64,000 nucleotides of DNA from a virus. Taxonomy: Duplodnaviria; Heunggongvirae; Uroviricota; Caudoviricetes. Location: IMG/VR virus record IMGVR_UViG_3300024298_000005; one strand, written 5' to 3'. The stretch's first letter is position 1. The number at the start of each line of letters is the position of its first letter. Of the stretch, positions 1 to 64,000 are shown one piece after another. The position numbers and the translations under genes were made by a program. The notes beneath the pieces were generated by a model. That model did not search any database, was not told the DNA's origin, and worked only from the letters and a program-made list of their open reading frames with translations.

Positions 1-234
1 CCAGTGTTTAACCAGATTTCGAAGAACATACATAGCCCACCACCACCACGATACAGCAACGCCAAACATAATAGTTTCGCCCGATATCATAACATAACCT
101 AGTGTTGAATGGTCAAAGAATTTCCATATAAAAAATATGCCTGCTAGTGCCGTTAGAGGAAGGACAGCCGCTGCCCAAGCCCAAAGCCTGATTTGAGAAA
201 TTGTTTTGTTTTTAAAATTGTTGAAGTTTTCCAT
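1..234 (-). CDS. membrane protein, partial (continues past window start)
   Basis: ATG at 232-234 on minus; hydrophobic Trp-rich TM-like segment; truncated by window edge. Confidence 0.3.
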   Translation of the reverse strand, partial: MENFNNFKNKTISQIRLWAWAAAVLPLTALAGIFFIWKFFDHSTLGYVMISGETIMFGVAVSWWWWAMYVLRNLVKHW

Positions 235-295
235 GATAAAAATAGCCCTTAAGTGAGCTATAGTATTTAAAATGGAATACTAGGAAATTTAACTC

Positions 296-688
296 CTAGA
301 TAATTTCAACAAAAATGTTTGACTTGTCGCCTTTACTTTGAAATGCAGGCGGATCTATATCTGCGGTGTTTGTTAAATTTTCTATCACAGGCACACCATG
401 TAGATCGTCAAGTAGTAGACCTACAGGATTATTTCCTTTAAGAAACTCGTCAACTCTTTCAGTATCAAATTCCCATATCCAATAAGTTGCCTTGCCTTTC
501 CAAGGGTCGGGTAACGTTCCATTGTTAACCACAGGATCTTTTACCCAAGAAATATTGGCTCTTAATCCTATAGCCTGGATCAACGAATTGAAATTAGATT
601 GTTGTCCAATTTTAATTTTATCCGTTTCAGTCCTTGGAGGATTAGATCTTGTTATATCGACTAAGGTGGTAATTCTATATCGTGCCAT
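296..688 (-). CDS. hypothetical protein
   Basis: 130-aa ORF, AT-rich phage-like codon usage. Confidence 0.5.
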   Translation of the reverse strand: MARYRITTLVDITRSNPPRTETDKIKIGQQSNFNSLIQAIGLRANISWVKDPVVNNGTLPDPWKGKATYWIWEFDTERVDEFLKGNNPVGLLLDDLHGVPVIENLTNTADIDPPAFQSKGDKSNIFVEII

Positions 689-707
689 AATGTGCTACTA
701 TTTATGG

Positions 708-740
708 CCAAAGAAAAAGGGCGGAAAAAATCCGCCCCCA
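708..740 (-). terminator. rho-independent terminator (GGGCGG-loop-CCGCCC then T-run on minus strand)
   Basis: hairpin 719-737 followed on minus strand by TTTTTCTTT. Confidence 0.6.
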
Positions 741-760
741 CTTCCCATCCCTAGGAAATA

Positions 761-1111
761 TTAAACAGCTAGGCTGAATGTAGCAACAATAGATACGGTG
801 ATATCTGAACCGTAGTCGCCGCTTGTAGTACCTAGTGTACCTGTACCGTTCAATAGAACGTATGCTGGGTCTGTACCTAAAGTAGCTGCGTTGAAACCAA
901 CAACGTTGAAAGCGTCATTTGTTGCGCCAACGTCTGTACCGTTGCAAATTTTCTTTAGAACTGCTACTAGTTCTGCTTCAGTAGCTGAACCTGTACCTTT
1001 GCTGATAGAAGCAACGATAAGATTACCGCTAAGACCTTGTGTGTTTACTAATTGCTCGTAGTTCGCACCAAATGTTGTGCTGCCTACTGCTAATGATGTT
1101 ACGTCTGCCAT
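761..1111 (-). CDS. hypothetical Gly/Thr/Ala-rich protein (possible virion component)
   Basis: RBS GGAGAAAA upstream of ATG; strong stem-loop terminator immediately downstream (708-740). Confidence 0.55.
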   Translation of the reverse strand: MADVTSLAVGSTTFGANYEQLVNTQGLSGNLIVASISKGTGSATEAELVAVLKKICNGTDVGATNDAFNVVGFNAATLGTDPAYVLLNGTGTLGTTSGDYGSDITVSIVATFSLAV

Positions 1112-1200
1112 GATATTTTCTCCTTAAATCAATGACCTCGCTCAGAGGCCGGCATAATATTTAGCCGTTTTGGATAAAACTAGGAGTTTACTGCGTCTTT

Positions 1201-1527
1201 TTAACTAATTGCTTCCATCATTCTACGAAACCATGCTACGGTTCCTATTTGGAAACTTTCAATAGTGTTTTGCTTGGGCAATTCTATTTCTTTGCGAGCT
1301 GCTTCAATTAGCTTTTCGTAATTGGGAAGTTTAATAATAACATTAACAATAGATTCAACGGTGGCTAAATCTTTGTCTGTGGTCATTTGTCCTAGCAAAC
1401 GTTTGGCAATTTGATTTTCGTCAGTAATGTTGATATCATTTTCAACAAGACCTAGCTCAGAACTATAAGCTAGTCCTTTAGCTTCAGCAATAGACGATAA
1501 AAGTAATTCTTTATTCTTCGGATTCAT
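1201..1527 (-). CDS. hypothetical protein
   Basis: 108-aa ORF. Confidence 0.45.
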   Translation of the reverse strand: MNPKNKELLLSSIAEAKGLAYSSELGLVENDINITDENQIAKRLLGQMTTDKDLATVESIVNVIIKLPNYEKLIEAARKEIELPKQNTIESFQIGTVAWFRRMMEAIS

Positions 1528-1792
1528 TTAACTTATTCTTATGTTTTTTTGATTCTGAAATTTTTCTAACACCTCGCACAAATTTGGCGGGGTCTTGCCC
1601 TTTAATAGCATTAATAAGCCTACGCTCTAATTCATCTGCTTGTTCAGGGTCGTAGTGCTTATGAATACTTTCAAGTAAATTGATTGCAGAATTAATAATA
1701 TTGGTGGCTCTGCTTTCGATGAGAGCATCAGTATTGCGTCGAGACGCAACTTCATTTAGTTCCTGCAAAATTGAACGAGTTCTTAGTTTCAT
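1511..1792 (-). CDS. hypothetical protein
   Basis: 93-aa ORF overlapping upstream neighbor by 17 nt. Confidence 0.45.
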   Translation of the reverse strand: MKLRTRSILQELNEVASRRNTDALIESRATNIINSAINLLESIHKHYDPEQADELERRLINAIKGQDPAKFVRGVRKISESKKHKNKLNESEE

Positions 1793-1876
1793 CGCAATTC
1801 CAATTCGTATTATGTATTTAACTCAGATTAATCTATATTAAACAAAATTGTTGATAAAATCAAGTGTTGAAAAAAT

Positions 1877-2134
1877 GTGCGGGTGCAGCATATAATTGCT
1901 AAATATATTAGTAGAAACCATGAGTTGCTACACACACTTACAGAGGATAGACAGATGAAAATCTTATCAAGAAAGATGCTAGCCATTTTAGAGCGACTAG
2001 CAGAGATGTTCCCAGATAGCTCTTATCAAAGCCGCTTAGATCAATATCTAAGTACCAAAGGCATTACCGATGCCGCTCAGTTAGAAAACTACATACGTGA
2101 ATTCAGCTATAACAGCAAGGAGCAATATCTATGA
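1877..2134 (+). CDS. hypothetical protein (start may be internal at 1955 after GAGGA RBS)
   Basis: 85-aa ORF; better RBS precedes internal ATG at 1955. Confidence 0.35.
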   Translation: MRVQHIIAKYISRNHELLHTLTEDRQMKILSRKMLAILERLAEMFPDSSYQSRLDQYLSTKGITDAAQLENYIREFSYNSKEQYL

Positions 2135-2362
2135 AATTGATCAAATCAACTTGGAATTTTTTAATAGCTTGTGCAGAATCATTGCACGAATATCGAAATC
2201 GTAAAGGCTATAGAAACGGCGGATATTATTAAAAACTAAACAAAGGAAATTTACTCGAATGTTCGTATTTCCGTTGAATTTTTAGTAAAAGAGATATATA
2301 ATAAAGATTACAAAGCAGGTTGCTGAGTAATCGTAAAACATACACACACAAGGAGAAAAATT

Positions 2363-2581
2363 ATGTTTACAGCAGACTTTATCATCGACAGCGTTCAAAA
2401 CGCTAAAAAGCAATTTGTTAACACTTTTGTCGTTAACAATGAATCTTTCAAAGCAGAACTTATCAAATTAGTAGATGCACAAACTGAATTTGCTAAGGGT
2501 CAGGTTAAAACTACTCTTTCAATTGCAGAAGCATTTGTTAAAAACGCATCTGATGCAGTTTACGCAAAAAAAAGCAAGTAA
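2363..2581 (+). CDS. hypothetical small protein
   Basis: RBS AAGGAGAAAAATT then ATG. Confidence 0.5.
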   Translation: MFTADFIIDSVQNAKKQFVNTFVVNNESFKAELIKLVDAQTEFAKGQVKTTLSIAEAFVKNASDAVYAKKSK

Positions 2582-2610
2582 TTTTTTAACACACACAGAG
2601 GAAAAATAAA

Positions 2611-2886
2611 ATGACAAATAACGGATTAAATGAAATGGTTAAAGCACCAGAAGTTAAATTTAATAAAAACGGTTACGAGATTAGAACAGAAGTTTTAGCT
2701 ATGGCTAAGGACTTGGTTGGTCAAGACTTCCACTATAAATATTTGGGTTGGGAAGCTACCGTTGAACGTGATAAAGAAGGTAAAGTTATTACTAAAGTTA
2801 ATATGCCTGAGTTTCCTGGAATTGAAAAAGTTCTAGAAGCTGCTGAAAAGATGTATTCTTTTGTAAATACAGGCGCGAAGAAATAA
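2611..2886 (+). CDS. hypothetical small protein
   Basis: RBS AGAGGAAAAATAAA then ATG; terminator downstream. Confidence 0.5.
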   Translation: MTNNGLNEMVKAPEVKFNKNGYEIRTEVLAMAKDLVGQDFHYKYLGWEATVERDKEGKVITKVNMPEFPGIEKVLEAAEKMYSFVNTGAKK

Positions 2887-2931
2887 TATAGTCCACCGCA
2901 TAGCGGTATTATATAATTATGTACTAGAAAG

Positions 2932-2953
2932 AAAGGGCCCTTCGGGGCCCTTT
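2932..2953. terminator. bidirectional stem-loop terminator between convergent genes
   Basis: AAAGGGCCC-TTCG-GGGCCCTTT perfect 9-bp stem; T-rich flank on minus strand. Confidence 0.65.
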
Positions 2954-2955
2954 CA

Positions 2956-3660
2956 TTATGATCTAATTTTTGCTAAGTTTAATTTTTCAAGAATTTTAAT
3001 ATACAACCAACCTATATCAAACTCAAACCACTTGCGACTCAGTTTAGGGTTAGCGCCATCTCCGTGGTGGTTGTTATGTAATTCTTCACCGCCAATTAAA
3101 AATCCAATAGGAAAAATATTTCTGCTATTGTCCTTGACATCATAATTACGATACCCCCACCAATGTCCTATTCCGTTCACAACTCCTGCTGCAAAGAAAG
3201 GAATCCATATCATTTGAACTCCCCACACTACTACCCCAACAAGACCAAAAAGAACAAGGTCTATGACCAACATTAAAAGAATTCCTGCTAGGGGGTGGGG
3301 AGTATAAACATTGCGTTCAATCCAATCATCTGGAGTACCAATGCCAAGTTTATCGATCATATCTCTGTCTTTACTGGCTATTCCGTAATACCGTACTCCG
3401 TTGAACACTATATTTTTAATTCCAAAAATTAAAGGGCTATGAGGATCACCTTCTTTATCTGCATATTGATGATGTTTTCTATGTATTGCTACCCATTCTT
3501 TTGTGATCATTCCTGTAGTTAACCATAACCAAAAACGCATAAAGTGTTCAACCCAAGGATGAAATTGTACTGCTCGATGTGTTTGACCTCTATGCAAATA
3601 TAGAGTAACACAGGCAATGGTAATTTGTACCATTACCAGAGTATATATAAATTCTATCAT
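2956..3660 (-). CDS. membrane fatty-acid desaturase (delta-9 / DesC-like)
   Basis: His boxes HRxxxH, HRKHHxYxDKxGDPHSP and HNNHH; hydrophobic segments. Confidence 0.8.
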   Translation of the reverse strand: MIEFIYTLVMVQITIACVTLYLHRGQTHRAVQFHPWVEHFMRFWLWLTTGMITKEWVAIHRKHHQYADKEGDPHSPLIFGIKNIVFNGVRYYGIASKDRDMIDKLGIGTPDDWIERNVYTPHPLAGILLMLVIDLVLFGLVGVVVWGVQMIWIPFFAAGVVNGIGHWWGYRNYDVKDNSRNIFPIGFLIGGEELHNNHHGDGANPKLSRKWFEFDIGWLYIKILEKLNLAKIRS

Positions 3661-4241
3661 AAAAATTTCCCTATCCTGTCTAGGATAATGTTAACTACTT
3701 GATCACTAATAACAACTTCATAATGATTTAAAGGGACTTCAATTTGTTCAAAGTCTTGTCTGTAACGCATACTCTCTAGAGTAACTACCCCGTCATTGGG
3801 CTCATGTATCCAAGGACTCTGACCAACCGTGGTAACAACCTGAGTCCAATTTGGTGGGGCAGGTAAATCTCTAGCCACTATCATTGGTTTACTCATGGTG
3901 CCTACATCTTTCATTAGCCTATTAAAAGGCAGGAAGTAACGAGCAAAATCTGCTTCTTTACTTCCACCGTAGGGTGTGCTTAAACTTACACCGCCGTGTG
4001 TAGTTTCTTTATAATGATTAGCCAAATACAAAGAATAGATACCACCTAGACTATGGCTAATAAAGAACAATCGGTCAGCATCGTCGAGTTGACCTTTCAT
4101 TTGATTAAGGTTGTGCATAAACCCGTCATCACTCTTATATTCAAGCATGATGTCGGGTTCTTCAAATGTGTCTCTAACATATTGTCTAATGTGCGTAAAA
4201 CTTGCGGCAGTTGCACTTGCACCATGAATATATACTATCAT
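3657..4241 (-). CDS. alpha/beta hydrolase (lipase/esterase-like)
   Basis: nucleophile elbow SHSLGG (GxSxG); overlaps desaturase start (ATGA). Confidence 0.55.
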   Translation of the reverse strand: MIVYIHGASATAASFTHIRQYVRDTFEEPDIMLEYKSDDGFMHNLNQMKGQLDDADRLFFISHSLGGIYSLYLANHYKETTHGGVSLSTPYGGSKEADFARYFLPFNRLMKDVGTMSKPMIVARDLPAPPNWTQVVTTVGQSPWIHEPNDGVVTLESMRYRQDFEQIEVPLNHYEVVISDQVVNIILDRIGKFL

Positions 4242-4244
4242 ACA

Positions 4245-5519
4245 TTAATGAAATTGTTCTTCCTCTGTGCTACCAACTAGTGCTTGAGTAGAAGCATCTG
4301 CTTCGATGGTTGTAGTAACACGATCAAAATATCCTGTTCCTACTTCTCTTTGATGTTTTACTGCCTCAAACCCTAATGCCTGATTTGCAAATTCTTGCTC
4401 TTGCATTTTTACAAAAGCGGTCATTCCTTCTCGGGCATATCCATGTGCTAATTCAAACATACCGTTGTTTAAATTATGGAATCCGGCAAGAGTAATAAAT
4501 TGAAACTTATAACCCATCGCACCTAATTCGCGTTGAAACTTTGCAATGGTTGCATCGTCTAGGTTCTTCTTCCAGTTAAATGATGGCGAGCAGTTGTAGG
4601 CTAACATTTTACCTGGATGGTGTTTGTGTACTTCTTCTGCAAATCTTCTTGCGAAATCAAGATCAGGTTTCCCTGTTTCACACCATACAAGATCGGCGTA
4701 GGGTGCGTAGGCAACGGCTCTTGAGACTGCTTGTTCAAATCCGTTCTTTGTACGATAAAATCCTTCAACGGTTCTTTCGCCAGTAAGGAAAGGACGATCA
4801 TTATCATCAACATCACTAGTGATAAGATCGCCTGCTTCGGCATCAGTACGGGCAATAACCAAAGTAGGCACGCCCATGACATCAGCAGCAAGACGAGCAG
4901 CAACCAATTTGTTAATAGCTTCTCTTGTTGGTACAAGTACTTTTCCTCCCATATGTCCGCATTTTTTTACTGAGGCTAACTGATCTTCAAAATGTACACC
5001 GGCTGCACCGGCTTCGATCATAGCTTTCATTAATTCAAATGCATTTAACACTCCGCCAAACCCAGCTTCGGCATCGGCAATTATTGGAGCATAAAAATCT
5101 TGTTCTTTGCCTTCGCTCCAAGCAATCTGGTCTGCTCTTCGAAATGTATTATTAATCTTACGAACTACTGACGGGACCGAGTTAGCTGGATACAAACTTT
5201 GATCAGGGTACATTTCTCCTGCTAAATTAGCATCGCCTGCTACCTGCCATCCTGATAGATAAATTGCTTTTAATCCTGCTTTAACTTGTTGTAATGCTTG
5301 CATACCTGTTAAGGCACCAAGTGTATTAATATAATCTTCTGTGTGAAGAAGTTTAAATAATTTGTTTGCTTGTTCAACAGCGAACTGGCTCGGATGTATT
5401 TTGCTGCCTTGTAGGCGTACTACATCCTCTGCTGTGTAAGGTCGTTTAATACCGTTCCATCTTGGGTTTGTGGCCCAATCTTGTTGTAGTTCTTGCTGTC
5501 TCTGTGTACGTTGGTCCAT
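4245..5519 (-). CDS. aceA: isocitrate lyase
   Basis: signature KKCGHMGGK; 424 aa, colinear with bacterial ICL. Confidence 0.9.
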
Positions 5520-5566
5520 TTGGATCCTCCTTCTGTGATCCAGTATTTATGGCCCATTAAGACCTT

Positions 5567-6229
5567 TTAGGTATCTAACTGATCAACAAAATCTAACAGC
5601 AATTTATAGTGTTTTCCTTGATGATAATGCGGTTTCATCCAACTATAATGTTCTGTATACCAATTAAGTTGACTTTCAGGGTGGCAACCTATTAATCCTA
5701 TATTATTTTGAATAATAGCCATAGGATCTCCATTGGCGTATGTTGCTATTGTTTGAAATTTTTTATTATCACCGATCAATGCGCATCCATCATAGAAATA
5801 CATGCGTTCTTGTTGTCCTAACCAATTAATATTAATTGCTTTTGCATGTGGTCTACGGGTGTCGGTGTTTGGACGAGTGATATATTGAACAGCGTCAACA
5901 TTATCTAAAATATCAAAATAGTGTTTGCCTGCCCAATATGCTCCCATACATATTCCTAGATATTTTCCACCGTCTTGAATAAACTTTTTTATACGGGTCG
6001 TATGATTACGCATTAGATAATGCCAACTTTCGCTATCTCCAAAACCTCCTGGAATAGCAATCATATCAACATCATCAAAAAAGTTATCGTCAAGATCCCA
6101 TTTAGTGAATAATTTAAATTTATGATATGGTTGAAGTGCTTCGAGAATACCGTTCCCAGACTCTATTGAACATTTAGGTTGATGCACAAATAACGCTATC
6201 TTCATGCCACGGTCTTTATAAAAGCTCAC
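5567..6229 (-). CDS. class I glutamine amidotransferase-like protein
   Basis: IPGGFG ... GICMG nucleophile-elbow-like motif. Confidence 0.45.
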   Translation of the reverse strand: MSFYKDRGMKIALFVHQPKCSIESGNGILEALQPYHKFKLFTKWDLDDNFFDDVDMIAIPGGFGDSESWHYLMRNHTTRIKKFIQDGGKYLGICMGAYWAGKHYFDILDNVDAVQYITRPNTDTRRPHAKAININWLGQQERMYFYDGCALIGDNKKFQTIATYANGDPMAIIQNNIGLIGCHPESQLNWYTEHYSWMKPHYHQGKHYKLLLDFVDQLDT

Positions 6230-6322
6230 TTAGGGGACCATTCCGGGGCACGACTCCCATAATCCCCTGCCCAGCAGCCGGGCAACCCTATAGTAACGAT
6301 AACGTCCTAAGGTAGGGTGTTT

Positions 6323-7450
6323 TTACTCGCCTTCGCGAATCCTTTCAACACTTATGTCGTCTCTGGTTAAATTTGGATGTCTTGTAATTACTTTATTAAT
6401 TACATCTTCTTCATTTTCACCCTCAACTCTTGCTTGTCGATTGTTTGATAACAATGTAACTAAGAATGTTCCTGGACCTTCATCGGTCTGTTCTGGCTCA
6501 TCTTTTTCCTTAGGTTTTTCCGAAGCATATGAATGAGGCAAACGATCTTTTATATCAGCAATGGCTTGATTAATATCGTAACCGCCTTGCATAAGTTCAG
6601 TAGAGTTTTGTTTGATTTCTTCTGCTTTAGATTTCATAGCAGCAATAATATCTTTCATTAGTCCAGGAAACAACTCAGCAAACTTAGCATCACCACTTCT
6701 ATAAGATAAACTTTGATTGCCGTTATTCATTTGTCCTGTAGGACCATGCATCTGCCATTTGCCGTTCACATCATCAATGTTTTCTTTGTCAAGGATACTG
6801 ATAATAGGACCGTCCTTGGCATATCGATTAAACCATGTTAGACCGCTGCTTGACCCTGTACAGAATGAAGCATTGAAACCTGCAGAGTTATTAAATGTAT
6901 AACAAGCACCATAGTTGTAAGGTAATGTAATTAAGAAACGTTCATTATCAATCAACGTTGTTTCTTTCTTTTCACGTTTATGTCTTTCAATCGTTTCAGA
7001 GTCTTTAATACGACGTAGTTCGTCGCGGTATTCTCTAGTTTGTACAATTGCCTGAATCTGGCGTAAATTTTTAAAACGATTAAAATCTTGATCTTTTTCT
7101 TTTAACTTGCCACGAATACTTAGAGCTTTCCAAGCACCTAGAGCATCGCCACCTTCGCCGTTAATATCTTCGTAGTCAACTACACCATTAGTATATAAAC
7201 GAGTTAACCAATCATCAAATTTACCATCTTGTGAAAGATCGCCATAGTCAGTTGATCTTAAAGAAGCATCTAATAATTCACTCCACAAGTTTAGAATTTG
7301 CTCATCGGTCGGCTTAGGGCCTAATTTTGCCACTTTGTCTTTTGGCAATGTGCTGTCGTGACGCATTGCAATCCCAATCATTTTGATTGTTTTAGGATCT
7401 TTAATTTTAGCCGCTATGTTGGCTTCTGATATTACTTGTTCTAGTTTCAT
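6323..7450 (-). CDS. hypothetical protein
   Basis: 375-aa ORF. Confidence 0.5.
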   Translation of the reverse strand: MKLEQVISEANIAAKIKDPKTIKMIGIAMRHDSTLPKDKVAKLGPKPTDEQILNLWSELLDASLRSTDYGDLSQDGKFDDWLTRLYTNGVVDYEDINGEGGDALGAWKALSIRGKLKEKDQDFNRFKNLRQIQAIVQTREYRDELRRIKDSETIERHKREKKETTLIDNERFLITLPYNYGACYTFNNSAGFNASFCTGSSSGLTWFNRYAKDGPIISILDKENIDDVNGKWQMHGPTGQMNNGNQSLSYRSGDAKFAELFPGLMKDIIAAMKSKAEEIKQNSTELMQGGYDINQAIADIKDRLPHSYASEKPKEKDEPEQTDEGPGTFLVTLLSNNRQARVEGENEEDVINKVITRHPNLTRDDISVERIREGE

Positions 7451-8316
7451 CCTGATATCAATGCCCTTTTAAAGAAAGATAGAACAGCGCCTAGTTTCTT
7501 TTGATCACCACCGGCAATGTCTTTTAATAATTGTTGTGTGCCTTCACTTCTTTCTGCACTAAATCTACTACCATAACTTTTTGTTATAGCGCCTGTTTGT
7601 TCTGGATAAAAATGACTAGATGCCATTAGTACAGAAACATTGATAGCATTAGAGATAAATTCCGGAGTAACATCTTCACCGGCTTCTAATGCTTCTAACC
7701 CACTTTGTAATTTACTAACATGATTTAATTTTCGCTGTGCTTTTTCAAACGCATCATTTTTAATCATATTAGAAACATGTCCTTTAACATCGGCCATGGC
7801 TGCTGTAATAGCACGAATCCACAATGGTCTAAATTTTTTAATTAAAGTTTCTTGAGTTACTTCGTTAGAAGTTCCTTTTTTAGCATCTGCACGTTTTTTC
7901 TGTTTATCACTAACTGCTCGAGTATTTTTACCTACATAAAATTTTTGTAGTTTTCCAATCTCACCTTTAAGAAAATCTAGAATATTTCCGCCGCGTCCAT
8001 CTGATGTTGTTCGGATCGGGCCTCCGCTGCTGGCCACTGCATCATAAGTGCCGTTTCTTCCGGCTTTAATAGCACCAGTGCCTTTAGCACCTTGAATAAT
8101 AACCCATGCACCCTCGTAGGCATTTTTTAAATCGCTCCAGGATATTTTATCCACTGGACGATAACCAATGTCGTGTGCTAGTTTTAAATCCTTATGCAGG
8201 GCTTGGACCACTTCTTTACCGCCAGTTTGACCAGCAATAAGACTCATAGATGTGCTTGCTTCGACTACGTGGCCTTCTAGTAATTGAGCAAATATTTGAT
8301 AAGATTTTGGATTCAT
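7447..8316 (-). CDS. hypothetical protein
   Basis: 289-aa ORF, ATGA overlap with downstream gene. Confidence 0.5.
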   Translation of the reverse strand: MNPKSYQIFAQLLEGHVVEASTSMSLIAGQTGGKEVVQALHKDLKLAHDIGYRPVDKISWSDLKNAYEGAWVIIQGAKGTGAIKAGRNGTYDAVASSGGPIRTTSDGRGGNILDFLKGEIGKLQKFYVGKNTRAVSDKQKKRADAKKGTSNEVTQETLIKKFRPLWIRAITAAMADVKGHVSNMIKNDAFEKAQRKLNHVSKLQSGLEALEAGEDVTPEFISNAINVSVLMASSHFYPEQTGAITKSYGSRFSAERSEGTQQLLKDIAGGDQKKLGAVLSFFKRALISG

Positions 8317-8328
8317 ACTATATTTATT

Positions 8329-9138
8329 TTAATCGGCTTTTCCGCACTTGGCTCTTTTGGCGTTTGTTAATGCACCATAATCCACAGGCCATTCTTGTCC
8401 TGGTTGTAGCTCTCGAGCGTTAGCTGGAAATGCAAACTTTACTCCTGCAGCCTGTTCAATGCCGTTAATTGGGGTACGGAATTTAGTTAAATCATTGCCT
8501 AAATTAACATAGGGCTTTTTATGAGGGAACATCCAGCCAGCAACTGCTCCGGTTTGCTGATCAATTACAATCTTATAATATGCGTTTGGAACAATAACAC
8601 CGTTACCAATGTACCCATCACCAGCGCCATATAATGCCCCCACGTAGATCGTAAATGCGCGATTCTGCTGTACCGCCCACCCACGTACTGAAGTTTCCAG
8701 TAGTTTCCATATTCCACGGTTTAAACTTCCATGCTGTGGATACATGTTGGTCATGAGAAAACTCTCATACTCCACGATTTGGGACCAACTTAGGTCACCG
8801 TCGGGAGCAGCATGTCCTTTGTCGTAGCCTGTGCCTGCGTAGTCGCTCGGAGTAGGCCCATTTGGAATACTCTGGTCCGCAACGAATGCGTTCGTACGTG
8901 GAAAGCATCCTAAAGCATTTTGTGGTAGTAGTGTGTAGGCCACGTAAGCAGGAATTTTAACAGGAGCATCATATGCTACAAGATATGCTTCGCGGCAAAT
9001 TGGTTGTACTTGACGTTGTGTTTGTGCAAATCCATAAGGGCTGTGTACTTGACACGCCTGAACTGGCAATGGCGCTCTTTGTTCCCAGGCAAATGCTGTA
9101 GAAACAAACAGCGATAATAATAGTAGCAGTTTTTTCAT
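8329..9138 (-). CDS. secreted DNA/RNA non-specific endonuclease (Serratia NucA family)
   Basis: N-terminal signal peptide MKKLLLLLSLFVSTAFA; active-site motif YDKGHAAP (DRGH-type). Confidence 0.75.
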   Translation of the reverse strand: MKKLLLLLSLFVSTAFAWEQRAPLPVQACQVHSPYGFAQTQRQVQPICREAYLVAYDAPVKIPAYVAYTLLPQNALGCFPRTNAFVADQSIPNGPTPSDYAGTGYDKGHAAPDGDLSWSQIVEYESFLMTNMYPQHGSLNRGIWKLLETSVRGWAVQQNRAFTIYVGALYGAGDGYIGNGVIVPNAYYKIVIDQQTGAVAGWMFPHKKPYVNLGNDLTKFRTPINGIEQAAGVKFAFPANARELQPGQEWPVDYGALTNAKRAKCGKAD

Positions 9139-9170
9139 ATCTAGAACCTTATAATAATAGTATCAGATAT

Positions 9171-9794
9171 TTATACTGCTTTTTCTGTATACTCTGCTTT
9201 ATCCCAGCCTATTAAATAACTGGCTTTCCAATGGTTCTGTTCAAATCCTTGAAGATTTTCCCACTTGTCTCTTGTTTCCCAAATACGTTTTGCAGCATCT
9301 ATCCAATCTGTGTGTCGAGCAAGATATTCAAAATTTATAATTCTATTTTTAAAATGTTCGTAATCATAGTTGTCATATTCTATGTGTAGAACTTCGTATA
9401 CAATTCCAGAGGGAGATACAGCATCTAAGGCAAAATCAAATCCCCATTTACGTCTACTTCTAATTAGATAATCAGCTAAGGGATATGTTGATTTTATTTT
9501 TTTAAGTTGTTCTAAAGCAGCACCATCATAGGAACATCGACAAAGAAACATTGAATGATCAAGTATTAATCCTAAATCATCTTTTTCTAATTCAAACCAA
9601 GGTTCTTGCCAGCAATGATGATTTAATATATGATAATGAATAGGATATTCCATTTCATCGTAGAATTTTCTTTCTGCTACATTTAGTTCAAATCCGTCTT
9701 TATCATAGAACCTAAAATCATCTGCATTGATATTTTCAACCGCTCTATTGCAAGATGGATTTGACAACAATGTTATTTGTCGTCTGCGAAGCAT
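9171..9794 (-). CDS. hypothetical protein
   Basis: 207-aa ORF downstream of tail fibre. Confidence 0.5.
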   Translation of the reverse strand: MLRRRQITLLSNPSCNRAVENINADDFRFYDKDGFELNVAERKFYDEMEYPIHYHILNHHCWQEPWFELEKDDLGLILDHSMFLCRCSYDGAALEQLKKIKSTYPLADYLIRSRRKWGFDFALDAVSPSGIVYEVLHIEYDNYDYEHFKNRIINFEYLARHTDWIDAAKRIWETRDKWENLQGFEQNHWKASYLIGWDKAEYTEKAV

Positions 9795-9795
9795 T

Positions 9796-9951
9796 TTAAT
9801 TATAACCGCGATCTAAATAATTTTCTTCTTCTGATCTGCAACGATCGCAAGCACATTCGGAGCAATGATCGCAGGTTTCTTCTAAACAACTATGTCCGCA
9901 ATGTGCGGCGTGTTTACAATGATTACAAGTTAATTTTTTATAGTCTTCCAT
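9796..9951 (-). CDS. small Cys-rich (CxxC/CxH-repeat) metal-binding protein, 51 aa
   Basis: hand translation MEDYKKLTCNHCKHAAHCGHSCLEETCDHCSECACDRCRSEEENYLDRGYN; not in ORF track (<60 aa). Confidence 0.4.
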   Translation of the reverse strand: MEDYKKLTCNHCKHAAHCGHSCLEETCDHCSECACDRCRSEEENYLDRGYN

Positions 9952-9961
9952 TTTTCACTCC

Positions 9962-12900
9962 TTATAATATTCTCTCGCCAATGATGTTGTAGCCTGTTGT
10001 GCTACCGTTGTCACTACGCATGAATGTAATGCGATAGATACGACCTGCCGCCTTATCCTGTAGTGTAACGGTAACGGTATCACCAGCGGCATCCATACCG
10101 TGTAGATTATACAATGTAGTCCAGGCAGAAGTAGATACGATTGTGCCAGTGCTACCTGCTTGAGCAACGGCTGCACCATTGATAGCACCCACACCAGTCC
10201 AAGCAAGATTTCTTGACGAACCGTTGCCAATAACCTGTGGGAATATACCCCCTTGATTGCTGATGCGGAAACGCATATTATCCAAGGTAATCTCAGTATC
10301 TATGGCTGCGTTGTATGCCGTTCTTGATACTGACGGTGTTCTCGATGTAAAGGTTGCGTCAGTGTTAAATGTAACACCCGTGCTGCTCATTGTCAGCACA
10401 TTGGTATACGAACTGCTCGAACGGAACTGGAATGATCCTTGAGTTGATCCACCAATGCTAACGTCAAAGTACATATTGGTACTACCATTCTTCAAGTTAC
10501 GAAGAGCGCCTTCGTTAGGCATTTGTAGTGCAACGCCACTGACAGCATTATCTCCAGCAATGAACGCTGTGGTAGCATTAGCTGTTACACTACCGCTGTT
10601 GGCCACTAGATTCTTACCGATGTTTACACTTGATCCAGATCCGCTGTTATATTGAGTTCCAATACTAATATCACTACTATCTAAACTATTGATCCATAAT
10701 GTTCCACTGCTGGTATGAATATGAAGGTTGCCGTCGTCAAAAAGTTGTCCGTGTGTGCCAATATTGAGAGTCTTATTAGTAGCAGAGTTATTAGTTACAC
10801 TTGTTGTTCCTGGAATCGTTAAGACACCAGCACCCGATAAGGTAAGAAGTGTAACTGGGGCGTTGGAACCAGCAAAGCCTAATCCGTCGCCAGCATACCA
10901 ACCAAAGTTGAAGTTAGGGCCTTGAACAGAGGACCATAAGGTATCAGTTGACATACCGATAGCACAATCCATTTTATTCACTGCTATATCTGGATTGAAT
11001 AATATTCTGGTTCCTGTAGATCTATCAGTTACGGTAGGAGCCCCATAGACATTGTTAAAGTCTATTCTACTATAAGTAGAACCGTTAATATAAAGTTGTG
11101 CACCTGTTCCGTGTGTTGCGGTTCCCGTTTTACTACTAGTAATAGTTCCACTAGTTGTTAAACTTGTTAGTGTGCCAACACTGGTTAAACTTGAAGTTAC
11201 TACGGTTGAATTTAATGTTGTGCCGGTTAGTGTGCCCGCGGCCGCTGTAATAGTAGCACTTGCACCTAGTGCGATACTTGTGCCATTAATCGTTACTGAA
11301 CTATTTGCCAACTTAGAATTGGCAATAGATCCTGCCAGCATTGTGTTTGTGACCGTGCCGGTGTCGGTGGTATAAACACCATTGGTTACGGTATCGGCAT
11401 TGCCGGTATAAGCGGTGCTCTGTGTGGTATTATCTGGAAATGTTAAACTACCAGTAGTTCCAAATGTCCAATCTTTTAATGGGGATGTTCCGGTTTCAAT
11501 GATCAATCCAGACGGACTTCTAAACTTATTTGTATTGCTTAGTATTAAACTGCCGGAAGCATCAAATCCTAATACGCCAGTAAAACCACTTGCTGAAATA
11601 CTATTAACGGTAATAGTGCCGCTTCCACCTAAAGAAATGCTTGTGCCATTGACAGAGATACTGCTGTTTGCTAATGCGCTATTTGGAACGGAACTTAGTC
11701 GTGCATTAGGTAATGTTCCGCTGGTAATATTAGAAGCATTTGTTGTATCTGTGGTAGCACTCGTAGCTAACCCAGTAATCTTGCTTGTGGCAATACTGCC
11801 TGCTAACATAGCATTTGTAACCGTGCCGGTATCGCCTGTAGTAATCAGTGTGCCAGTTGTTCCTGGCATTGTAACGGTTGTTGTACCAGCTATTGCACTA
11901 GGCCTTAATTGTGTTGTGCCGCTAGTGCTACCAGCAAATGTAATCCATGCCATTCCGCCAAGTGTAGTTGACGAACTGCCTAATGATATTGATGTAGTAC
12001 CAATGGTAACAGAGCTATTAGACAAACTCGAGTTGGCAATGTTGGTAATAGTATTACTTGAGCCACTAATGTTTTTACTAGTTAAAGTTTCAGCACCTGT
12101 CTTAGTTGCATAACCTGTTAGTGTTGGGCCAGTGATGGTGATATTGCCTTCAGCATCACTGGATGTTGTAATATTATTAGCTCCTATAAACTTAATTGTT
12201 TCTTGACTACTAATAGTTTTTAATGAACTATCATCGGCTGCTACATTAAATGTAAATTGTGCCGGTATTGCTGCGGCGGTAATGTATCCGCTGTCGTTGG
12301 CTAATTGGCTTACATTTGTAGGTATAGTTGGCTTATTAGTTAAGTCTGTATAACTACCACTAAAGATTGTAGGGGTCCCAGTTAACTTGCTGTAGGCTAG
12401 ACTTGTTATCCACGCTGGATTTGCGTATGTGCCTGTGGTATAAACACCGTTGGTCACCGTATCGGCATTGCCGTCAATACTTACACCTGTTAGTGTTTGG
12501 CTAGCACTTGATCTGTTTAGGGCAATACTGGTTGTACCAACATAGGTAGTATCTGCTCTACGTGCTATAGTATTATCAACTGCTACGGTAACTGCTGTGC
12601 TACCATCATAACTTGTTCCGCTGAGTCCTGTGCCAATAGTTAGTGCATTAGGATTTACTGCGGTGATAGTAATAGCAGCAGAACCATCAAAATTTATTCC
12701 GTTGATAGCACGAGCAGTTCCTAATTTAGTTGCTGTTGCGGCATTACCCGAGCTAGTAATATATCCTTGGCTAGTAACATAAGTCTGTGTAGCATAGGTC
12801 AATAGCGTAGACGACAGCGAGCTATTAGTTACATAAGATGTTAGGTTAGGCGGTGTAAATGTAAACACCCCCGAAGTATTGTTGTAACTTAAACTTCCTC

Positions 12901-14116
12901 CACCGCTGGCTGAAGCATTCGATGCTGATAAGTCAGTGAGTCCAATACCACTACCACCACTGCCTACTAGGTCAGCTGCTGGTTGCCATATGCTAAGGCT
13001 GGCATTATATTTTAAGACTTGACCGTCTGTGGCTCCCACGGTAGTCACATCATCTAAACTATTTAAAGTTGTTAATATTGTAGGCTTGCTGGTAACATCG
13101 CTCCAACTAACAGACCCAGTCCAAGCTGTAGTCTGTGTTGTGTTGTCACTGAATGTTAGTTGTTTAGATAGTTTAACTTCTGTTTCACTAAAGCGAACAA
13201 CTTCCTTATTGCCTGCTGATGCATCACCTGCAATAATCTTAGTATAGGTATTGGCAATACTTGTGCCAAGTACTAAGTTACCACCGCCAGCATTACCTCC
13301 TTGCACATACAACCATCCATCACGCTGTCCTACATTATCATATAAACTATTCTCTGCTGTGCCGTCCCAACTTGCTCCGTTAATACCTAAATCAATATAG
13401 TAGTCTGTGTCGCTACCGTTTGGACTTGTTGCTACCCATTCTGTACTTGCGTGATTGCCATCGTTAGTATTTTGAAAGTTGTTCTGTGCGTAGTCGTTAA
13501 CCTGCGCTTGACTTTGGATAACGGTGTTAGGTAGTGCAGCTACACCTGCGGCGCGGCCTGCAAATATAGCAGTGAAACCTTCAGCATCACCTGGTAATAC
13601 TCCTGTGGCATGCAGTTTATTGTTAGTATCAAAGTCAATGGTATCTAGATCAAAGCTACTAGAAGTTACATATCCGCTATCGTTAGTAAAGGAACTAACT
13701 ACGCTAGGAATGCCTGCCGATGTAATGTATCCACGAGTAGTTACATAAGTTTGTGTAGCATAACTAGATAAGGCGCTTGAAGTAATGTATCCGCTATCGT
13801 TAGTAAATGCTGAGACTGCTGTGGGTGCATTTGAAATACTAGCATATGGAACGGTACCCACACTGATAACTTGATTAGCAATGTTAATAGTGGTGCCGTC
13901 AATTTTAACACCACCTTTTACGGTAGTTGTTGCTGTGGGTAATGTATAAGTTCCCCCGCCTGTTCCTCCGCTGACAACGGTTCCCCCTGGTGTTACTCCA
14001 TCGGAAATACGTAAAATACCCGTATCTTCGTCGTAAAATAGTTGTCCGTGAGCACCAACGTAAAATTCTACGTCTTGGCCAGGTATACGCCCAGATTTAA
14101 TCTTTTGAATAGTCAT
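9962..14116 (-). CDS. tail fibre protein (1384 aa, repeat-rich)
   Basis: Gly/Thr/Ser-rich; repeated FTNDSGY(I/V)TS and TYATQTYVT motifs; size typical of long tail fibres. Confidence 0.8.
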   Translation of the reverse strand: MTIQKIKSGRIPGQDVEFYVGAHGQLFYDEDTGILRISDGVTPGGTVVSGGTGGGTYTLPTATTTVKGGVKIDGTTINIANQVISVGTVPYASISNAPTAVSAFTNDSGYITSSALSSYATQTYVTTRGYITSAGIPSVVSSFTNDSGYVTSSSFDLDTIDFDTNNKLHATGVLPGDAEGFTAIFAGRAAGVAALPNTVIQSQAQVNDYAQNNFQNTNDGNHASTEWVATSPNGSDTDYYIDLGINGASWDGTAENSLYDNVGQRDGWLYVQGGNAGGGNLVLGTSIANTYTKIIAGDASAGNKEVVRFSETEVKLSKQLTFSDNTTQTTAWTGSVSWSDVTSKPTILTTLNSLDDVTTVGATDGQVLKYNASLSIWQPAADLVGSGGSGIGLTDLSASNASASGGGSLSYNNTSGVFTFTPPNLTSYVTNSSLSSTLLTYATQTYVTSQGYITSSGNAATATKLGTARAINGINFDGSAAITITAVNPNALTIGTGLSGTSYDGSTAVTVAVDNTIARRADTTYVGTTSIALNRSSASQTLTGVSIDGNADTVTNGVYTTGTYANPAWITSLAYSKLTGTPTIFSGSYTDLTNKPTIPTNVSQLANDSGYITAAAIPAQFTFNVAADDSSLKTISSQETIKFIGANNITTSSDAEGNITITGPTLTGYATKTGAETLTSKNISGSSNTITNIANSSLSNSSVTIGTTSISLGSSSTTLGGMAWITFAGSTSGTTQLRPSAIAGTTTVTMPGTTGTLITTGDTGTVTNAMLAGSIATSKITGLATSATTDTTNASNITSGTLPNARLSSVPNSALANSSISVNGTSISLGGSGTITVNSISASGFTGVLGFDASGSLILSNTNKFRSPSGLIIETGTSPLKDWTFGTTGSLTFPDNTTQSTAYTGNADTVTNGVYTTDTGTVTNTMLAGSIANSKLANSSVTINGTSIALGASATITAAAGTLTGTTLNSTVVTSSLTSVGTLTSLTTSGTITSSKTGTATHGTGAQLYINGSTYSRIDFNNVYGAPTVTDRSTGTRILFNPDIAVNKMDCAIGMSTDTLWSSVQGPNFNFGWYAGDGLGFAGSNAPVTLLTLSGAGVLTIPGTTSVTNNSATNKTLNIGTHGQLFDDGNLHIHTSSGTLWINSLDSSDISIGTQYNSGSGSSVNIGKNLVANSGSVTANATTAFIAGDNAVSGVALQMPNEGALRNLKNGSTNMYFDVSIGGSTQGSFQFRSSSSYTNVLTMSSTGVTFNTDATFTSRTPSVSRTAYNAAIDTEITLDNMRFRISNQGGIFPQVIGNGSSRNLAWTGVGAINGAAVAQAGSTGTIVSTSAWTTLYNLHGMDAAGDTVTVTLQDKAAGRIYRITFMRSDNGSTTGYNIIGERIL

Positions 14117-14143
14117 ACCAATATTTATCGGTATGTTTTTTTA

Positions 14144-14389
14144 TTAATTTCTACGAAAAATGGGATTTTGCGGATTATGCTCGACTTCATCTTGCGTGAG
14201 CTTTTTGATAATTGGACTATCTTTTCCGGCTTCTGCTTTGTCTAGTTCTAGATGCTGTTGTAACGGAGGAACCATTATTGGATTTGGATCTGCTTTACTT
14301 GGATCTTTAGCTGGCAGATTGTTCTCGGACTCGCCGTCTAATTTGTCAATAATATCGGCTAACGCCCTCATAAATTCTGCTGCTCTCAT
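14144..14389 (-). CDS. hypothetical protein
   Basis: 81-aa ORF. Confidence 0.4.
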   Translation of the reverse strand: MRAAEFMRALADIIDKLDGESENNLPAKDPSKADPNPIMVPPLQQHLELDKAEAGKDSPIIKKLTQDEVEHNPQNPIFRRN

Positions 14390-14398
14390 AGTGTATAT

Positions 14399-15742
14399 TT
14401 AGTATATTTCGCGCCACTGCCAGCCAACGCCGACGTTTGTGCTCTGTGAGCCTATGTTAGTTGCTACTACAACGTAGATCTCGCTGTCAGTGCTGTCATA
14501 GTTTTGTACAATATAATTCTTTTTGGCTTCGCTGGGAAGGTTACTTGCTGGGGCACCGCCGGCTTTTTGACTACCTTGTGTACTAGCACCAACAAAGCCG
14601 TTGTCCATTTCATCGCCACCTGTGAATGCTGTGCAGGTAGCGTTATATTGTACACCACTATCAGTGTCAACATCTACCCAGGTAGATCCAGTCAATGCGG
14701 CCTGATTAGGCAGTTTGATCAAACGCCATTTGATACTATCGCCATCGCTGAATACATTTAGGTTTCCAGAACGAACTATCATACGGTTGGCATAGGTTTT
14801 GAATGTTGTTTTTAATCTTATGGCCATTATGGTCAATGTTGCACCAGAGGCTATGGTTCTTAGGCTAGGGCTAATCACTGACCAATCCTGTCCTGCTTCT
14901 ACGTAGCCGCCTTCTGACACTACGGTAGAGCAGATCTGATCAAAGTAAGCACCTGTAGTAGTGCCTGTGTTTACAATCTCACAGCGTACAGGCAAGTTTG
15001 GTGTGCTTATGTAGACCGTGGTCAAGTTGTTTGAGTGGTAGAATATGTGGCAGGGTATGTAAGCACCGTTGTGTACAAAACCTACGGTGACAGCACCCAC
15101 ACCTAACCATTGAAACTCTATAAAGGATAGTTGTGTTTTGGTAACATCTATATCAAATGTACTTCCGCCTGTGCCATCACATTTGTCAATGTTCCAGTCG
15201 GCCTGTGTGACACGATTCTCTACAGGAGCACCAGATGTATAAGTTCTTATAACCCAACTCAGAGTACCATCACCTGCTTGTTCAAAAAATATACCATTGT
15301 TATCATCAAAGTATCCTGTGCGCTTTGTAACATTGGCTGTGGCAGCATAGAAGTTAAAACTTGAAAGTATCTGCTGGCTCTTGCCTGGCATATAGTGATG
15401 ATAGAACTTAGTCTGATGAACAACACGACTACTAGAGTTATTACTTGTGGTCAATCTAGCACAGGCTTTATTTGATTGAAAATCTACGGTGCCACCATTT
15501 AATGTATAGTCGATAAAGTTAGGATCTAATCCGTATAAGTGTTTGTAGTCACCTAGAGTAAAAGGTGTACTCATACGTATGCGTCCAAAAGCATCTGTCT
15601 GTCCTACTTTAAGAGTAGTACGAAGCACAGGTTGTCCTAAGGCATTGTACTCCATAGAGTTTTCAATTCTATGAAGATGAGGATCTCTTGGATGAATATA
15701 CGCCGAAGTATTTTCAGGTTGTTCTGAAGGGAAAAGAGCCAT
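14399..15742 (-). CDS. hypothetical protein (probable virion/tail-associated)
   Basis: 447-aa ORF in tail-fibre neighbourhood. Confidence 0.5.
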   Translation of the reverse strand: MALFPSEQPENTSAYIHPRDPHLHRIENSMEYNALGQPVLRTTLKVGQTDAFGRIRMSTPFTLGDYKHLYGLDPNFIDYTLNGGTVDFQSNKACARLTTSNNSSSRVVHQTKFYHHYMPGKSQQILSSFNFYAATANVTKRTGYFDDNNGIFFEQAGDGTLSWVIRTYTSGAPVENRVTQADWNIDKCDGTGGSTFDIDVTKTQLSFIEFQWLGVGAVTVGFVHNGAYIPCHIFYHSNNLTTVYISTPNLPVRCEIVNTGTTTGAYFDQICSTVVSEGGYVEAGQDWSVISPSLRTIASGATLTIMAIRLKTTFKTYANRMIVRSGNLNVFSDGDSIKWRLIKLPNQAALTGSTWVDVDTDSGVQYNATCTAFTGGDEMDNGFVGASTQGSQKAGGAPASNLPSEAKKNYIVQNYDSTDSEIYVVVATNIGSQSTNVGVGWQWREIY

Positions 15743-15751
15743 ATTAAATCT

Positions 15752-16024
15752 TTAGGTTTTCCACGGACGACCGGCAACTAAGCCGCCAGTGTTAGGATTA
15801 TCGTCTGCGCCCGGAACATTGCCGTTATATGTGTCTGGCAATAATGTTGTGTCTAAAACATTGTTTGGTCTATAATATGGTTTAGAACTATCAAGAGAAC
15901 CAGTTATTGTTCCATCAGTCGCAACTACTTTGCCTTGACGTTTTGCTTCAGCAATTTGTAATTTAAGAAGCTGTGATTGTTCTTTAGTATGTAATAATCT
16001 ATCTGAAATACCGTTGGCTGACAT
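15752..16024 (-). CDS. hypothetical protein
   Basis: 90-aa ORF. Confidence 0.45.
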   Translation of the reverse strand: MSANGISDRLLHTKEQSQLLKLQIAEAKRQGKVVATDGTITGSLDSSKPYYRPNNVLDTTLLPDTYNGNVPGADDNPNTGGLVAGRPWKT

Positions 16025-16326
16025 TATTTTGCTCCATAGACCGTTCCTGGATACATTGCAACACTATCACTTCTAATATCTGCAGGATGTTTAGTTCCGT
16101 TTAAACTATCAGCACCAGCATCTACGGTCACAGAGTCAATGCTGGCATATTCTTCTTTCGGAGTATTTGAATATTCGGTTGGCTGACCTTGATCTGCTAG
16201 GTCTACAATTTGTTTAAATCTTTTTATATCTGTATCTTTGTATCCAGAAGGATCTGGGTCGTTTTGTTGTTGATCAACACCATCTATGATATCTAGCATG
16301 CCTCTTATTAATTCTGTAATTTTCAT
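16024..16326 (-). CDS. hypothetical acidic protein
   Basis: 100-aa ORF, ATGA overlap. Confidence 0.45.
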   Translation of the reverse strand: MKITELIRGMLDIIDGVDQQQNDPDPSGYKDTDIKRFKQIVDLADQGQPTEYSNTPKEEYASIDSVTVDAGADSLNGTKHPADIRSDSVAMYPGTVYGAK

Positions 16327-16556
16327 TGTACACCGCCCAATTGCCTAATGCGATTAATTTCTTCTTTAGCAGGATCGCCCTGTTTGTTCATAAAAGCTAC
16401 AATTTTGTCATAGTCTGCCATTGTAACTGGACCGTCTTGTGATAATTTAATAACTGCTTCTGCTATATCATGTAGATCTGCATCTTGCTTAACTTCTTCC
16501 CGAGCAAGCTCTAGCAAACGTATAAACAACGGCACATCTAATTGCACTATATCCAT
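16323..16556 (-). CDS. hypothetical protein
   Basis: 77-aa ORF. Confidence 0.45.
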   Translation of the reverse strand: MDIVQLDVPLFIRLLELAREEVKQDADLHDIAEAVIKLSQDGPVTMADYDKIVAFMNKQGDPAKEEINRIRQLGGVQ

Positions 16557-16598
16557 TTTATAATCTCCGATCTAATATTTAGTGTTAAATAGCATACT

Positions 16599-17801
16599 AT
16601 GATAAACAAAGAACCTTTTAAAAAACTATTGCAGGATCTTAAAGCATCAGGAAAATATCGTGTTTTTAATGATATTGTTAGAGAAGCTGGAAAATTTCCT
16701 ACAGCTATTTGGTACGGGCCTTATAACATTAAGAACATAGTAAACTGGTGTTCAAACGATTATTTGGGCATGGGCCAGCATAAAGTTGTGCTAGATGCTA
16801 TGCACACCGCTCTAGATCACACAGGATCTGGTTCAGGAGGCACTCGCAATATTGGCGGGTCTAGTCACTATCATAAAGCCTTAGAACACGAGCTTGCCAC
16901 TCTGCATAATAAACAGAGCAGTTTATTATTCAGCTCTGCATATGTGGCCAACGAATGGACTCTTATTGCTCTAAGCAAGATTGTGCCTAATATTCATTTT
17001 ATCAGCGATAGTAAAAATCACAATAGTTTAATTATAGGAATGAGTCATAGTCGAGCTCCTAAACAAATATTTGAACACAATAACCTAGAAGATTTAGAAA
17101 GCAAATTAGTTGCTGCTACACTTGCTGGCCATACTCCTTGTATTGTTTTTGAAAGTGTATATTCTATGGATGGTGATGTTGGAGACATAAGAGGAATTTG
17201 TAATCTAGCAGACAAATACAATGCTATCACTTACATTGACGAAGTACATGCGGTAGGGCTATACGGTGAGCGCGGCGCTGGTAAATTAGAAGAGTTAGGG
17301 TTCCAGGACCGAGTTGACATAGTTAACGGAACGCTTGGTAAAGCGTATGGTGTCCAAGGTGGATATATTGCTGCCGATGCAGATGTAATTGATGCTATCC
17401 GATCAGTGGCTGCAGGGTTCATTTTTACTACGTCTATGAGCCCTGTTACCTGTGCCGGTGCGTTGGCTGCAATCAAATACTTAAAAGAGCATAACGAAGT
17501 TCGAGAGAAACATCAAGAACGTGCTCGTAAATTAAGACATAGATTAAAGAAAGCAGGAATTCCTGTTATGGAATGTTCCACCACTCATATTATTCCTGTG
17601 CTTGTTGGAGATGCTAAGAAGTGTAAAGCAATGAGCGATATGCTGTTAAATGATCACAACATCTATGTTCAACCAATTAACTATCCTACGGTTGATGTAG
17701 GTACTGAAAGATTACGATTTGCACCCACTCCATATCACGACGACGGAATGATTGAAGATTTAGTCATTGCTCTTACTGCGGTGTTTAATAAATTTGATTA
17801 G
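16599..17801 (+). CDS. hemA: 5-aminolevulinate synthase (Shemin pathway, PLP-dependent)
   Basis: NYLGMGQHK ... [10 protein letters not shown] ... TLGKAYG PLP-lysine motif; colinear with ALAS. Confidence 0.85.
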
Positions 17802-18654
17802 TCTTTAAGTAATTAAAATATTCTTTAATACCTTGATCTATATTAAAGAATCCTTTAACATCAACACCAGCATCCTCTAAAAACTGGACTGATGCACAGG
17901 TGTATTCTTGATATTGTTCTTTAAGATCATTTGGCATGTCAATAGATATTTTTGTGCCATATCCAATCTCTTGTAAGCAAAGATCTGCAACTCGATCAAA
18001 ACTTACAGCATTACCAGTACCAAGGTCGTAGAGACCTTCTTTATAATTGTTAATAAAATGATGTACGGTTTTAGCCACATCTTCGACATATATAAAATCT
18101 CTTAGATAATTTTCTGAGTTGTTGAATATTTTTAAAATTAAATTGTTTTCTAATTGACGGTACCAATGAAAGGGCGTACTAGCCATACGACCTTTGTGAT
18201 ATTCATTTGGTCCGTAGACGTTGAATAATCGAAGTATTACACCATTAGTTATTTCTTGTTCGCAGGTAAGTTTACTAAAAGCATAGTGGTTAACAGGACC
18301 GTTTCCGTTGCCGTATACTGCTGCGCTTGACATGAATATAAACTTTTTTCCGTAATGCTTACAAAGGTCGTGCCATCTTCTTGTACTAACAATATTGGAT
18401 TCGTAGATGCTAGACCAATCTCTTTCTAGTGTACTTGCATTTGCTCCGCAATGGATAACACAATCGAACGCAGATAGATTGTCTATAATTTCTTTAGTAG
18501 AGTATAGTCCTTTATATTTTTTGCCAATTAAATTTTTATATTGATCTCCATAAGGCATATCATCAAAGAGGTAAACATCTTCGATTCCTTGTTTATTAAG
18601 ATAACCTAAAATATAACTTCCAATAAAGCCTGCTGCTCCTGTGAGTATAATCAT
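17785..18654 (-). CDS. hldD: ADP-L-glycero-D-manno-heptose 6-epimerase
   Basis: [13 protein letters not shown] Rossmann start, ...SSAAVYG; close to E. coli HldD over N-terminal 120 aa; start set at internal Met giving ATGA overlap. Confidence 0.75.
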
Positions 18655-19427
18655 AGTATTTCCTCTAATGTTGGTGCATAACATCCAACGTGCTGTACCG
18701 TAATTGATGATGCATTGTTGGCAAACTCTAATGCTTGCATCATATTTTCTGTTTCTAAAAATTTGTAGGTCAATGCAGCTAAGAAAGTATCGCCTGCTCC
18801 TGTTACATCAACCAATGGAACTTTTTTAGGGGTTAGTTTATTATCCAAATATTGAACCCCATCTTCGCCAAGAGTAACAATTAACCATTTGCTGTTTGGT
18901 AATGTAATAGCCTTGCTTTTTTCTAATTCATTTATTTTTACATAACAGCCTTCGAACCTAACAAGGTCTGTTTTTTTAGTGTCAATGAAAATAGGTCCTT
19001 TGTATTCTTTTCTAATTTCTTCAACAAGTTCGTAGGTAATGGTTCCTTTGTTATAATCGCTGATTACTATTGCATCATAAAAATTAGGAATAGGAGTATC
19101 AAACCTAATAGGATCACTTTTCTTATCTCTATCAATTCGAACTATCTGTTGTTTACTGCGTCGATCGATAAGTCTTTCTTTTTCGCTAGTTTCCCCGTAG
19201 AGGAAATTTACATTGCACCCAAGTGCTTCTAAATTTTCTCTAACGTTGTCGGCCATACCCGCTTTGTAAGTATGTCCATGTGGATTGAACACAGGTATTG
19301 GAGCTTCAGGACTAATCCTATTCACACTTCCGTATGTGTAAATGTCTGTACCTTTATCCCCTATCAATAATATCCTGTATTGTTTTGGAAGTTGAGTGAT
19401 TTGTTCGTTCATAAAATAATATTTCAT
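18651..19427 (-). CDS. PfkB-family sugar kinase (HldE kinase-domain-like, heptose-7-P kinase candidate)
   Basis: PfkB signature DVTGAGDTFLAAL; GGGAGA RBS before Met at 19427. Confidence 0.65.
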   Translation of the reverse strand: MKYYFMNEQITQLPKQYRILLIGDKGTDIYTYGSVNRISPEAPIPVFNPHGHTYKAGMADNVRENLEALGCNVNFLYGETSEKERLIDRRSKQQIVRIDRDKKSDPIRFDTPIPNFYDAIVISDYNKGTITYELVEEIRKEYKGPIFIDTKKTDLVRFEGCYVKINELEKSKAITLPNSKWLIVTLGEDGVQYLDNKLTPKKVPLVDVTGAGDTFLAALTYKFLETENMMQALEFANNASSITVQHVGCYAPTLEEIL

Positions 19428-19752
19428 TGCAGTATTCTTCTCCCACAATCGATCTATTGCGGTAGTCACTGCCTTTTACCATAGTTACAGGCCTAATGCT
19501 TTTAATTATTGAGATAAGTTCTTCTTCAGTATTGAAAATCTTAACATCATCTACAGATTTTAAATTCTGTAACATAAGCATACGATCCCATTGATCGTTA
19601 ATAGGGCGGCCCGGCCCTTTAAGAAAATTTACACGAGCATCGCTGTCAATACAAACTAGCAAACGATCGCCAACAGACTTTGCATAGTTTAATAATTCTA
19701 TGTGTCCTCTATGCAATATATCAAAAGTTCCATTGACTATTATTTGTTTCAT
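19354..19752 (-). CDS. cytidylyltransferase-like nucleotidyltransferase (HldE domain-II-like, heptose-1-P adenylyltransferase candidate)
   Basis: GTFDILHRGH (H/T-x-G-H) motif. Confidence 0.7.
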   Translation of the reverse strand: MKQIIVNGTFDILHRGHIELLNYAKSVGDRLLVCIDSDARVNFLKGPGRPINDQWDRMLMLQNLKSVDDVKIFNTEEELISIIKSIRPVTMVKGSDYRNRSIVGEEYCNEILFYERTNHSTSKTIQDIIDRG

Positions 19753-20372
19753 GGTAACGAGTTAACAAAACTTGCAAGATCGTCAAATATAATAGTTCGA
19801 CGCTTTAATTCTCTGTAAGTGAATTTGTTTAATTCTTTTTCTGTTTCAAGGCCATAACCTGTTCTAACTAACACAGGTTTTGAACCCATCTTAACTGCTG
19901 CTTTAAGATCTTTAATCTTATCGCCTACATAATAACCTTGATTAAATTTAATATCTGGAATTTCTTTTTCACATCTCTTAAACATTCCAGTATTTGGTTT
20001 TGCAAACGGATCATCTTTACGTGAGCTAGCAGAATAATATATTGCATCGATACTAGAACATCCTGCCTTGCCAAACAAATCTAGCATATGTGTGTGCAAT
20101 GTATCTACTTGTTCTTGTGTATAGATACCCTTTTCAATTCCCCCTTGATCTGTAATGATTACAATCTTATAACCTTTACGTCTAAGTTCAGCAACTGCAT
20201 CAACGCTGCCAGGAATTGGATCAAAATCTTCAACACGATAACAATAGGTACCTAGATCGCGATTAATAACTCCGTCACGATCTAAGCCTATTACACACTT
20301 TGTTCTAAACTCGCCACCAGTCCAGGTAATCTTAGGCTGGTTGTTCTGTGGCTGGTTGTTCTGTTGTTGCAC
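19749..20372 (-). CDS. gmhB: D,D-heptose 1,7-bisphosphate phosphatase (HAD-IIIA)
   Basis: GLDRDGVIN motif and HAD fold spacing. Confidence 0.7.
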   Translation of the reverse strand: MQQQNNQPQNNQPKITWTGGEFRTKCVIGLDRDGVINRDLGTYCYRVEDFDPIPGSVDAVAELRRKGYKIVIITDQGGIEKGIYTQEQVDTLHTHMLDLFGKAGCSSIDAIYYSASSRKDDPFAKPNTGMFKRCEKEIPDIKFNQGYYVGDKIKDLKAAVKMGSKPVLVRTGYGLETEKELNKFTYRELKRRTIIFDDLASFVNSLP

Positions 20373-20733
20373 TTTGGCTGTCTCCGGGAATGATTCGATA
20401 GTTATCCTCTACACTATCTGCTGTACTAACTTCAAATATCATTGAGTTTGGTACAAGAGCAATAAGTTGATGAGGCATCATAGGAGGGTTATGCCAAGTA
20501 TCACCTTCATTTAAGAATTTTTCGTGATAGGTTGCTGTTTTTGTGTCGCACCAAACCAATTTAAATTTTCCTGCGTTTACAAACCATGTTTCGTCTTTTT
20601 CTTTATGAAAGTGCATACTAAACTTAGCACCTGCTTTTTCAAAGACCATAATCTTACCGCAGTACTTGTCGTTGGTTGCCCAAATAATTTCGCAACCCCA
20701 TCCTTTATCTACTTTACCTTCTTGTCTTGTCAT
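20332..20733 (-). CDS. cupin-fold protein (sugar isomerase/epimerase-like)
   Basis: small beta-barrel-type sequence with His-rich motifs; within sugar-nucleotide cluster. Confidence 0.4.
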   Translation of the reverse strand: MTRQEGKVDKGWGCEIIWATNDKYCGKIMVFEKAGAKFSMHFHKEKDETWFVNAGKFKLVWCDTKTATYHEKFLNEGDTWHNPPMMPHQLIALVPNSMIFEVSTADSVEDNYRIIPGDSQSATTEQPATEQPA

Positions 20734-21320
20734 TATCGTTTCTCGATGATTTTGTCAACGAGTCCATATTCAAGAGCTTCTTGCGCTGACATAAACTTAT
20801 CACGTTCCATGTCGCGAGCAAACTCTTCGTAGGTCTTACCTTTTGAATTATGCTTAACATAAATCTCAGTAAGATTCTTTTTCATTTTTAAAATCTCTTC
20901 TGCTTGAATTTGAATATCTGTAGCTTGACCACGGGCGCCGCCGCTGGGTTGATGAATCATGTGACGAGCGTTTGGCAACATATAACGTTTACCTTCTGCT
21001 CCTGCTTGTGCTAACAAACTTCCCATTGAACAAGCCTGTCCCATAACGTAGGTAGCCACAGGGCATTTAATAAACTGCATTGTGTCATAAATGCTCATGC
21101 CTGCTGTAACAACACCACCTGGGCTATTAATAAACAGACTAATTTCTTTATCTGGATTTTCGCTTTCTAAAAATAATAGTTGTGCAACTACAATATTTGC
21201 CATGTGGTCTTCAACTTCACCTGTTAACATGACAATACGCTCTTTAAGTAATCTGCTATAGATATCGTATGCACGTTCGCCTTTTGATGTAGACTCAACT
21301 ACCATTGGTACTAAACTCAT
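20733..21320 (-). CDS. clpP: ATP-dependent Clp protease proteolytic subunit
   Basis: Ser (GQACSMGS), His (HQPSGG), Asp triad spacing; 195 aa. Confidence 0.85.
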
Positions 21321-22256
21321 TTATGCTTCCTTAATGTTAGAAATATTTTTTAGTTTAAGCTCTTCCATTAGGTCCGTCAACCATCGTAATACCTTTACAT
21401 TTGGTTTATAACCCAGTTCGGCTAATCTTGTAATATCTGCTTCTGTATTTGCTACTGCTCCAACACGTGGCGGAACAACTATTTGTCTATGACTAATAAT
21501 GTCTGCCAATTGTTTGATACTTACAGATTGGCCTGATCCTAAATTGAATACGTCTCCGTGTTCACCGTACTCTAGAACAATCATAAGACCTTTGATAACA
21601 TCACTAACATGAACAAAGTCTCTGCGTTGATCACCACCGCCGTGTAACAACAACGGTTGATTGGTTTCCCAGGCAGAAATAAACTTTGGAATCACTAATG
21701 CGTTTTTGCCAAAGTCCATAAAGTCTCCGTACATGGTAAAAGGTCTTATTATTATTAATTCTGTATCCCCAACAAGACTCTGCACGTGAAGTGCCCATTC
21801 TGCAGACATCTTGCTCACAGCATAAGGATTGGTTGGCATCAATTGGCTATCTTCTCGTTGTTTGATTGTACCGTTGTTTCCATACACTGAGCTAGAACTT
21901 ATATAAACAAATTTCCTTACACCCATAGTTTGGCATAAACTAAAAAATTTATGTGTTGCTGTTATGTTTACATTATAGTATTCAGCGTACTCATTCCAAC
22001 TAGGATCAATCCTAGATCGATTGGCCATATGAACAACAACATCAACTTCTTTAAGATGTTCTTTTAAAACTGGAATATCTTCTGTTATATCGCAATAATG
22101 TATTTGATTATTGTGCGACCACCCTTCTCGAACACTTTGGTCCCATAAGAACGGAGGTTTATCAATCAATACCGTTTCGTCAAACATTTGTTTTAAGAAT
22201 GGGGTAGCATTGCGTCCAAGAAACCCATTTGCTCCAGTGATCATTAATTTGCTCAT
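21321..22256 (-). CDS. NAD-dependent sugar epimerase/dehydratase (SDR family)
   Basis: ITGANGFLG Rossmann motif, YAVSK catalytic YxxxK. Confidence 0.75.
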   Translation of the reverse strand: MSKLMITGANGFLGRNATPFLKQMFDETVLIDKPPFLWDQSVREGWSHNNQIHYCDITEDIPVLKEHLKEVDVVVHMANRSRIDPSWNEYAEYYNVNITATHKFFSLCQTMGVRKFVYISSSSVYGNNGTIKQREDSQLMPTNPYAVSKMSAEWALHVQSLVGDTELIIIRPFTMYGDFMDFGKNALVIPKFISAWETNQPLLLHGGGDQRRDFVHVSDVIKGLMIVLEYGEHGDVFNLGSGQSVSIKQLADIISHRQIVVPPRVGAVANTEADITRLAELGYKPNVKVLRWLTDLMEELKLKNISNIKEA

Positions 22257-22331
22257 ATATTAATTTATTTGTCAATGACTTGATTTTTTAGTAATCTGAG
22301 CATATAATACATTCTCGGCGTTAAATACACT

Positions 22332-22871
22332 TTGTTAACCAAAAGTAAAAAAATGAGTACCCTACTATTAAATGCAGACATGCAACCAATTAGCCTACTT
22401 CCGCTATCTTGTGTAGATTGGCAGGAAGCCATTCGCTATATGGTTTTGGACAAGGCCGAAGTCCTTGAGTGGTATGACGACTGGATTGTTCATTCAGCTC
22501 GTTGGGAAACTAAAGTTCCTGCTGTACTAATGCTCAAGGAATATCAAAAGCCTAAGAACACAATGCGCTTATCTAAGCGTAATGTATTCTTGCGAGACCA
22601 ATATACTTGCCAATACTGCGGTACAGAAGTAACAGATCAAACTGCTACTTTGGACCATGTACATCCTGTGTCAAAAGGAGGTAAGACCACTTGGGAAAAC
22701 TCTACAACTGCATGTAAGCCTTGCAACTATAAAAAGGCTGCTCATGTAGGTAAGATGAAACCAAAATTGTCTCCATACAAACCCCACTTTTGGGATCTAG
22801 TTGAAAAGAGAAAACTAAAAGGTTTTCACTTACATCATCCAAGCTGGGCATCTTATTTGGGTGTTGAATGA
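22332..22871 (+). CDS. HNH endonuclease
   Basis: CxxC ... LDHVHPVSKGG ... N ... CxxCN HNH motif. Confidence 0.7.
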   Translation: MLTKSKKMSTLLLNADMQPISLLPLSCVDWQEAIRYMVLDKAEVLEWYDDWIVHSARWETKVPAVLMLKEYQKPKNTMRLSKRNVFLRDQYTCQYCGTEVTDQTATLDHVHPVSKGGKTTWENSTTACKPCNYKKAAHVGKMKPKLSPYKPHFWDLVEKRKLKGFHLHHPSWASYLGVE

Positions 22872-23458
22872 CTCCGATCAGTCTATCTCCAGCGGTTGTA
22901 TGGAAAGGCCATTATTCTGGTGACCTAAGTGAGTTGGTTAAACGAGCTTCTCATAAACTCAAAACTGGATCACAACTTAATAACAGAGTAGAACGGGACG
23001 GAGGGATAAGTTCTTCCTCCGATCCCGATGCGCCTCACTACTGGGAAGAATCAAACGATTTTCTTGTTTGGGCGGGACCAATGATAGAAAAAGTTTGGGC
23101 TGAATGGCAACTTCCAAAATGTGACTTATCAATAAGCTCTAGTTGGGTTAACCTTCATCCTTTTAACGGATGGACTGACGAACACACTCACGGTAGTGTT
23201 CCGTTGGTCTGCGTTTTATATGTTGAACAACCTGCCAACGGTGGAAACTTAGAAATTTTTGATCCAATGTTTCATATTTGGAGCGGAAGTCTTAGAGTTG
23301 AGCTTCCTTGGAAAGAAGTTGAAGTCCAAACGGGAGATGTATTAATGTTCCCAGGTTGGATGCTACATAAAACTCAAAAAAACAACTCAAACGATGATCG
23401 GATCGTTATGAGTATAAACATTAGCCCAAATCCTCACACATTCCATAGAACATTTTAG
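22868..23458 (+). CDS. 2OG-Fe(II) oxygenase superfamily protein (TIGR02466-like)
   Basis: C-terminal LMFPGWMLHK motif shared with paralogs at 29352, 33094, 55829. Confidence 0.6.
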   Translation: MTPISLSPAVVWKGHYSGDLSELVKRASHKLKTGSQLNNRVERDGGISSSSDPDAPHYWEESNDFLVWAGPMIEKVWAEWQLPKCDLSISSSWVNLHPFNGWTDEHTHGSVPLVCVLYVEQPANGGNLEIFDPMFHIWSGSLRVELPWKEVEVQTGDVLMFPGWMLHKTQKNNSNDDRIVMSINISPNPHTFHRTF

Positions 23459-23459
23459 G

Positions 23460-23488
23460 TTGACATCTGTATTTTCCTGTGTTATACT
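23460..23488 (+). promoter_or_regulatory. sigma70-type promoter (TTGACA-N17-TATACT)
   Basis: consensus -35 and near-consensus -10 read directly. Confidence 0.5.
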
Positions 23489-23520
23489 AGTAACATAGTA
23501 AACTTCGTATAGGGAGATAT

Positions 23521-23697
23521 ATGGATACACTTTTAATGTTATGGGTTTTGGCTTGGGGCAACAATGCTTATAATGAGTTGACAGAACCTCCGCCCGAAGT
23601 TATAATAACAAAGTTACCTGTATCGCCTGAATTGTATTACCCAGACCTCACAAATGAAGATATGTGGGACCCAAACTGGATCAACAAGAAAGTTTAA
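23521..23697 (+). CDS. small hypothetical protein (58 aa)
   Basis: GGGAGA RBS; hand translated; absent from ORF track. Confidence 0.35.
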   Translation: MDTLLMLWVLAWGNNAYNELTEPPPEVIITKLPVSPELYYPDLTNEDMWDPNWINKKV

Positions 23698-23698
23698 A

Positions 23699-24052
23699 AT
23701 GCGTTATATATTAGCATCTTGGGATCGCGAAGGATTCGAATGTTTAGAAGACATTACTTCTAAGCATCCGGACATTTGGGAAAAAAACCAAATCATCGAA
23801 GTGCTCAAAGGCAACGAACTCCGAACAAATCCGTTGGCACAACAAATCGGACACATGACTCTTCGTGCTCGTTTCAATTCGCAACGTTGTTATGAAATCT
23901 ATGTGTTCACCACAGAAGATGATATAGAATTTAAAGATGTAGAAGATTGGATGATTGCTGATCCACAAAGTTTAGTTAATTGGATTCGTGTTAATCACTA
24001 TGCCAAAATCTACTCGGACTATCACCCCAACCACAAACCTGTAATTGTTTAA
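23699..24052 (+). CDS. hypothetical protein
   Basis: ORF track 23654..24052, start moved to ATG following upstream stop. Confidence 0.45.
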   Translation: MRYILASWDREGFECLEDITSKHPDIWEKNQIIEVLKGNELRTNPLAQQIGHMTLRARFNSQRCYEIYVFTTEDDIEFKDVEDWMIADPQSLVNWIRVNHYAKIYSDYHPNHKPVIV

Positions 24053-24060
24053 GGACTTAT

Positions 24061-25383
24061 ATGCGAACACAACCACAAGTTATTATTCAGCGTCTTGAAG
24101 CAGACAATAGCCGTCTAGCTAAAGAAGCTGTTATTGCTGATGCTATGACCGAAGGCTTAGATGAGTTCTTCGAAGGCGTAAAAATGGCGTTAGACAATCT
24201 TTATACATTTGGTGTTAAACAGGTCCCTACATCAGACAAAGATGGACAGGGACTAAGTTGGGATAACTTTAAACAACTGGCAGAGAGTTTATATCGTCGT
24301 GAGCTCACCGGTCATGCCGCACGTGATGCTATCCAATTGGCTATGGATGTGGCAACCAAAGATCAATGGAATGATTTTTATCGTCGTATTCTTATTAAAG
24401 ATCTGCGCTGTGGTGTTAGCGAAAAGACCGTTAACTCTGTAGCAAAGAAACAAAAGAAATTAGAATATGCTGTGCCAGTATTTGAATGCCAGCTTAGCCA
24501 CGATAGTGCTAATCACGAAAGCAAACTTACAGGTAAGAAAATTGTAGAGCGTAAGTTAGATGGTGTTCGTTGTTTAACGGTAATTGATTATGAACAACGC
24601 ACCGTGACACAATATACACGTAATGGTAAAGTCCTTGAAAACTTTAAACACATTACCGATTATCTGCAAAATTATATTGACGAGTTTGGTCGTTCATATG
24701 TATTAGACGGCGAAATTATGAGCAATTCGTTTCAAGATTTAATGAAACAAGTTCATCGTAAAGACAATGTAAATGCGTCTGATGCTGTTCTCAATTTGTT
24801 TGATATTGTACCATTAGTGGAATTCAAACAAGGCAAGAGTACATTAGGTCAACGTCGTCGTAGTGCTTTCCTAAAAAATTGGGAAAACATCTTTAATGAT
24901 TCGGGTTTTATAACCATTGTGCCTCAACGAGAATTCAATCTTGATGTGTTCACAGACGAAATTGATTTCAAAGACTACATGAAAGAAATGGTCGAGGCAG
25001 GCTATGAAGGCGTAATGATCAAAGATCCTGATGCCAAATATGAATGTAAACGTAGTACCTCTTGGCTTAAGATGAAACCGTTTATTGAAGTTAGTCTATC
25101 AGTTACGTCAGTAGAAGAAGGAACAGGACGTAATGTAGGCAAGTTAGGTGCTATTGTTTGTGAAGGTGTAGATGATGGTAAAAGGATTGTGGTCAATTGT
25201 GGTTCGGGTTTTACAGACGAACAAAGAGCAGAATTCTGGGAAGCTAAGGATACGCTCATTGGGCAGGTCGTGGAAGTCCGTGCAGATGCAGCGACTCGGA
25301 GCCAGGATAGCGAAGATACGTGGTCGCTACGTTTTCCACGATTCCTCCGGTTCCGTGGATTTACAAAAGGTGAAAAACTCTAA
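24061..25383 (+). CDS. ATP-dependent DNA ligase
   Basis: adenylation motif ERKLDGVR (KxDG), 440 aa. Confidence 0.85.
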   Translation: MRTQPQVIIQRLEADNSRLAKEAVIADAMTEGLDEFFEGVKMALDNLYTFGVKQVPTSDKDGQGLSWDNFKQLAESLYRRELTGHAARDAIQLAMDVATKDQWNDFYRRILIKDLRCGVSEKTVNSVAKKQKKLEYAVPVFECQLSHDSANHESKLTGKKIVERKLDGVRCLTVIDYEQRTVTQYTRNGKVLENFKHITDYLQNYIDEFGRSYVLDGEIMSNSFQDLMKQVHRKDNVNASDAVLNLFDIVPLVEFKQGKSTLGQRRRSAFLKNWENIFNDSGFITIVPQREFNLDVFTDEIDFKDYMKEMVEAGYEGVMIKDPDAKYECKRSTSWLKMKPFIEVSLSVTSVEEGTGRNVGKLGAIVCEGVDDGKRIVVNCGSGFTDEQRAEFWEAKDTLIGQVVEVRADAATRSQDSEDTWSLRFPRFLRFRGFTKGEKL

Positions 25384-25384
25384 G

Positions 25385-25624
25385 ATGCAAAAAGGTGCTA
25401 TTAAAGATCTAATCTATGGTGGTTTGGAAGAGATCTTAAACAACAGAAACTACTACTATCACTCCAGTGTGGGTGCTGCCTACAGCCATTTAACCGAGGA
25501 CGGTAAAGTGGCAGTCGTTGAGTTTATGGACTTGATGTCGTGGAAGATCAAAGAAGCCAACGAAGCAGATCTAGAACGTAGAGCCAAACAACAAGTATTA
25601 GATCAACTTAAAAAGAAAGATTAA
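25385..25624 (+). CDS. hypothetical protein
   Basis: in-frame ATG after ligase stop. Confidence 0.45.
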   Translation: MQKGAIKDLIYGGLEEILNNRNYYYHSSVGAAYSHLTEDGKVAVVEFMDLMSWKIKEANEADLERRAKQQVLDQLKKKD

Positions 25625-26295
25625 TGGACATAAAATTTTACTGCACCGATCCTGCCGTTGTAGAACATTTTTCTCCGCAGCCGGCAAATAAAGTTATACC
25701 ACAATGGTATAAAGACCTGCCTGTTGACATTTTAGATCGTTGGGGGAAACTTGATGTGCCTAGTGCAAAACAATGTGTTCCTTTGCAGGATATGATTACC
25801 TCTGGGTATATTTTATTCAATAGTTTTGATATAGAATTATATCCTAATATGATCGAAGGGATTGAAGATTACAAAGTTCGAACACCATCTAGAGAACACG
25901 TAAGCAGTCATCCGCACAAACAATGTCCTGTTCACATTGACGGGAAAAAGAAAAACTATATTAAAATTGTAAACGAATGGCTTGTTCGGACGCCTCCGGG
26001 CTATAGCTGTTTGTTTATACAACCATTTTACCATTTTGAAGAAAACTTCAAATTGTTGCCTGCTATTGTTGATACAGATACATTTGATATTCCAGTTCAA
26101 TTTCCGGGATATCTAACAGGTAAACATGAGTGCTATACTATCAAATCAGGTACTCCGTTAATGCAGGTTATTCCTTTTAAAAGAGAAGATTGGAATATGA
26201 GTGTTGAGCTTAAACAACCTCAAAAAAGTTTCTTAGAATTTTCTTTTTCAAATACTTATAGAAGTATTTTTCATCGTAAGAAACATTACAAATGA
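25624..26295 (+). CDS. hypothetical protein
   Basis: 223-aa ORF, ATGA coupling. Confidence 0.5.
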   Translation: MDIKFYCTDPAVVEHFSPQPANKVIPQWYKDLPVDILDRWGKLDVPSAKQCVPLQDMITSGYILFNSFDIELYPNMIEGIEDYKVRTPSREHVSSHPHKQCPVHIDGKKKNYIKIVNEWLVRTPPGYSCLFIQPFYHFEENFKLLPAIVDTDTFDIPVQFPGYLTGKHECYTIKSGTPLMQVIPFKREDWNMSVELKQPQKSFLEFSFSNTYRSIFHRKKHYK

Positions 26296-26522
26296 CAATT
26301 AGCTACATTCCAAATTACACTATAGAAAACACTACTATCAGTGTAAACGAGAACGCATATAATACCATTCAATGCTATGCTGGCGGTGCTGAAATGCTTC
26401 GTGTTGCTAAAGATGGATTTTATGTTCGTGGAGTAAAAGTGCCACAGGATGATAAAGAAGCAGAAACCGTGTACAATGCATTCAAGGCATTTTTAATGTG
26501 GTCAGAACTTAATAGGAGATGA
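26292..26522 (+). CDS. hypothetical protein
   Basis: 76-aa ORF. Confidence 0.4.
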   Translation: MTISYIPNYTIENTTISVNENAYNTIQCYAGGAEMLRVAKDGFYVRGVKVPQDDKEAETVYNAFKAFLMWSELNRR

Positions 26523-26523
26523 T

Positions 26524-26703
26524 ATGAGTGGACGTGGATTTATTGCAGAAGAACTGCCAACCGTTTGTGAAATGTGCGGAAAGATAGACGAATGTCGTCC
26601 CTATGGTCCAAACGATGAGCAAATTTGTTTTGAGTGTGCTATGAAAGACGAAGAAACAACTCAAAAGAAAATGGCTGCTTATATTTTCGGAGTTGAAGAA
26701 TGA
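26524..26703 (+). CDS. small zinc-ribbon protein (CxxC...CxxC)
   Basis: hand translation MSGRGFIAEELPTVCEMCGKIDEC...ICFECA. Confidence 0.4.
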   Translation: MSGRGFIAEELPTVCEMCGKIDECRPYGPNDEQICFECAMKDEETTQKKMAAYIFGVEE

Positions 26704-26876
26704 TTAGACTAGTATTGGTATTTGCTTTTTTGGCAGCAGTCATCCATTTTACCATTACAACTTGGAGAAACATGACCGGAAAGGAACGTTGGTCGTTGAC
26801 AAAAACTCTAGGTTATAGTATAATTGTTTCACTGCTAGCAATAGTGGTAATGATGTTTATCGTAGTTTTATTTTAA
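26700..26876 (+). CDS. small membrane protein
   Basis: two hydrophobic helices; contains promoter for next gene. Confidence 0.35.
   Translation: MIRLVLVFAFLAAVIHFTITTWRNMTGKERWSLTKTLGYSIIVSLLAIVVMMFIVVLF
26796..26824 (+). promoter_or_regulatory. consensus sigma70 promoter TTGACA-N17-TATAAT
   Basis: perfect hexamers, 17-nt spacer, upstream of SPFH lipoprotein gene. Confidence 0.6.
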
Positions 26877-26887
26877 GGACACACACA

Positions 26888-27682
26888 ATGAAGCGTATTG
26901 CAACTCTTTCTATCCTTGCCGCGGCTATTTTGGCCACTGGCTGTACTCGTATTGAAACTGGTGAAGTTGGTCTGCGGGTCGGCTTTGACAAACAAGTTAA
27001 GAATGATGAGCTCTTGCCTGGCAGTTTTAATCAAACCATTATTGGAGATGTTCTTACATTCCCGGTTAAGGATGTTAACGTCAAACTGGATGACATGACT
27101 CCTATTGCCAAAGATAACAGCACAATGAAAGACTTTGATGCTATTGTTATCTATAGTTTGAACCAAGCACAGGTAGCAGAACTTTACAATACAAAAAGCA
27201 AAGCATTTCACGTTAAACATGACGGTGATACTTATCTAATGTTTAATTACATTTACAATGCTGCTCGTAATGCTATCTACAAAGAAGCACGTAAGTATGA
27301 AGCATTGGACATGGCGGACAATCGTCAGCAAATGGAAACTGCTATTAAAGAACAAATCCAAAAAACTCTTGTAGAAGAAAAATTGGATGGTTCAATTACT
27401 ATTACACAAGTTCTTGTTCGTAATGTTGTGCCAGCAGACTCCGTTGTAGAATCAGCCAATGCTCTTGTTCGTGCAAAGAATGAGTTCAAACAAAAAGAAG
27501 TTGAAGTGGCTACTGCTAAGAAAGAAGCAGAGCGTATGCAAGCTCTGAGCAATCAAGGCGCCCAATCAATTGCTTACATGAACGCACAGGCCGCACTTAA
27601 TATCTCAGAAGGTATTAAGAACGGTAAGGTACAGACAATTGTTGTTCCTAGCAACATGACTGGTTTGATGATTAACAAGTAA
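26888..27682 (+). CDS. SPFH/band-7 (HflK/C-, prohibitin-like) lipoprotein
   Basis: signal peptide with lipobox LATGC; SPFH-like core; C-terminal coiled-coil. Confidence 0.6.
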   Translation: MKRIATLSILAAAILATGCTRIETGEVGLRVGFDKQVKNDELLPGSFNQTIIGDVLTFPVKDVNVKLDDMTPIAKDNSTMKDFDAIVIYSLNQAQVAELYNTKSKAFHVKHDGDTYLMFNYIYNAARNAIYKEARKYEALDMADNRQQMETAIKEQIQKTLVEEKLDGSITITQVLVRNVVPADSVVESANALVRAKNEFKQKEVEVATAKKEAERMQALSNQGAQSIAYMNAQAALNISEGIKNGKVQTIVVPSNMTGLMINK

Positions 27683-28200
27683 TGAAGATCTTCGGACGCT
27701 CAGGGGGCTACTACTTATTTTGGTGTAGTGCCCTCTACCTAGTGATAGGTATGCTAGATATATTTTTTATCGAAGCAGACCTATCACCGCAAATACAGAT
27801 AGCATGGTTATCTGTTCTAGTTGCTCCCTTTGTGTTTCCACCCTGGGGGCGTTGGTTTAATTTAGATATAAATTGGGATAAGAAAATGTTCAATTTGTTT
27901 GGCAAAAAAGATAAAGGCAATGTTGTAGACTTTCCTAAACTGGTAGAGCCTACAGAACCTAAACCAGAACCCAAAAAAGAAGAACCTGCTAAGATTTTTT
28001 ATCGCCTGGGCCTAACTGACAACAACCGTGTTAGTTTCCAAATGGGCTACAGCGAGATTACCATGAATAAGGCAGGTTGTCAACAAATGATTGATCAACT
28101 TGAATTCTTTAAAGGTCAACTCTACGACGACAACGACACAACCCCGCCCGATCCAGACGGCGGTGAACCAGTTCCAGTTCCAGAACAAAAGGCTGCGTGA
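27682..28200 (+). CDS. membrane protein with Pro/Glu-rich tail
   Basis: N-terminal TM helices, PEPKPEPKKEEP segment. Confidence 0.45.
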   Translation: MKIFGRSGGYYLFWCSALYLVIGMLDIFFIEADLSPQIQIAWLSVLVAPFVFPPWGRWFNLDINWDKKMFNLFGKKDKGNVVDFPKLVEPTEPKPEPKKEEPAKIFYRLGLTDNNRVSFQMGYSEITMNKAGCQQMIDQLEFFKGQLYDDNDTTPPDPDGGEPVPVPEQKAA

Positions 28201-28314
28201 TGGTTATTGAAATCGTGATGTGGGGATTCCTATCAGCTTTTGGCTGGTGGGGAGCCAACCATTATGTAATTGAACCTTACTTTCCTCCACCTATCGAAAA
28301 AAAGAAAGAAGACA

Positions 28315-28989
28315 ATGGGATCGATTCTAAGTGATATTTTTGATGATTGGAGAAACGATGCGTCTTATTACAAGCCGCAACATAAAAACTACAATCAGCC
28401 TGTAAAGATTATTAGGGTTCCGTGTTGTCACAATGACGATCAAGAACCTGTGTCTATCATTTGTCCAGACATGAAAAACGGGCCATGGATCGCCGGTGGT
28501 GCATGTCTACGCTGGTATCAAGGTCTTCCTGTAGGAGATGCTGATATTGATGTGTTCTGTTCATCTCCTGAACAGGCACAACAAATTATCGATGAGATTA
28601 AAAGCTACGGTCGTTATTCTACAAAATTTGAAAGTGAAAATGCCACCACGTTAAGCTATCATAGTAAAGATAGTAAGTATTGGACTTTACAGATCATTAA
28701 GCGTAGGTATTTTAAAAACTTACAAGAAGTTATTGATAATTTTGATATTAGTGTTTGTCAAATTGGCACAGGAGGTCAAGAGTGGTTAATGGGTAAAACT
28801 ACTGCTCGAGATATTCGTGAGAAAAATCTAAGAATGAACATGCCATTGCAACCAGATGCTGCTAAACGTCTTGCAAAATATTGGACTTATGGTTATCGTC
28901 CTGTAGACGGTTTGCTTGATTCTATTCGAAATAATCCTGTAGCAAAACAAGAATTCCAAGTAGATGGAGATTACGAAAATGCGTTCTGA
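28315..28989 (+). CDS. hypothetical protein (possible nucleotidyltransferase fold)
   Basis: AGGA...VGDADID resembles hG[GS]-x-DhD NTase motif; start moved to ATG 28315. Confidence 0.4.
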   Translation: MGSILSDIFDDWRNDASYYKPQHKNYNQPVKIIRVPCCHNDDQEPVSIICPDMKNGPWIAGGACLRWYQGLPVGDADIDVFCSSPEQAQQIIDEIKSYGRYSTKFESENATTLSYHSKDSKYWTLQIIKRRYFKNLQEVIDNFDISVCQIGTGGQEWLMGKTTARDIREKNLRMNMPLQPDAAKRLAKYWTYGYRPVDGLLDSIRNNPVAKQEFQVDGDYENAF

Positions 28990-29359
28990 ACTAAGTTGGA
29001 GTGTACTAGATCCAAAACCGGTTCTATTGTATATTAGAAATTCTGACGAATATATATGTTATTGGAACGGCATTGCTATGACACATACTATGGCTATGAA
29101 TATGGCTTTAGAACCGTTTGGTATCTTTGCTACTCCAGAAATGAAAACATCTATGGAACAGGACTATCGAAGAATCTATTATGCAGGAGGTTTCGATACT
29201 CGTGCTTGGGATTTTAAAGTTTCAGAAAGCCCAATATATCCATATGTAAAACGTTTAATGGCTGAACATATTAAAAAGACCATTGCTGAACAAAAACGTC
29301 CTATTGCAGAAGTATTAGGATGGTTTGATTATAGTAGGGCTCGAACAGATAATGATTGA
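28979..29359 (+). CDS. hypothetical protein
   Basis: GGAGA RBS before internal Met. Confidence 0.4.
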   Translation: MRSELSWSVLDPKPVLLYIRNSDEYICYWNGIAMTHTMAMNMALEPFGIFATPEMKTSMEQDYRRIYYAGGFDTRAWDFKVSESPIYPYVKRLMAEHIKKTIAEQKRPIAEVLGWFDYSRARTDND

Positions 29360-29948
29360 AGATATATTTGCTATTTCAATATATAGAACAAAATATAAAG
29401 ATAACATTGTTGAATTACAAAACAATGTTATCCCCCTTCTTGAGCCTGTCTTTGCTGAAACAATTAAAGACAATCAAGGTTCAATGAGGAACGGTGGATT
29501 ATGCTCTTATAATGTTGTACGCAATTTACAATCAATGCCCGAACTACAAGGGTTATTAGAATTTTTAACAGAACATGTTAATGCATATTGGCAACATTTA
29601 AATTATTCAGGAAAACCTGCTATTGTTGAGATGTGGGCCAATCGATATGCTCCAGGGTCATTTATCGATACGCACAATCATAGTCCAGTTCCGTTAACAT
29701 CAAGTTTTTATCTTAAGAAAAATAAAGATTCGGGCAATCTTGTTTTTGAACACCCAAATGAAGTAATACTTAAACATCAACCATATTCATTTAACAATAG
29801 AAGTTCATATCACCAGTTGTTTGATTACGAAGTGCCTGTTGAAGAAGGAGACCTTGTTATCTTTCCTTCATATCTAAGACACAAGACTATGCCCAATCAA
29901 TCTACAGAAGATAGAATTATTATTGGTACAAACATATTCGCTGTATGA
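29352..29948 (+). CDS. 2OG-Fe(II) oxygenase superfamily protein (TIGR02466-like)
   Basis: HNH..., C-terminal VIFPSYLRHKT motif; paralog of 22868, 33094, 55829. Confidence 0.65.
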   Translation: MIEDIFAISIYRTKYKDNIVELQNNVIPLLEPVFAETIKDNQGSMRNGGLCSYNVVRNLQSMPELQGLLEFLTEHVNAYWQHLNYSGKPAIVEMWANRYAPGSFIDTHNHSPVPLTSSFYLKKNKDSGNLVFEHPNEVILKHQPYSFNNRSSYHQLFDYEVPVEEGDLVIFPSYLRHKTMPNQSTEDRIIIGTNIFAV

Positions 29949-30595
29949 TAAGAACTATTGAACCGGATATATTAATGCTCGATCCTGATCAGTGTATGGA
30001 ATTTTATTCTGCACATAGAGAAGGGTTAAGAGAGTTTTTCATTAGTCAGATAGCCACTCACAAAGTACAAGGTGATGTTGCTGATTTAGGATGTGGTCCT
30101 GCAGACTATTCTTTTGCATTATCTAGAGAATTTAGAAACATTCATATTGATTGTTATGACGGTTCCCCTGCTATGATAGATCTTGCTAGAGAATTTGTTG
30201 TTGCAGATAATAGACAAATTACATTATACAACAAAATGTTTAGCGATATTGATAAAAAGTATGACTGGATTATATCTACAAATACTCTACATCATTTTCA
30301 CAACCCAAATGATTTTTGGAACGTTGTAAAAAACATTTCGAAACCAGGATCGAATGTTTTTGTATTGGATCTAGCTCGACCCGACAGCGAAGATACAATT
30401 GAGTATTACATAAACACATTTTCTTTTTTAGATGGCGAGAAATTTAAAGAAGATTTTAGAAACTCTTTAAGAGCCGCTTTTACCAAAACCGAATTAGAAG
30501 AACAATTAAAACTAAATGGGCTGACAGGCCTATCTGTACAATCATTTTCATTCCCTTTGGAAGTGTTAATTGTACAAGGAAAGATTGACAACTAA
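29945..30595 (+). CDS. class I SAM-dependent methyltransferase
   Basis: motif I VADLGCGPADYS. Confidence 0.7.
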   Translation: MIRTIEPDILMLDPDQCMEFYSAHREGLREFFISQIATHKVQGDVADLGCGPADYSFALSREFRNIHIDCYDGSPAMIDLAREFVVADNRQITLYNKMFSDIDKKYDWIISTNTLHHFHNPNDFWNVVKNISKPGSNVFVLDLARPDSEDTIEYYINTFSFLDGEKFKEDFRNSLRAAFTKTELEEQLKLNGLTGLSVQSFSFPLEVLIVQGKIDN

Positions 30596-30634
30596 TAATA
30601 ATTCACGTATAATGTAGTTAGAAAGGACACAAAG

Positions 30635-30874
30635 ATGGACATGGATCAAGCAGCAGTTTTTTTGGCTGGATCAATTTTGACGGCTATAGGATTTTTAGTT
30701 ATACTAGGAGCAATCTTAATTGCTAATAACCTTATAGCCAAGTACTGGAAGTCTTGGGGTTGGCATTGGATGCCGTGGTGGGCAGGCGAGCCTCAAAGAT
30801 TTATGACTCAAGAAGAAGTAGAGAAAATTGCACCAACATTAAATGACACAAACGACATTAAGGTGAATAAATGA
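30635..30874 (+). CDS. small membrane protein
   Basis: single TM helix, Trp-rich. Confidence 0.45.
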   Translation: MDMDQAAVFLAGSILTAIGFLVILGAILIANNLIAKYWKSWGWHWMPWWAGEPQRFMTQEEVEKIAPTLNDTNDIKVNK

Positions 30875-31413
30875 TTACTCTAAAGCAATTTATGGAAACT
30901 TGTAACTATCGTATTACTGAAGGTAGTGAATACGGTTGGCAATGTTTTGGGCGTGATGCTTATCGCTTAGATTCTTGGAATGGCGATATTGAAGGACACA
31001 CAATTACCATTGTGTTTGATACCAAAACACAGGTTGTCTATGAAGTAGAAGCATTTGACTATAAACGTGAACGTGCTTATCGTATGATCAATCTTGCGTT
31101 CAAACCTGCCTTTGATGCAGAAGTTGAGGATCGAGAAATCCTTGATATGGCTTGGGAAAAAGATGACGGTACACCCGTTAAGTATGTTGACATTGATGTA
31201 GATGAAGACTTTCTTGAAAAGGCCTATGCTATCTGCAACGATCAAGAATATGATACTCGTGTACAGGTTCAAGTAGAGTTCTCAGACGAAGAACTTTTAA
31301 ATTACATGAAGATTGCTCACGAACGCGATATTACTTTTAATCAACTTGTAGAACAAGCATTAAAGGCTGCAATCGATCTTAATGCTTCTATTAAGAATCT
31401 TAGATTAGACTAA
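30871..31413 (+). CDS. hypothetical protein
   Basis: 180-aa ORF. Confidence 0.5.
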   Translation: MITLKQFMETCNYRITEGSEYGWQCFGRDAYRLDSWNGDIEGHTITIVFDTKTQVVYEVEAFDYKRERAYRMINLAFKPAFDAEVEDREILDMAWEKDDGTPVKYVDIDVDEDFLEKAYAICNDQEYDTRVQVQVEFSDEELLNYMKIAHERDITFNQLVEQALKAAIDLNASIKNLRLD

Positions 31414-31962
31414 CCAAGTATTCACTGCCTGTGTTCCTGCAAGTTCACAGCAGTGACTCCATAGGTCTCTTGGTGGTATTGTAAATAGATCTTCTGGGCC
31501 TGGAGCACGGGCAACTATCCAGCTAGAATCAATGGTCCACGGACCTTCACCGTCCATTTCCATTTCAAGTTGTCCTGGTGCCCAACTGCTTAGACCAATC
31601 ATAACTCTAAACCATTTTGGTCTATCGCCATCGATGATCTTGTGAAACATATTCATTGAACTGGTCATTGACCAATGTGTTCCAATTCTTAAGGTATTGT
31701 CTGCTGTCCAGCTTGGGTCATGCAACATCCATACCGTGTTAACTCCAACTGGCCCACCCCAATATAAAGGAATGTCTTGTTCCAGAGATATTTCAATTGG
31801 TTTTATTATTTCATTAACGGTATGACCGGACGGTCTGTTAATGCACAAGCCCTGACTACCCTGATTTGTATCCTGGGTCAATAATATTACGGTTTGTTTA
31901 AATCTTGGGTCTGCCATTGCTGGCGGAGATATCAATAAATCTCCAGGGCGGTATTGAGTCAT
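31405..31962 (-). CDS. YqgE/AlgH-family (DUF179) protein
   Basis: LLISPPAMADPRF...VILL...GLCINRP and WAPGQLEME colinear with E. coli YqgE. Confidence 0.6.
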   Translation of the reverse strand: MTQYRPGDLLISPPAMADPRFKQTVILLTQDTNQGSQGLCINRPSGHTVNEIIKPIEISLEQDIPLYWGGPVGVNTVWMLHDPSWTADNTLRIGTHWSMTSSMNMFHKIIDGDRPKWFRVMIGLSSWAPGQLEMEMDGEGPWTIDSSWIVARAPGPEDLFTIPPRDLWSHCCELAGTQAVNTWLV

Positions 31963-31965
31963 TGT

Positions 31966-32454
31966 TTAACTCCAATCAGGTAAAGGGCCTCCGTATTTTT
32001 TGCCTTTGATCTTTTTGCCTCTAACTTTAACACGTTCGCTGCCTACCTTGTGTGATTTGCCGCCTTCTCTTGATCTGTACCCTTGACTCTTGCATGAAGC
32101 AAGCTGGCTGGCTCCAAGGGCACTATCGGGCTTTCCCGATGTACATAAGGCACGCGATGCAGGTTCTTCTGCAACTGCTTCATCGTCTGTGCCACCTCCA
32201 AACATAACATCATCGTTGATTGGAAAATCTAAATCCATAAAACGCTCAGGTAATTGAGCTGTGCTGATAATCATTTCAAGCTCTTCTTCTGTTGGATGTA
32301 CTTTCAAAAGAACTTTGGCAGCTTCATCGTGAGCATCGCCATTTTCCCAAATATTAATATCATAGTGTTCTTTGTAAAGTTCAGCCACGGCCTGCATGAC
32401 CTTATGATAATCTGTGGTGAATATATTTTCTGTAATAATATCTTTTATTTTCAT
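31966..32454 (-). CDS. hypothetical protein with basic C-terminus
   Basis: 162-aa ORF. Confidence 0.45.
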   Translation of the reverse strand: MKIKDIITENIFTTDYHKVMQAVAELYKEHYDINIWENGDAHDEAAKVLLKVHPTEEELEMIISTAQLPERFMDLDFPINDDVMFGGGTDDEAVAEEPASRALCTSGKPDSALGASQLASCKSQGYRSREGGKSHKVGSERVKVRGKKIKGKKYGGPLPDWS

Positions 32455-32455
32455 A

Positions 32456-32689
32456 TTAAGCTACCTGAGCAACTGCGTAGATCGCGTTGACTAAAAGTGT
32501 TTTAGTATCTAGGTCAGTGGCTTCTGCATCAAGTCTATCTGCTCGAACTAGGTCTAACATTAGTTCTCGATATTCATCCGCTGATATACCACCCTGTTGA
32601 TATTGGCCAGCAATTTCCAAGGCCATTTGAGCTCTTTGTGCTGCCCAACTTGGGCCATTGGCTGCTAGATGTTGTAGGTGTTCAAACAT
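32456..32689 (-). CDS. hypothetical protein
   Basis: 77-aa ORF. Confidence 0.4.
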   Translation of the reverse strand: MFEHLQHLAANGPSWAAQRAQMALEIAGQYQQGGISADEYRELMLDLVRADRLDAEATDLDTKTLLVNAIYAVAQVA

Positions 32690-33078
32690 TAGAATCTCCC
32701 AAGGATACTAGCTGCGGCACGCTCTGCTTGTGCTGCCATTAGTTTCTTTTTAATTTCACAATAGACCTTAGAACCCTGTTGTGTCTGTGCTCGAGTAACC
32801 ATGTCTCCTACGGTTTCCTGTAAGGGTTTGATAATGTTAATAACATCCTGATGTCTACGACCAGCGGATTGGCTGTATAATTCAAACCAACGTAGATCCT
32901 GTTGTATCTTTAGTACCTGTGGTAACTGCTCTTGAGAGCAGTCCAAACGATCAATGTCTGCACGAACATCGATTATTCTAGAACTTTGATTAGGATCCGA
33001 AAAACTAGGAATCATGCCTACTAGGCTTGAGCAGCCAGAAAGCATGAAAACACATACTAGAGCAATTAGTCTATTCAT
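32689..33078 (-). CDS. lipoprotein
   Basis: signal peptide with lipobox LSGC. Confidence 0.5.
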   Translation of the reverse strand: MNRLIALVCVFMLSGCSSLVGMIPSFSDPNQSSRIIDVRADIDRLDCSQEQLPQVLKIQQDLRWFELYSQSAGRRHQDVINIIKPLQETVGDMVTRAQTQQGSKVYCEIKKKLMAAQAERAAASILGRF

Positions 33079-33093
33079 AAAAATATTTAGTTC

Positions 33094-33675
33094 TTAGGCT
33101 AGATTAAATGCTATGCTGACTCGCTGTTTATCTGTGCGGTTAACTCCTACCTTGTGTGTTAACCAACTAGGAAACATGATCAAAGTTCCTGTTTTTGGCT
33201 GTATATGATGGCTCTGACGTTGTGGCAGTAGATCTGCGGGCCATAGTCTAAGATGATCTACAGGGTTAGGGCTTTTAAAGGTTAAATTACCCTCATCACC
33301 ATCTGCTTGATAATAGTAGCAGCCCGAAATAGCTCGTTCCGGATGTACATGATCGTACATGAAGTTTTTGGGCTCGTAGATATTGACCCAGCTGTCTGTG
33401 AGCCTAAAGGGTCTAACTGGATATTTGATAAAATTACACCAATCACGTAGACTTTCAAATATAGAGTCAGTTAGGTGGTTCATGCCCAGGTCCACAATAT
33501 CGTTGGAGCCGTCAAATTTAAAGCTGGAACTAACTTCGTCGTCCCAGGGATTATCCTTGACTTCCAACTGGTCTAATGCTTGTTTGATCTGTGCCTGTAC
33601 TCGATCTAGTTCTTCGCCCTCTAGTTCACGTACATAAACAGGAGCATAAAATAAGTGTAGTTTTTGTGATTTCAT
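33094..33675 (-). CDS. 2OG-Fe(II) oxygenase superfamily protein (TIGR02466-like)
   Basis: HVHPE ... IMFPSWLTHKV; start set at Met giving ATGA overlap with upstream gene. Confidence 0.65.
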   Translation of the reverse strand: MKSQKLHLFYAPVYVRELEGEELDRVQAQIKQALDQLEVKDNPWDDEVSSSFKFDGSNDIVDLGMNHLTDSIFESLRDWCNFIKYPVRPFRLTDSWVNIYEPKNFMYDHVHPERAISGCYYYQADGDEGNLTFKSPNPVDHLRLWPADLLPQRQSHHIQPKTGTLIMFPSWLTHKVGVNRTDKQRVSIAFNLA

Positions 33676-34283
33676 TTGAATACCAAGTAAGTTGAAAGAA
33701 TGTATTTGGTTTGTCCGTCTTGGGGCATAAGCCCTGCATGAGGAAAATGCCAAGTGGGTGTGAATATACAGAGCCGACCTCGACGAGCAGCCACGGTCAT
33801 GTTTTCCAAAGGAAACTCTGTGCCAGCGTCCGAATCGTTGAGATAAAACAAACAGGCCAAAAATCTAGATGAAGTTTCTAGGGTAGTATTATCAGCGTGT
33901 AGTTTAAACTCATGACGACCATTGGGTCTATAGCATTTGATTCTAAAACCCTCTAGGGCAAAGTCATAGGGCAAGATGTTTAGAGTGTCCCAATCACGCT
34001 TATAGTCACTGACCAAGGGTATGACCCTAGCTGAGAGTTGATCGCAGGTCTCAGTCCAATCATAGGCCCAGTGGCTGCTTTTCTTATAAAGATCCCAGGG
34101 ATTACGAGCCTGAGGGTGGCGTGTAGAGTGTAGATCTAATTCAATTAATTTGGCCCACTCGCCCGGACGTTCCTTATGGAATCGAGCGCAGAGTTCAAAG
34201 GCCTTGACCATTTCATCGCAGAATTCTGGGTCAAGGGCAGCGTCAATGACCCGTATGTAGTTTTTGTCGTAGACTATTTCCAT
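33672..34283 (-). CDS. 2OG-Fe(II) oxygenase (prolyl-4-hydroxylase / PhyH-like)
   Basis: HADN (HxD) ... HFPHAG second His; jelly-roll spacing. Confidence 0.6.
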   Translation of the reverse strand: MEIVYDKNYIRVIDAALDPEFCDEMVKAFELCARFHKERPGEWAKLIELDLHSTRHPQARNPWDLYKKSSHWAYDWTETCDQLSARVIPLVSDYKRDWDTLNILPYDFALEGFRIKCYRPNGRHEFKLHADNTTLETSSRFLACLFYLNDSDAGTEFPLENMTVAARRGRLCIFTPTWHFPHAGLMPQDGQTKYILSTYLVFK

Positions 34284-34303
34284 GCAGTATTTACTGCTGG
34301 GGC

Positions 34304-35146
34304 CTAGCTGCCAAATACGATTGTGAATGCTGTTTGTCTAAGGGCCAGGTTATCCACATAGGCCTTGGTAGTGGCCTGAAGGGGTTCTGTTACTGCTTCT
34401 GTTAGGCTAAGGGTACCCAGGGTAGTTATGTGTAGCCATTGGGGGTCTGTGTATTCTTGAGTTTCTAAAACAGCACCCTCTTGATAGGGCCCTGTTTCAA
34501 GCTCAAAGTTTAAGACATAGTCAGGGCCAGTGCCTTCAATGGTCACTGAGCTGCCCGAGCCCGAGGGTCTAGTTGTAACAGAGCCTATGCTGATCTCAGG
34601 TGCAGGGCCTGCGACATAGCCAGCTACCTGTTCACGCCCATCCGACCAGCGATATATGAGATTGCCCGTGGCTGTGTCTACTCTAAGACTTTCTATTTGC
34701 TGAGCTGCGGCCGAAGTTTGTACCACTTCTGTAGTGATCAGCTGTGCCCTAGGCGTTTGAGCAGTTTCATCGCTGACCAAGCCTGAGGTAGTCAAAGCCC
34801 AGGTTAGGCTAAGATTTTCAGCTGTGACAATGTTGTCTGTGGTTAATAGTTCAAGGGGAAACTGAGTGCCCAGAACTGATCTGCCCTTGCGAATGTTCTG
34901 TTGATAATGATCAAACCAAGCACGTGACCAATCAATTCTATTCTTATACTCTTCACGGTCTATGGTGATGCTGACAATGGTCTGTCCTAGCAGATCCGAG
35001 CTAGGCGGGTTAGCTGTGCGTATTTCCTTACTGGTAAATTTAAGCGCAACTTCTCGAATGGCTCTAGCATTGGCCCTAGTGGGTGTAACTCCTGAGCGTA
35101 TCAAGGAGTCTGTGAGCACACGATGTTGATTTTTGGTAAGAGCCAT
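34304..35146 (-). CDS. hypothetical protein
   Basis: 280-aa ORF. Confidence 0.5.
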   Translation of the reverse strand: MALTKNQHRVLTDSLIRSGVTPTRANARAIREVALKFTSKEIRTANPPSSDLLGQTIVSITIDREEYKNRIDWSRAWFDHYQQNIRKGRSVLGTQFPLELLTTDNIVTAENLSLTWALTTSGLVSDETAQTPRAQLITTEVVQTSAAAQQIESLRVDTATGNLIYRWSDGREQVAGYVAGPAPEISIGSVTTRPSGSGSSVTIEGTGPDYVLNFELETGPYQEGAVLETQEYTDPQWLHITTLGTLSLTEAVTEPLQATTKAYVDNLALRQTAFTIVFGS

Positions 35147-35158
35147 ACTAGTATTTAA

Positions 35159-35509
35159 TTAAACCCAGCTGCGACTATGACTTCTAGATAATTCTGGGTA
35201 TTTGATTTCAAAGAACACACGATTACGATCAGGCACAAAAAAGTCTATGTCGCCCCCAGGTTGTATACTGAGAAAGCCACCCCACGCTTGTACATCACGC
35301 CAAATCTGTTCAGGATCTAACCCATGTCGAAAGTGATGATATCTATAACAATGATCTGTGATCTGAATCGCCATCCTGTACTTATCCAAAATGGCCGAGC
35401 ATAATTCTATAAGCCGCGAAGCGGCAGCGGTAGCGCCATAAATATCAAATGAGGAAATTGCTGTTAATTTTAACTCTAGGCCTAGAGGCATGCTCACAGC
35501 TTTGCCCAC
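35159..35509 (-). CDS. hypothetical protein
   Basis: 116-aa ORF. Confidence 0.45.
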   Translation of the reverse strand: MGKAVSMPLGLELKLTAISSFDIYGATAAASRLIELCSAILDKYRMAIQITDHCYRYHHFRHGLDPEQIWRDVQAWGGFLSIQPGGDIDFFVPDRNRVFFEIKYPELSRSHSRSWV

Positions 35510-35561
35510 AGGGCCTTACAGAAGATCCACATAGAGTGTGTGTGCAGATAAGGATACAGGT

Positions 35562-35819
35562 ATGAAACAACAGGTTTGGTATCTGGTGCATAAAGACACC
35601 CAAAGACGCTTAAAGTACTACAGGTCTCTTGCGGGTGCTCGTATAGCACAAAGAGCACGTAATCATAGACTGGGCTTTATTGAGCGTGTAGAGCGTGTAG
35701 AGATATGGGATAACTGGGAAGTGGAAAGGTGCAAAAATAAAGCGGGTCTTATCTTAGAAGCAACTTGGTGTATAGTAGAAGACACCGTGGACATTGAGGA
35801 TTTATATGCAGAAGAATGA
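35562..35819 (+). CDS. hypothetical protein
   Basis: ORF track 35538, start moved to Met after AAGGA. Confidence 0.4.
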   Translation: MKQQVWYLVHKDTQRRLKYYRSLAGARIAQRARNHRLGFIERVERVEIWDNWEVERCKNKAGLILEATWCIVEDTVDIEDLYAEE

Positions 35820-35935
35820 TACGAAACTACAAGCATTACTAGCAAGTATAGTCTTAGTCTTGGTCTACTGGCTGTTTTGGATCATAACACATTAAATACT
35901 TGTATAACAACAAACAACTACGCAGGAGCGTGTAT

Positions 35936-36139
35936 ATGCGTAATCCAGAAGAAATTTCTAAATGGGTAAGAACAGAACTGGCTAGAGTAAATCCCTATAC
36001 AGATAAACTTAGAGCACATCTTTGGGCAGTGGGTTTTCTAAGTTCAATTATAGCTAGTCTAATATGGGCAGACTCTAAGAACTTGACGAGTTTTAGACTG
36101 GCTGTGGCTGCTAAACTCAAAGAACAAGATAGACTATGA
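35936..36139 (+). CDS. hypothetical protein with C-terminal TM helix
   Basis: AGGAGCG RBS 7 nt before ATG 35936. Confidence 0.4.
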   Translation: MRNPEEISKWVRTELARVNPYTDKLRAHLWAVGFLSSIIASLIWADSKNLTSFRLAVAAKLKEQDRL

Positions 36140-36370
36140 CCTATAATGGCCCCGCTGTAGAATCAACGTGTACATATATGTAGTATAGGCCTAAAGGCCG
36201 AGGGAACTATATATACATTCTTACTGAAGGATAAGAATCAAAGATTCTTACTGAGCTGTAGACGTTGATTTTACTGGGGTTTTGCAGCTGGGTCAGTAAG
36301 TAGCAAAAAGTGTGATTTACTGAGCCTAGACTCGCGTACAGGCCCCGCTGCGTAGGGTGTGCGCAAGGAA

Positions 36371-36410
36371 AAAGTGCAGAAAAGTGTGATAAAGTGTGAA
36401 ATTGTGTGGT
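36371..36410. repeat. four tandem 10-bp repeats AAAGTG(T/C)(G/A)(A/G)N
   Basis: aaagtgcaga aaagtgtgat aaagtgtgaa attgtgtggt read directly. Confidence 0.6.
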
Positions 36411-36514
36411 ATTTGAACTATGCCTCATAACCAATTCACCACGGTAGAGTCTACACTAAAAGATTCTAGCCTAGACTCTGCTCAAACGATTCAGAATCCA
36501 CCATTTCTCAGGGA

Positions 36515-36538
36515 GAATCCACCGTGAATCCACCGTGA
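36515..36538. repeat. tandem 12-mer GAATCCACCGTG x2 (third copy GAATCCACC at 36494)
   Basis: read directly; resembles DnaA-box-like TTATCCACA. Confidence 0.6.
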
Positions 36539-36598
36539 ACTAGTGCTCTTAAACCAGTCTACGGTAGGCGCAAAGTGGCCCCGCTGCTGTAGATTGTG

Positions 36599-36628
36599 GT
36601 TGACATACTCACGTAATGACTATATAAT
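36599..36628 (+). promoter_or_regulatory. sigma70 promoter TTGACA-N18-TATAAT
   Basis: -10 ends 7 nt before ATG 36636 (possibly leaderless). Confidence 0.5.
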
Positions 36629-36635
36629 ATCGCAT

Positions 36636-36890
36636 ATGACACAAAGAGAAGTATTTGAATATAACAATGAAGAAGAAGCCGAAATGGCTCAGATTCATAG
36701 TCTACACATTAATCAGAACGCTATAGATTCTGTACAAGCAGAGTTGGCTCGTCAAAGATCACAGCCTAGTCTAGAGGAATGTGAAGACTGCGGTGAAGCT
36801 ATTCCACAGGCTAGACAGCAAATGGTCCCAGGTTGTACACGCTGCGTATACTGCCAAGGCTTATTTGAGCGTCGTAGAGCTGGATACTAA
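36636..36890 (+). CDS. DksA/TraR-family C4 zinc-finger protein
   Basis: CEDCGEAIPQAR-x-CTRCVYC (CxxC-N17-CxxC) at C-terminus, size 85 aa. Confidence 0.6.
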   Translation: MTQREVFEYNNEEEAEMAQIHSLHINQNAIDSVQAELARQRSQPSLEECEDCGEAIPQARQQMVPGCTRCVYCQGLFERRRAGY

Positions 36891-36920
36891 TAGGCCCCGC
36901 TGCTATACACACGTACATGT

Positions 36921-37259
36921 ATGCAAAAGAAAAGACTATTATCTAAAAGCAGAGACTCTATGACCCTACCTGATGAACGTTATCGCGCTGTAGAGCAAAC
37001 ACAGCGTTTTCTAGAATCACTATTAGATTCTGCACAAACTCCCAGAGTACCCAAAAAGATCCGAGATTCAGCAAGAAGTCTGCTGCGCCACTATCCCTCA
37101 CGTTGGGATCTAGATCGTGCAGCAGCAGCTAGTCCTGATGTTTTTATACGTAGACTTGATCCCTTGTACAAGATGGTCAAGACTCATGACATGCAGCAGC
37201 GTATGGCCGAGGATGTGGAAGAAGATCTACGTGAAGCTAAGAATAGAGGTGAACTATGA
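36921..37259 (+). CDS. hypothetical protein
   Basis: 112-aa ORF, start uncertain (alternative ATG 36960). Confidence 0.4.
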   Translation: MQKKRLLSKSRDSMTLPDERYRAVEQTQRFLESLLDSAQTPRVPKKIRDSARSLLRHYPSRWDLDRAAAASPDVFIRRLDPLYKMVKTHDMQQRMAEDVEEDLREAKNRGEL

Positions 37260-37432
37260 CTAGGATAAAGATTGTTCAACCGGTGGAAGCGGACGGGGAA
37301 GTGGCTATGACTCCAGAAGAACTAGCACTAGCACAGGCTCGTCAACGTGCTGCGCTGGTGCCTAAATACGGGGAACCTGGCTGGAATCCTGATGCTCGCG
37401 ACCCCGACACTGACACCTTACCCAATCAATAA
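37256..37432 (+). CDS. small hypothetical protein (58 aa)
   Basis: ATGA overlap with previous stop; hand translated. Confidence 0.35.
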   Translation: MTRIKIVQPVEADGEVAMTPEELALAQARQRAALVPKYGEPGWNPDARDPDTDTLPNQ

Positions 37433-37438
37433 TTAATT

Positions 37439-37515
37439 CACGCATTAGCTCAGTTGGATAGAGCAACAGCCTTCTAAGCTGTGGGTCAGGGGTTCGAATC
37501 CCTTATGCGTGGCCA
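37439..37515 (+). tRNA. tRNA-Arg (anticodon UCU), CCA encoded
   Basis: cloverleaf folded by hand: acceptor CACGCAT/ATGCGTG, D GCTC/GAGC, anticodon loop CUUCUAA, T-loop TTCGAAT. Confidence 0.8.
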
Positions 37516-37519
37516 GTTA

Positions 37520-37597
<78 letters not shown>

Positions 37598-37604
37598 CTT
37601 GAGA

Positions 37605-37640
37605 AACCCTATAGTCAACTCAGCTATAGGGTTTTTTCTT
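37605..37640 (+). terminator. rho-independent terminator after tRNAs
   Basis: AACCCTATAG-loop-CTATAGGGTT followed by TTTTTTCTT. Confidence 0.7.
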
Positions 37641-37667
37641 GTCCAAACGGCTGTGATCGTGTACAAT
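37639..37667 (+). promoter_or_regulatory. sigma70-like promoter TTGTCC-N17-TACAAT
   Basis: weaker -35; precedes 42-aa ORF. Confidence 0.35.
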
Positions 37668-37689
37668 ATGCATTTAAACAAGGACAGCA

Positions 37690-37818
37690 ATGACAGCACT
37701 ACAGCAAAAGTTCTACGCTGCGTTAGCCTCGCTACAGCAGCACACAAATTTAGATGACGAAGAACAGCAAGACGCAATTGCTGCACTCGCGCAGCTAATC
37801 GAGGATCACGTCAAATAA
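37690..37818 (+). CDS. small hypothetical protein (42 aa)
   Basis: hand translated MTALQQKFYAALASLQQH...; followed by CCCTAG-GCCCT-CTAGGG hairpin. Confidence 0.3.
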   Translation: MTALQQKFYAALASLQQHTNLDDEEQQDAIAALAQLIEDHVK

Positions 37819-37852
37819 CCCTAGGCCCTCTAGGGTCTTAGACAAAATTGGT

Positions 37853-37880
37853 TGACATTTTGGCGCAGAGATCGTACAAT
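37853..37880 (+). promoter_or_regulatory. sigma70 promoter TTGACA-N16-TACAAT
   Basis: read directly. Confidence 0.5.
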
Positions 37881-37904
37881 ATACATATGTTGAAGGAGCG
37901 GCGA

Positions 37905-38225
37905 ATGCGAGCAAAGAGATCAGATCGTAATCACATCATCTATGAACTACGTGTTAACGGTGAGAACTACATTGGTGTCACAGCCAAGACTGAATCAACT
38001 ATTAATAAGAGTGTTCGCGCTCGTGCTGCCAAGCACTTCTATCGTGCCAAAACAGAAACTAAGAATTGGCTGCTTTGCTCAGCTCTACGCAAGCTCAACA
38101 GCAAAGAAGAAATTGAAATCATTGTTCACGAGATTGTTCGTGGCAAAGCCCTGGCCCATAAGCGCGAAGTAGAAATCCGCAGACTGGTAGGCCCTACACT
38201 AAACACAGACACACGAGGAGACTAA
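37905..38225 (+). CDS. GIY-YIG domain protein
   Basis: IIYELRVNGENYIGVT (GIY...YIG) motif; AAGGAGCG RBS before ATG 37905. Confidence 0.55.
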   Translation: MRAKRSDRNHIIYELRVNGENYIGVTAKTESTINKSVRARAAKHFYRAKTETKNWLLCSALRKLNSKEEIEIIVHEIVRGKALAHKREVEIRRLVGPTLNTDTRGD

Positions 38226-38226
38226 C

Positions 38227-38481
38227 ATGGACTTGACCGTAGAAATGTATCGTATAGATCGTCGCTGCAAAGCGGGCCGAGTACTAGTAATGAAGCAGGA
38301 CTACACAGACGTGAGCTGGGCCCAAATGGAGCGCATGTACCCACGTCGTCCACGCTACATCGTAGAGTTTCACGAGACTTGGGTTACAAAGACTAACCTT
38401 ATGACGGGCTTGCCCTATCAGGAACGTTACGATACCCCACATTGCTGTTCAGCAGCCAGCGAGACCTACTGGAGCATGTAG
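38227..38481 (+). CDS. hypothetical protein
   Basis: 84-aa ORF after GGAGA RBS. Confidence 0.45.
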   Translation: MDLTVEMYRIDRRCKAGRVLVMKQDYTDVSWAQMERMYPRRPRYIVEFHETWVTKTNLMTGLPYQERYDTPHCCSAASETYWSM

Positions 38482-38484
38482 GGG

Positions 38485-38513
38485 TTGACAACTAGGAATT
38501 TTGGCAGTATAAT
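38485..38513 (+). promoter_or_regulatory. sigma70 promoter GGTTGACAA-N17-TATAATAc
   Basis: consensus hexamers. Confidence 0.55.
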
Positions 38514-38541
38514 ACAGGCTTACAACGTTAAGGAGCGACCT

Positions 38542-38718
38542 ATGACTAACCCAATCCCTTCTAGCAACATTTGGCACACACCCGCAGATCTCAACGAGCT
38601 GCAGGATATGATCAATCAGTTCACAGGCCAGGAAGCTGCGCTGGCTGCACACGTGATGATGTTGACCCTGAACACCTGCCACAAATTAGTCGATGAAGCT
38701 ATCAAGGAGGCCGCATGA
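38542..38718 (+). CDS. hypothetical protein
   Basis: AAGGAGCGACCT ATG; ORF track start 38485 rejected in favour of RBS-supported ATG. Confidence 0.45.
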   Translation: MTNPIPSSNIWHTPADLNELQDMINQFTGQEAALAAHVMMLTLNTCHKLVDEAIKEAA

Positions 38719-39080
38719 GGTACTGGGACGAACTGCTGCGCGAGCAGCGTAATGGTCTAACCGTGATCGTGGACAAGACCTGGGAAGACTGCTCTATTCG
38801 CGATCTCTTTGATGAAAGCTGCTGTGATGTAGAGGACCTGGAACGTAAGGTTAACAGGGGCGATTTGGATTGGTTTATGCTCAGAGCTCGCGTCATGTAC
38901 AATGATCTGGAACTGGGCTCAGAGATCTGTGGAGGGTTCCTCTACGAAGATGCTCGCGATGTGCTGCGTGATGGTATGGCTGACGAGATGATCTGGCAAG
39001 CAGAGGAAGAAGCCAAACGACAATTACCCGGCCTTATTGAAGGGTTATTGCGTGTAGAGGTTGACAAATTGGCTGCGTGA
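38715..39080 (+). CDS. hypothetical acidic protein
   Basis: AAGGAGG RBS; ATGA overlap. Confidence 0.5.
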   Translation: MRYWDELLREQRNGLTVIVDKTWEDCSIRDLFDESCCDVEDLERKVNRGDLDWFMLRARVMYNDLELGSEICGGFLYEDARDVLRDGMADEMIWQAEEEAKRQLPGLIEGLLRVEVDKLAA

Positions 39081-39116
39081 GCATACAATAGAGACTTAGC
39101 AACAAAGGAGCGCGAT

Positions 39117-39455
39117 ATGCAGACACTTTTTAGCACAGCAGGCGACGGCTTGTGGAGCAACGTAGCAAAGCCTGTACACATTGTAGACATGCAACTTGCC
39201 TACATTAACGACGAGAGAGATTTTGGCGAGCTGCGTGTTTACTTTAACACTAAGTTTTGGGACGTTAACAAAGACGGTCTCATTTACACAGACAGCAACT
39301 TTATTGAAGAACTGCGCAATTTTTTAATTGCACAAGAACTAACTGACGACTGCGACTACAGCGAGCAAGGCATGCAGGGAGACAACTACGTTAGCTTAGA
39401 CGTGGGAGAGGGCTTTATTGCTGCGTGGGATGCAAAGTTTAACTTGTTTGCATAA
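39117..39455 (+). CDS. hypothetical protein
   Basis: AAAGGAGCG RBS. Confidence 0.5.
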   Translation: MQTLFSTAGDGLWSNVAKPVHIVDMQLAYINDERDFGELRVYFNTKFWDVNKDGLIYTDSNFIEELRNFLIAQELTDDCDYSEQGMQGDNYVSLDVGEGFIAAWDAKFNLFA

Positions 39456-39461
39456 GCACAA

Positions 39462-39498
39462 AACGGGGGTTGACAACAGCCCCCGTTTATAGTACAAT
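39462..39498 (+). promoter_or_regulatory. stem-loop (AACGGGGG/CCCCCGTT) enclosing -35 of promoter TTGACA(39470)-N17-TACAAT(39493)
   Basis: 8-bp inverted repeat flanks TTGACAACAG; read directly. Confidence 0.5.
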
Positions 39499-39527
39499 AG
39501 ACACACATTAACACAAAGGAGCGTGAA

Positions 39528-39950
39528 ATGGCTACTCGAAGCACTATTGCAATGGAGCAACCCGACGGTCGCGTAATGCAGATCTACTGCCACTGGGACG
39601 GTTACCTTGATCACAACGGAGAGATCCTTCAGGAGCACTATCGTGATCGCGCTAAGGTTTTGGCACTCATGTATCTGGGCGATATCAGCTCCTTAGCTCC
39701 TAGCATCGGAGAACCGCACGATTGGGACAACTGCCCTGAGGGTGTCTGCAACGCCTACGGACGCGATCGTGGCGAATCGGGCTGTGAAGCTCGTGTGTTC
39801 AAGGACTTTGAGGACTACAAGGCCAACCACCAGTACGAAGAATACGAGTATATCTTCCGTTCGGACGATCAGTGGTATGTTTCCGAATACAGCCGAGCCT
39901 ACCGCGCACTTGAGCAGGTGCTGGCAGAAGCAGAAACCCTAGAGGATTAA
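39528..39950 (+). CDS. hypothetical protein
   Basis: AAAGGAGCG RBS; 140 aa. Confidence 0.5.
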   Translation: MATRSTIAMEQPDGRVMQIYCHWDGYLDHNGEILQEHYRDRAKVLALMYLGDISSLAPSIGEPHDWDNCPEGVCNAYGRDRGESGCEARVFKDFEDYKANHQYEEYEYIFRSDDQWYVSEYSRAYRALEQVLAEAETLED

Positions 39951-39969
39951 GGGTTATTACTGAATGGGG

Positions 39970-39998
39970 TTGACAACAGCCTCATTTGGTAATATAAT
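39970..39998 (+). promoter_or_regulatory. sigma70 promoter GGTTGACAACAGCC-N-TATAAT (imperfect hairpin around -35)
   Basis: TTGACA 39970, TATAAT 39993, spacer 17. Confidence 0.55.
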
Positions 39999-40031
39999 AG
40001 AGGTATGTTCAACAAATGCATAGGAGCGAAA

Positions 40032-41105
40032 ATGCCAGCAGTAATTGAGATTCGTGAGGGTTCGTATAAGATCCGTGGCTCAGATGTGAGCATGGCCGGT
40101 AACCGTTTCGAACTAGTAGAGCAATACAAAGAAGGTGCTCAGGGTGGTTATGTAACCGTAGAAGGTGGCTCTGTACAGCCTGCTAACCCTGGCATTCCAG
40201 ATCGTAAGATCCGTATTCGTTGCAGTTCAGCACAAAGTTACATGATTGTCGCCGGTGAAGTGCCAGCAATGCCCGCAGGTGATAAAAGTTTGGAGCAGAT
40301 TAAAATTTCAGATAATGCCGTAGCACACGAAACGGACGAGCAGATCATCGAACGTCTTCGTAACCGTTTTGACGTGCTCAAAGATATGACCAAAGCAGTC
40401 AAAGAAGGTACCGTGCGAGCTATGATCGTCACAGGCCCTCCAGGCGTGGGCAAGAGCTTTGGTGTAGAAGAAGTACTAAGCAAGGACGATCTCTTTGATA
40501 TGATGGGTCAGCGCAAGCCCAAATATGAGATTGTCAAAGGCGCAATGTCAGCAGTGGGTCTGTACAGCAAGCTCTATCACTACAGCGAAAAAGGCAATGT
40601 TATCGTGTTTGATGACTGCGACTCTGTGCTGTTGGATGACCTTAGCCTTAATATTTTGAAGGCTGCTCTGGACTCTAGCAAGAAGCGTACTATCTCTTGG
40701 AACACTGACAGCCGTGTTCTGCGTTCAGAAGGAGTGCCAGATCGCTTTGAATTTAAAGCAGGCGCTATCTTTATCACTAACATCAAGTTTGAGAATGTGC
40801 GTTCTAAGAAACTGCAGGATCACCTTGCCGCTCTTGAAAGCCGTTGCCACTACATTGATCTTCAAATGGACACAGATCGCGAAAAGGTCTTGCGCATTAA
40901 GCAGATCACCCAAGATGGCATGTTGGACAGCTACGAGTTTGAAGACTGCGTTAAGGATGAGATCATTGATTACATTCTTGAAAAACGAGCACAAATGCGT
41001 GAGCTGAGCCTGCGTACGGTACTCAAGGTAGCAGACCTGCGCAAGAGCTTTCCTACAAATTGGAAGAGCATGGCAGAAGTTACCGTTATGAAGCGAGGTG
41101 CCTAA
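40032..41105 (+). CDS. AAA+ ATPase with unique N-terminal domain
   Basis: Walker A GPPGVGKS, Walker B VIVFDDCD; AGGAGCG RBS before ATG 40032. Confidence 0.65.
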   Translation: MPAVIEIREGSYKIRGSDVSMAGNRFELVEQYKEGAQGGYVTVEGGSVQPANPGIPDRKIRIRCSSAQSYMIVAGEVPAMPAGDKSLEQIKISDNAVAHETDEQIIERLRNRFDVLKDMTKAVKEGTVRAMIVTGPPGVGKSFGVEEVLSKDDLFDMMGQRKPKYEIVKGAMSAVGLYSKLYHYSEKGNVIVFDDCDSVLLDDLSLNILKAALDSSKKRTISWNTDSRVLRSEGVPDRFEFKAGAIFITNIKFENVRSKKLQDHLAALESRCHYIDLQMDTDREKVLRIKQITQDGMLDSYEFEDCVKDEIIDYILEKRAQMRELSLRTVLKVADLRKSFPTNWKSMAEVTVMKRGA

Positions 41106-41347
41106 TGGAAGGCCCGTCTAAGACCTGTACTTGGATTGGGCCCGAGCAGGACCCTTTGAAGCACTGGCCCATTCATTACTGCGGGTGTCCTAGTGTTCAA
41201 GGGTCTAGCTACTGCGCTGATCACTACTGGAAGGTCTATGCTCGAGGCACTTCAGTTAACGGCCGTCGACGTGAACGTGCCATAGAGCAAGAGATTCAAC
41301 AACTTAAACAAGCACAAGAGCTTGAGGAGTATGAAAATGAAAACTAA
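41105..41347 (+). CDS. GcrA C-terminal-domain-like zinc-binding protein (no N-terminal DNA-binding domain)
   Basis: TCTWxGP ... HYCGC ... YCADH matches GcrA CTD signature; TAATG coupling to AAA+ gene. Confidence 0.5.
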   Translation: MEGPSKTCTWIGPEQDPLKHWPIHYCGCPSVQGSSYCADHYWKVYARGTSVNGRRRERAIEQEIQQLKQAQELEEYENEN

Positions 41348-41537
41348 CATCTTTACAATTGCCCTGCTGGCGCTTGTAATCGTATTCTTTTTTGCCGTAG
41401 GTCCTATCCTGGTAATTTGGAGTATGAATACACTATTCCCCGTGTTGGCCATTCCGTATACGTTTTGGACATGGTTAAGCGTGGTCTTGCTCGGCGCATT
41501 CTTTCGAGCAAATGTTTCCATTAAACGGAAAGATTGA
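41337..41537 (+). CDS. small membrane protein
   Basis: GAGGAG RBS 7 nt before ATG 41337; two TM helices. Confidence 0.45.
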   Translation: MKTNIFTIALLALVIVFFFAVGPILVIWSMNTLFPVLAIPYTFWTWLSVVLLGAFFRANVSIKRKD

Positions 41538-41617
41538 GGTTGCTATTTTACAACAAGAATGCTACTATATTGACACGCTGTGGAACACAGCCATATAACA
41601 TAAAGGAAAACACAGAC

Positions 41618-41893
41618 ATGAAACGTATCTCTAAAGACTCAAAGACTTTTAAGATTTTTACTGCACTACAAAATGGTGACAAACTAACTGCAAGCCAAGC
41701 TGAGAAGCGTTTTGGCGTAAAGAACCTGGCTGCTGAAGCAAGCCGTCTCCGCCAAGCTGGTTATGCTGTTTATGCTAACTCTCGCAAGGCAGGTAATGGT
41801 GTTACCGTTACTGAGTATGAACTAGGCCGTCCTTCACGCGAGATCGTTGCTCTAGGCTACTTAGCTCGTAACATGGGCATGACATTGGCTTAA
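41618..41893 (+). CDS. hypothetical basic protein (possible DNA-binding)
   Basis: AAGGAAA RBS; 91 aa. Confidence 0.4.
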   Translation: MKRISKDSKTFKIFTALQNGDKLTASQAEKRFGVKNLAAEASRLRQAGYAVYANSRKAGNGVTVTEYELGRPSREIVALGYLARNMGMTLA

Positions 41894-41947
41894 TAGGTCG
41901 CTCCACAAAACCAAGCCGATTCGCTCCCGGGGCGGTTTTGGAATAGG

Positions 41948-41975
41948 GTCCTAAGGGCCCTATTTTTTTGGCCGT
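41948..41975 (+). terminator. rho-independent terminator
   Basis: ATAGGGTCC-TAA-GGGCCCTAT then TTTTTTT. Confidence 0.7.
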
Positions 41976-42015
41976 TTGTTGCAAAAAAGCCACAGGCCGG
42001 CACTCTCCAAAATGG

Positions 42016-42044
42016 TTGACAGAACTGCTGTTTGATGGTATAAT
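42016..42044 (+). promoter_or_regulatory. sigma70 promoter TTGACA-N17-TATAAT
   Basis: consensus. Confidence 0.55.
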
Positions 42045-42064
42045 AGAGTTATTGTTAAGGAGCG

Positions 42065-42712
42065 ATGATGAGCACATTTACAGCAGATCAAGTTTGGGGC
42101 CTAGCTGTTAGGGCTGATACACAGAATGGCGGCTACTGCAAAGAGCCTGTATTCGCTGCTACCGCTACACACGGGATCGATTACAATAACGTGATCAAAC
42201 AAGCCAACAAGGTTCTGGTCAAGAACTGGCTCAGAGAGAATGCTCAGCCTACAGCAGAAGAGATCACTCTTGGCCAAGAGTATCGTAACTATTTCAAAAC
42301 ATTCACCCTCAAAGCACTCACTGGCAAGATCAATGACTTTGAGACCACAGCTATGAAGATTGCAGCCAAAGACGAGTTCACTGGCCGTGATATGTTGGAC
42401 TTTGCTGTTGTCAGCTGTTTACCCAGCGTAGCTCGTCGTGATAAGGCCCAAACAGAGCTCAAGCGAGAGATCTATCAAAGCGAGCAACTCTCCGGCGCTG
42501 TAGGTGATGAGATCGTAGGGGAGATCGAAGTGATCCGCACACGATTCAACCCTGAATACAACAAGTATCGCATCACTGCTCGTATGGGTGAGAGCTTTAT
42601 TGATTTTTGGTACAAGGATGATGTCAAAGGCACTATCCGTATCAAGGGCAAGATCAAGAATGTTCGTGGCGATAAAACAACACAGCTCAACTATGTTAAA
42701 AAAGTTGGTTGA
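42065..42712 (+). CDS. hypothetical protein
   Basis: AAGGAGCG RBS; 215 aa. Confidence 0.5.
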   Translation: MMSTFTADQVWGLAVRADTQNGGYCKEPVFAATATHGIDYNNVIKQANKVLVKNWLRENAQPTAEEITLGQEYRNYFKTFTLKALTGKINDFETTAMKIAAKDEFTGRDMLDFAVVSCLPSVARRDKAQTELKREIYQSEQLSGAVGDEIVGEIEVIRTRFNPEYNKYRITARMGESFIDFWYKDDVKGTIRIKGKIKNVRGDKTTQLNYVKKVG

Positions 42713-42737
42713 CAACTGCACCAAGAGGTGCTACAAT
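42709..42737 (+). promoter_or_regulatory. sigma70 promoter TTGACA-N17-TACAAT
   Basis: overlaps 3' end of upstream ORF. Confidence 0.5.
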
Positions 42738-42789
42738 AATGATACTGGGAAAGTAATTGTTTTAACTCTTTTTATTAGCGAGGTCTAGA

Positions 42790-43875
42790 ATGGCAAAAGC
42801 ACAAGACGTTTCCGTCCGTCAAGTTGGCCCTAAGGGTGCCAAAAAAGCAATCCGTCACGCAATTAAAATGCGTCGTCCTGTATTCCTGTGGGGCCCTCCA
42901 GGTATTGGTAAGTCCGATCTCGTGAAGCAGATCGGTGATGATTCCAACCGTGAGGTTATTGATGTGCGCCTAGCACTTTGGGAACCCACCGACATCAAAG
43001 GTATTCCGTATTACAACGCAGACCAGGGCAAGATGGTTTGGGCTCCTCCCGCAGAACTGCCCATTGACCCAGAGTCCACTGCTATCATCTTCTTGGATGA
43101 ATTGAACTCTGCTCCTCCTGCTGTTCAGGCCGCGGCCTATCAGTTGGTGCTGAACCGTCGTGTTGGTACCTATGTTCTGCCTAAGGGTGTTGACGTAGTC
43201 GCCGCTGGTAACCGTGAAGGTGACCGTGGTGTTACCTATCGTATGCCTGCTCCGTTGGCTAACCGCTTCCTGCACTTGGAAATGAAGGTGGACTTTGATG
43301 ACTGGCAAGATTGGGCTACCCTTAACAAGGTGCATCCTGAGGTTGTAGGTTATGTGGGTTTTGCCAAGCAAGACTTGTATGACTTCGATCCTAAGAGCCC
43401 TAGCAAGTCATTTGCTACTCCTCGTTCTTGGAGTTTCGTCAGCGACCTGTTAGGTGATGACGGTGTTGACGAAGATACTTTGTCTACATTGGTAAGTGGT
43501 GCTATTGGTGACGGCTTGGCTGTTAAGTTTATGGCTCACCGTAAGATTGCTGGCAAATTGCCTAAGGCAGAAGACATCCTTATTGGCAAGGTCAAGGACC
43601 TTCAGATCAAGGAAGTGTCAGCGATGTATTCTTTGACCGTTTCATTGTGCTACGAGTTGAAAGACCGTGCAGAGAAAAAGGTTAAAGATTGGGATGCTCA
43701 GGCAGACAACTTCTTCCGCTACATGATGGACAATTTCCCAACTGAGATTGTGGTCATGGGTGCTAAGACTGCTCTTACCAACTACGACTTGCCGTTGGAC
43801 GCTACAAAGATGAAGAGCTTTGACGAGTTCCACAAGCGTTTTGGTAAGTATGTTTTGAAAGCGATGGAGAATTAA
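42790..43875 (+). CDS. MoxR-family AAA+ ATPase (AAA_5; CobS/GvpN/NorQ-like)
   Basis: Walker A GPPGIGKS, Walker B IIFLDELN, sensor region; 361 aa. Confidence 0.8.
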   Translation: MAKAQDVSVRQVGPKGAKKAIRHAIKMRRPVFLWGPPGIGKSDLVKQIGDDSNREVIDVRLALWEPTDIKGIPYYNADQGKMVWAPPAELPIDPESTAIIFLDELNSAPPAVQAAAYQLVLNRRVGTYVLPKGVDVVAAGNREGDRGVTYRMPAPLANRFLHLEMKVDFDDWQDWATLNKVHPEVVGYVGFAKQDLYDFDPKSPSKSFATPRSWSFVSDLLGDDGVDEDTLSTLVSGAIGDGLAVKFMAHRKIAGKLPKAEDILIGKVKDLQIKEVSAMYSLTVSLCYELKDRAEKKVKDWDAQADNFFRYMMDNFPTEIVVMGAKTALTNYDLPLDATKMKSFDEFHKRFGKYVLKAMEN

Positions 43876-43935
43876 GACCTCGCCCATCGCCGGGCGGGGG
43901 CTCACCCAGGGCTTCCGCCCACCTTTTGGAGTGCC

Positions 43936-43980
43936 GGGCGGTGTTGTAAATACGCAACATCGTCCGGTTTCTTTTTGGTT
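43936..43980 (+). terminator. rho-independent terminator (13-bp stem with G-U pairs)
   Basis: CCGGGCGGTGTTG-TAAATACG-CAACATCGTCCGG then TTTCTTTTT. Confidence 0.7.
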
Positions 43981-44008
43981 GACAAACCCGGATCCTGGTG
44001 CTATAATA
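43979..44008 (+). promoter_or_regulatory. sigma70 promoter TTGACA-N18-TATAAT
   Basis: consensus hexamers. Confidence 0.5.
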
Positions 44009-44032
44009 TACACATACTAAGGAGAGCGACTA

Positions 44033-45241
44033 ATGTCTACAAACATCGTTGATAAATTAACTACTGCACGGGTCGGTCTATTGCTCAAAGCACCGTTCTT
44101 TGGCAACATGGCAACTCGTATGCGTTTAGTCTGTGCTGACGACTGGTGCCCTACTGCGGCGACCAATGGCCGTGACTTTTATTACAACACAAAGTTCATC
44201 GAAAAACTTTCAGAGAAAAAACTAGAGTTCCTGTTTGGTCACGAGATCCTTCACTGCGTGTTTGATCACTTTGGCCGTGTAGGTAGCCGTGATCGTCAAC
44301 TTTCTAACATCGCACAGGACTTTGCTGTAAACCAAATCCTTGTAGACGAGCGTATTGGTGAGAAGATCACTGAGGTTAAGATCTGTTATGATCCTAAGTT
44401 CCGTGGACTTGCTTGGGAAGAAATCTACGATATTCTGTATGAAAAAGCAGAGAAGATTCCTATGGATCAACTGATGAAAGAGTTGGGCGATCTGTTGGAC
44501 GAGCACATTAAGGAACAAGAGGGTGCTGGCTCAGAAGATGACAAGACCAAAGACGGTAAGAGCAAGCCTAGCCTTAGCAAAGAAGAAGCAGAACGCATCA
44601 AGCAAGAGATCAAAGAAGCAATGATCCAAAGTGCCGCGGCCGCTGGTGCAGGCAAGACTCCTGCAGGCATTATGCGTATGATTAAGTCTATGACTGAGCC
44701 TAAGATGGACTGGCGTCAGTTGGTGCAACAAGAGATCCAAAGCATTGTTCGCAACGACTACTCCTTCCAGCGTGTTAATCGCAAGAGTATGCACTCAGGC
44801 GCAATCTTGCCAGGCATGAAAGAAGCAACTACCATTGACGTGGCTATTGCTGTTGACATGAGTGGTAGTATTGGTGAAGAAGATGCCAGCACATTCCTTT
44901 CGGAGATCAAAGGCATCATGGACCAATACGAGGACTTCAAGATCAACCTGTGGTGCTTTGACACAGAGATCTATAACCCACAAGAGATCACTCATGACAA
45001 CTCACATGACTTGCTTGAGTATGAACCTCAAGGTGGCGGTGGCACAGACTTTGATGTCAACTTTACCTACATGGAAGAGAATGACATTCGCCCTAAGAAG
45101 TTCATTATGTTCACAGACGGCTATCCCTGTGGTAGTTGGGGTCCTGAGGACTACTGCGACACAATCTTTATCGTTAAGGGCAATACACAAGCAGAGGCGC
45201 CCTTTGGTCAAACGGTGATCTACGAAAAAGAGGCGGGCTAG
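44033..45241 (+). CDS. VWA-domain protein with N-terminal HExxH metallopeptidase-like domain (DUF2201/CobT-like partner of MoxR ATPase)
   Basis: FGHEILHCVFDH (HExxH); MIDAS DMSGSIG; TAAGGAGAGCG RBS. Confidence 0.7.
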   Translation: MSTNIVDKLTTARVGLLLKAPFFGNMATRMRLVCADDWCPTAATNGRDFYYNTKFIEKLSEKKLEFLFGHEILHCVFDHFGRVGSRDRQLSNIAQDFAVNQILVDERIGEKITEVKICYDPKFRGLAWEEIYDILYEKAEKIPMDQLMKELGDLLDEHIKEQEGAGSEDDKTKDGKSKPSLSKEEAERIKQEIKEAMIQSAAAAGAGKTPAGIMRMIKSMTEPKMDWRQLVQQEIQSIVRNDYSFQRVNRKSMHSGAILPGMKEATTIDVAIAVDMSGSIGEEDASTFLSEIKGIMDQYEDFKINLWCFDTEIYNPQEITHDNSHDLLEYEPQGGGGTDFDVNFTYMEENDIRPKKFIMFTDGYPCGSWGPEDYCDTIFIVKGNTQAEAPFGQTVIYEKEAG

Positions 45242-45324
45242 GAGAGTGCCGGGGGGTGTGGCTAAAAAGCCACACTTCCACCAAAGGCCCCGCTGCTACA
45301 CGTATGCACGTATATAGATTATGG

Positions 45325-45353
45325 TTGACAGATAGATAATTTGGCCTTATAAT
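45325..45353 (+). promoter_or_regulatory. sigma70 promoter TTGACA-N17-TATAAT
   Basis: consensus. Confidence 0.55.
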
Positions 45354-45384
45354 ACATATACACAGACACAGAAAGGGGCGGTAA

Positions 45385-45528
45385 ATGGAACTAGTAATTG
45401 CATTTGTCCTTGGGCTCATAGTAATGGACTTAATGTGGGCCTGGCGCTTGGGCATCCCTCAGATGCTTTGGGCACGTTGGAAGTATCGCAAAGTCCTTAA
45501 ACAAATGTCAGAACAGGAGCAATCATGA
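45385..45528 (+). CDS. small membrane peptide (47 aa)
   Basis: hand translated MELVIAFVLGLIVMDLMWAW...; ATGA coupled to next. Confidence 0.3.
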   Translation: MELVIAFVLGLIVMDLMWAWRLGIPQMLWARWKYRKVLKQMSEQEQS

Positions 45529-45653
45529 AAGTATTCATCGCAGGTACAATCTTTGGTCTCGTAGTGGCTACCGTAGGATTATCGGGCATCGCTAAGATCT
45601 TCGATAATGGGGTTGCCAAAGTCCAGGAAGTATCTAAAGAAGCTGCGAAGTAA
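45525..45653 (+). CDS. small membrane peptide (42 aa)
   Basis: AGGAGCAATC ATG; MKVFIAGTIFGLVVATVGL... Confidence 0.3.
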   Translation: MKVFIAGTIFGLVVATVGLSGIAKIFDNGVAKVQEVSKEAAK

Positions 45654-45862
45654 TGCCTAGATACACGTTCTGGCGCAATTCTATAATCTGCGAAGTCTAC
45701 GAACTTGAAGCAGGTTCAGAAGAGGAAGCACGTGAAAAGCTCATGAATGGAGAAGTGGACCCAATGACCGAAGAATGGGTTGATTGGGCCACTGACAACT
45801 TCGAGCTGGAAGACGTGGAAGATGAATTGGTAACATTCTTAAAATCAAAGGAAACAACATGA
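45653..45862 (+). CDS. hypothetical acidic protein
   Basis: 69-aa ORF, TAATG coupling. Confidence 0.4.
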   Translation: MPRYTFWRNSIICEVYELEAGSEEEAREKLMNGEVDPMTEEWVDWATDNFELEDVEDELVTFLKSKETT

Positions 45863-46050
45863 CTTTTGGTATGATCGTTGAAGATCCCTTTTATGATGAA
45901 GATGGTGTACTCATTGACGAGGATGCTGATTGGGAAGATGTTGCAGACCCGGGCGACCTAGTCTACAACGAAGACATCGGCGAATGGTTGGACAAAGAGC
46001 TAGCTGCTCACGATCGCACCTACAGCCCATTCGATACAATCAACAGCTAA
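45859..46050 (+). CDS. hypothetical acidic protein
   Basis: 63-aa ORF. Confidence 0.4.
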   Translation: MTFGMIVEDPFYDEDGVLIDEDADWEDVADPGDLVYNEDIGEWLDKELAAHDRTYSPFDTINS

Positions 46051-46065
46051 CGTACATCATTTTGG

Positions 46066-46094
46066 TTGACAACTTGGCTTTTTGGTGTTAAACT
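46066..46094 (+). promoter_or_regulatory. sigma70 promoter TTGACA-N17-TAAACT
   Basis: consensus -35, weaker -10. Confidence 0.45.
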
Positions 46095-46119
46095 ATAGGC
46101 ATAGTGAAAGGAGCCAGCT

Positions 46120-46323
46120 GTGAATCAAAATGAATTTGAATACCTGAAGCGAGCCGTTGATGCATTGGGATCGTCAGAGACAACTCCGATGGCCCGTGTC
46201 AAGATCTTAAGGACGATGGAGCAGATCGCCGGACGCTGTGCCGTGGTGATCGAGAGGGAGTTCCAAGACCGCGTAGATCAGAACTTGGCCAATGCACATT
46301 TGGTTGACCTTTTGAGAAAATGA
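46120..46323 (+). CDS. hypothetical protein (GTG start)
   Basis: GAAAGGAGCC RBS then GTG. Confidence 0.35.
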   Translation: MNQNEFEYLKRAVDALGSSETTPMARVKILRTMEQIAGRCAVVIEREFQDRVDQNLANAHLVDLLRK

Positions 46324-46357
46324 TTGTATAATTTTAACACTAACTTAAGGAGCGAAT

Positions 46358-46984
46358 ATGCCTAATTGGTGCAACAACAACTTGACGCTGGAGCATGATG
46401 ATCCAGCAATGATTACCCGTGCTAAAGAAGCACTTGATCGTGGAGAGTTCCTGCAGGAGTTTATTCCTGTGCCCAAAGAACTCACAGAGACCATGGCAGG
46501 ATCCTACGGGGATGATGCCAAACAAAAGGATCTGGAAGCACAGATGAAAGCCAATGTGGCCAAATATGGCTACAGCAACTGGTATGACTTCTGCGTGGGT
46601 GAATGGGGAACCAAATGGGATGTAGGCGGTGATGGACAAAGCGACATCCACCCAGACGGTAAGAGTCTATTCACTTCTTTTGATTCAGCATGGTCACCAC
46701 CCGTGAATGCTTATCAGAAGTTGGAACAACTTGGCTTCCGTGTGAACGCAATGTTCTACGAATCCGGTATGGCATTTGCTGGTATTTACGAAGATGGCAA
46801 CTGCGAGGACTTTAGCCTAGAAGGCATGAGTGCCGATGAGATCGAGCAGAACTATCCAGAGTTGGACGAAGCATTCTGCATCGCCGAGGCTATCCGTGAA
46901 TTCCAGGAAGAGGACGAAGAGCTCACAGAGTGGATCAAGGATGGTGTTGAGCAGAACAAGAAACTAGGACTTGTTTCAGAATGA
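46358..46984 (+). CDS. hypothetical protein
   Basis: AAGGAGCG RBS; 208 aa. Confidence 0.5.
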   Translation: MPNWCNNNLTLEHDDPAMITRAKEALDRGEFLQEFIPVPKELTETMAGSYGDDAKQKDLEAQMKANVAKYGYSNWYDFCVGEWGTKWDVGGDGQSDIHPDGKSLFTSFDSAWSPPVNAYQKLEQLGFRVNAMFYESGMAFAGIYEDGNCEDFSLEGMSADEIEQNYPELDEAFCIAEAIREFQEEDEELTEWIKDGVEQNKKLGLVSE

Positions 46985-47280
46985 TGCACATTGTTAAACT
47001 CGACAAGAGATACGATGGTTATGGAAGATTTAGCCATCGTGTCGAGTTTATCAGTTATGGCGCAGGTGCGAGGCTTACAGATCAAAAGAATTGGATTAAG
47101 TCTCGCAACTACTTGTGGACGCAATTCGGTCCGAGTGCCGAATTGCACCTAGCTCGCCCAGAGTTATTCGATGGGGTCCAACCAAAATGGGCCTGGGATG
47201 ATTCTAAGAGTGCTATATATTTGAAAGACGAATCTTACACAATGTTCGTTTTGAAATGGGAGTCATGGCAAAATGCCTAG
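46981..47280 (+). CDS. hypothetical protein
   Basis: ATGA coupling. Confidence 0.45.
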   Translation: MMHIVKLDKRYDGYGRFSHRVEFISYGAGARLTDQKNWIKSRNYLWTQFGPSAELHLARPELFDGVQPKWAWDDSKSAIYLKDESYTMFVLKWESWQNA

Positions 47281-47467
47281 AGAGTTTAACTTCAGTTTTC
47301 ACGTGGTCTGCGCCGGGGACGGCAAGGCAGACGTGGGCCGAGTCGAAGAAATGATCGATTTGGCCATGCAGGATCTGGTCTACGACGACGAGTTCATCGC
47401 CGCCTTGGACGAGAAGGACAGCGTTACTATTCAAGTAATTCCGCAATTTGGACAAACAAATGGTTGA
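47273..47467 (+). CDS. hypothetical protein
   Basis: 64-aa ORF. Confidence 0.4.
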   Translation: MPREFNFSFHVVCAGDGKADVGRVEEMIDLAMQDLVYDDEFIAALDEKDSVTIQVIPQFGQTNG

Positions 47468-47492
47468 CAAACTTGAATAGTGATGCTACATT
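47464..47492 (+). promoter_or_regulatory. sigma70-like promoter TTGACA-N17-TACATT (weak -10)
   Basis: read directly. Confidence 0.35.
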
Positions 47493-47549
47493 ATTAACAT
47501 GCCCAATAGGCATATCTTTAACACACACACTTTTTGGAGAACTTTAAAA

Positions 47550-47851
47550 TGGCTACAGATAAGAAATTTGCGGTTGCTGGTGTTTCGACACTGGAAGGTA
47601 AGACCAAGCTTCGTTTCGCTAACGATGTTATGCGCATCAAGATCTTGGCAAAGAACGGTCACAAGGATGTTGAGCTCGTTGAGCTGCCATCAGAGATGAC
47701 CAAGGCTGAGGCTGTACAACACCTCAAGAGCGTTGGTTTCGGCTCAGGCAATGCTGCTGTACAAGCTGCGATCGCCTACGCTGAGAAGAAGAATCCAGCC
47801 CCTAAAGCTGTTAAGACTACTGCCGCGAAGGCAGAGGCTGTTACCGCTTAA
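47550..47851 (+). CDS. hypothetical protein
   Basis: GGAGAACTTTAAA ATG; ORF track 47534. Confidence 0.45.
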
Positions 47852-47881
47852 ATCCGATTCGCTCCCGGTAGCGGTAACCTT

Positions 47882-47920
47882 GGGCCCTAGTATGCACACG
47901 TATACTAGGGCGTTTTTTTT
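47882..47920 (+). terminator. rho-independent terminator
   Basis: CCCTAGTAT-GCACACGT-ATACTAGGG then TTTTTTTT. Confidence 0.7.
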
Positions 47921-47928
47921 GACTTCGG

Positions 47929-47957
47929 TTGACAACTGGATTAACTGATCATATAAT
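47929..47957 (+). promoter_or_regulatory. sigma70 promoter TTGACA-N17-TATAAT
   Basis: consensus. Confidence 0.55.
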
Positions 47958-47996
47958 AGTATTAACGAATTGGAGCACAGGAGCTTAAATACACAC

Positions 47997-48323
47997 ATGA
48001 GCAAATTAGAATACCTTGCAAGACCTCTGGTAGCATTCGATGCTTATAACAAAGATCATAGGCGCTACTACGCAGAGTTCCTAGAATACGGTGGATGGGG
48101 GCGATGTCCAGTTCGCTTTATTTGTCCCAGTGATTCCGGTTCAGATCTAACACTAATGATCAAGAACCACCTAACTGAATACTACATTGATCGCGAGTTT
48201 GGGGGCGGCAAACTGCAACAGCTCAAAAGCGAAGAACTCAGCGAAACCGCAGACGAAATGTATCGAAGAGCAGGGAAACTTCGTAAGGAAGCAGCCGCCC
48301 TGTTGAATCCCAGGAGAACCTAA
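47997..48323 (+). CDS. hypothetical protein
   Basis: ORF track 47970; ATG 47997 also possible start. Confidence 0.45.
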   Translation: MSKLEYLARPLVAFDAYNKDHRRYYAEFLEYGGWGRCPVRFICPSDSGSDLTLMIKNHLTEYYIDREFGGGKLQQLKSEELSETADEMYRRAGKLRKEAAALLNPRRT

Positions 48324-48709
48324 TGAGCGACCTTGATGTAACCATGATCATCCTTTACGGCCTTGGCCTACTTTCAGGCTGGTGGGCATCTAAGATCTTT
48401 CATCTGCACCTACTACGCAGCATCCTGAAGGATCTTGGGGTGAGTCAGCAGGATCTACTCGCACTCCTTAACCGATCAGAAGAAGAATCATCCGATGATC
48501 CCGAGCTGGATCAGATCGATATCAAAGTTGAGAAGCATAGTAACACACTCTATGCGTTTCGTAAAGACAACGATCAGTTCCTAGGGCAGGGCAACAGCAA
48601 GGAGCAGCTGATCGAAGCCATGGCGCAGCGTATGAAGAATGTAAGGTTGATCGTGGTTGAGGGCCGTGAATACATGGAGTCCAAAACGGTTGACACGACC
48701 GCGGTTTGA
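48323..48709 (+). CDS. hypothetical protein (N-terminal TM helix)
   Basis: TAATG coupling. Confidence 0.45.
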   Translation: MSDLDVTMIILYGLGLLSGWWASKIFHLHLLRSILKDLGVSQQDLLALLNRSEEESSDDPELDQIDIKVEKHSNTLYAFRKDNDQFLGQGNSKEQLIEAMAQRMKNVRLIVVEGREYMESKTVDTTAV

Positions 48710-48724
48710 GCTTACAATTGAGTT

Positions 48725-49276
48725 ATGAAAATTACAGAACTCCAGAACCTATACCGCGCAGGCCAGATCATCCGCAAGGCAGATCACGCAGACAAGTTGG
48801 ACATCCAATTGGATCCCACAATGACTCGCGAGCTGTTTCGACAAGAAGTTGGCCGTGTTTACTTCATCGTAGTCAACGGTGAAATCAAGAAGATTGGCGG
48901 CTCACAGGCCAAGGGCGGACTCAAGGGAACCTTAGGGGCCTACTTCACTGGTTTTGCCAAGGGCATGAGCGCCAGGACCTATTGCGTATGGAACTTCATG
49001 CGCCAGCAGATCGATCAAGGGCACACGGTTGAGATCTATGTTACATTTGCTCCCCTGGTTGAAGCAACCATTCCAGGTCCCCTGGGACATGTAACCGTAC
49101 ACATTCCTGTAGACTATCATACCATTGAGAAGAGCTACGTGGATCACTTCGTGCTGGTCGAGAGCAAGCATCCTTACTTGAACATGCAGGAAAGTGCGGG
49201 CCGTTGGGAAGATACGGGGCTTTTAGAAGGCTATCACGGGCTTTGGGTTCCACAACAAGAAACCCTAGCAGCCTAA
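48725..49276 (+). CDS. hypothetical protein
   Basis: 183-aa ORF. Confidence 0.5.
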   Translation: MKITELQNLYRAGQIIRKADHADKLDIQLDPTMTRELFRQEVGRVYFIVVNGEIKKIGGSQAKGGLKGTLGAYFTGFAKGMSARTYCVWNFMRQQIDQGHTVEIYVTFAPLVEATIPGPLGHVTVHIPVDYHTIEKSYVDHFVLVESKHPYLNMQESAGRWEDTGLLEGYHGLWVPQQETLAA

Positions 49277-49295
49277 GGGTTATTCAAAAAAGTGG

Positions 49296-49324
49296 TTGAC
49301 AACAGCCTCTAGATCGCATATAAT
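49296..49324 (+). promoter_or_regulatory. sigma70 promoter GGTTGACAACAGCC-N-TATAAT
   Basis: consensus. Confidence 0.55.
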
Positions 49325-49355
49325 ACAAGCTCAACAAACAACTTAGGAGCGAAAC

Positions 49356-49709
49356 ATGGAAGCACAAGCACGTGAGTATTTTGTCCGTCGTCTTAACGAA
49401 GTAGCACAAGAAAAAGTGCAGGCCAAAGCAGTAGAACTTTACGGCGCAAGTGGCCGTCCAGAACAGCCTACTTGGGGCATGGTGTTTGAGGGCATTAAAT
49501 CCGGCGAGATTACCCTTAAAGCAGACAAGGTGGACTATACGGGTCCTTACCTCAACCCTACGGACGTGGAGTGGCCTGCTATGGAAGCCAAAAAGGCAGA
49601 GCTGGAAGCATATCGCAAGTTGGTAGCCGCTGAGAAGCAACGGGCTATGGACGCTGTCTATTTGGACGAGAGCGCACAAGAAGCCCTTAAGGCTTTTGAA
49701 GCAATTTAA
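49356..49709 (+). CDS. hypothetical protein
   Basis: TAGGAGCG RBS. Confidence 0.5.
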   Translation: MEAQAREYFVRRLNEVAQEKVQAKAVELYGASGRPEQPTWGMVFEGIKSGEITLKADKVDYTGPYLNPTDVEWPAMEAKKAELEAYRKLVAAEKQRAMDAVYLDESAQEALKAFEAI

Positions 49710-49716
49710 ACAACAA

Positions 49717-49748
49717 AAGCCCTACACTCCGTAGGGCTTTTTCTTGAC
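49717..49748 (+). terminator. rho-independent terminator
   Basis: AAAGCCCTAC-ACTCC-GTAGGGCTTTTTCTT. Confidence 0.7.
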
Positions 49749-49772
49749 CTTTTGGCACTTTGGACATATAAT
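49744..49772 (+). promoter_or_regulatory. sigma70 promoter TTGACC-N17-TATAAT
   Basis: overlaps terminator T-tract. Confidence 0.5.
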
Positions 49773-49796
49773 ACACTTACACAGAAGGAGAAGTGT

Positions 49797-49979
49797 ATGA
49801 GAGTAGAAGTCAAAAGCCTATACAGAGTTCAATGCACAGAGTATGAAAGAGGCTATGGTCAAAGGGACATGGGTGTGGTGTTCTTTGACACAGAAGAAGA
49901 AGCCAAGCAGTTCTGCCTAGAATACGCCTCGGGTGATAGCGAATGCTACTTCCGAGCAAGCTACGAAAAGATCAACTAA
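49797..49979 (+). CDS. hypothetical protein
   Basis: AAGGAGAAG RBS before ATG 49797. Confidence 0.4.
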   Translation: MRVEVKSLYRVQCTEYERGYGQRDMGVVFFDTEEEAKQFCLEYASGDSECYFRASYEKIN

Positions 49980-49995
49980 TTCTAGAAAGCCTAAA

Positions 49996-50232
49996 ATGAA
50001 AAGCAAAGACACACAGATCTACAAGAACATTGGCTCTATCCAGGCAGTACAGGGTGACGAAGGCCGCTACTACTTCTACACTCACTTTGCTACAGGTAAC
50101 ACCTGCGACGAAGACACTATCAAAGGTGCCAAAGAGATGTTGGATTGGGAAGAAAAGAACCATCAAGAAGTACAGGCTGCGATCCGTGTGCTTCAGGGTC
50201 GAGGTTACAGAGTATTCAAAGAGGTTTGTTAA
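49996..50232 (+). CDS. hypothetical protein
   Basis: 78-aa ORF. Confidence 0.4.
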   Translation: MKSKDTQIYKNIGSIQAVQGDEGRYYFYTHFATGNTCDEDTIKGAKEMLDWEEKNHQEVQAAIRVLQGRGYRVFKEVC

Positions 50233-50471
50233 TGGGATGGGTAGTCTACGATGCTCGTACGGGGCACATGCAAAAGTATTACAAGCTGGCCCGTACAGCC
50301 AAGAGTATCGTCACGCAGCACAACACAGAACGAATCTATGAGGACTGGATCTATCGTCCTCAGAGCACTTGGGCCTGCTGCTCCTATGCAGACTACGAAG
50401 GGATCTTAATGGGTCTGCGTGGGGAAGCGTTTAAGATGTGGCAGTTTGTTAAGAATAACCCGCAGAGCTAA
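50232..50471 (+). CDS. hypothetical protein
   Basis: TAATG coupling. Confidence 0.4.
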   Translation: MGWVVYDARTGHMQKYYKLARTAKSIVTQHNTERIYEDWIYRPQSTWACCSYADYEGILMGLRGEAFKMWQFVKNNPQS

Positions 50472-50488
50472 AGGGTCTTTCTTTTTGG

Positions 50489-50518
50489 TTGACCTTTGGG
50501 CCTTTTGGTGCTATACTA
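50489..50518 (+). promoter_or_regulatory. sigma70 promoter TTGACC-N18-TATACT
   Basis: read directly. Confidence 0.45.
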
Positions 50519-50540
50519 TAGGTATAGTAAGGAGCGTGAA

Positions 50541-50789
50541 ATGATAACAGAAAAACAACGTGTTGTAAATGCCCTAAAGGGTTGGCAGTTCATCCGTGGA
50601 ACCCATGGTTGCTTGTATGATCGTGGCTCAGCAGATTCCTACTACGGCCGTCCACGTCAACCTCACTACGGTGGAGTGGGAGGCGATTCCGGCCGCCGAG
50701 TCTCGGTCAACGATGCTGCATCCGTGGCCGAATACTTGGCAGGCTACGACTACAACGAGCGTTATGGAGACAAAAAGAACTATGATTAA
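50541..50789 (+). CDS. hypothetical protein
   Basis: AAGGAGCG RBS. Confidence 0.4.
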   Translation: MITEKQRVVNALKGWQFIRGTHGCLYDRGSADSYYGRPRQPHYGGVGGDSGRRVSVNDAASVAEYLAGYDYNERYGDKKNYD

Positions 50790-51006
50790 TCATGGCCTAC
50801 AATGGCTGGGCACAGCCGCTCTGATCTCTATGTATATTGTGATGAGCTTCTTTCCTGAGCGATATCCGCTGAATATCCTCTTAGGATTACTGGGAGGTCT
50901 ATGCTATTTTGCGTGGTCGTATCGTGTGGCAAATAAGCCACAGATGATCGTTAACTTCGCAGGAATAGCCGTGTGTGCCGCAGGGTTATTTCGTTATTTT
51001 GATTGA
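50782..51006 (+). CDS. small membrane protein
   Basis: two TM helices; overlaps previous stop. Confidence 0.4.
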   Translation: MINHGLQWLGTAALISMYIVMSFFPERYPLNILLGLLGGLCYFAWSYRVANKPQMIVNFAGIAVCAAGLFRYFD

Positions 51007-51031
51007 CACTCAGGCACTTTGGCTATACAAT
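51004..51031 (+). promoter_or_regulatory. sigma70 promoter TTGACA-N16-TACAAT
   Basis: read directly. Confidence 0.45.
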
Positions 51032-51063
51032 TAACACATACGCTAAACAACTAGGAGCAGAAA

Positions 51064-51246
51064 ATGGTTACACAAGCACAGGCAATGTTTGTATTTGTAG
51101 TAGGACTACTAATCACAATGTTGGGCACAGGTGGTGTAGAAGCCAGCATCTCTAACCTAGAACTTCTACAAGGTCTAGCAGTGGCCATCACTGGCCTAGG
51201 CTGTATGGGCTGTGGTGTGCTCATGCTTAGGCAAGCCGAGGACTAA
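51064..51246 (+). CDS. small membrane protein
   Basis: TAGGAGCAG RBS; two TM helices. Confidence 0.4.
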   Translation: MVTQAQAMFVFVVGLLITMLGTGGVEASISNLELLQGLAVAITGLGCMGCGVLMLRQAED

Positions 51247-51247
51247 T

Positions 51248-51559
51248 ATGGAAGCCCTAGTTGAAACAACTGGGGGCCAGTTCCCCGCGCACACATATCT
51301 ACTAGACGGTACTACCCTAGTAGCCTATGTAAAGGTCAACGAAACTACGCCCGTCTATTTCAAAAGCGGTATCAAGGGCTTTGATAAGCGTGGTAGGCAG
51401 TTCGTTAAGGGTAACATCAACTTATTCAAAGTAAAGGCAACTAATGACACAAGATCTGTCCAAGGCTCAAAAGGCCAAGTCTACTCAGTCAACGACGCAG
51501 AGAAAACCTGTACCTGTCCAGGATTTACATTTAGAGGTACCTGCAAACACTTGGGCTAA
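51248..51559 (+). CDS. SWIM zinc-finger protein
   Basis: C-terminal CTCPGFTFRGTCKH (CxC-x10-CxH). Confidence 0.5.
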   Translation: MEALVETTGGQFPAHTYLLDGTTLVAYVKVNETTPVYFKSGIKGFDKRGRQFVKGNINLFKVKATNDTRSVQGSKGQVYSVNDAEKTCTCPGFTFRGTCKHLG

Positions 51560-51580
51560 CATGATAAAGGTATTGATGCA

Positions 51581-51808
51581 ATGAGCATACAACTACACGG
51601 ACTGACCCGCCAGCAGTATCAGATCGCTGACATGATCTGGAGCTGTGAATCACAAGAGGATGTTCAACGCTTGATCAATAACCTGCCCGCAGAGTATAAG
51701 AAGGACGCTGTGGTCATACACGATCTAATGATAGCAGCAGTCATGGACCAACATATGGAGATCACTGAAGATGTTCGTGCGCTTATTCATAGTATTGCTA
51801 GCCGCTAG
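51581..51808 (+). CDS. hypothetical protein
   Basis: 75-aa ORF. Confidence 0.4.
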   Translation: MSIQLHGLTRQQYQIADMIWSCESQEDVQRLINNLPAEYKKDAVVIHDLMIAAVMDQHMEITEDVRALIHSIASR

Positions 51809-52139
51809 CTTAACAGCCTGCACAGCCTTTAGGGATCCACGTGATGCTGCGTGGGATCCTAGGCAGGATCAAGGTCGTTACCTTCACGAACAGATTCCAA
51901 ATTGGCAGCATGAAGCCCTCAGAGTCTGTGGTGGTGGTGACCGAGTGAGGAGACCTGGTATGACCGATCGGTGTTGATGGTCGGTCGGTGGTCGGTGGTG
52001 AGGGGTAACATATGTTAGTAAGTACTAACAAGCTAGTAAGGGGTAGCAAATCACCACCCTGAAAAGAAAAGTACTGCCCTTAAAAATTTTGCGCGGCCAA
52101 TTTTTTCCCCTGTAGACCCATTTTGCTGTAAATACACTC

Positions 52140-52304
52140 ATGAAAGATCAAATTGAACGTAACGGGCGACTCTATGAGTACTCAGCCACTGACGATTGTT
52201 GGTATCCTGTGCCCACTGAAGACCAGTATGATTTTCAACGTTTTGTTATTTTTATCAGCACAATTCTAGTTATTTGTTATCTAGCCTATGCAACACTCAC
52301 ATAA
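52140..52304 (+). CDS. small hypothetical protein (54 aa)
   Basis: hand translated; weak support. Confidence 0.25.
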   Translation: MKDQIERNGRLYEYSATDDCWYPVPTEDQYDFQRFVIFISTILVICYLAYATLT

Positions 52305-52448
52305 TTATATTGGCCCACATTGGCGTAGTAGTCTGCCATTTTACCCATGGACCATACTTGCTCGTAGGCCCGAATTTGTCGCTGATCCCTTGTTGAATCA
52401 AAAGAGCTCATGGGAGTTCAAGCCCGATCCTGTTATACATCCTAAACT

Positions 52449-52646
52449 ATGATAGAATACGCTGTACTCACACGGGATCCTGATTTTTTGAAGTTTGCGG
52501 AATTTATACAAGCACACAATCTCAGCCACGAAATACATCTTAATCGTACTCGTGTACACCTAGTTGAAAACTCTAGTCTACACCTAGAGTTTTTATTGAG
52601 ATTTCCCAGTGCTTTTCCCATAACCACTTTCACGGAGTCGCTATGA
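52449..52646 (+). CDS. hypothetical protein
   Basis: 65-aa ORF. Confidence 0.3.
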   Translation: MIEYAVLTRDPDFLKFAEFIQAHNLSHEIHLNRTRVHLVENSSLHLEFLLRFPSAFPITTFTESL

Positions 52647-53197
52647 CTGAACCTAGAATAATACCTAATTTATTAGGCCCCAGCACATTTGAATATGCAC
52701 AATCACGTTTTACGGATCTAGGCATACACTGGTACTACATGCCCGTGACCAGCTGTGAAAAAGATCAAATGCAGTATGCAGGCAGCTTTAGTCATTTGAT
52801 CTATAAAAATGGAGAACCCATTAGTCCCTTATGGGATCTTAGTCTACAGATACTCTTAGCTGCCTGTGATCATCACGGTGAACGACTAGCAGAAATTGCT
52901 CGTGTTAGACTGGGCTTTTGTACTCGTACACCCTATGCTGTGGAGCATACACCGCATCAAGATTTTCAAGGACCGCATCGTACGGGCATATATTACCCTA
53001 TTACCGCTGACGGCCCTACTACTATCTACGCAGAGAAAACAGAACAACTTGATGGTGCGTATACTCTGTTGGCTAGTCAACAGCCTAGGGCTAACCTTTG
53101 GATGGACTTTGACGGCGAACATTTTCACAGCAGCACTACTCCCGTAGATCACGAAAATCGCTTGGTTTTGACCCTAAACTACAGAATACAAGAATAA
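52643..53197 (+). CDS. hypothetical protein (possible 2OG-Fe(II) oxygenase-like, HxD...H)
   Basis: HQD ... H spacing only; weak. Confidence 0.4.
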   Translation: MTEPRIIPNLLGPSTFEYAQSRFTDLGIHWYYMPVTSCEKDQMQYAGSFSHLIYKNGEPISPLWDLSLQILLAACDHHGERLAEIARVRLGFCTRTPYAVEHTPHQDFQGPHRTGIYYPITADGPTTIYAEKTEQLDGAYTLLASQQPRANLWMDFDGEHFHSSTTPVDHENRLVLTLNYRIQE

Positions 53198-53214
53198 TGT
53201 CGTAAATACAAGAT

Positions 53215-53439
53215 ATGCTTCTAGTGTATCTTGAACCTTTTGTTCGTGAGCAAGAGGACCTACTACAATCCTGGCGGGATCTAGTACACTATTGGCCTCG
53301 TAGTTATGCGCACACAGATGCTTATAACTCTGCTATACCTACAGATTGGTGGCTCTTGTTTAGGGATGCTCGTTACTCTAGTATATGGTTGATCAAATAC
53401 CCTGAACACTCAAGAATTATGCTGACCTTATTCGACTAA
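53215..53439 (+). CDS. hypothetical protein
   Basis: 74-aa ORF. Confidence 0.35.
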   Translation: MLLVYLEPFVREQEDLLQSWRDLVHYWPRSYAHTDAYNSAIPTDWWLLFRDARYSSIWLIKYPEHSRIMLTLFD

Positions 53440-53522
53440 AAAATCTTGCGCTTGGCGCTTCGCGCTAAAAAATTGCGCTGCGGCTTCGCCGATCTTGATA
53501 AATATTCGAAACAGGAGCAATC

Positions 53523-53729
53523 ATGCCACAGGCCTATAAAATCATGGCACGTAACACTAGAACAGGTGTCAGAATACAAAAACAATTTCTAGATGGAGCC
53601 ACCGTCACAAACTATGATATGGCTCTAGAACACGCTCAAGATCTAGCTCAGCGTCAAAGTTCACGCAGTCGCGAAACTTGGGTGGGCGAAGTAGAAATCT
53701 ACACCGTGGGCAACAAGCCCGGTCAGTGA
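53523..53729 (+). CDS. hypothetical protein
   Basis: AGGAGCAATC ATG. Confidence 0.4.
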   Translation: MPQAYKIMARNTRTGVRIQKQFLDGATVTNYDMALEHAQDLAQRQSSRSRETWVGEVEIYTVGNKPGQ

Positions 53730-54157
53730 TACATATAGTTCACTGAATCTTCATTTTCCCTAAATGTCTCGGCCCCGTTTTTATGATGAAAACGTCGGGC
53801 CATTTCTGTCTTTGGACTTAGAGTAACAAAGGTCTTGACTTCGGGGCTGTTTTCTTTGATGTCTGCCTGTGCTTGTGTGATCAACTCACGACCTGCACCT
53901 GCGGCATAGCTCCAAATGGTATAGAACACAGCAGTGGTAGAGTTTACTGCTAGATTGGCTAGATCATCAACATTCTTAGGAATGTCTGCTAGAAACTTAA
54001 CACAGGTCACAGCCAAAGGACGGTTTTCTTCATCTTTGAGTACATAGACCTTGCCGTGTTCGTCAACTCGAAAGTCCGCAGGAATTTCTGGACGCACAGG
54101 ATCGTCTTTGAGTAGGCTCAATAGTTCTTCGTTGATGGTGGTGATTTTTTCTAGCAT
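53723..54157 (-). CDS. GNAT-like acetyltransferase (tentative)
   Basis: AAGAGRELI resembles GNAT motif A (R/Q-x-x-G-x-G/A). Confidence 0.4.
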   Translation of the reverse strand: MLEKITTINEELLSLLKDDPVRPEIPADFRVDEHGKVYVLKDEENRPLAVTCVKFLADIPKNVDDLANLAVNSTTAVFYTIWSYAAGAGRELITQAQADIKENSPEVKTFVTLSPKTEMARRFHHKNGAETFRENEDSVNYMYH

Positions 54158-54212
54158 GATGTTAATGATTATATAACATTACTTATCATCTTGTCAATAA
54201 AACTAGCAGATA

Positions 54213-55106
54213 ATGTTTTACCAGATAAGTATGCTTATGACAGAACCGAGATTATTCATTACCGGCGATAGCTTTGCCATATTTCCCAAAGATCCTGATC
54301 CAGTGAAAAATTGGGGACTGCTCTTAGCTGACCTGTTGGGTCAGGAATTAGGACAGACCCTACAGGTGGTCAATAACAGCCTTATGGGCTGTGCTCAAGA
54401 TTGGAATTGGCTGAGTCTTCAAAATTGGTACGAACATACAATCACAGAACATGACTATGTGGTCATAGCTCTAACTCATCCTAGCCGTCAGTGGTTCTTT
54501 GAAAACAGCCCTGAAATTGCCAATGCTAATCTAATTGATCTAGATCGTTGGGTCACTCGAGAGCAGGCCAAGACCGTAGAGCTGTTTATCAAATACATGC
54601 AACGTCCTAGTTTAGATCTAATAGCAGTTCAAAATCGTTTGGCCTATTTGGCCTATATGACTAGACTTAAGGGTCTAAGGCCGCCTGTGATTATGAAATG
54701 TTTTACACAGGAATTTGGACAGGCCAATACGTGGCCAGATCTTAAGATTGCTCAGGGTGATCTAATGAACATACAACGTTATGAGTTTGAGGACATAGAC
54801 ATAGATATTCGTTCGGATTTTTGGAAAGGACTAGACAGCAGGTACAATCATCTGTGTAGATCCAATCACACCATCCTAGCTCAAAAGGTCTTTGACACCC
54901 TAACCAAAGGCGCAGAGTTAGATCTTACCACAGGGTTTATTCAAGGTCTGCTTAAAAACAATACTCTTGATGACCTAGACTTTGTTCAACGAGAATTGGA
55001 TTATCCTACGTTTCTAAAAAATCGTGAAAAGCTCAAAAAGAGCCGTGGTCCAATACTGCCGTGGAAAACCAGAGTTAATATCCAAACCGGACAGGATGAT
55101 GCTTGA
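54213..55106 (+). CDS. SGNH/GDSL-family hydrolase
   Basis: N-terminal FITGDSFA block-I motif. Confidence 0.55.
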   Translation: MFYQISMLMTEPRLFITGDSFAIFPKDPDPVKNWGLLLADLLGQELGQTLQVVNNSLMGCAQDWNWLSLQNWYEHTITEHDYVVIALTHPSRQWFFENSPEIANANLIDLDRWVTREQAKTVELFIKYMQRPSLDLIAVQNRLAYLAYMTRLKGLRPPVIMKCFTQEFGQANTWPDLKIAQGDLMNIQRYEFEDIDIDIRSDFWKGLDSRYNHLCRSNHTILAQKVFDTLTKGAELDLTTGFIQGLLKNNTLDDLDFVQRELDYPTFLKNREKLKKSRGPILPWKTRVNIQTGQDDA

Positions 55107-55132
55107 CACCTGCTGTTAATCTTAGTATAATA
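55104..55132 (+). promoter_or_regulatory. sigma70 promoter TTGACA-N17-TATAATAc
   Basis: consensus, same extended form as early-region promoters. Confidence 0.55.
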
Positions 55133-55151
55133 CATAGACAAGGAGACCACA

Positions 55152-55832
55152 ATGTTTGATTCAATTACAACTTATCGTTCAGCTGAAGCTATCAATAGTG
55201 CCATGGCCAGTGTTTATAAACACATGGGTCTAGCAGTATTGACCAGTATGATCGTTTCATTGTTTGTAGGAACCAATCCTGCACTATTGGCCTTTTTCTT
55301 TACAGGCTTTATAAAATGGATTGTTATATTTGCACCGCTGGTAGCTATTATTGCTCTTAGTATGAATATGGATTCTATGAGCAAGGGCACAGCACAACTA
55401 GCTCTACATGGCTTTGCCGCGCTAATGGGCTTGAGCTTTGCTACTATCTTTGCTGTCTACACTATGGGCAGTATTTTTTCAGCTTTTATGAGTGCCGCAG
55501 TATTGTTTGGCGTTATGAGCTTTTATGGTTATTTTACCAAGAAGAGTTTAGATAGCCTAGGCCAGTTTATGTTCATAGGCCTAATTGCCATTATCATTGC
55601 TAGTCTAATCAATATCTTTATTGGCAGCACCTTAATGCAAATGGTTATTTCGGCTATTGCTGTTATTATCTTTCTAGGCCTTACTGCCTACGACACACAA
55701 AAGATTCGAGAAATGGTCAGCTATGATACAGCGGAAGGCAATGCTGAAATTGTTGGCGCACTAACTCTGTATCTTGATTTTATTAATCTTTTCCTAAATC
55801 TTCTACAACTATTTGGCGGTAGAAAAGATTGA
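55152..55832 (+). CDS. Bax-inhibitor-1/YccA-family membrane protein
   Basis: seven hydrophobic segments; C-terminal YLDFINLFLNLLQLFGG like YccA tail. Confidence 0.65.
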   Translation: MFDSITTYRSAEAINSAMASVYKHMGLAVLTSMIVSLFVGTNPALLAFFFTGFIKWIVIFAPLVAIIALSMNMDSMSKGTAQLALHGFAALMGLSFATIFAVYTMGSIFSAFMSAAVLFGVMSFYGYFTKKSLDSLGQFMFIGLIAIIIASLINIFIGSTLMQMVISAIAVIIFLGLTAYDTQKIREMVSYDTAEGNAEIVGALTLYLDFINLFLNLLQLFGGRKD

Positions 55833-56392
55833 ACGAATATGTTTTATTCCCTACAATAGTTAGGGAATACGATTTCAGCAAGGACCCAGATTTTCATGTC
55901 CTTGCTGATTTTGTTTCTAAACAAAAAACAGAACCACATAGACTAGTAGGCTGGGCAGAAAGCAGTTACGGTGTAGGCCGTAGTCTTTTTGATAATTTTA
56001 TTCTCAAAGGCATACGACAAAAACTACAGGCCGCTGTTGATGCATATATCATTGAACTTGGTATAGCACCAGTTAAAATAACCAATAGTTGGTTTAATAA
56101 ACTAGGTCAACATCAACGTGTAGAAACTCATAGACATGAATTAAGTGTTGTGTCAGGAGCATTCTATGTTCATGCAGATCCCGGTAGTGTGGGACTAAAA
56201 TTATTCAGTCCTTTGGCACAACTTCGTATGTACGAACAGATTGTAAATCACAATGCTGTTAATGCTAATTTTATTGAAATGGAATGTTGTACAGGTCAGC
56301 TAATTTTATTTCCTAGCTGGATAGAACACGGAACCGATAATAATCAAACCGATAGTAGAATTACGGTTAGTTTTAATACAGAATATTGTTAG
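55829..56392 (+). CDS. 2OG-Fe(II) oxygenase superfamily protein (TIGR02466-like)
   Basis: HRHE ... ILFPSWIEHG; paralog. Confidence 0.65.
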   Translation: MNEYVLFPTIVREYDFSKDPDFHVLADFVSKQKTEPHRLVGWAESSYGVGRSLFDNFILKGIRQKLQAAVDAYIIELGIAPVKITNSWFNKLGQHQRVETHRHELSVVSGAFYVHADPGSVGLKLFSPLAQLRMYEQIVNHNAVNANFIEMECCTGQLILFPSWIEHGTDNNQTDSRITVSFNTEYC

Positions 56393-57083
56393 TCTGTTCT
56401 AGACTAAGTTCTTGATCTTCTAATTCACGAATCTTTTCAGTAATCTCGTCAATAAGACCTAGGTTACGTAGAATCTTAAAAACTAGATTTTCCACAGACC
56501 ATTCTCCGGCACGCTCAAGTCCGGCCTTTCTCATAGTAGTAATTTTTTCTTTTACTGCTCTAAGTTTTTCTAGATCCTTAGAAACCATCGCTTCTTCAAT
56601 GGCTTTCATTATACCATCTTTCTTTGCTTCCACGGCAGCATCGTCTACTTCCGGCTTGACCTTCTTTGGTTCTACCAGCCATTGACCTTTAGCTATGCTA
56701 TACACTCCTGTGCTGTGGTGCGGCTCATCTTCTCCTTGAACATAACATTCAACTGGAAGACCTTTGATAGTGATAGTGTGTTGTTCTGCCCAAAGTGCCT
56801 TTTTGGCGCTGTATAATTCTCGTTCGTCGTCCGTTGGAGAACCTTTGACAATGACATGAAGATCTAGGTCAGAATGTTTAGTCCAGGTATAATTTGCATT
56901 AGATCCTGTTATGGTATAATCAACAATATCTAGATCCACTCCAACAAAATCTACAAAGGCTTTGGCAATGTCCATTAGTTTGGCTTCAACTTCTAGATCT
57001 AATGAATCACCGTCCCATATTCTAGGATTTAATCTTTTATTGACCGTAACAACAGAAGATGCTGTAAACTCACGTAACTTCAT
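56373..57083 (-). CDS. hypothetical protein (possible minimal nucleotidyltransferase fold)
   Basis: ITGS-x10-DLDLHV resembles hG[GS]...DhD. Confidence 0.4.
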   Translation of the reverse strand: MKLREFTASSVVTVNKRLNPRIWDGDSLDLEVEAKLMDIAKAFVDFVGVDLDIVDYTITGSNANYTWTKHSDLDLHVIVKGSPTDDERELYSAKKALWAEQHTITIKGLPVECYVQGEDEPHHSTGVYSIAKGQWLVEPKKVKPEVDDAAVEAKKDGIMKAIEEAMVSKDLEKLRAVKEKITTMRKAGLERAGEWSVENLVFKILRNLGLIDEITEKIRELEDQELSLEQTNNILY

Positions 57084-57494
57084 TTAAACTCCAAATCGAT
57101 TACGTTTTTTTGTTGCAACAGGACTGCTCTTATTGACGTCTTTGGTTTCATGACTACCTGTTGATGTAATTTGTTTTTTAGCACTAGAACTTAAACCAAT
57201 TTGATTTAATGCATCATCAATAATATCTTTGGTTGTGTTAGTATAACTAATAACAATAGCGTTTTCACCCCAAGGACTTTTTGCTTGAAACGTATCTCTT
57301 TTAATAACGTCGTCTTTGGCTTTATTTGCTCGAGCATTTGCTAAAGCAACACCAAATCGGTATTGCTTATATGGGTCTTGATTAGGTAGAGCAGGAATAA
57401 CAAATGCGCTTGGAATCGCTTCCGCGACATCGTCTTCCATGCCATTCTCTCTAGACTCTTGAATAAATTCTTTAGCTCTCATTAGCAGTTCCAA
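57084..57494 (-). CDS. hypothetical protein
   Basis: 136-aa ORF. Confidence 0.45.
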   Translation of the reverse strand: MELLMRAKEFIQESRENGMEDDVAEAIPSAFVIPALPNQDPYKQYRFGVALANARANKAKDDVIKRDTFQAKSPWGENAIVISYTNTTKDIIDDALNQIGLSSSAKKQITSTGSHETKDVNKSSPVATKKRNRFGV

Positions 57495-58108
57495 CGTCTA
57501 CGTGCTTTACAGATTGCCTTATCTGGAGTTTTCGAACAATCAATGTGATGCATTTTCTTTTGACCGGCTGATCTTGAGCAATAGCTCTTACGACGTTTGC
57601 TGGCCTTAGAACCTTTTTTAAGTTTACTTGGTTTGGTAGTTACAGCAGTTTTTAATTTGCTGCCTGGATGTTCTCTACGATAAGCATTAACAGCTTTTTT
57701 GCTCATGCCATCGGTTTTGTCTTTCTTGTTGACTTTTTGCCAATCTTCTAATACAGGTTGTGTAACTGCAAACACATATAATTCGTCATCAGTTAGAGAT
57801 TCTAAATCTTCCCATACTAGATCAACATCAACTTGATTATGTTCTGCAATTCTAGAAATGATAGATTCGATTAAATCAAATTCTTGTTCTAGACTTTCAT
57901 TTTTAGGTTTTTTGCCTTGCTTTTTCATATTGACAGCAATAGCTGCCTGTTGTGCCGGGCTACCTGCTTCATCGACACTTTCGTTAGGAACGCAATTATT
58001 AACACGAACACCACCTTTAATTTTGGTGCCCTCTTTGTGCTTGCCTTTCCAACATTTAGCGTCTAAACGTTGTTTTATAGCTTCTGTAATAAATTCTTGT
58101 GCTCGCAT
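57482..58108 (-). CDS. hypothetical Lys-rich protein
   Basis: 208-aa ORF. Confidence 0.45.
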   Translation of the reverse strand: MRAQEFITEAIKQRLDAKCWKGKHKEGTKIKGGVRVNNCVPNESVDEAGSPAQQAAIAVNMKKQGKKPKNESLEQEFDLIESIISRIAEHNQVDVDLVWEDLESLTDDELYVFAVTQPVLEDWQKVNKKDKTDGMSKKAVNAYRREHPGSKLKTAVTTKPSKLKKGSKASKRRKSYCSRSAGQKKMHHIDCSKTPDKAICKARRRWNC

Positions 58109-58129
58109 AGTGTAAATCCGATTAATACA

Positions 58130-58375
58130 CTATTTAGCCCATCTTAGGTGATACTCTACTTCTATTTTAGAATCGTAAAATTCTACTACAAGTGCAAGAT
58201 TTTCAGCTATTTTTTCAACAACTAATTGACACTTTGTTTTGGGCTGAGCTAAAATCCATTCTAAATGATCTACACCAATCAGCTTTTGTATTTTAGGCCA
58301 ATCTATATCAATGTTGCCAACAACTTCAATATCTGGGGACGACCACTCTGCTAGAGTAACTTTAGTATGTTTCAT
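58130..58375 (-). CDS. hypothetical protein
   Basis: 81-aa ORF. Confidence 0.4.
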   Translation of the reverse strand: MKHTKVTLAEWSSPDIEVVGNIDIDWPKIQKLIGVDHLEWILAQPKTKCQLVVEKIAENLALVVEFYDSKIEVEYHLRWAK

Positions 58376-59807
58376 CTTCAGAGCTCATCGAATTTAAAAT
58401 CTCACGCAATTTTGTAGATTCGACATTAGCTCTTACTTTACCCAAACTTGCACCTTGTGTAGGATCTGTAATAACTCCATCACTATCTACGTTCTTTGGT
58501 GCTTGTACGGTTGTTCTTGATTTGATAGATTCGATAATACTAGAACTTCCTCTACTTGCCCCTGCGTGTTCTTGTTCGTCTTCTGGTAGATCAGAAATCT
58601 TTAAACTTTCTAGATTAAATTCTAAATCTACCTTCATACCAACACCGCTAGAACTACGTGTTTTCATAAGTTGAATTTGATAGCGTCCACGTTCACGCAT
58701 AGCACGTGATGTAAAAATACCAAACACATTATCTGCGGTTTGAATTTTACTTAAACCACCTGAAATATGTGAATGATCAAATTCTACTTCTTCAACAGCG
58801 CCACGATTCAACTGACTCGCAGTTACAAGTATACAATTCTTTTCTACTGCTAGATTACGCAATTCTTCCGATACATATTTGTCTTTAATAAACAAATCTG
58901 CTGGACTAATTTTCTTACTCATAGGCATTAATAAGTCTAGATAGTCAACTAACAATACATCAACTTTTCTGCCTGTTTTAATTTCAAATTCTTTTAGATA
59001 TGCTCTCAGATCGTTTGCAGTTTTACCAGAAGGCATATATTTGATTTGCAATGCTCCAGATTTCTTTCCAATGATCTTAACTTTCATTTCAACATCGTCA
59101 AGATCTTTAAAAATTTCTTTTGTTGGAATTCCAGTTGTCATTGCATCAATACGCATAGCAACTAAATCTTCCGAAAGTTCTAATGTTAGGTACACGACGT
59201 TAAGTCCTTGCAAACACCAATTAACACCTAAGTTTGCCAAGAACAAAGATTTACCTGCACCCGAACCACCGGCAAAAATATTCAACTCTCCGCGGTTCAT
59301 TCCACCAAACAATTTACGATCAAGACTTGGCCAACCTGTGCTAATTTGTCCGTTCTTATCTTTAATTTTTAATAAACGAGCTCTCGGGTCTGCAAAATAA
59401 TCAGTGCCCATATCTTTAGTTAAAGATATTTGAACTGCTTCTTTAATCTTCGTTTCAACCTGACCGTAGTCTTTCTTTTCTAATAAATCTGCTGAGTCAA
59501 TGATTGCACGTTCAAGCGCCTTGTGCCTAGTAAAAGACTCGAATTCATCCATTAGCCATTCGTTGTGACCTTCTTTTATATCTTCAGGTTTTTTAAGATC
59601 TATCCTGCAACTTGCATTAACCATTTCATAGTCAGGCAATACAGCATATTCTTTTGCATACACATTGATAAATTCTGCTGCATCTTGTAACTTTCGATCA
59701 AACAATGTGTGATCAAAGATACCTTGACAACGAACAAATACTTCTGCATCTGCAAGCATCAACTCGAGATATAATTTTTGTACTTCGTAATCGTATGTTT
59801 TTATCAT
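58362..59807 (-). CDS. replicative DNA helicase (DnaB / T4 gp41-like)
   Basis: Walker A GGSGAGKS, RecA-like C-terminal domain, 481 aa. Confidence 0.85.
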   Translation of the reverse strand: MIKTYDYEVQKLYLELMLADAEVFVRCQGIFDHTLFDRKLQDAAEFINVYAKEYAVLPDYEMVNASCRIDLKKPEDIKEGHNEWLMDEFESFTRHKALERAIIDSADLLEKKDYGQVETKIKEAVQISLTKDMGTDYFADPRARLLKIKDKNGQISTGWPSLDRKLFGGMNRGELNIFAGGSGAGKSLFLANLGVNWCLQGLNVVYLTLELSEDLVAMRIDAMTTGIPTKEIFKDLDDVEMKVKIIGKKSGALQIKYMPSGKTANDLRAYLKEFEIKTGRKVDVLLVDYLDLLMPMSKKISPADLFIKDKYVSEELRNLAVEKNCILVTASQLNRGAVEEVEFDHSHISGGLSKIQTADNVFGIFTSRAMRERGRYQIQLMKTRSSSGVGMKVDLEFNLESLKISDLPEDEQEHAGASRGSSSIIESIKSRTTVQAPKNVDSDGVITDPTQGASLGKVRANVESTKLREILNSMSSEDETY

Positions 59808-60424
59808 CTTATAATTTTATAATCTACAACAATGCATCGTCTCGGTGTTGACTTTACCGGATATACACCATGTAAGACACTTCCTGTCATTAAAATACAA
59901 CGCCCTTCTTTAGGCATTAATGTTTTATAAATCGTTTCCTCACCACCTGCTATTACAGCAAAAATAGAACCCCACGCTGATTCTTTTGGCGGATCTTGCG
60001 GTTTATAATGATATAAATTATCAAGATAAATGACCTGCGTAACACAATCGCTATCATGATTATGCATACTTTGCCATCCGTTTTCTTGATAGTCCATATA
60101 CCACGCAATAGTTGGCTGAATATTTAAATTCAACTCGTGATCAAATAATGTCTTTTTAGTCCATTCAAAAAGTTTTTCCTGAATGTTTTGCCAATTATTA
60201 TGTGGTTTAAAATTGCCTGAAAATTGCCTATGATAAAATGTTTCTGATAATTTATTATCGCACCAAAGTGGATACTGCCTGGCATTGACTGCTACGGTTT
60301 CTTTGCTATATTCTTTTGTTTCATCTAAATCTGTTGTTAATACAAATAGTTCTTTGTAATTGGGATAAAATGAATCAACAAGCCATTGTGTTCCACTAAC
60401 ATATTTCATAACTTTATTATACAC
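59804..60424 (-). CDS. hypothetical protein (2OG-oxygenase/cupin-like HxD...H)
   Basis: HNHDSD ... LHGV spacing. Confidence 0.45.
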   Translation of the reverse strand: MYNKVMKYVSGTQWLVDSFYPNYKELFVLTTDLDETKEYSKETVAVNARQYPLWCDNKLSETFYHRQFSGNFKPHNNWQNIQEKLFEWTKKTLFDHELNLNIQPTIAWYMDYQENGWQSMHNHDSDCVTQVIYLDNLYHYKPQDPPKESAWGSIFAVIAGGEETIYKTLMPKEGRCILMTGSVLHGVYPVKSTPRRCIVVDYKIIR

Positions 60425-61361
60425 GAACCTCTATGTGTTTTACAACCCCAAGGTTAGCATTCCAGACTCGTTGCTTGGTATGATATAATACAGCACCGAT
60501 ACTACTACTAGGATCACCAGGTTGTGGCAGGCTCCAAATATAGTTAAACTTTGGCTCTACTACTGATTTATTTGTTTTACTATTCATCGCGCAACCGCCC
60601 ATGTATACTAGACAATCAGTACCTGTTAGATCTTTGGCTTTTTTCATAACCATATCAACTTGTTCAGTAAACACTTCTTGAACAGCGGCAGCTATGTGAT
60701 ATTTGTTTTCTTCTGTAACTTCAAACGGCCAATCCCAAATACCTTTATGCATGTTTTTATATGCAGTTACTAAAGTTCCCATATATTCTTTTACAGCAAA
60801 ATAATATTTGTTAGGATCTCCCTTATCGGAATCTTGTTGTAATAAAAATTCATCTTGAACCGGTTTGTAACCAATAAGTTCTGTGAATGCAGAATAAAAT
60901 AATCCTAGGCTATTAGGATAATCTTTATGCCAAACTTTTTTAATTTCTCCGTGCTTACCTTCCCAGATACTAGCACATTCCCACTCACCTATAGCATCAA
61001 GGACTACAATTGCACAATGATTAAAGGGACTGGTATAATATCCGGCAGCAGCATGGCTAGCATGATGTGGGGTATAATGAATCTTTGCATAGTCGGCTCT
61101 AATTTGTCTAATATAATTTGATGGTAATGCAGAAAAATCAAACACTCTATTCCATTGACCTGCATAGGCCTGGCGTGTTTTCTTAACCCAGGGGCGTTCA
61201 TACCAAAAAATATTATCCGGAGTCCCTACATCAAGAGCCTTCCTGATAGTGCTACTTTCTAGTGTATCAGATTTATCGAATGTGTTCGAAACAAATTCGT
61301 TATTTTTAAACACGGCTAGACTCGAGCCGTGATTGAGTGCGTTAATTCCCCAATTAATCAT
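60417..61361 (-). CDS. carbamoyltransferase N-terminal (Kae1/ASKHA-like) domain protein; C-terminal domain absent
   Basis: GINALNHGSS, HHASHAAAG, SLGLFYSAFTELIGY, YMGGCAMNS blocks match NodU/CmcH N-domain. Confidence 0.6.
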   Translation of the reverse strand: MINWGINALNHGSSLAVFKNNEFVSNTFDKSDTLESSTIRKALDVGTPDNIFWYERPWVKKTRQAYAGQWNRVFDFSALPSNYIRQIRADYAKIHYTPHHASHAAAGYYTSPFNHCAIVVLDAIGEWECASIWEGKHGEIKKVWHKDYPNSLGLFYSAFTELIGYKPVQDEFLLQQDSDKGDPNKYYFAVKEYMGTLVTAYKNMHKGIWDWPFEVTEENKYHIAAAVQEVFTEQVDMVMKKAKDLTGTDCLVYMGGCAMNSKTNKSVVEPKFNYIWSLPQPGDPSSSIGAVLYHTKQRVWNANLGVVKHIEVRV

Positions 61362-61454
61362 TTGTAGATAAACGGATCACGTTTTCTCAGTTCAGCAAGA
61401 CGTTTTTTCCATGCCTTGTGTTCTTGATATTTCCTCCAGGGAAATGTAATAAAA

Positions 61455-62483
61455 TCAATTATTGTTTTCAGCATTTTTTAATATCTCTAATTTAGTTTGA
61501 AGGTTACGTTTAGCAATTTCAATTTTAATAGGACCTTCTTGTGCTGTTTTAATAGCATCGACAATGACAAATAATTTTCCATATTTTTGTACTGCATCGG
61601 CAGTATCTTTTACATCATTGTCCCACGTTGGAAAAGCTACCTTCCATCCTAATTCTTTGGCCTGTTCTATCAAAATTAAACCTGCTTTGTCTTGGTCAGG
61701 AATCACAATAACTTCCTTGCCTAGACTATTAATTATCCTACTTTGTTGTTCAGAAACTTCATTAGTGAGAAGTGCAACACCGCCTACAGCTAATGCATCA
61801 AATGGTCCTTCGCATACAAATACATATTTGTGATCTTCAGATTGTTCGTCAACATTAAAGACAAAAAACGGATGTTGATCTGATAGATATTTTGGTTTTC
61901 CGTCGGTGACTTTTCTGGCAGTATTGCCAACGATTTTTCCTTGATAGAAAAACGGAATAATGACTCGAGTTTCGTAACCGGCAGCAGGACTCCAATAAAA
62001 ATGATTATCTAATGGATCAAATCCTCTCAAAGATATGTATTCTATAACAGGATCTAACCAAAGAGCAGTCATGTCGTCATACATGTCAAGCCATTTGGCT
62101 ATTGGCATTGCGCCTTCTGGAAGCTCTTTTTCTGTAAAGTCTACTTTAGGTTGGTATTGTTCAGGCTTGTACTCTTCGCTTTCTGTTTTAAGAGCTTCAA
62201 AGATCATTTCTTTAACTATATCATCGCTGGCGCCCATCCATCGAACCAACGTTTTCATTTTTTCGCCAATTGGACTTCCTGGTTGCCATCCGGTGGTAAA
62301 TTTGCAGTTAAAGCAGTTATAGACTATTCCGTTACCGTCGAAGCGAACGCCTGCCCGTTTACGAGTATCCGGACTATGTCCGCGATGCTGGCAACAAGGT
62401 GCGTTGAAACTGAGCCAACCAGAAGGGCTCGGTTTAGTTTTAACAGGAAGCAATCTACGAAATAAGTCTACGACCATAGTCAT
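61455..62483 (-). CDS. DNA primase (T4 gp61-like, zinc ribbon + TOPRIM)
   Basis: CCQHRGH...CFNC zinc ribbon, EGPFDALAV TOPRIM, 342 aa. Confidence 0.85.
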   Translation of the reverse strand: MTMVVDLFRRLLPVKTKPSPSGWLSFNAPCCQHRGHSPDTRKRAGVRFDGNGIVYNCFNCKFTTGWQPGSPIGEKMKTLVRWMGASDDIVKEMIFEALKTESEEYKPEQYQPKVDFTEKELPEGAMPIAKWLDMYDDMTALWLDPVIEYISLRGFDPLDNHFYWSPAAGYETRVIIPFFYQGKIVGNTARKVTDGKPKYLSDQHPFFVFNVDEQSEDHKYVFVCEGPFDALAVGGVALLTNEVSEQQSRIINSLGKEVIVIPDQDKAGLILIEQAKELGWKVAFPTWDNDVKDTADAVQKYGKLFVIVDAIKTAQEGPIKIEIAKRNLQTKLEILKNAENNN

Positions 62484-62495
62484 AAACTTATTATA

Positions 62496-63326
62496 CTATC
62501 TGTATAGTATCTTGTCAAATGTTCCTGTATTAGGAATTGCCGGTTTGTGTTTGACTCTTAACCATTTCCATTTTCCTTCAATATTTGAATAGGAAAGATT
62601 ATTAGTGGTAAAGGTCAGTGTGTCCAATGTGGTCCAGGATGTTGGAGTTCCACCTTCAAACATACTACCTTCTATAGTAACTTCGCCGGAATAATTGGTC
62701 ATATAAAAAGCAAAGGTATGTGTGCTTTTTGATGTTGATAATTCATAACTAGCGTCAATTAAACTGCTATAATAAATTGGATTTCCGGTGTCACCTGTTA
62801 CGCTAGGCTGTAATAATAAAAACTTTGTTATTTCAATACTATCTAACGGATCGCCTTGGGCATCTCCTTTAATCTCAATAACAGCTTCGGTGCCGTATTG
62901 GCTATCAATGTATACCGGAGTTTTTTTGGCAACGTATTTGGTTGTATCTGCACTATCTAAAGTACGTTCTTCTTTATAGATGCTATATTGATAAAAACCA
63001 GGTCGTAAATCATAAAGTTCGCTGGCGGTTAACTCGACATTGAGTTTACCAGACGACAGCGTAACTACGGTACAATCTTTGGATAATACAAGTTCTCGAT
63101 TTTCACGATTAACAAGATTAAAAACAAATGAATAGTTTTTGTTTGTTAAATCAATTGCTTTTTCGTCTGAATTTCTAACCTGTATATCTATAGGATTATC
63201 AATACCGCGATAAATTTTTATATTTCTATTATACACTCTACGATACCTCTCTGTTGTCCAAGATCCGGGAACATTTGTATAGACATCGATTCTATTTGGA
63301 TATAAATAAACTGGATTTAGTTGCAT
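62496..63326 (-). CDS. hypothetical protein
   Basis: 276-aa ORF. Confidence 0.5.
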   Translation of the reverse strand: MQLNPVYLYPNRIDVYTNVPGSWTTERYRRVYNRNIKIYRGIDNPIDIQVRNSDEKAIDLTNKNYSFVFNLVNRENRELVLSKDCTVVTLSSGKLNVELTASELYDLRPGFYQYSIYKEERTLDSADTTKYVAKKTPVYIDSQYGTEAVIEIKGDAQGDPLDSIEITKFLLLQPSVTGDTGNPIYYSSLIDASYELSTSKSTHTFAFYMTNYSGEVTIEGSMFEGGTPTSWTTLDTLTFTTNNLSYSNIEGKWKWLRVKHKPAIPNTGTFDKILYR

Positions 63327-63355
63327 ACACTAGTGAGCCCTTTAGCATATTTAGT

Positions 63356-63727
63356 ATGAGAATAACAGAAAATTTACAACAAAACTTTCCTTTTATAAGT
63401 GTTATAAACCACGTAAATCAAGAATACGTGGGTATTATCATTAATCAGGATGCGCAGGTAACCAGCTTTTACGATTACGTAGCATTACGGAGCGAAGAAG
63501 AAAAATCTAAGTTTTTAGAGCTTGGAGAAGCATGGTGGTGGGAATCAAATAGACAAATTCCTATCAACATATTCCTAGCTAAAGAAATACAGGTATTTAG
63601 ATACGCTATTAAAAATTTTGCAACTAAAGATGTAAGGGTAATGTTTGGACCGTGTACTAGTTTAAATGATATTATCACAAAAAGAATTAAGCGTAAATCA
63701 ATTACACTAGTTAGGCGAAGTACTTAA
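63356..63727 (+). CDS. hypothetical protein
   Basis: ORF track 63254 trimmed to Met beyond convergent gene. Confidence 0.4.
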   Translation: MRITENLQQNFPFISVINHVNQEYVGIIINQDAQVTSFYDYVALRSEEEKSKFLELGEAWWWESNRQIPINIFLAKEIQVFRYAIKNFATKDVRVMFGPCTSLNDIITKRIKRKSITLVRRST

Positions 63728-64000
63728 CTAAATCCGTAACTAACACCTTCGCAGATTAGATTCATCTGAACAACAATAGCCATGGCATATGCTGTAGCAT
63801 GGCTTTTCTTAAAATAGTATTCGTCATTCTCCGGTTTCGTCCATACTTCCGTCATCACCGTAGTCCAATCTTTGCCAATCAGATAACGTTTCGCTGGGCG
63901 TATCATTGCTAGAATGGCCGCCAGTTGTTCCACACTCTTTGGCTTCATTTGTCTTAATATAGAACCATGCCCGTTTACGTGAAAGAGTAAGTTGACGAAA
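63724..64000 (-). CDS. hypothetical protein, partial (open to window end)
   Basis: no stop upstream of Met 63948 in frame to position 64000. Confidence 0.35.
   Translation of the reverse strand, partial: FVNLLFHVNGHGSILRQMKPKSVEQLAAILAMIRPAKRYLIGKDWTTVMTEVWTKPENDEYYFKKSHATAYAMAIVVQMNLICEGVSYGFS

Follow-up and report, generated by a model that had tools for sequence, protein, structure and literature searches.

What a phage might gain from an isocitrate lyase (ICL), and whether two lipid genes read in the same direction share in that gain, are the questions raised by one locus in a 64-kb stretch of tailed-phage DNA (the window, by which we mean the whole stretch that was analysed). The original prediction described three co-directional open reading frames here, and all three are present in series on the minus strand. 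The features of the locus are as follows.

4245 to 5519, minus strand: isocitrate lyase (AceA type), 424 aa, identified by NCBIfam PRK15063 and TIGR01346 and by active-site alignment
3657 to 4241, minus strand: small soluble alpha/beta hydrolase (lipase/PGAP1-like serine esterase), 194 aa, identified by family profile and predicted fold
2956 to 3660, minus strand: DesA-family membrane fatty-acid desaturase, core only, 234 aa, identified by NCBIfam DesA_fam_desat and His boxes
5567 to 6229, minus strand: upstream neighbour, a class I glutamine-amidotransferase (GATase)-like/BPL_N-like protein, 220 aa, identified by Pfam BPL_N (42 bits) and GATase (32 bits)
5544 to 5551, minus strand: CATAAATA, a motif like a T4-type late promoter, 24 nt ahead of the ICL start codon, read from the sequence
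5526 to 5530, minus strand: Shine-Dalgarno sequence GGAGG, 6 nt before the ICL ATG, read from the sequence and arranged in the same way in relatives
2931 to 2954, minus strand: intrinsic terminator, GAAAGGGCCC-CGAA-GGGCCCTTTC followed by TTTCT, found by a terminator scan 1 nt past the desaturase stop codon

The three genes are closely packed. The ICL stop codon and the hydrolase start codon are 3 nt apart, and the hydrolase stop codon and the desaturase start codon overlap by 4 nt (ATGA). The terminator, a strong one that has a stem of 10 bp with seven G-C pairs, sits between convergent genes. ICL, esterase and desaturase are probably one phage transcription unit that runs from the putative promoter motif through the terminator, an estimate that holds jointly with the overall explanation given below. 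In related phages, the GATase-like gene stands directly before ICL, or before the desaturase where ICL is absent. It is a syntenic anchor of the variable region and may or may not be part of the operon. No solved-structure relative of this 220-aa protein was found by sequence.

The putative promoter was judged by how its motif is distributed. NATAAATA is depleted across the window (nine observed versus about 25 expected), and eight of the nine occurrences are within 40 nt upstream of a start codon. Of 91 viral loci, 35 have it in the 120 nt upstream of ICL, versus 1 of 77 bacterial loci, and close relatives almost always keep it in the same register ahead of the Shine-Dalgarno sequence. A T4-type late promoter is expected to have a TATAAATA-like element upstream that is conserved in relatives, and CATAAATA at 5551-5544 is such an element. 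However, some NATAAATA occurrences are only 4-5 nt from a start codon, which speaks against the promoter reading. From the motif, we infer that CATAAATA is a late promoter.

Judged by its sequence, the first gene encodes an AceA-type ICL with the full set of catalytic residues. The protein matched Pfam ICL PF00463 (E 6e-106), the NCBIfam AceA equivalog PRK15063 (778.5 bits, cut-off 562) and TIGR01346 (619.2 bits, cut-off 275.9). The best solved structure was 3I4E (732 bits), which we take to be the Burkholderia pseudomallei isocitrate lyase, and the 14 top solved-structure matches (596-732 bits) were isocitrate lyases without exception. The protein contains KKCGHMGGK, and the catalytic loop (K185, K186, C187, G188, and H189) aligns with K189-H193 of Mycobacterium tuberculosis ICL1. 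In the alignment to ICL1, the positions that serve as Mg2+ ligands or bind glyoxylate and succinate (D106, D149, E151, and E178; Y87, S89, G90, W91, and R224; H176, E281, N309, S311, S313, and T343) are all conserved; this list of residues is that of the ICL1 structure papers. The claim of a complete isocitrate lyase is thus borne out by a score above the AceA equivalog cut-off and by the retention of every active-site residue. Like bacterial AceA, the phage protein belongs to the length class of about 425-440 aa and has the KKCGH loop and all Mg2+ and substrate ligands, and it scores 732 bits against 3I4E, 634 bits against Escherichia coli AceA (1IGW) and 629 bits against M. tuberculosis ICL1. 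Unlike bacterial AceA, it is preceded by an upstream motif of phage type, falls in a virus-only lineage, and is not beside aceB, aceK or the usual bacterial neighbours.

The original prediction had itself named a methylisocitrate lyase, a PEP mutase family member or disrupted catalytic residues as findings that would count against it. The protein has weak matches to Pfam PEP_mutase (59 bits) and to prpB models, and some ICLs, M. tuberculosis ICL1 for example, have methylisocitrate lyase side activity. However, the prpB equivalogs gave only 102.5 and 78.6 bits, far below their cut-offs of 354 and 353, while AceA gave 778.5 bits against 562, and the carboxyPEP mutase model gave 40.8 bits against a cut-off of 420. 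The solved-structure matches are all isocitrate lyases, the catalytic and substrate-binding residues are kept, and dN/dS is about 0.05. That the protein is a methylisocitrate lyase, another enzyme of the PEP-mutase superfamily or an inactive relic is therefore very improbable.

Relatives of this ICL occur on 113 IMG/VR contigs. Sixty viral ICL sequences clustered together, and the sampled bacterial ICLs fell outside the viral group in 194 of 200 bootstraps. This phylogeny, which had been proposed as a check, shows the phage ICLs as a lineage of their own that excludes the sampled bacteria. Against phage relatives, dN/dS was about 0.05 for ICL and about 0.09 for the desaturase, with synonymous sites saturated (pN about 0.09 versus pS 0.65-0.79), and 0.16 for the esterase, from the sole unsaturated pair. 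What is new here is that, by these sequence comparisons, the phage ICLs are a separate lineage under strong purifying selection.

Among the genes of the window are those for a virion structural protein (phrog_1645), DNA ligase, DnaB helicase, primase, HNH, ClpP, and seven 2OG-Fe(II) oxygenase paralogues. Proteins of the SPFH/Band 7 and Bax1-I families are also encoded in the window. The same gene order is found on independent contigs from different samples, and contigs of 281-365 kb that contain relatives also carry genes for phage DNA polymerase B, Phage_DsbA, ClpP, and radical-SAM proteins. That the ICL is phage-encoded, as had been claimed, is supported by the phage genes on both flanks and with the relatives on IMG/VR viral contigs, and as expected of an auxiliary metabolic gene it lies between phage genes and is maintained by selection in phages. 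The region might instead be bacterial DNA, through contamination or a chimeric assembly. Bacterial homologues are near (ICL about 77% identity, desaturase 54-59%), and the remaining high-coverage ICL matches from the phage database resemble Salmonella/E. coli AceA, with two located on Salmonella records of 501 kb. The identical gene order on independent contigs, the phage flanks on both sides, the 281-365 kb phage relatives, the ICL lineage without sampled bacteria, and the finding of such a neighbourhood in 0 of 80 bacterial loci make a bacterial origin of the region extremely unlikely.

An ICL is a glyoxylate-shunt enzyme, and the original prediction proposed a search for malate synthase elsewhere in the genome. 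The search came back empty. E. coli AceB and GlcB had no tblastn match below E 0.1 in the 64-kb window, none of the window ORFs of at least 400 aa has a malate synthase domain, and tblastn with AceB and GlcB found malate synthase beside ICL in 0 of 59 loci of this phage ICL lineage. By tblastn, malate synthase matches occurred in six loci of a distant viral group and in about 25 bacterial loci, and the aceB-aceA arrangement was seen only in that more distant viral group (64-66% identity). The phage side of the glyoxylate shunt is incomplete within the 64-kb window and the loci of the lineage.

Viral aceA and aceB were reported in 2013 from Pacific Ocean viromes (PMC4053976), an aceBA operon in a 179-kb T4-like marine genome in 2017 (PMC5332604), and 98 ICL genes in huge phages in a 2025 preprint (10.1101/2025.02.27.640493). 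With these reports and the 113 IMG/VR contigs with relatives, the statement that a glyoxylate-shunt enzyme is unusual in a phage was too strong. Phage ICLs were known before, and the window locus is a well-documented further example. Like the reported genes, it encodes an AceA-type ICL of a large tailed phage from aquatic metagenomes. In the preprint, malate-synthase-encoding huge phages came only from marine, soil, and plant-related habitats and not from freshwater, and the lack of malate synthase here agrees with it (10.1101/2025.02.27.640493). Unlike in the aceBA phage operon (PMC5332604), the window ICL is without aceB and is joined instead with a desaturase and an esterase. We found no biochemical characterisation of any phage ICL in the literature; the reported cases are annotations.

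The desaturase has three His boxes, HRGQTH (residues 23-28), HRKHH (60-64), and HNNHH (195-199), which are invariant among phage and bacterial homologues. It matched Pfam FA_desaturase (E 2e-13) and NCBIfam DesA_fam_desat NF049918 with 404.2 bits, barely over the cut-off of 400 because it covers only model positions 11-240 of 385. The membrane desaturase that had been predicted is thus upheld, as a DesA family member above the cut-off with its three His boxes present. Kyte-Doolittle analysis gave hydrophobic segments at residues 1-23 and 118-161, the second of which could accommodate a hairpin. Over its whole length the protein shares 54-59% identity with the first 250 aa of the Variovorax and Legionella desaturases (394 and 392 aa), and many residues besides the His boxes are invariant between it and proteobacterial DesA. 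Unlike those enzymes, it has no C-terminal helical extension of about 145 aa. The full-length DesA architecture is absent, the phage proteins end at about residue 234, and every phage copy examined stops where the bacterial extension begins. Pseudomonas aeruginosa DesA is a characterised delta-9 phospholipid desaturase, and the delta-9 regiospecificity suggested for the phage enzyme would follow from family membership. Cyanophage delta-9 lipid desaturases (vFAD) have been proposed to adjust host membrane fluidity (PMC5776448). The window protein is likewise a phage-encoded membrane fatty-acid desaturase with His boxes, but it belongs to the proteobacterial DesA family and is not a close relative of vFAD. 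Searched by tblastn against 50,697 phage records, the window protein had no match at E 1e-5.

The hydrolase could be placed by its family rather than as a single protein. Alone it stays below the Pfam thresholds, with 18.6 bits for Abhydrolase_6 (cut-off 26.3) and 16.9 bits for Hydrolase_4 (cut-off 27), and its similarity to known lipases is marginal (E about 0.02) and significant only by family profile. Among its more distant relatives, 51 of 55 matched Abhydrolase_6 and 41 of 55 matched PGAP1 at E 0.01 or better. The family profile found lipases (7x2p, 6e-11; the triacylglycerol lipases 1hqd and 1ys1, 2e-9). SHSLGG is at residues 62-67, and H6, G7, H63, S64, G66, P90, G93, N149, D150, and H173 are invariant across the 55 relatives (28-46% identity), so S64-D150-H173 is the putative catalytic triad and H6-G7 the putative oxyanion motif. 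The AlphaFold2 model had a pLDDT of 78.7 and a pTM of 0.81, with low confidence at residues 93-114 and 142-152; D150 is within the second of these loops. Foldseek found 542 PDB matches at E <=1e-3, and the top 50 were all alpha/beta hydrolases, the best of them family I.1 lipases, a likeness at the generic level of the alpha/beta-hydrolase fold. Both family profile and fold bear out the alpha/beta hydrolase of the original prediction.

With family I lipases, Bacillus subtilis LipA and PGAP1/LCAT-like deacylases, the phage esterase shares the alpha/beta hydrolase fold, the HG oxyanion motif, the H-S-x-G-G nucleophile elbow, a TPxGGS motif that follows the next strand, and the expected order of Asp and His. 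In its small size and its want of a lid it resembles LipA, the minimal lipase of B. subtilis (181 aa). It has neither a signal peptide nor a hydrophobic segment, and thus it is not a secreted lipase. A lipid ester is suggested as its substrate by the lipases, PGAP1, LCAT, and palmitoyl thioesterases among the profile matches. The family is compact, with proteins of about 190-200 aa in 568 clusters at 50% identity, and its known members in cultured phages come from the Ralstonia phages RP13 and RsoM2USA and a Vibrio jumbo phage.

Do the three genes belong together? Of 38 informative viral loci, 27 have the desaturase no more than 6 kb from ICL (median gap about 630 nt), versus 0 of 80 bacterial loci, a linkage for which we found no description in the literature. 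The gene between them was class II aldolase-like in 23 loci and the esterase in six, and four loci had none. A second ICL type (402 aa, 61% identity, KKCGH intact) precedes the same esterase-desaturase pair. There may be no functional coupling, and three independent host-derived cargo genes may have gathered in a hypervariable region beside a widespread phage desaturase, each of which helps, or once helped, the phage separately. In keeping with this, at least 569 viral contigs carry the desaturase, and of the 79 examined most lack a nearby ICL. The middle gene is variable, and the same gap also holds a D-amino-acid-dehydrogenase-like gene, DUF6445, and a KDO8P-synthase-like ORF; sibling phages have the GATase-like gene followed by the desaturase without ICL, and the esterase is also found away from ICL, as well as in the two Ralstonia phages. 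Against it, ICL, where present, nearly always adjoins the desaturase, even with reversed order (L136, L140-142), with the different ICL type, and with differing flanking genes, and the stop and start codons overlap or abut within one promoter-to-terminator unit. We regard independent cargo as a serious possibility, though not the one we would choose. The linkage of ICL and desaturase may reflect an insertion hot spot and not joint function. From the distribution of the genes, we infer that the desaturase is a widespread anchor gene and that ICL and esterase are accessory genes inserted beside it.

One further metabolic gene lies in the neighbourhood.

16599 to 17801: 5-aminolevulinate synthase (AlaS), 400 aa, 11 kb from ICL, identified by NCBIfam TIGR01821 (571.6 bits, cut-off 338.55)

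The window thus resembles the aquatic phages that carry viral AlaS, and a viral AlaS from this kind of phage has been shown to be active (PMC11480375). The AlaS neighbourhood of the window is syntenic with many AlaS-bearing IMG/VR contigs. ICL was within 10 kb in 13 of 80 AlaS-anchored IMG/VR loci, in a conserved block of desaturase, aldolase-like gene or esterase, ICL, GATase-like gene, p375, p289, and AlaS, and both ICL types were found in it. AlaS condenses glycine and succinyl-CoA, and ICL gives glyoxylate and succinate 1:1; glyoxylate is one transamination from glycine, and succinate is one step from succinyl-CoA. ICL might therefore feed a Shemin pathway of the phage itself during infection, mainly as a source of precursors for tetrapyrrole and, more broadly, for glycine. 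In SAR11-type bacteria, glyoxylate released by ICL is a source of glycine. The AlaS score well above its cut-off, the shown viral activity (PMC11480375), and the conserved block fit this proposal. However, AlaS is more widespread than ICL in the lineage, and in 59 of 80 AlaS loci the surrounding 10 kb contain no gene of the cassette. In the 281-365 kb phages that combine ICL with the aldolase-like gene and the desaturase, AlaS is absent at distances up to 10 kb. Glyoxylate aminotransferase and succinyl-CoA synthetase were not seen in the window, and ICL and AlaS may be close together simply because accessory genes collect in one region. Neither ICL nor the cassette is mentioned in the AlaS paper with its supplements (PMC11480375). 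Among the window ORFs scanned against Pfam, no heme oxygenase or bilin reductase family was matched. We consider the feeding of AlaS by ICL unlikely. A more far-reaching version is a little less probable still, in which ICL, rather than generally saving carbon, would be the entry to a phage-organised supply line of tetrapyrrole and glycine precursors from the TCA cycle for AlaS and the recurrent cassette a transferable module of myovirus-like and jumbo phages.

The explanation that we consider probable overall, from the predicted activities and the layout of the genes, is that the phage itself sets when the glyoxylate bypass is opened, that the host handles the glyoxylate, and that esterase and desaturase act on lipids. 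During infection, ICL would be made under phage rather than host control, and isocitrate would be forced into succinate and glyoxylate whatever the regulation of host aceA. Since no malate synthase is encoded in the window or beside ICL in the lineage, glyoxylate would have to be taken by host enzymes, either malate synthase (assumed in the host) or a glyoxylate aminotransferase. On balance, carbon from C2 units and the TCA cycle would be retained in C4 and glycine-type precursors and not lost as CO2, and a rerouting of host acetate or fatty-acid carbon, as had been suggested, is plausible. The desaturase core would put double bonds into membrane acyl chains with a host electron donor, and the soluble cytoplasmic esterase would cleave an acyl ester, probably of a lipid. 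The three enzymes would thus have a common timing and a lipid-to-C2-to-C4 theme with loose coupling.

The same bypass could serve redox or stress relief and not carbon economy. The glyoxylate shunt is induced by oxidative stress and iron limitation in several bacteria. With the two NADH-producing decarboxylations bypassed, cells late in infection would carry a smaller respiratory electron load and fewer reactive oxygen species, or need less iron, and the desaturase, which depends on O2 and iron, would adjust the membrane in parallel. ClpP, SPFH/Band 7, Bax1-I, and the many 2OG-Fe(II) oxygenases in the window fit a broad manipulation of host physiology. However, no sequence feature points specifically to redox control, and nothing separates it from carbon conservation. 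We think redox relief an improbable main purpose.

The locus is a clean test case, with an intact ICL, a defined transcription unit, a phage-type upstream motif, and no malate synthase partner. Nature provides dozens of variants, of which some have the esterase, others lack it or have an aldolase-like gene in its place, and still others carry the second ICL type. The links to the desaturase and to 5-aminolevulinate synthase lead to testable ideas on the use of the diverted carbon. With an active ICL, these phages could switch on the TCA-cycle branch point free of host control, and the balance between carbon respired and carbon kept by infected aquatic bacteria would shift.

Isocitrate lyase (ICL), hydrolase and desaturase genes were found as three minus-strand open reading frames at 2956-5519 with almost no spacing, which confirmed the gene arrangement in the original prediction. 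The genes and the signals around them are:

5551-5544, minus strand: motif CATAAATA, 5' of ICL and ahead of GGAGG
5530-5526, minus strand: GGAGG (Shine-Dalgarno), between CATAAATA and the ICL ATG
4245-5519, minus strand: ICL, ORF of 424 aa
3657-4241, minus strand: alpha/beta hydrolase, ORF of 194 aa, starting 3 nt past the ICL stop
2956-3660, minus strand: desaturase, ORF of 234 aa, its ATG overlapping the hydrolase stop (ATGA)
2954-2931, minus strand: terminator-type hairpin with a 10-bp stem (7 GC) followed by a T-run, 1 nt past the desaturase stop

The hairpin is located between convergent genes. Judged by this anatomy, the three genes are one predicted transcription unit.

The motif NATAAATA was rarer in the window than expected (9 occurrences against about 25), and 8 of the 9 copies are at most 40 nt 5' of a start codon. 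The copies listed are:

706, 5551, 8328, 9175 and 14129, minus strand: NATAAATA
35437 and 53497, plus strand: NATAAATA

Some copies are just 4-5 nt from the start codon, which would suggest leaderless transcripts. The motif was found 5' of ICL in 35 of 91 viral loci versus 1 of 77 bacterial loci, and close ICL relatives mostly keep it, with its register relative to the Shine-Dalgarno sequence unchanged. The T4-type late promoter is TATAAATA; NATAAATA resembles it and is a candidate promoter. A sigma-70 promoter scan of the window showed no enrichment (18 found, 24 expected), and an Rfam scan identified two tRNAs only, with no riboswitch near ICL.

The ICL scored 778.5 bits against the NCBIfam AceA equivalog (cut-off 562) and only 79-103 bits against methylisocitrate lyase models (cut-offs about 354). 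Its top match among solved structures was PDB 3I4E (732 bits), which we take to be the Burkholderia pseudomallei ICL, followed by the ICLs of E. coli (634 bits) and M. tuberculosis (629 bits). Residues were mapped onto M. tuberculosis ICL1, using the catalytic and ligand residues described in the ICL1 structure papers. The catalytic loop KKCGH is at 185-189, and the metal ligands D106, D149, E151 and E178 and the substrate ligands Y87, S89, G90, W91, H176, R224, E281, N309, S311, S313 and T343 are all present. The phage ICL is thus intact. Since the AceA score is high, the methylisocitrate lyase scores are low and the residues are conserved, we found neither a methylisocitrate lyase or PEP mutase family member nor disrupted catalytic residues, either of which would have counted against the original prediction. 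No PHROGs family matched the ICL.

Malate synthase, which the original prediction proposed to look for, was absent from the sequences searched. With E. coli AceB and GlcB, tblastn had no match in the 64-kb window of this genome of at least 130 kb or at any locus of the 60-member ICL lineage, and none of the window ORFs of at least 400 aa has a malate synthase domain. Six loci of a distant viral group (L153, L155, L158, L160, L162 and L163) do have aceB directly 5' of ICL, and AceB/GlcB matches were also found in about 25 bacterial loci.

The window ICL fell into a virus-only group of 60 sequences when 163 ICLs were placed in a neighbour-joining tree. The exact group was recovered in 126 of 200 bootstraps, while 194 of 200 had zero sampled bacterial sequences (among the matches listed) within it. 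The group adjoins 80 bacterial ICLs, mostly from Burkholderiales and some from Xanthomonadales among the matches listed; since this sample is biased, the scan catching a genome only if it has exact 8-residue peptides in common with the query, the placement as sister to Burkholderiales is sampling-limited. Compared with phage relatives, the ICL has pS of 0.65-0.79 (saturated), pN of about 0.09 and dN/dS of about 0.05. From the saturated pS and the low pN, we infer that the ICL is a long-standing and strongly constrained resident of phages. Very different phages share 85-90% ICL identity, and recent transfer as its source was rejected, since synonymous sites are saturated.

Ocean viromes were reported to contain viral aceA/aceB in 2013 (PMC4053976), and the report of a complete T4-like genome of 179 kb with an aceBA operon followed in 2017 (PMC5332604). 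In huge phages, 98 ICL genes have been described, and phages encoding malate synthase came solely from marine, soil and plant-related habitats and not from freshwater (2025 preprint). Freshwater is the likely environment of the present sample. Our peptide-pattern scan of IMG/VR identified ICL relatives on 113 contigs (58-90% identity), and the deposited Phage C48C1 has an unannotated ICL (58% identity). Phage ICL is therefore an already known kind of auxiliary gene, and the view that it is unusual was not borne out. The earlier interpretation is partly supported: the enzyme is real, and phages carry it under selection, though it is not rare. Carbon rerouting by the phage ICL is a plausible hypothesis.

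The phage genes in the window include a virion structural protein (phrog_1645) nearest to that of cyanophage S-RIM32 (53%), a DNA ligase, and a DnaB helicase nearest to those of jumbo phages such as PA5oct and Atu_ph07 (49-53%), which are Pseudomonas and Agrobacterium phages. A primase-like Toprim protein, an HNH endonuclease, ClpP and many small ORFs are also present. Many metagenome contigs of up to 130 kb carry the identical ICL with the same neighbours. Close ICL relatives are also on contigs of 281-365 kb, judged by their gene content, which includes phage DNA polymerase B, Phage_DsbA, ClpP and radical-SAM genes. A megablast search of 50,697 phage records with the 2.5-kb region gave no match.

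Other parts of the window have several further features. The stretch at 34000-52000 has a G+C of 0.46-0.49 (about 0.37 elsewhere) and is packed with small plus-strand ORFs. There are six to seven 2OG-Fe(II) oxygenase paralogues, mostly PF13759, and three genes of host-physiology type.

37439-37597, inside the high-G+C stretch: tRNA-Arg(TCT) and tRNA-Met(CAT)
42790-43875, inside the high-G+C stretch: MoxR/AAA_5 ATPase
44033-45241, inside the high-G+C stretch: DUF2201 metallopeptidase/VWA protein, partner of the MoxR-type ATPase
22868-23458, 29325-29948, 33094-33753, 33672-34283, 55829-56392 and 59804-60424: 2OG-Fe(II) oxygenase paralogues
26888-27682, plus strand: SPFH/Band 7 protein
55152-55832, plus strand: Bax1-I family membrane protein (177 bits)
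31405-31962, minus strand: AlgH/YqgE-like protein

A DNA/RNA non-specific endonuclease (8329-9138, minus strand; PF01223, 129 bits) is predicted to be exported because of its N-terminal hydrophobic leader MKKLLLLLSLFVSTAFA, which suggests an exported nuclease. A 144-aa ORF (53723-54157, minus strand) matches the malonyl-CoA decarboxylase C-terminal domain (PF05292, 31.3 bits, cut-off 23.2) and PDB 4ksa (E 1e-3) and is much shorter than the bacterial enzymes of about 450 aa. If active, its product would convert malonyl-CoA to acetyl-CoA.

The second gene of the unit had been called a lipase-like hydrolase, and this label is justified at the superfamily level. The single sequence is under the Pfam thresholds. 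Its family has 647 homologues in a 90%-clustered collection (568 clusters at 50% identity), with almost all members about 190-200 aa long, and PHROGs had no matching family. Across 55 members (28-46% identity), the H6-G7 oxyanion motif, the H63-S64-x-G66 nucleophile elbow, P90, G93, N149-D150 and H173 are invariant, and these residues include the predicted Ser-Asp-His triad. The family profile matched the putative lipase 7x2p (6e-11) and the triacylglycerol lipases 1hqd/1ys1 (2e-9), presumably Burkholderia enzymes, as well as Proteus and Pseudomonas lipases, B. subtilis LipA, palmitoyl thioesterase and LCAT/LPLA2; 41 of the 55 members matched Pfam PGAP1. AlphaFold2 gave an alpha/beta-hydrolase model that lacks a lid (pLDDT 78.7). 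Foldseek placed family I.1 lipases at the top, with many esterases, KAI2 proteins and dehalogenases scoring similarly. Since neither a signal peptide nor a membrane segment was found, the enzyme, a putative lipase-like esterase, is predicted to be cytoplasmic. Its relatives in cultured phages are from Ralstonia phages RP13 (40%) and RsoM2USA and one Vibrio jumbo phage.

The desaturase scored 404.2 bits against the NCBIfam DesA family, barely over the cut-off of 400, because only model positions 11-240 of 385 are covered. Over roughly their first 250 residues, the 394-aa desaturases of Variovorax, Ralstonia, Burkholderia and Legionella share 54-59% identity with it. The bacterial DesA-family enzymes continue into a helical C-terminal extension (about 145 aa, lacking His boxes; e.g. 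bacterial loci L169:2947-4131 and L170:2959-4137), and all phage copies end exactly where this extension starts. All three His boxes are conserved without exception, and residues 1-23 and 118-161 form hydrophobic segments. The desaturase is on at least 569 IMG/VR contigs and is thus far commoner than ICL; in PHROGs it matched one unnamed family only. Since tblastn detected no relative among deposited phage genomes, the phage-encoded cyanophage lipid desaturases (vFADs; PMC5776448) are an analogy and not close kin.

The desaturase is present in 35 of the 59 loci of the ICL lineage, and in 27 of the 38 with at least 3 kb on both sides, at a median gap of about 630 nt from ICL; it is beside ICL in none of the 80 bacterial ICL loci among the matches listed. 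These counts show that the linkage is non-random; a shared pathway does not follow from it. The gene in the middle varies: it is a class II aldolase-family gene in 23 loci, the esterase in 6 and none in 4, while locus L099 has both and four loci have the desaturase directly upstream of ICL instead. The commonest middle gene encodes a protein of about 210 aa in the class II aldolase/adducin family (PF00596). The window has no copy of this gene, which could not be assigned to any equivalog, its best models (MtnB and rhamnulose-1-P aldolase) being far under cut-off. In two loci, an FAD oxidoreductase resembling D-amino-acid dehydrogenase (PRK12409, 438 bits, cut-off 494) and also glycine oxidase ThiO is between ICL and the aldolase-like gene. 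Enzymes of this kind are able to convert glycine to glyoxylate and back.

L085:9508-10161, L165:11370-12017 and 21 other loci: class II aldolase-like gene
L108:6325-7509 and L112:9435-10652: D-amino-acid dehydrogenase-like FAD oxidoreductase
L251-L257, L274-L275, L285, L287-L289, L293 and L303 (e.g. L254:5372-6580): second viral ICL type

This second ICL type, of 402 aa with an intact KKCGH, shares about 61% identity with the window ICL and occupies the same slot in related phages, ahead of an esterase or aldolase-like gene and the desaturase. In seven loci it precedes an esterase (83% identical) and a desaturase (64% identical), and its nearest sampled relative is the Phage C48C1 ICL. Most desaturase-bearing contigs are without ICL, and some have a glutamine-amidotransferase-like gene directly before the desaturase. 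Our reading is that the desaturase anchors a variable accessory region, where ICL was probably placed and kept at least twice, as different ICL types.

A 5-aminolevulinate synthase (AlaS) gene is 11 kb from ICL (16599-17801, plus strand, 400 aa; TIGR01821 571.6 bits, cut-off 338.55). It was identified with the viral AlaS that has been shown to be active, and AlaS phages were placed near pelagimyophages with alpha- or gammaproteobacterial hosts (PMC11480375). Next to it, a sugar-nucleotide cluster (17785-22256, minus strand, all genes under equivalog cut-offs) encodes an ADP-heptose 6-epimerase-like protein, a heptose-7-phosphate kinase-domain protein, a GmhB-like phosphatase and a second NAD-dependent epimerase/dehydratase, with ClpP (20733-21320) embedded in it. 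A gene for a 1384-aa protein (9962-14116, minus strand) has no Pfam domain, only short segments (about 70-90 aa, 41-59%) like cyanophage tail-fibre proteins. Since it is missing between the nuclease and AlaS in related AlaS-bearing loci, it seems to be an inserted gene.

The ICL products are one step from both AlaS substrates, and in 13 of 80 AlaS-anchored IMG/VR loci ICL is within 10 kb in a conserved syntenic block. The idea that ICL supplies AlaS substrates is thus attractive but unproven; most AlaS loci, however, are without ICL, and the jumbo-phage cassettes on the 281-365 kb contigs have no AlaS nearby. The supplements of PMC11480375 do not mention isocitrate, desaturase, lipase or hydrolase. 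While phage-encoded ICL itself is known from earlier reports, none of the papers found by our searches describes the conserved ICL-desaturase linkage, the second ICL type or the AlaS neighbourhood.

If NATAAATA functions as a promoter, ICL, the esterase and the desaturase would be expressed late and be phage-controlled, not host-controlled. We consider it moderately likely that this phage-controlled operon opens a glyoxylate branch point through its ICL: host enzymes would carry out the downstream steps, and the esterase and desaturase of the same operon would modify lipids alongside.

Follow-up and report, generated by a model that had tools for sequence, protein, structure and literature searches.

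A predicted 5-aminolevulinate synthase gene stably carried by a lineage of large uncultivated phages

Background

A stretch of 64,000 nucleotides of tailed-phage DNA (Caudoviricetes; IMG/VR record IMGVR_UViG_3300024298_000005), referred to here in its full length as the window, carries an open reading frame resembling 5-aminolevulinate synthase (ALAS), and so raises three questions: whether the gene belongs to the phage, whether its product is a true ALAS or a related enzyme, and whether it reveals the bacterium in which the phage replicates. ALAS was listed among the porphyrin genes of large freshwater phages by Chen et al. in 2020 (bioRxiv 10.1101/2020.02.13.942896), and the viral gene was named valaS by Wegner et al. 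in 2024, who described it in marine and freshwater phage contigs, where it occurs alone or together with hemO and a bilin reductase (PMC11480375). The catalytic residues of the viral enzyme (vAlaS) are conserved, and His342 and Cys400 are often lost; the vAlaS of phage CB_2 complements an Escherichia coli ALA auxotroph and converts glycine plus succinyl-CoA to ALA, and its K250A mutant, altered at the equivalent of K248 in the window protein, is inactive (PMC11480375). The preliminary description of the window had called the gene an unusual auxiliary metabolic gene; phage auxiliary metabolic gene remains an apt designation, but unusual does not, since phage ALAS was noted in 2020 and characterised in 2024.

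Results and discussion

The valaS gene and its immediate surroundings

The gene and the features in and beside it are as follows.

16599..17801, plus strand: valaS, 5-aminolevulinate synthase gene, an ATG-to-stop open reading frame of 400 aa plus stop
16827..16856, plus strand: glycine-rich motif, residues 77-86, containing T82, N84 and I85
17340..17342, plus strand: codon of the PLP Schiff-base lysine K248, placed by residue mapping, with the same number in Rhodobacter capsulatus ALAS
17619..17624, plus strand: K341-C342, K341 being the equivalent of His342 of R. capsulatus ALAS and C342 adjoining it
16557..16598, no strand: AT-rich divergent intergenic spacer of 42 bp upstream of the valaS start
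17785..17801: convergent 3' overlap of 17 nt between the end of valaS and a heptose-epimerase-like gene (17785-18684, minus strand)

We take T82, N84 and I85 to be the counterparts of R. capsulatus T83, N85 and I86 at the succinyl-CoA site, and His342 of the R. capsulatus enzyme to be its haem-regulatory residue. The motif TLGKAYG, which contains the PLP lysine K248, occupies residues 245-251. In quoting sequence the preliminary description reproduced this motif and the glycine-rich one exactly, and mis-transcribed a third, NYLGMGQHK, from which a D had been dropped. The C-terminus of the protein (...FNKFD) lacks a Cys.

Both neighbours of valaS lie on the opposite strand. The 42-bp spacer and the upstream scan yielded neither a sigma-70-like site on the plus strand nor an obvious Shine-Dalgarno sequence, and a promoter and terminator scan around the gene returned fewer sites than shuffled sequence did. 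The 17-nt overlap with the epimerase-like gene recurs in independent assemblies.

A conserved slot in a phage lineage

The setting of valaS is that of a phage genome. A virion structural protein (phrog_1645, 374 bits) is encoded at 14399-15742, about 0.9 kb upstream, its best match among isolates being that of cyanomyophage S-RIM32 (53%); elsewhere the window encodes a DnaB-like helicase, a primase, an ATP-dependent ligase, a nuclease, a ClpP-family protease and an HNH endonuclease, and the helicase is nearest to those of the jumbo phages PA5oct, Atu_ph07 and Phosso (49-53%). The identical ALAS in identical gene order is found in several independent ENA and JGI assemblies, and contigs with the identical protein are up to 130 kb long. 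Relatives of valaS occur on 98 IMG/VR contigs, 80 of which were retrieved (76-88% identical), and in these the gene is framed by two sets of markers.

16024..16556, minus strand: upstream slot markers, a pair of short conserved phage genes (100 aa and 77 aa), with homologs in 47 and 35, respectively, of the 80 valaS loci
20332..21320, minus strand: downstream slot markers, a cupin and a ClpP-family protease identified by Pfam, conserved beside valaS

Where present, homologs of the upstream genes adjoin valaS, about 0.7-1.3 kb upstream of it. In many relatives valaS is followed directly by the cupin and ClpP genes, and an ADP-heptose-like cassette intervenes in a subset only, so that 17785-20372 is a variable insert. 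This cassette, on the minus strand, encodes an HldD-like epimerase, HldE kinase and adenylyltransferase domains as separate proteins and a GmhB phosphatase, all of which score under their NCBIfam cutoffs; a second SDR epimerase/dehydratase gene comes after ClpP (21321-22256, minus strand).

When contigs were retrieved by ClpP instead, valaS stood beside it in 38 of the 40 that had ClpP identity of at least 80% and enough flank, and more distant ClpP-bearing contigs (74-79% ClpP identity) mostly lacked valaS. Pairwise dN/dS against the window gene, taken only from pairs with unsaturated dS, is 0.03-0.1, and median pN/pS is 0.17. valaS is thus a gene that large uncultivated phages of one lineage inherit stably and maintain under selection.

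PHROGs has no family matching the valaS protein; megablast of positions 10-30 kb of the window against about 50,000 GenBank phage records gave zero matches, and tblastn of the ALAS against the same records gave only KBL/BioF-type proteins at 35% identity or less, many of them in contaminated records. The absence of a match among these records indicates a phage without a close sequenced isolate.

The HNH endonuclease gene (22332-22871, plus strand) has homologs at varying distance from valaS and in either orientation, which suggests a mobile homing-type element. Encoded between structural genes is a 1384-aa Ser/Thr/Gly-rich repeat protein (9962-14116, minus strand), presumably a tail fibre; neither a PHROG match nor a homolog among the 80 valaS loci was found for it, which is consistent with a rapidly evolving host-recognition protein.

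A viral clade apart from cellular ALAS

In a tree built by neighbour joining only, 59 distinct viral sequences form a single monophyletic clade, apart from 81 cellular ones and set off by a long stem. Members of the viral clade are at least 70% identical to one another, whereas any viral sequence and any cellular one share 60% or less among the matches listed. Among the matches listed from a pattern scan of GTDB species representatives, nearly all are alphaproteobacterial ALAS, and they share 51-58% identity with the window protein. An exhaustive HMMER search over 1.84 billion cluster representatives found one at 78%, other full-length matches being at about 53% or less, though clustering at 50% could hide alphaproteobacterial sequences within the viral cluster; many of the matches at about 53% or less are long eukaryote-type ALAS. 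The window protein has the fold of the alphaproteobacterial ALAS/HemA enzymes of known structure (2BWN, 7X98), is 52-54% identical to them from end to end and has each of their PLP, glycine and succinyl-CoA residues; it differs from them in being virus-encoded, in belonging to a separate monophyletic clade and in lacking both His342 and a C-terminal Cys. Monophyly and the low viral-to-cellular identity (60% or less) argue that the capture of ALAS from an alphaproteobacterium-like donor is, as far as sequence comparison can date it, old, and that the gene does not reflect the present host.

If the gene were instead bacterial, whether as misassembled or misbinned host DNA or as a very recent passenger, it would report an alphaproteobacterial host; and bacterial ALAS is indeed largely alphaproteobacterial, as are nearly all of the best cellular relatives listed. 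We regard this as very unlikely, for the gene order has been assembled independently many times and valaS keeps its place across dozens of viral contigs; a monophyletic clade on a long stem, with the gap between 60% (matches listed) and 70% identity just described, is not what a recent passenger would leave, nor is a representative search in which one cluster representative reaches 78% and no other full-length match goes beyond about 53%. The isocitrate lyase of the window, moreover, points to Burkholderiales, and published valaS phages have been predicted on both alpha- and gammaproteobacteria.

Enzyme family and active site

The window protein is, on the evidence of family models, conserved residues and predicted fold, a genuine full-length 5-aminolevulinate synthase with an intact active site, as the preliminary description had proposed for 16599-17801. 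The 400-aa reading frame scores 571.6 bits (E = 8e-172) against TIGR01821, the NCBIfam equivalog model for ALAS, whose curated cutoff is 338.55, a match much too strong to be fortuitous. The models for KBL (314 bits, cutoff 460) and BioF (304 bits, cutoff 426) fall short of their thresholds, and the protein is also under the NCBIfam cutoffs of the SPT and CqsA-type synthase models; Pfam assigns only the generic Aminotran_1_2 domain. The best sequence matches in the PDB, at about 1e-130, are 7x98 (E = 6e-130) and 2bwn (E = 1e-128), identified in the structure search as Rhodopseudomonas palustris HemA and R. capsulatus ALAS, followed by human and yeast ALAS; KBL first appears at E = 4e-63, with 217 bits against 437 bits for ALAS.

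Residue mapping against R. capsulatus ALAS (54% identity) shows R21, N54, T83, N85, I86, H142, K156, E185, S189, D214, H217, T245, K248, T278, T365 and R374 all kept, and S277 replaced by Thr, which is also the residue in 73 of the 81 cellular ALAS. The set of PLP contacts (H142, S189, D214, H217, T245, K248 and T278) is complete and invariant in the 59 distinct viral sequences; the PLP lysine K248 is unvarying in these and in the 81 cellular sequences, and the T and N of the glycine-rich motif are likewise invariant in viral and cellular sequences. The substrate residues are all conserved, namely N54 and R374 for glycine and R21, T83, N85 and T365 for succinyl-CoA, roles that we take from the 2BWN/2BWO/2BWP structures. 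The active-site lysine and the substrate-binding arginines, which had been singled out for checking, are in place.

An AlphaFold model of the protein (pLDDT 73.8, pTM 0.76, with low confidence for residues 21-88) was computed from a shallow alignment, whose members all share 81% identity or more with the window protein, and was used for fold ranking only. Foldseek against the PDB placed ALAS in all of the top 30 positions (TM about 0.73), with KBL, AONS and SPT ranking behind. Family scores, PDB ranking and structural ranking thus all favour ALAS, and the best homologs are ALAS rather than KBL or BioF.

Two other readings of the product can be weighed against these results. Some Streptomyces antibiotic clusters encode cyclising ALAS-like enzymes of secondary metabolism for C5N-unit synthesis. 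These are near enough to ALAS that sequence models separate the two poorly, and it is this general closeness, rather than any result of the analysis, that lends them some plausibility here. That the window gene encodes such an enzyme is nevertheless a reading to which we give even less credence than to a bacterial origin: the surrounding phage structural, sugar-nucleotide and ClpP genes include no partner acyl-CoA ligase or amide synthase; the nearest cellular relatives listed are almost all alphaproteobacterial housekeeping-type ALAS; and a member of the viral clade rescues haem auxotrophy (PMC11480375). Least probable of all, to the point of being negligible, is that another alpha-oxoamine synthase (KBL, AONS or SPT) has been misread as ALAS, for although the Aminotran_1_2 fold is shared, the KBL and BioF scores (314 and 304 bits) are significant and the matches in GenBank phage records are solely of KBL/BioF type at 35% identity or less, the KBL, BioF and SPT models remain under their curated cutoffs with ALAS far over its own, PDB ALAS outscores KBL by 437 to 217 bits, the ALAS-specific succinyl-CoA and glycine residues are kept, structural neighbours put ALAS first, and a homolog from the clade makes ALA (PMC11480375). 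What KBL, BioF (AONS) and SPT have in common with the window protein is the PLP fold-type-I superfamily and Claisen-type chemistry; they differ in identity (27-35% by tblastn or structure-based alignment), in family models that stay under their cutoffs, and in using other acyl-CoA and amino-acid substrates than ALAS.

Relation to published viral AlaS

By its sequence and setting the window gene is a further member of the freshwater huge-phage vAlaS subgroup, which is already known. Compared across its N-terminal 109 aa, the window protein shares 82-84% identity with the vAlaS of the GROS21-1 phages, 64% with a marine vAlaS and 54% with the Caulobacter enzyme; the marine sequence is the Marinovum MED640 record, flagged by the authors as a misannotated phage genome (PMC11480375). 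The GROS21-1 phages, from Lake Grosse Fuchskuhle, have genomes of 179-374 kb and 38-42% GC that contain hemO and a bilin reductase but no cassette (PMC11480375). They share with the window protein an N-terminal stretch (MINKxPF...GKYRVFNDI...), and the comparison extends to GC content (38-42%, against 36-48% in the window), to genome size (179-374 kb; one window gene is found on a contig longer than 200 kb) and to the placement of valaS outside a three-gene cassette. The window protein is not identical to any of the published GROS21-1-type sequences compared, and the hemO and bilin reductase genes of GROS21-1 are not in the 64-kb window.

The vAlaS of CB_2, a Crystal Bog phage of 527 kb described by Chen et al. 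in 2020, belongs to the same family and viral clade, keeps the catalytic lysine and is about 69% identical to the window protein across the 99 residues at the N-terminus; the phage carries pmoC and has Methylocystis as its predicted host, whereas no pmoC was seen in the window. Marine pelagiphage-type valaS, found in hemO-pcyX-valaS cassettes, encodes the same enzyme within the same broad viral clade, but the contigs are of 31-38% GC and often have the three genes together, while the window is without hemO or pcyX.

The loss of haem-regulatory residues reported for vAlaS recurs here. The position equivalent to His342 is K, R or Q, never H, in the 59 distinct viral sequences (K341 in the window), and without the His342/Cys400 pair the valaS product might conceivably escape feedback inhibition by haem. 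His is found at this position in just 17 of the 81 cellular ALAS, however, so its loss is neither virus-specific nor diagnostic, and the feedback argument is weak.

Proposed role in tetrapyrrole synthesis

The window gene is an apparently functional auxiliary metabolic gene that would serve tetrapyrrole precursor supply. By homology vAlaS would be a homodimeric fold-type-I PLP enzyme, in which glycine would form an external aldimine on the PLP held by K248; this aldimine would then condense with succinyl-CoA and decarboxylate to give 5-aminolevulinate, CoA and CO2. An infected cell would in this way receive a one-enzyme Shemin entry into tetrapyrrole synthesis, host enzymes would turn ALA into haem and other tetrapyrroles, and the phage hemO and bilin reductase that close relatives have in their complete genomes could process haem further. 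That an active vAlaS supplies ALA during infection is a reading that we consider highly probable.

In the window itself valaS stands alone, and a cassette of the three genes (hemO-pcyA/X-valaS) was not found in its 64 kb. Haem oxygenase (PF01126), bilin reductase (PF05996), CobS and BchE had no Pfam match among the non-overlapping window ORFs of at least 55 aa; the Pfam scans passed over a few overlapping or apparently spurious ORFs, and the tail-fibre, helicase, primase and nuclease ORFs were compared with PHROGs only.

Isocitrate lyase and the host question

The preliminary description had read an alphaproteobacterial host from three features, the ALAS, a GcrA-like domain and an isocitrate lyase (ICL). 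The first does not bear this weight, as the viral clade is monophyletic, the window protein is at most 58% identical to cellular ALAS among the matches listed, and a gammaproteobacterial host has been predicted as well: the predictions for valaS phages name Methylocystis (alpha) and Methyloparacoccus (gamma) (PMC11480375; bioRxiv 10.1101/2020.02.13.942896). The second could not be found. GcrA (PF07750) had no Pfam match among the non-overlapping ORFs of at least 55 aa scanned in the window, and three regular-expression searches of the six reading frames for motifs from the GcrA N-terminus gave nothing meaningful; the only plausible source of the claim is a generic winged-helix HTH_39 ORF (41534-41893, plus strand) without PF07750 signal.

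The third feature is real as a gene, although its affinities do not support an alphaproteobacterial host. The ICL gene (4245-5519, minus strand) scores 778 bits against NF011645 (cutoff 562), and its first PDB match, 3i4e, at 732 bits stands well above other ICL chains. Its nearest cellular relatives in PLSDB are from Burkholderiales (Ralstonia 78%, Mycetohabitans 75-76%; 75-78% overall), then from Enterobacterales (69-71%), against 63-68% for Alphaproteobacteria (Rhizobium, Sinorhizobium and Azospirillum 66-68%, Sphingomonas 63.5%), which counts against an alphaproteobacterial host and hints that the host may be a betaproteobacterium, one that would use the C5 route to ALA.

The window gave no sign of a malate synthase. 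ICL and valaS lie about 11 kb apart there, and 4-9 kb apart in 12 of the 80 related viral loci. The products of ICL, succinate and glyoxylate, are each one host step from an ALAS substrate, succinyl-CoA and glycine, respectively. It can be imagined that the phage installs the Shemin route in a native C5-route host, possibly a freshwater betaproteobacterium, and perhaps feeds it by its own ICL; we think this improbable, and the evidence for a coupling of ICL and valaS is their co-location. Such a coupling, if true, would explain the freshwater huge phages that have ICL but no malate synthase. A 2025 preprint reports ICL in 98 huge phages, and ICL-only huge phages of fresh water (bioRxiv 10.1101/2025.02.27.640493).

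Other features of the window

Between about 34000 and 52000 an 18-kb block of mostly small plus-strand ORFs of unknown function has a GC content of 46-49%, up from about 36-40%. An assembly chimera was considered as the cause of this shift and rejected, the junction being reproduced in three independent assemblies. The block holds tRNA-Arg(TCT) and tRNA-Met(CAT) genes (37439-37597), a DksA/TraR zinc-finger ORF, and a MoxR-like AAA+ ATPase (42790-43875, plus strand, phrog_1297) beside a DUF2201 metallopeptidase/VWA protein (44033-45241, plus strand, phrog_1314). This AAA+/VWA pair (42790-45241) was rejected as CobS/CobT-like, the annotation given to such pairs in cyanophages, as NCBIfam gave no match; nor is the ATPase a CobS ortholog, its PHROGs score being 339 bits for a generic ATPase against 37 bits for 'porphyrin biosynthesis'.

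The window has an unusually high number of paralogous 2OG-Fe(II) oxygenase genes (PF13759/PF13640), which are dispersed along it, with at least five copies (22868-23458, 29325-29948, 33094-33753, 33672-34283 and 55829-56392) and a possible sixth (59804-60424). Host-like genes comprise a fatty-acid desaturase (2956-3660, minus strand), an SPFH/Band-7 protein (26888-27682, plus strand), an AlgH-like DUF179 protein (31405-31962, minus strand), a Bax1-I/YccA-family membrane protein (55152-55832, plus strand), a carbamoyltransferase (60417-61361, minus strand) and a weak malonyl-CoA decarboxylase-like match (53723-54157, minus strand). The counterpart of ORF 28270-28989 (plus strand) on related contigs (16158-16832 of contig L167) has a precomputed Pfam assignment to PF26128 (Gad2, an anti-Gabija family), whereas our Pfam scan of the window ORF itself gave no match.

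Conclusions

For annotation the locus holds a lesson: an anciently captured metabolic gene reflects the lineage of its donor and not the present host. The window adds one well-supported member to the freshwater huge-phage vAlaS subgroup, and places it in a fixed slot, under strong purifying selection, in many uncultivated phages. A phage-borne ALAS implies that, in the aquatic bacteria they infect, viruses may act on the first committed step in the making of haem, B12 and bilins, a viral manipulation of the entry to tetrapyrrole synthesis that was already argued for, and tested experimentally, in 2024 (PMC11480375).

Follow-up and report, generated by a model that had tools for sequence, protein, structure and literature searches.

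Positions 17785–22256 of the window, by which we mean the whole 64-kb stretch of viral DNA analysed, form one tightly packed minus-strand operon. On balance, the operon appears to serve the synthesis of ADP-heptose, with a metal cupin as the candidate first-step isomerase. ADP-heptose is the donor of a bacterial cell-wall sugar, and an operon predicted to make it is here carried by a large aquatic phage, probably a jumbo myophage. This kind of cassette has already been annotated in cyanophages; the new point is the cupin, which apparently replaces the first pathway enzyme.

Seven minus-strand ORFs were found at the coordinates given in an initial annotation of this DNA, and the motifs quoted there are all present in the translations. 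The features, in operon order, are as follows.

21321..22256, minus strand: SDR1, extended short-chain dehydrogenase, nucleotide-sugar 4-epimerase-like, 311 aa (Pfam Epimerase, E 6e-47)
20733..21320, minus strand: ClpP, bacterial-type Clp protease proteolytic subunit, 195 aa (NF001368)
20332..20733, minus strand: metal-binding single-domain cupin, 133 aa (Cupin_1/Cupin_2)
19749..20372, minus strand: GmhB-like HAD phosphatase (NF006506, DRDGxIN)
19354..19752, minus strand: putative monodomain heptose-1-phosphate nucleotidyltransferase (NT), HldC/HldE-domain-II-like, 132 aa (TIGR02199)
19354..19412, minus strand: dual-coding NT/kinase overlap, 59 nt (start 19412) or 74 nt (start 19427)
18651..19427, minus strand: putative compact PfkB heptose-7-phosphate 1-kinase, HldA/HldE-domain-I-like, 253–258 aa (TIGR02198)
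17785..18654, minus strand: HldD-like ADP-glyceromanno-heptose 6-epimerase, 289 aa (TIGR02197)

Neighbouring genes overlap by 1–59 nt. The low-complexity N-terminus of the phosphatase overlaps the disordered cupin tail by 41 nt, the kinase and HldD-like genes meet in an ATGA start/stop overlap, and the 3′ end of the HldD-like gene overlaps a convergent ALAS gene by 17 nt. Three starts are possible for the kinase (19412, 19427 and 19469; stop side 18651), and the HldD-like ORF extends up to 18684. Chance cannot account for the family matches of the operon proteins (E 1e-15 to 1e-98). The operon belongs to a variable island in which metabolic genes of host type (ALAS, ClpP and isocitrate lyase) are found.

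ClpP and SDR1 are accessory neighbours, and ClpP stands outside the sugar pathway. ClpP scored 326.6 bits on NF001368 (cut-off 249) and matched Pfam CLP_protease at E 2e-84, with a readable Ser-His-Asp context (GQACSMGS, MIHQP, ERDKFMS). The two genes had been counted with the cassette in the initial annotation; they are lineage-specific neighbours and not core members. Of 80 related viral loci, 4 have ClpP beside the cassette, and only a few (L050/51, L063 and L078) have an SDR1 homologue there. SDR1 had been described as an epimerase/dehydratase, of which the first half stood: the protein is 4-epimerase-like, with the UDP-GlcA 4-epimerases MoeE5 (6kv9, 3e-34) and 6zl6 as its closest solved relatives, but it carries SSSSVYG and YAVSK without the dehydratase TDE motif. 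Its scores were 111 bits for GalE and 104 each for RmlB and HldD, with no specific NCBIfam equivalog.

Heptose-pathway families and the overlapping kinase and NT genes

For the kinase, NT, phosphatase and epimerase, the heptose-pathway family was in each case the top scorer by a wide margin, with all four scores under the curated NCBIfam equivalog cut-offs. The kinase scored 141 bits on TIGR02198 (rfaE domain I; below the cut-off of 345) versus 59 on ribokinase, and NT scored 114.8 on TIGR02199 (rfaE domain II; below 181.5) versus 52.9 on TagD (glycerol-3-P cytidylyltransferase). The values were 137.5 on NF006506 (below 178) versus 82 on histidinol phosphatase for the phosphatase, and 233 on TIGR02197 (below 274.6) versus 57 on GalE for the epimerase. 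In the clade comparison that the initial annotation had proposed, the kinase and NT favoured the rfaE domains over ribokinase and glycerol-3-P cytidylyltransferase. The closest solved structure to the kinase was 4e84 (4e-16; ribokinase 3e-8), which we take to be HldA of Burkholderia, and that to NT was 5x9q (5e-19, ahead of TagD), presumably HldC of Burkholderia.

The window proteins retain the residues on which catalysis by HldE and HldD depends. The kinase keeps RISPEAPIPV, SDYNKG and DVTGAGDT. Compared with E. coli HldE, it has lost segments of about 30 and 17 residues, deletions that recur in Prochlorococcus phage P-SSM2 and locus L017. NT is 38% identical to E. coli HldE domain II, with NGTFDILHRGH, LKGPGRPIN, VKGSDY and HSTS aligned; it has His, not Arg, before S-T-S and thus lacks the STTR5 promiscuity motif (PMC11573728). 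The phosphatase keeps DRDGxIN and, over 163 residues, shares 37% identity with E. coli GmhB, whose Cys/His-rich stretch (YYCPHH...VCDCRKP) gives way in the phage protein to a shorter segment free of Cys and His. The HldD-like protein and E. coli HldD share 37% identity; S116, Y140, K144 and the HKGxMAS (K178) segment are conserved. These results support the predicted heptose-pathway roles of the four proteins.

The overlap of NT and kinase had been given as 74 nt, a value that holds for the kinase ATG at 19427; with the ATG at 19412, used by metagenome gene callers, it is 59 nt. With either start, NT terminates within the conserved kinase segment RILLIGDKG. Of the related loci in which NT precedes the kinase, 74 of 74 have the kinase in the +1 frame with respect to NT; in these loci the NT ORF reaches 11–38 nt into the conserved first kinase strand, and the overlap measured to the nearest ATG is 44–92 nt. 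The overlapping frames would probably couple the synthesis of both proteins. Regarding the initial description as a rearranged, unfused HldE, the genes are indeed separate and in reversed order, but unfused kinase and NT genes are ordinary, as the stand-alone chains 4e84 and 5x9q show, and the overlapping NT-then-kinase order has already been annotated in cyanomyophages such as P-SSM2 and S-CAM1, so the arrangement is not novel. The monodomain nucleotidyltransferase type was described by Tang et al. 2024 (PMC11573728).

Distribution and family of the cupin

We surveyed 80 IMG/VR loci with a kinase 44–64% identical to that of the window. Of these, 76 contained NT, 75 the cupin and 64 HldD; neither SIS GmhA nor GT9 was found in any of the 80. 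The 55 fully flanked loci (≥3 kb on both sides) contained NT in 55, the cupin in 54, HldD in 47, a phosphatase in 20, and SIS GmhA or GT9 in none; in one of them, L083, the cupin is missing and NT, kinase and HldD are present. The cupin stays in the cassette through many different gene orders. The order hldE(fused)-hldD-cupin-gmhB occurs on a symbiont-like bacterial contig, which also has ankyrin and T4SS genes. No recognisable phosphatase lies within 10 kb in most related loci, so these phages do depend on the host, or on genes farther away, for one step or more, and this reliance weakens the argument that the pathway must be complete.

SIS-type GmhA and GT9, which the initial annotation had not seen in the 64-kb window, were likewise not found there by Pfam on all called genes combined with tblastn (E. 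coli GmhA, and WaaC and WaaF, respectively; E<0.1). A heptose acceptor is not encoded near the operon. The host of the window phage may well carry GmhA.

Among GenBank phages, the cupin occurred in 35 records, all cyanophage or marine virus, and the kinase in 37, 33 of them cyanophage or marine virus; the two share essentially the same records. SIS GmhA homologues occurred in 13 other phage records, none with the cupin or kinase. Cyanobacterial LPS lacks heptose (PMC4390846), so a GmhA supplied by the host cannot be taken for granted in these phages.

The cupin matched Cupin_1/Cupin_2 in Pfam, with weak matches to Lyx_isomer and MannoseP_isomer. Across 42 homologues at 36–92% identity, K10, W12, G13, E15, Y24, K27, S39, H43, K46, E48, G55, H88, E101, S103, T104, D110 and R113 are invariant, as is the H/H/E/H metal set of the family. 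K46-x-E48 corresponds to K86-x-E88, the catalytic pair in D-lyxose isomerase (PMC8378251). Besides generic cupin models, the commonest Pfam matches of the 42 members were MannoseP_isomer (37) and Lyx_isomer (36). Alignment of the family with E. coli ManC residues 364–424 using hhalign gave a probability of 93.9% (E 1.6e-7), confined to the N-terminal half. The window cupin alone scored 16 bits on PF01050 (cut-off 23.6), and a 40%-identical actinomycete homologue and bridging bacterial homologues exceed the threshold. The family also carries the PMI-II motifs (K/R)(G/P)WG, SxH/QxHxxK/RxExW and EVS...EDxYR. Sequence comparison relates the family to the cupin domain of type II phosphomannose isomerase (PMI). 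The AF2 model of the cupin has a core pLDDT >90. Fold searches returned generic cupins, with D-lyxose/mannose isomerase, cupin PGI and a 112-aa PMI among them; oxalate decarboxylase, quercetinase, KdgF and CapF ranked no lower than these sugar isomerases.

Proposed pathway and alternative readings

In the proposed pathway, the metal cupin would isomerise sedoheptulose-7-P to D-glycero-D-manno-heptose-7-P in place of the unrelated SIS GmhA, a heptose counterpart of the conversion of fructose-6-P to mannose-6-P by type II PMI relatives. The compact kinase would then phosphorylate C1, the GmhB-like phosphatase would remove the 7-phosphate, the monodomain NT would add AMP, and the HldD-like SDR would epimerise C6′′. 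Homology and conserved residues support these last four steps as predicted. That the cupin replaces GmhA as sedoheptulose-7-phosphate isomerase is the reading we favour, with modest confidence, because of its gene linkage, its distribution complementary to SIS GmhA and its remote PMI-II homology; the same evidence strengthens the earlier suggestion that the cupin may substitute for GmhA.

We consider it unlikely, though worth weighing, that the cupin is a WbuC/CapF-like tailoring epimerase acting on a nucleotide-heptose keto-intermediate with the HldD-like SDR or SDR1, host GmhA performing the isomerisation. The WbuC/CapF-type cupin model matches the family about as well as the isomerase models (41 of 42 members, best E 2e-7). 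However, a tailoring enzyme is expected to vary more than the core, whereas the cupin is found more consistently than HldD (54 versus 47 of the 55 loci) and occurs without a nearby HldD in several related loci. The PMI-II motifs of the family and the heptose-free LPS of cyanophage hosts (PMC4390846) also argue against tailoring.

Activation of a non-heptose sugar, for example with the cupin supplying mannose-6-P from fructose-6-P for NDP-β-mannose, seems improbable. Every family score is under its equivalog cut-off, the shortened lid region of the phage kinases could alter substrate size, and the nearest functional families of the cupin act on hexoses or pentoses; against this, four independent enzymes agree on the heptose pathway. 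Moreover, an HldD-type 6-epimerase requires the C6 secondary alcohol found only in heptose, and the HldD-like protein has every catalytic residue and the preference for TIGR02197 over GalE given above. It is hardly credible that the genes are host-derived, hitch-hiking remnants with no role in infection, as their location in an island of host-like genes might suggest, given intact ORFs with catalytic residues retained, an overlap frame conserved in 74/74 loci, relatives of the kinase in >560 viral stretches and >4500 metagenome clusters (90% identity) of the cupin.

Comparison with known systems

The predicted ADP-heptose operon shares its kinase, phosphatase, adenylyltransferase and 6-epimerase families with the E. 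coli-type pathway (identities of 28%, 37%, 38% and 37%, respectively). It differs in having the cupin in place of SIS GmhA, an unfused, reversed and overlapping kinase and NT with the kinase about 47 residues shorter, a GmhB-like protein without the Cys/His-rich stretch, and no linked GT9 heptosyltransferase in the window. The stand-alone bacterial kinase and NT (4e84, 5x9q) are likewise separate chains and the best solved-structure matches, but the phage proteins are shorter; we know of no conserved +1-frame overlap between such bacterial genes.

The PMI-II cupin domain (PF01050, the C-terminus of ManC/AlgA-type GMP-PMI) and the small cupin sugar isomerases (D-lyxose/mannose isomerase 7nzo/3kmh, T. 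kodakarensis PMI 7zvy, cupin PGI 1j3p) share with the phage cupin the fold, the metal ligands and the K-x-E pair (PMC8378251) and, as proposed, the conversion of a 2-ketose to a manno-configured aldose; the (K/R)(G/P)WG and EVS..EDxYR motifs are common to PMI-II and the phage cupin. Unlike PMI-II, the phage cupin is free-standing (118–133 aa), has a 5-residue deletion in the C-terminal motif and His instead of Gln at the first ligand, and would act on a C7 sugar phosphate. Compared with the CapF C-terminal cupin and WbuC (TIGR04366), it scores 26.8 bits, below the cut-off of 42, and is linked mainly to the kinase and NT, not to an SDR.

The window phage gave no megablast match and is not a close relative of the cyanophages with a similar cassette. 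The cyanomyophage "LPS gene" cassette (Prochlorococcus phage P-SSM2 gp309-313; Synechococcus phages S-CAM1, S-SSM7 and Sf-CH8) differs in lacking ClpP and SDR1, in having a carbamoyltransferase directly upstream, and in encoding a 114-aa mini-HAD phosphatase instead of the GmhB type. Cyanophage ORFs annotated as "phosphoheptose isomerase" were rejected as such, being small HAD phosphatases, and the cyanophage cupin, gp312 in P-SSM2, is labelled "cysteine dioxygenase" or "nucleotidyltransferase" in these genomes. In both systems, NT is followed by an overlapping PfkB kinase (41–43% identical to that of the window; cyanophage overlaps of 41 and 80 nt), the cupin is shared (40% identity), an HldD-like SDR is present, and the cassette lies near tail-fibre or virion structural genes.

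Gene content of the operon and family membership of its enzymes

Seven consecutive minus-strand ORFs at 17785–22256 formed one packed operon, in the region where the initial annotation had described a run of ADP-heptose genes. Metagenome gene callers called the identical gene set on many near-identical contigs, and neighboring ORFs overlapped by 0 to 59 nt. The genes are as follows:

21321–22256, minus, SDR1 (311 aa)
20733–21320, minus, ClpP (195 aa)
20332–20733, minus, cupin (133 aa)
19749–20372, minus, GmhB-like HAD phosphatase (207 aa)
19354–19752, minus, cytidylyltransferase-fold nucleotidyltransferase, NT (132 aa)
18651–19412 as called, minus, PfkB kinase (253 aa; other possible starts at 19427 and 19469)
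17785–18654, minus, HldD-like SDR (289 aa)
19354–19412, minus, overlap of NT and kinase (kinase start at 19412)

Simple scans for promoters and terminators at the operon gave nothing exceeding the shuffled expectation. SDR1 was closest to UDP-glucuronate/UDP-hexose 4-epimerases (MoeE5, 6zl6), with no specific assignment. The ClpP was complete and of the bacterial type (NF001368, 326.6 bits, above the cut-off of 249; TIGR00493, 304.0 bits, marginally under the cut-off of 308.6), and the contexts of its Ser-His-Asp triad were all seen in the window. A kinase search matched more than 560 viral stretches, from which we fetched 80 IMG/VR loci with kinases 44–64% identical to that of the window. Because ClpP adjoined the cassette in just 4 of these 80 loci, we rejected it as a functional partner of the heptose genes.

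The operon is flanked by a divergent HNH endonuclease gene at its 5′ end and a convergent 5-aminolevulinate synthase gene at its 3′ end. The latter gene and HldD face each other in the window lineage, and 4 of the 80 loci showed the same arrangement. It is one of several unusual host-like metabolic genes close to the operon:

16599–17801, plus, full 5-aminolevulinate synthase (TIGR01821, 572 bits, above cut-off)
5567–6229, minus, GATase/BPL_N protein
4245–5519, minus, isocitrate lyase
2956–3660, minus, fatty-acid desaturase

The top NCBIfam match was a heptose-pathway model for all four enzymes, by a wide margin in each case. The kinase scored 141.1 bits on TIGR02198 (rfaE domain I; cut-off 345), and ribokinase followed at 59, 82 bits fewer. 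The NT scored 114.8 bits on TIGR02199 (rfaE domain II; cut-off 181.5) and 52.9 on the TagD/glycerol-3-phosphate cytidylyltransferase model. The phosphatase scored 137.5 bits on the GmhB model NF006506 (cut-off 178), ahead of the histidinol phosphatase domain at 82, and 89.2 on TIGR00213 (cut-off 149.6); the HldD-like SDR scored 233.1 bits on TIGR02197 (cut-off 274.6), with GalE next at 56.6. All of these heptose-model scores missed their equivalog cut-offs, and the four proteins are therefore divergent relatives rather than textbook orthologues. Among solved structures, the kinase matched HldA (4e84) at 4e-16 with ribokinase behind at 3e-8, and the NT matched 5x9q, a Burkholderia HldC, at 5e-19 with TagD behind at 5e-12. 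The kinase and NT did not group with the ribokinase or TagD clades, the outcome that the initial annotation had named as refuting the heptose reading, and that reading is supported.

The kinase has a PfkB fold with GAGD, and the alignment with E. coli HldE showed the RISPEAPVPV, SDYNKG, and DVTGAGDT segments in common. The residues G205-A-G-D208, S34-P-E36, and S118-D-Y-x-K-G123 were invariant among 11 kinases, and the phage enzyme is compact, with approximately 47 residues fewer than E. coli HldE domain I in the alignment. It would phosphorylate D-glycero-D-manno-heptose-7-phosphate at O1 (β). Relative to E. coli, the NT kept NGxFDILHxGH (GTFDILHRGH in the window), LKGPGRPIN, and HSTS, with STS instead of STT as the C-terminal motif and no Arg at the STTR5 position (motif position according to PMC11573728). 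The phosphatase was 37% identical to E. coli GmhB over 163 residues (E 1e-26) and contained the HAD-IIIA nucleophile motif GLDRDGVIN. The Cys/His-rich insertion of E. coli GmhB, a Zn-binding loop, was absent from the phage protein: YYCPHH...VCDCRKP aligned to YYSASS-RKDDPFAKP with an 8-residue gap and neither Cys nor His. With regard to the HldD-like SDR, GxxGxxG, S116, Y140-x3-K144, and K178 (HKGxMAS) were all aligned and conserved with E. coli HldD. We consider it very probable that the operon makes an ADP-heptose, and a non-heptose product is improbable.

The NT stop codon falls within GGG GAT AAA, the kinase codons for G-D-K of the conserved RILLIGDKG strand. In every one of the 74 related loci that share the gene order, the kinase frame was +1 relative to the NT, the NT ORF reached 11–38 nt into the conserved kinase core, and the overlap counted to the nearest ATG was 44–92 nt. 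Judged from the sequences, the junction is an old, conserved case of dual coding. A programmed frameshift fusing NT to kinase was considered and not favored: the offset was +1 in every locus, but no slippery-site evidence was found. Translational coupling is the simplest reading of the overlap, which may also allow such a fusion.

The cupin as a candidate sedoheptulose-7-phosphate isomerase

The initial annotation saw no SIS-type GmhA, and our searches agreed: no window gene had a SIS Pfam match, and tblastn with E. coli GmhA gave nothing in the window, in the fetched relative loci L001–L026, or in the 80 viral loci. The 80 loci contained NT (76), cupin (75), HldD-like SDR (64), GmhB-like phosphatase (16), carbamoyltransferase (13), and mini-HAD (8); SIS GmhA and GT9 occurred in none of them. 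When only the 55 loci flanked by 3 kb or more on both sides were counted, all 55 had NT, 54 the cupin, 47 HldD, and 20 a phosphatase of any type. Since the majority of loci had no phosphatase nearby, some pathway steps are outsourced. One fully flanked locus, L083, was without a cupin.

The cupin remained a member of the cassette across at least six gene orders. It stood beside a fused HldE of canonical order in a T4-like phage contig (L017), and an hldE(fused)-hldD-cupin-gmhB operon was found at 5882–8946 of L019, a MAG contig labelled Comchoanobacterales and symbiont-like, with a cupin 62% identical to the phage cupin. The L019 contig carries ankyrin-repeat and type IV secretion (TraI) genes and is therefore bacterial; its cassette suggests that the cupin version of the pathway has been exchanged between phage and bacterium. 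Among GenBank phages, the cupin was found in 35 records (all cyanophages or marine viruses) and the kinase in 37 (33 such), in essentially identical sets of records; SIS GmhA homologues were found in 13 other phage records, none of which was among the cupin or kinase records.

Over 42 members (36–92% identity), the residues K10, W12, G13, E15, Y24, K27, S39, H43, K46, E48, G55, H88, E101, S103, T104, D110, and R113 were invariant. Leaving aside the models for cupins in general, the most frequent Pfam matches were to PF01050, the type II mannose-6-phosphate isomerase cupin (37 of the 42 members at E<1), and to D-lyxose/mannose isomerase (36). The family profile aligned with residues 364–424 of E. 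coli ManC, the PMI cupin domain, with shared motifs (hhalign probability 93.9%, E 1.6e-7). The window cupin scored 16.3 bits on PF01050, under the gathering threshold of 23.6, and an actinomycete homologue (L022) 40% identical to it passed the threshold with 35.7 bits; actinomycete and Chloroflexi homologues of 37–40% identity bridge the cupin family and the PF01050 family. Moreover, the cupin pair K46-x-E48 corresponds to K86-x-E88, the catalytic pair of D-lyxose isomerase (PMC8378251).

Other cupin functions were matched as well. A WbuC/CapF-type model matched 41 of the 42 members, about as often as PF01050. The structure prediction proposed in the initial annotation gave an AF2 model with a mean pLDDT of 78 (core >90), with equally good matches to sugar isomerases and to oxalate decarboxylase, quercetinase, KdgF, and CapF. 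In sequence searches of the PDB, the cupin reached nothing beyond oxalate decarboxylases and further cupins of a generic kind. A tailoring epimerase is a rather unlikely alternative to the isomerase.

Returning to the isomerase, the different fold rules out GmhA membership, and the cupin could only be an analogue: a putative aldose-ketose isomerase acting on a sugar phosphate, sedoheptulose-7-phosphate. The conversion of sedoheptulose-7-phosphate to D-glycero-D-manno-heptose-7-phosphate is the C7 counterpart of that of fructose-6-phosphate to mannose-6-phosphate, which places the proposed activity a short way from what the relatives catalyse. We lean, with reserve, toward assigning the cupin as the sedoheptulose-7-phosphate isomerase on its linkage, complementary distribution, and remote homology; the reserve reflects the sub-threshold PF01050 score, the WbuC/CapF matches, the generic fold hits, the missing phosphatases, and L083. 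The searchable literature contained no report of a cupin-type phosphoheptose isomerase; as far as that literature shows, a cupin standing in for GmhA is an undescribed putative variant of the pathway, and one with good support.

Possible use of the heptose and probable identity of the phage

Pfam matches of every called gene and tblastn with E. coli WaaC and WaaF revealed no GT9 in the window, in accordance with the initial annotation, and the precomputed Pfam matches included no glycosyltransferase of any kind. When Pfam matches were tallied for 146 ORFs lying up to 3.5 kb from the cassette at 24 loci, no glycosyltransferase recurred (GT2, 2 of 146; GT9, 0). E. coli WaaC matched 7 phage records, none of them from a cassette-bearing phage. 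Heptose is absent from cyanobacterial LPS (PMC4390846). Because the cyanophage hosts are without heptose and no heptosyltransferase is linked, the ADP-heptose may be used outside the classical LPS inner core, for instance to heptosylate virion or tail-fibre proteins or as a free nucleotide-sugar effector. The operon lies near large virion structural or tail-fibre genes in the window and also in P-SSM2 and S-CAM1, a position that is compatible with virion glycosylation and proves nothing.

The only recurrent extra enzyme at the cassette was a NodU/NolO-type carbamoyltransferase (the 13 IMG/VR loci), an indication that a carbamoylated heptose may be made in some lineages. Representative genes in fetched relative loci and the window gene are as follows:

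L001 (cyanophage P-SSM2), 3802–5604, NodU/NolO-type carbamoyltransferase
L003, 3985–5667, NodU/NolO-type carbamoyltransferase
L020, 9392–11125, NodU/NolO-type carbamoyltransferase
Window, 60417–61361, Carbam_trans_N gene only, 40 kb off the cassette

The DnaB/gp41-like helicase of the window (58362–59807, minus) was closest to those of PA5oct and Atu_ph07 (approximately 50% identity), and several related cassette-bearing contigs were 320–365 kb long. These results indicate that the window is probably DNA of a jumbo phage, one common in aquatic metagenomes; its proteins were found in 69–98 sample blocks. Between 33000 and 52000, the G+C content was 0.45–0.49 against 0.36–0.40 elsewhere, and this segment contained small plus-strand ORFs without Pfam matches. 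Further features of the window are as follows:

37439–37515 and 37520–37597, tRNA-Arg(TCT) and tRNA-Met, in the G+C-richer segment
42790–43875 and 44033–45241, MoxR AAA and DUF2201/VWA pair, in the G+C-richer segment
28270–28989, plus, product matching PF26128 'Gad2' in a near-identical contig (Pfam name from a Gabija anti-defence protein)
22868–23458, 29325–29948, 33094–33753, 33672–34283, 55829–56392, and 59804–60424, paralogous 2OG-Fe(II) oxygenase genes (at least six)

A 2OG-Fe(II) oxygenase gene also occurred within the heptose cassette of L017 (7297–7989).

ADP-heptose is an essential LPS precursor and strongly stimulates innate immunity, and the pathway to it is a drug target; to our knowledge GmhA has been treated so far as the sole entry enzyme to it. 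We tentatively propose, as a joint claim that is less likely than not, that the cupin represents an unrecognised non-homologous class of sedoheptulose-7-phosphate isomerase displacing GmhA in hundreds of aquatic phage cassettes and at least one bacterial symbiont, and that the ADP-heptose is used outside the classical LPS inner core. If true, the cupin isomerase would be a non-orthologous displacement of GmhA, and genome-based heptose prediction would change, as GmhA searches would miss cupin-type producers. It would also sharpen the question, raised in PMC11573728, of why viruses make NDP-heptoses, especially viruses of hosts with a heptose-free envelope.

Comparison with cyanophage cassettes

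Megablast gave no close DNA match of the region among GenBank phages, and the window kinase was 39–43% identical to genes of approximately 30 T4-like cyanophages. In P-SSM2 and S-CAM1 the NT overlaps the kinase that follows it, by 41 and 80 nt, respectively, and next come a 114-aa ORF, the cupin, and the HldD-like SDR; the cupin of this type is 40% identical to that of the window. The cyanophage ORFs annotated as 'phosphoheptose isomerase' are 107–116-aa HAD phosphatases, with DxDGT and matches to the TIGR01689 capsule-biosynthesis phosphatase (E 1e-8) and the BT0820 HAD family:

L001, 6716–7060, P-SSM2 gp311, mislabelled 'phosphoheptose isomerase' with DxDGT HAD motif
L003, 6752–7075, the same
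L002, 8636–8986, the same

A homologue of this protein was sought in the window and none was there; the cyanophage protein is itself a phosphatase. The cupin next to the mini-HAD is mislabelled 'cysteine dioxygenase' or 'nucleotidyltransferase', and the assignment proposed here would put right an annotation error of long standing in the genomes of cyanophages.

Among cyanophages and pelagimyophages, heptose genes have already been catalogued as host-like 'LPS' genes (PMC7378029, PMC7029224), and Tang et al. described viral heptose-pathway enzymes, monodomain nucleotidyltransferases included (summary in PMC11573728). The rearranged, unfused HldE domains of the initial annotation are real and not new: separate kinase and NT genes are ordinary in bacteria, and the NT-kinase order occurs in P-SSM2 and S-CAM1, so that the HldA and HldC structures and the cyanophage layout together make this a known arrangement. 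The gene set of the operon belongs to a kind already annotated in cyanophages, and the cupin is the part without an existing explanation.
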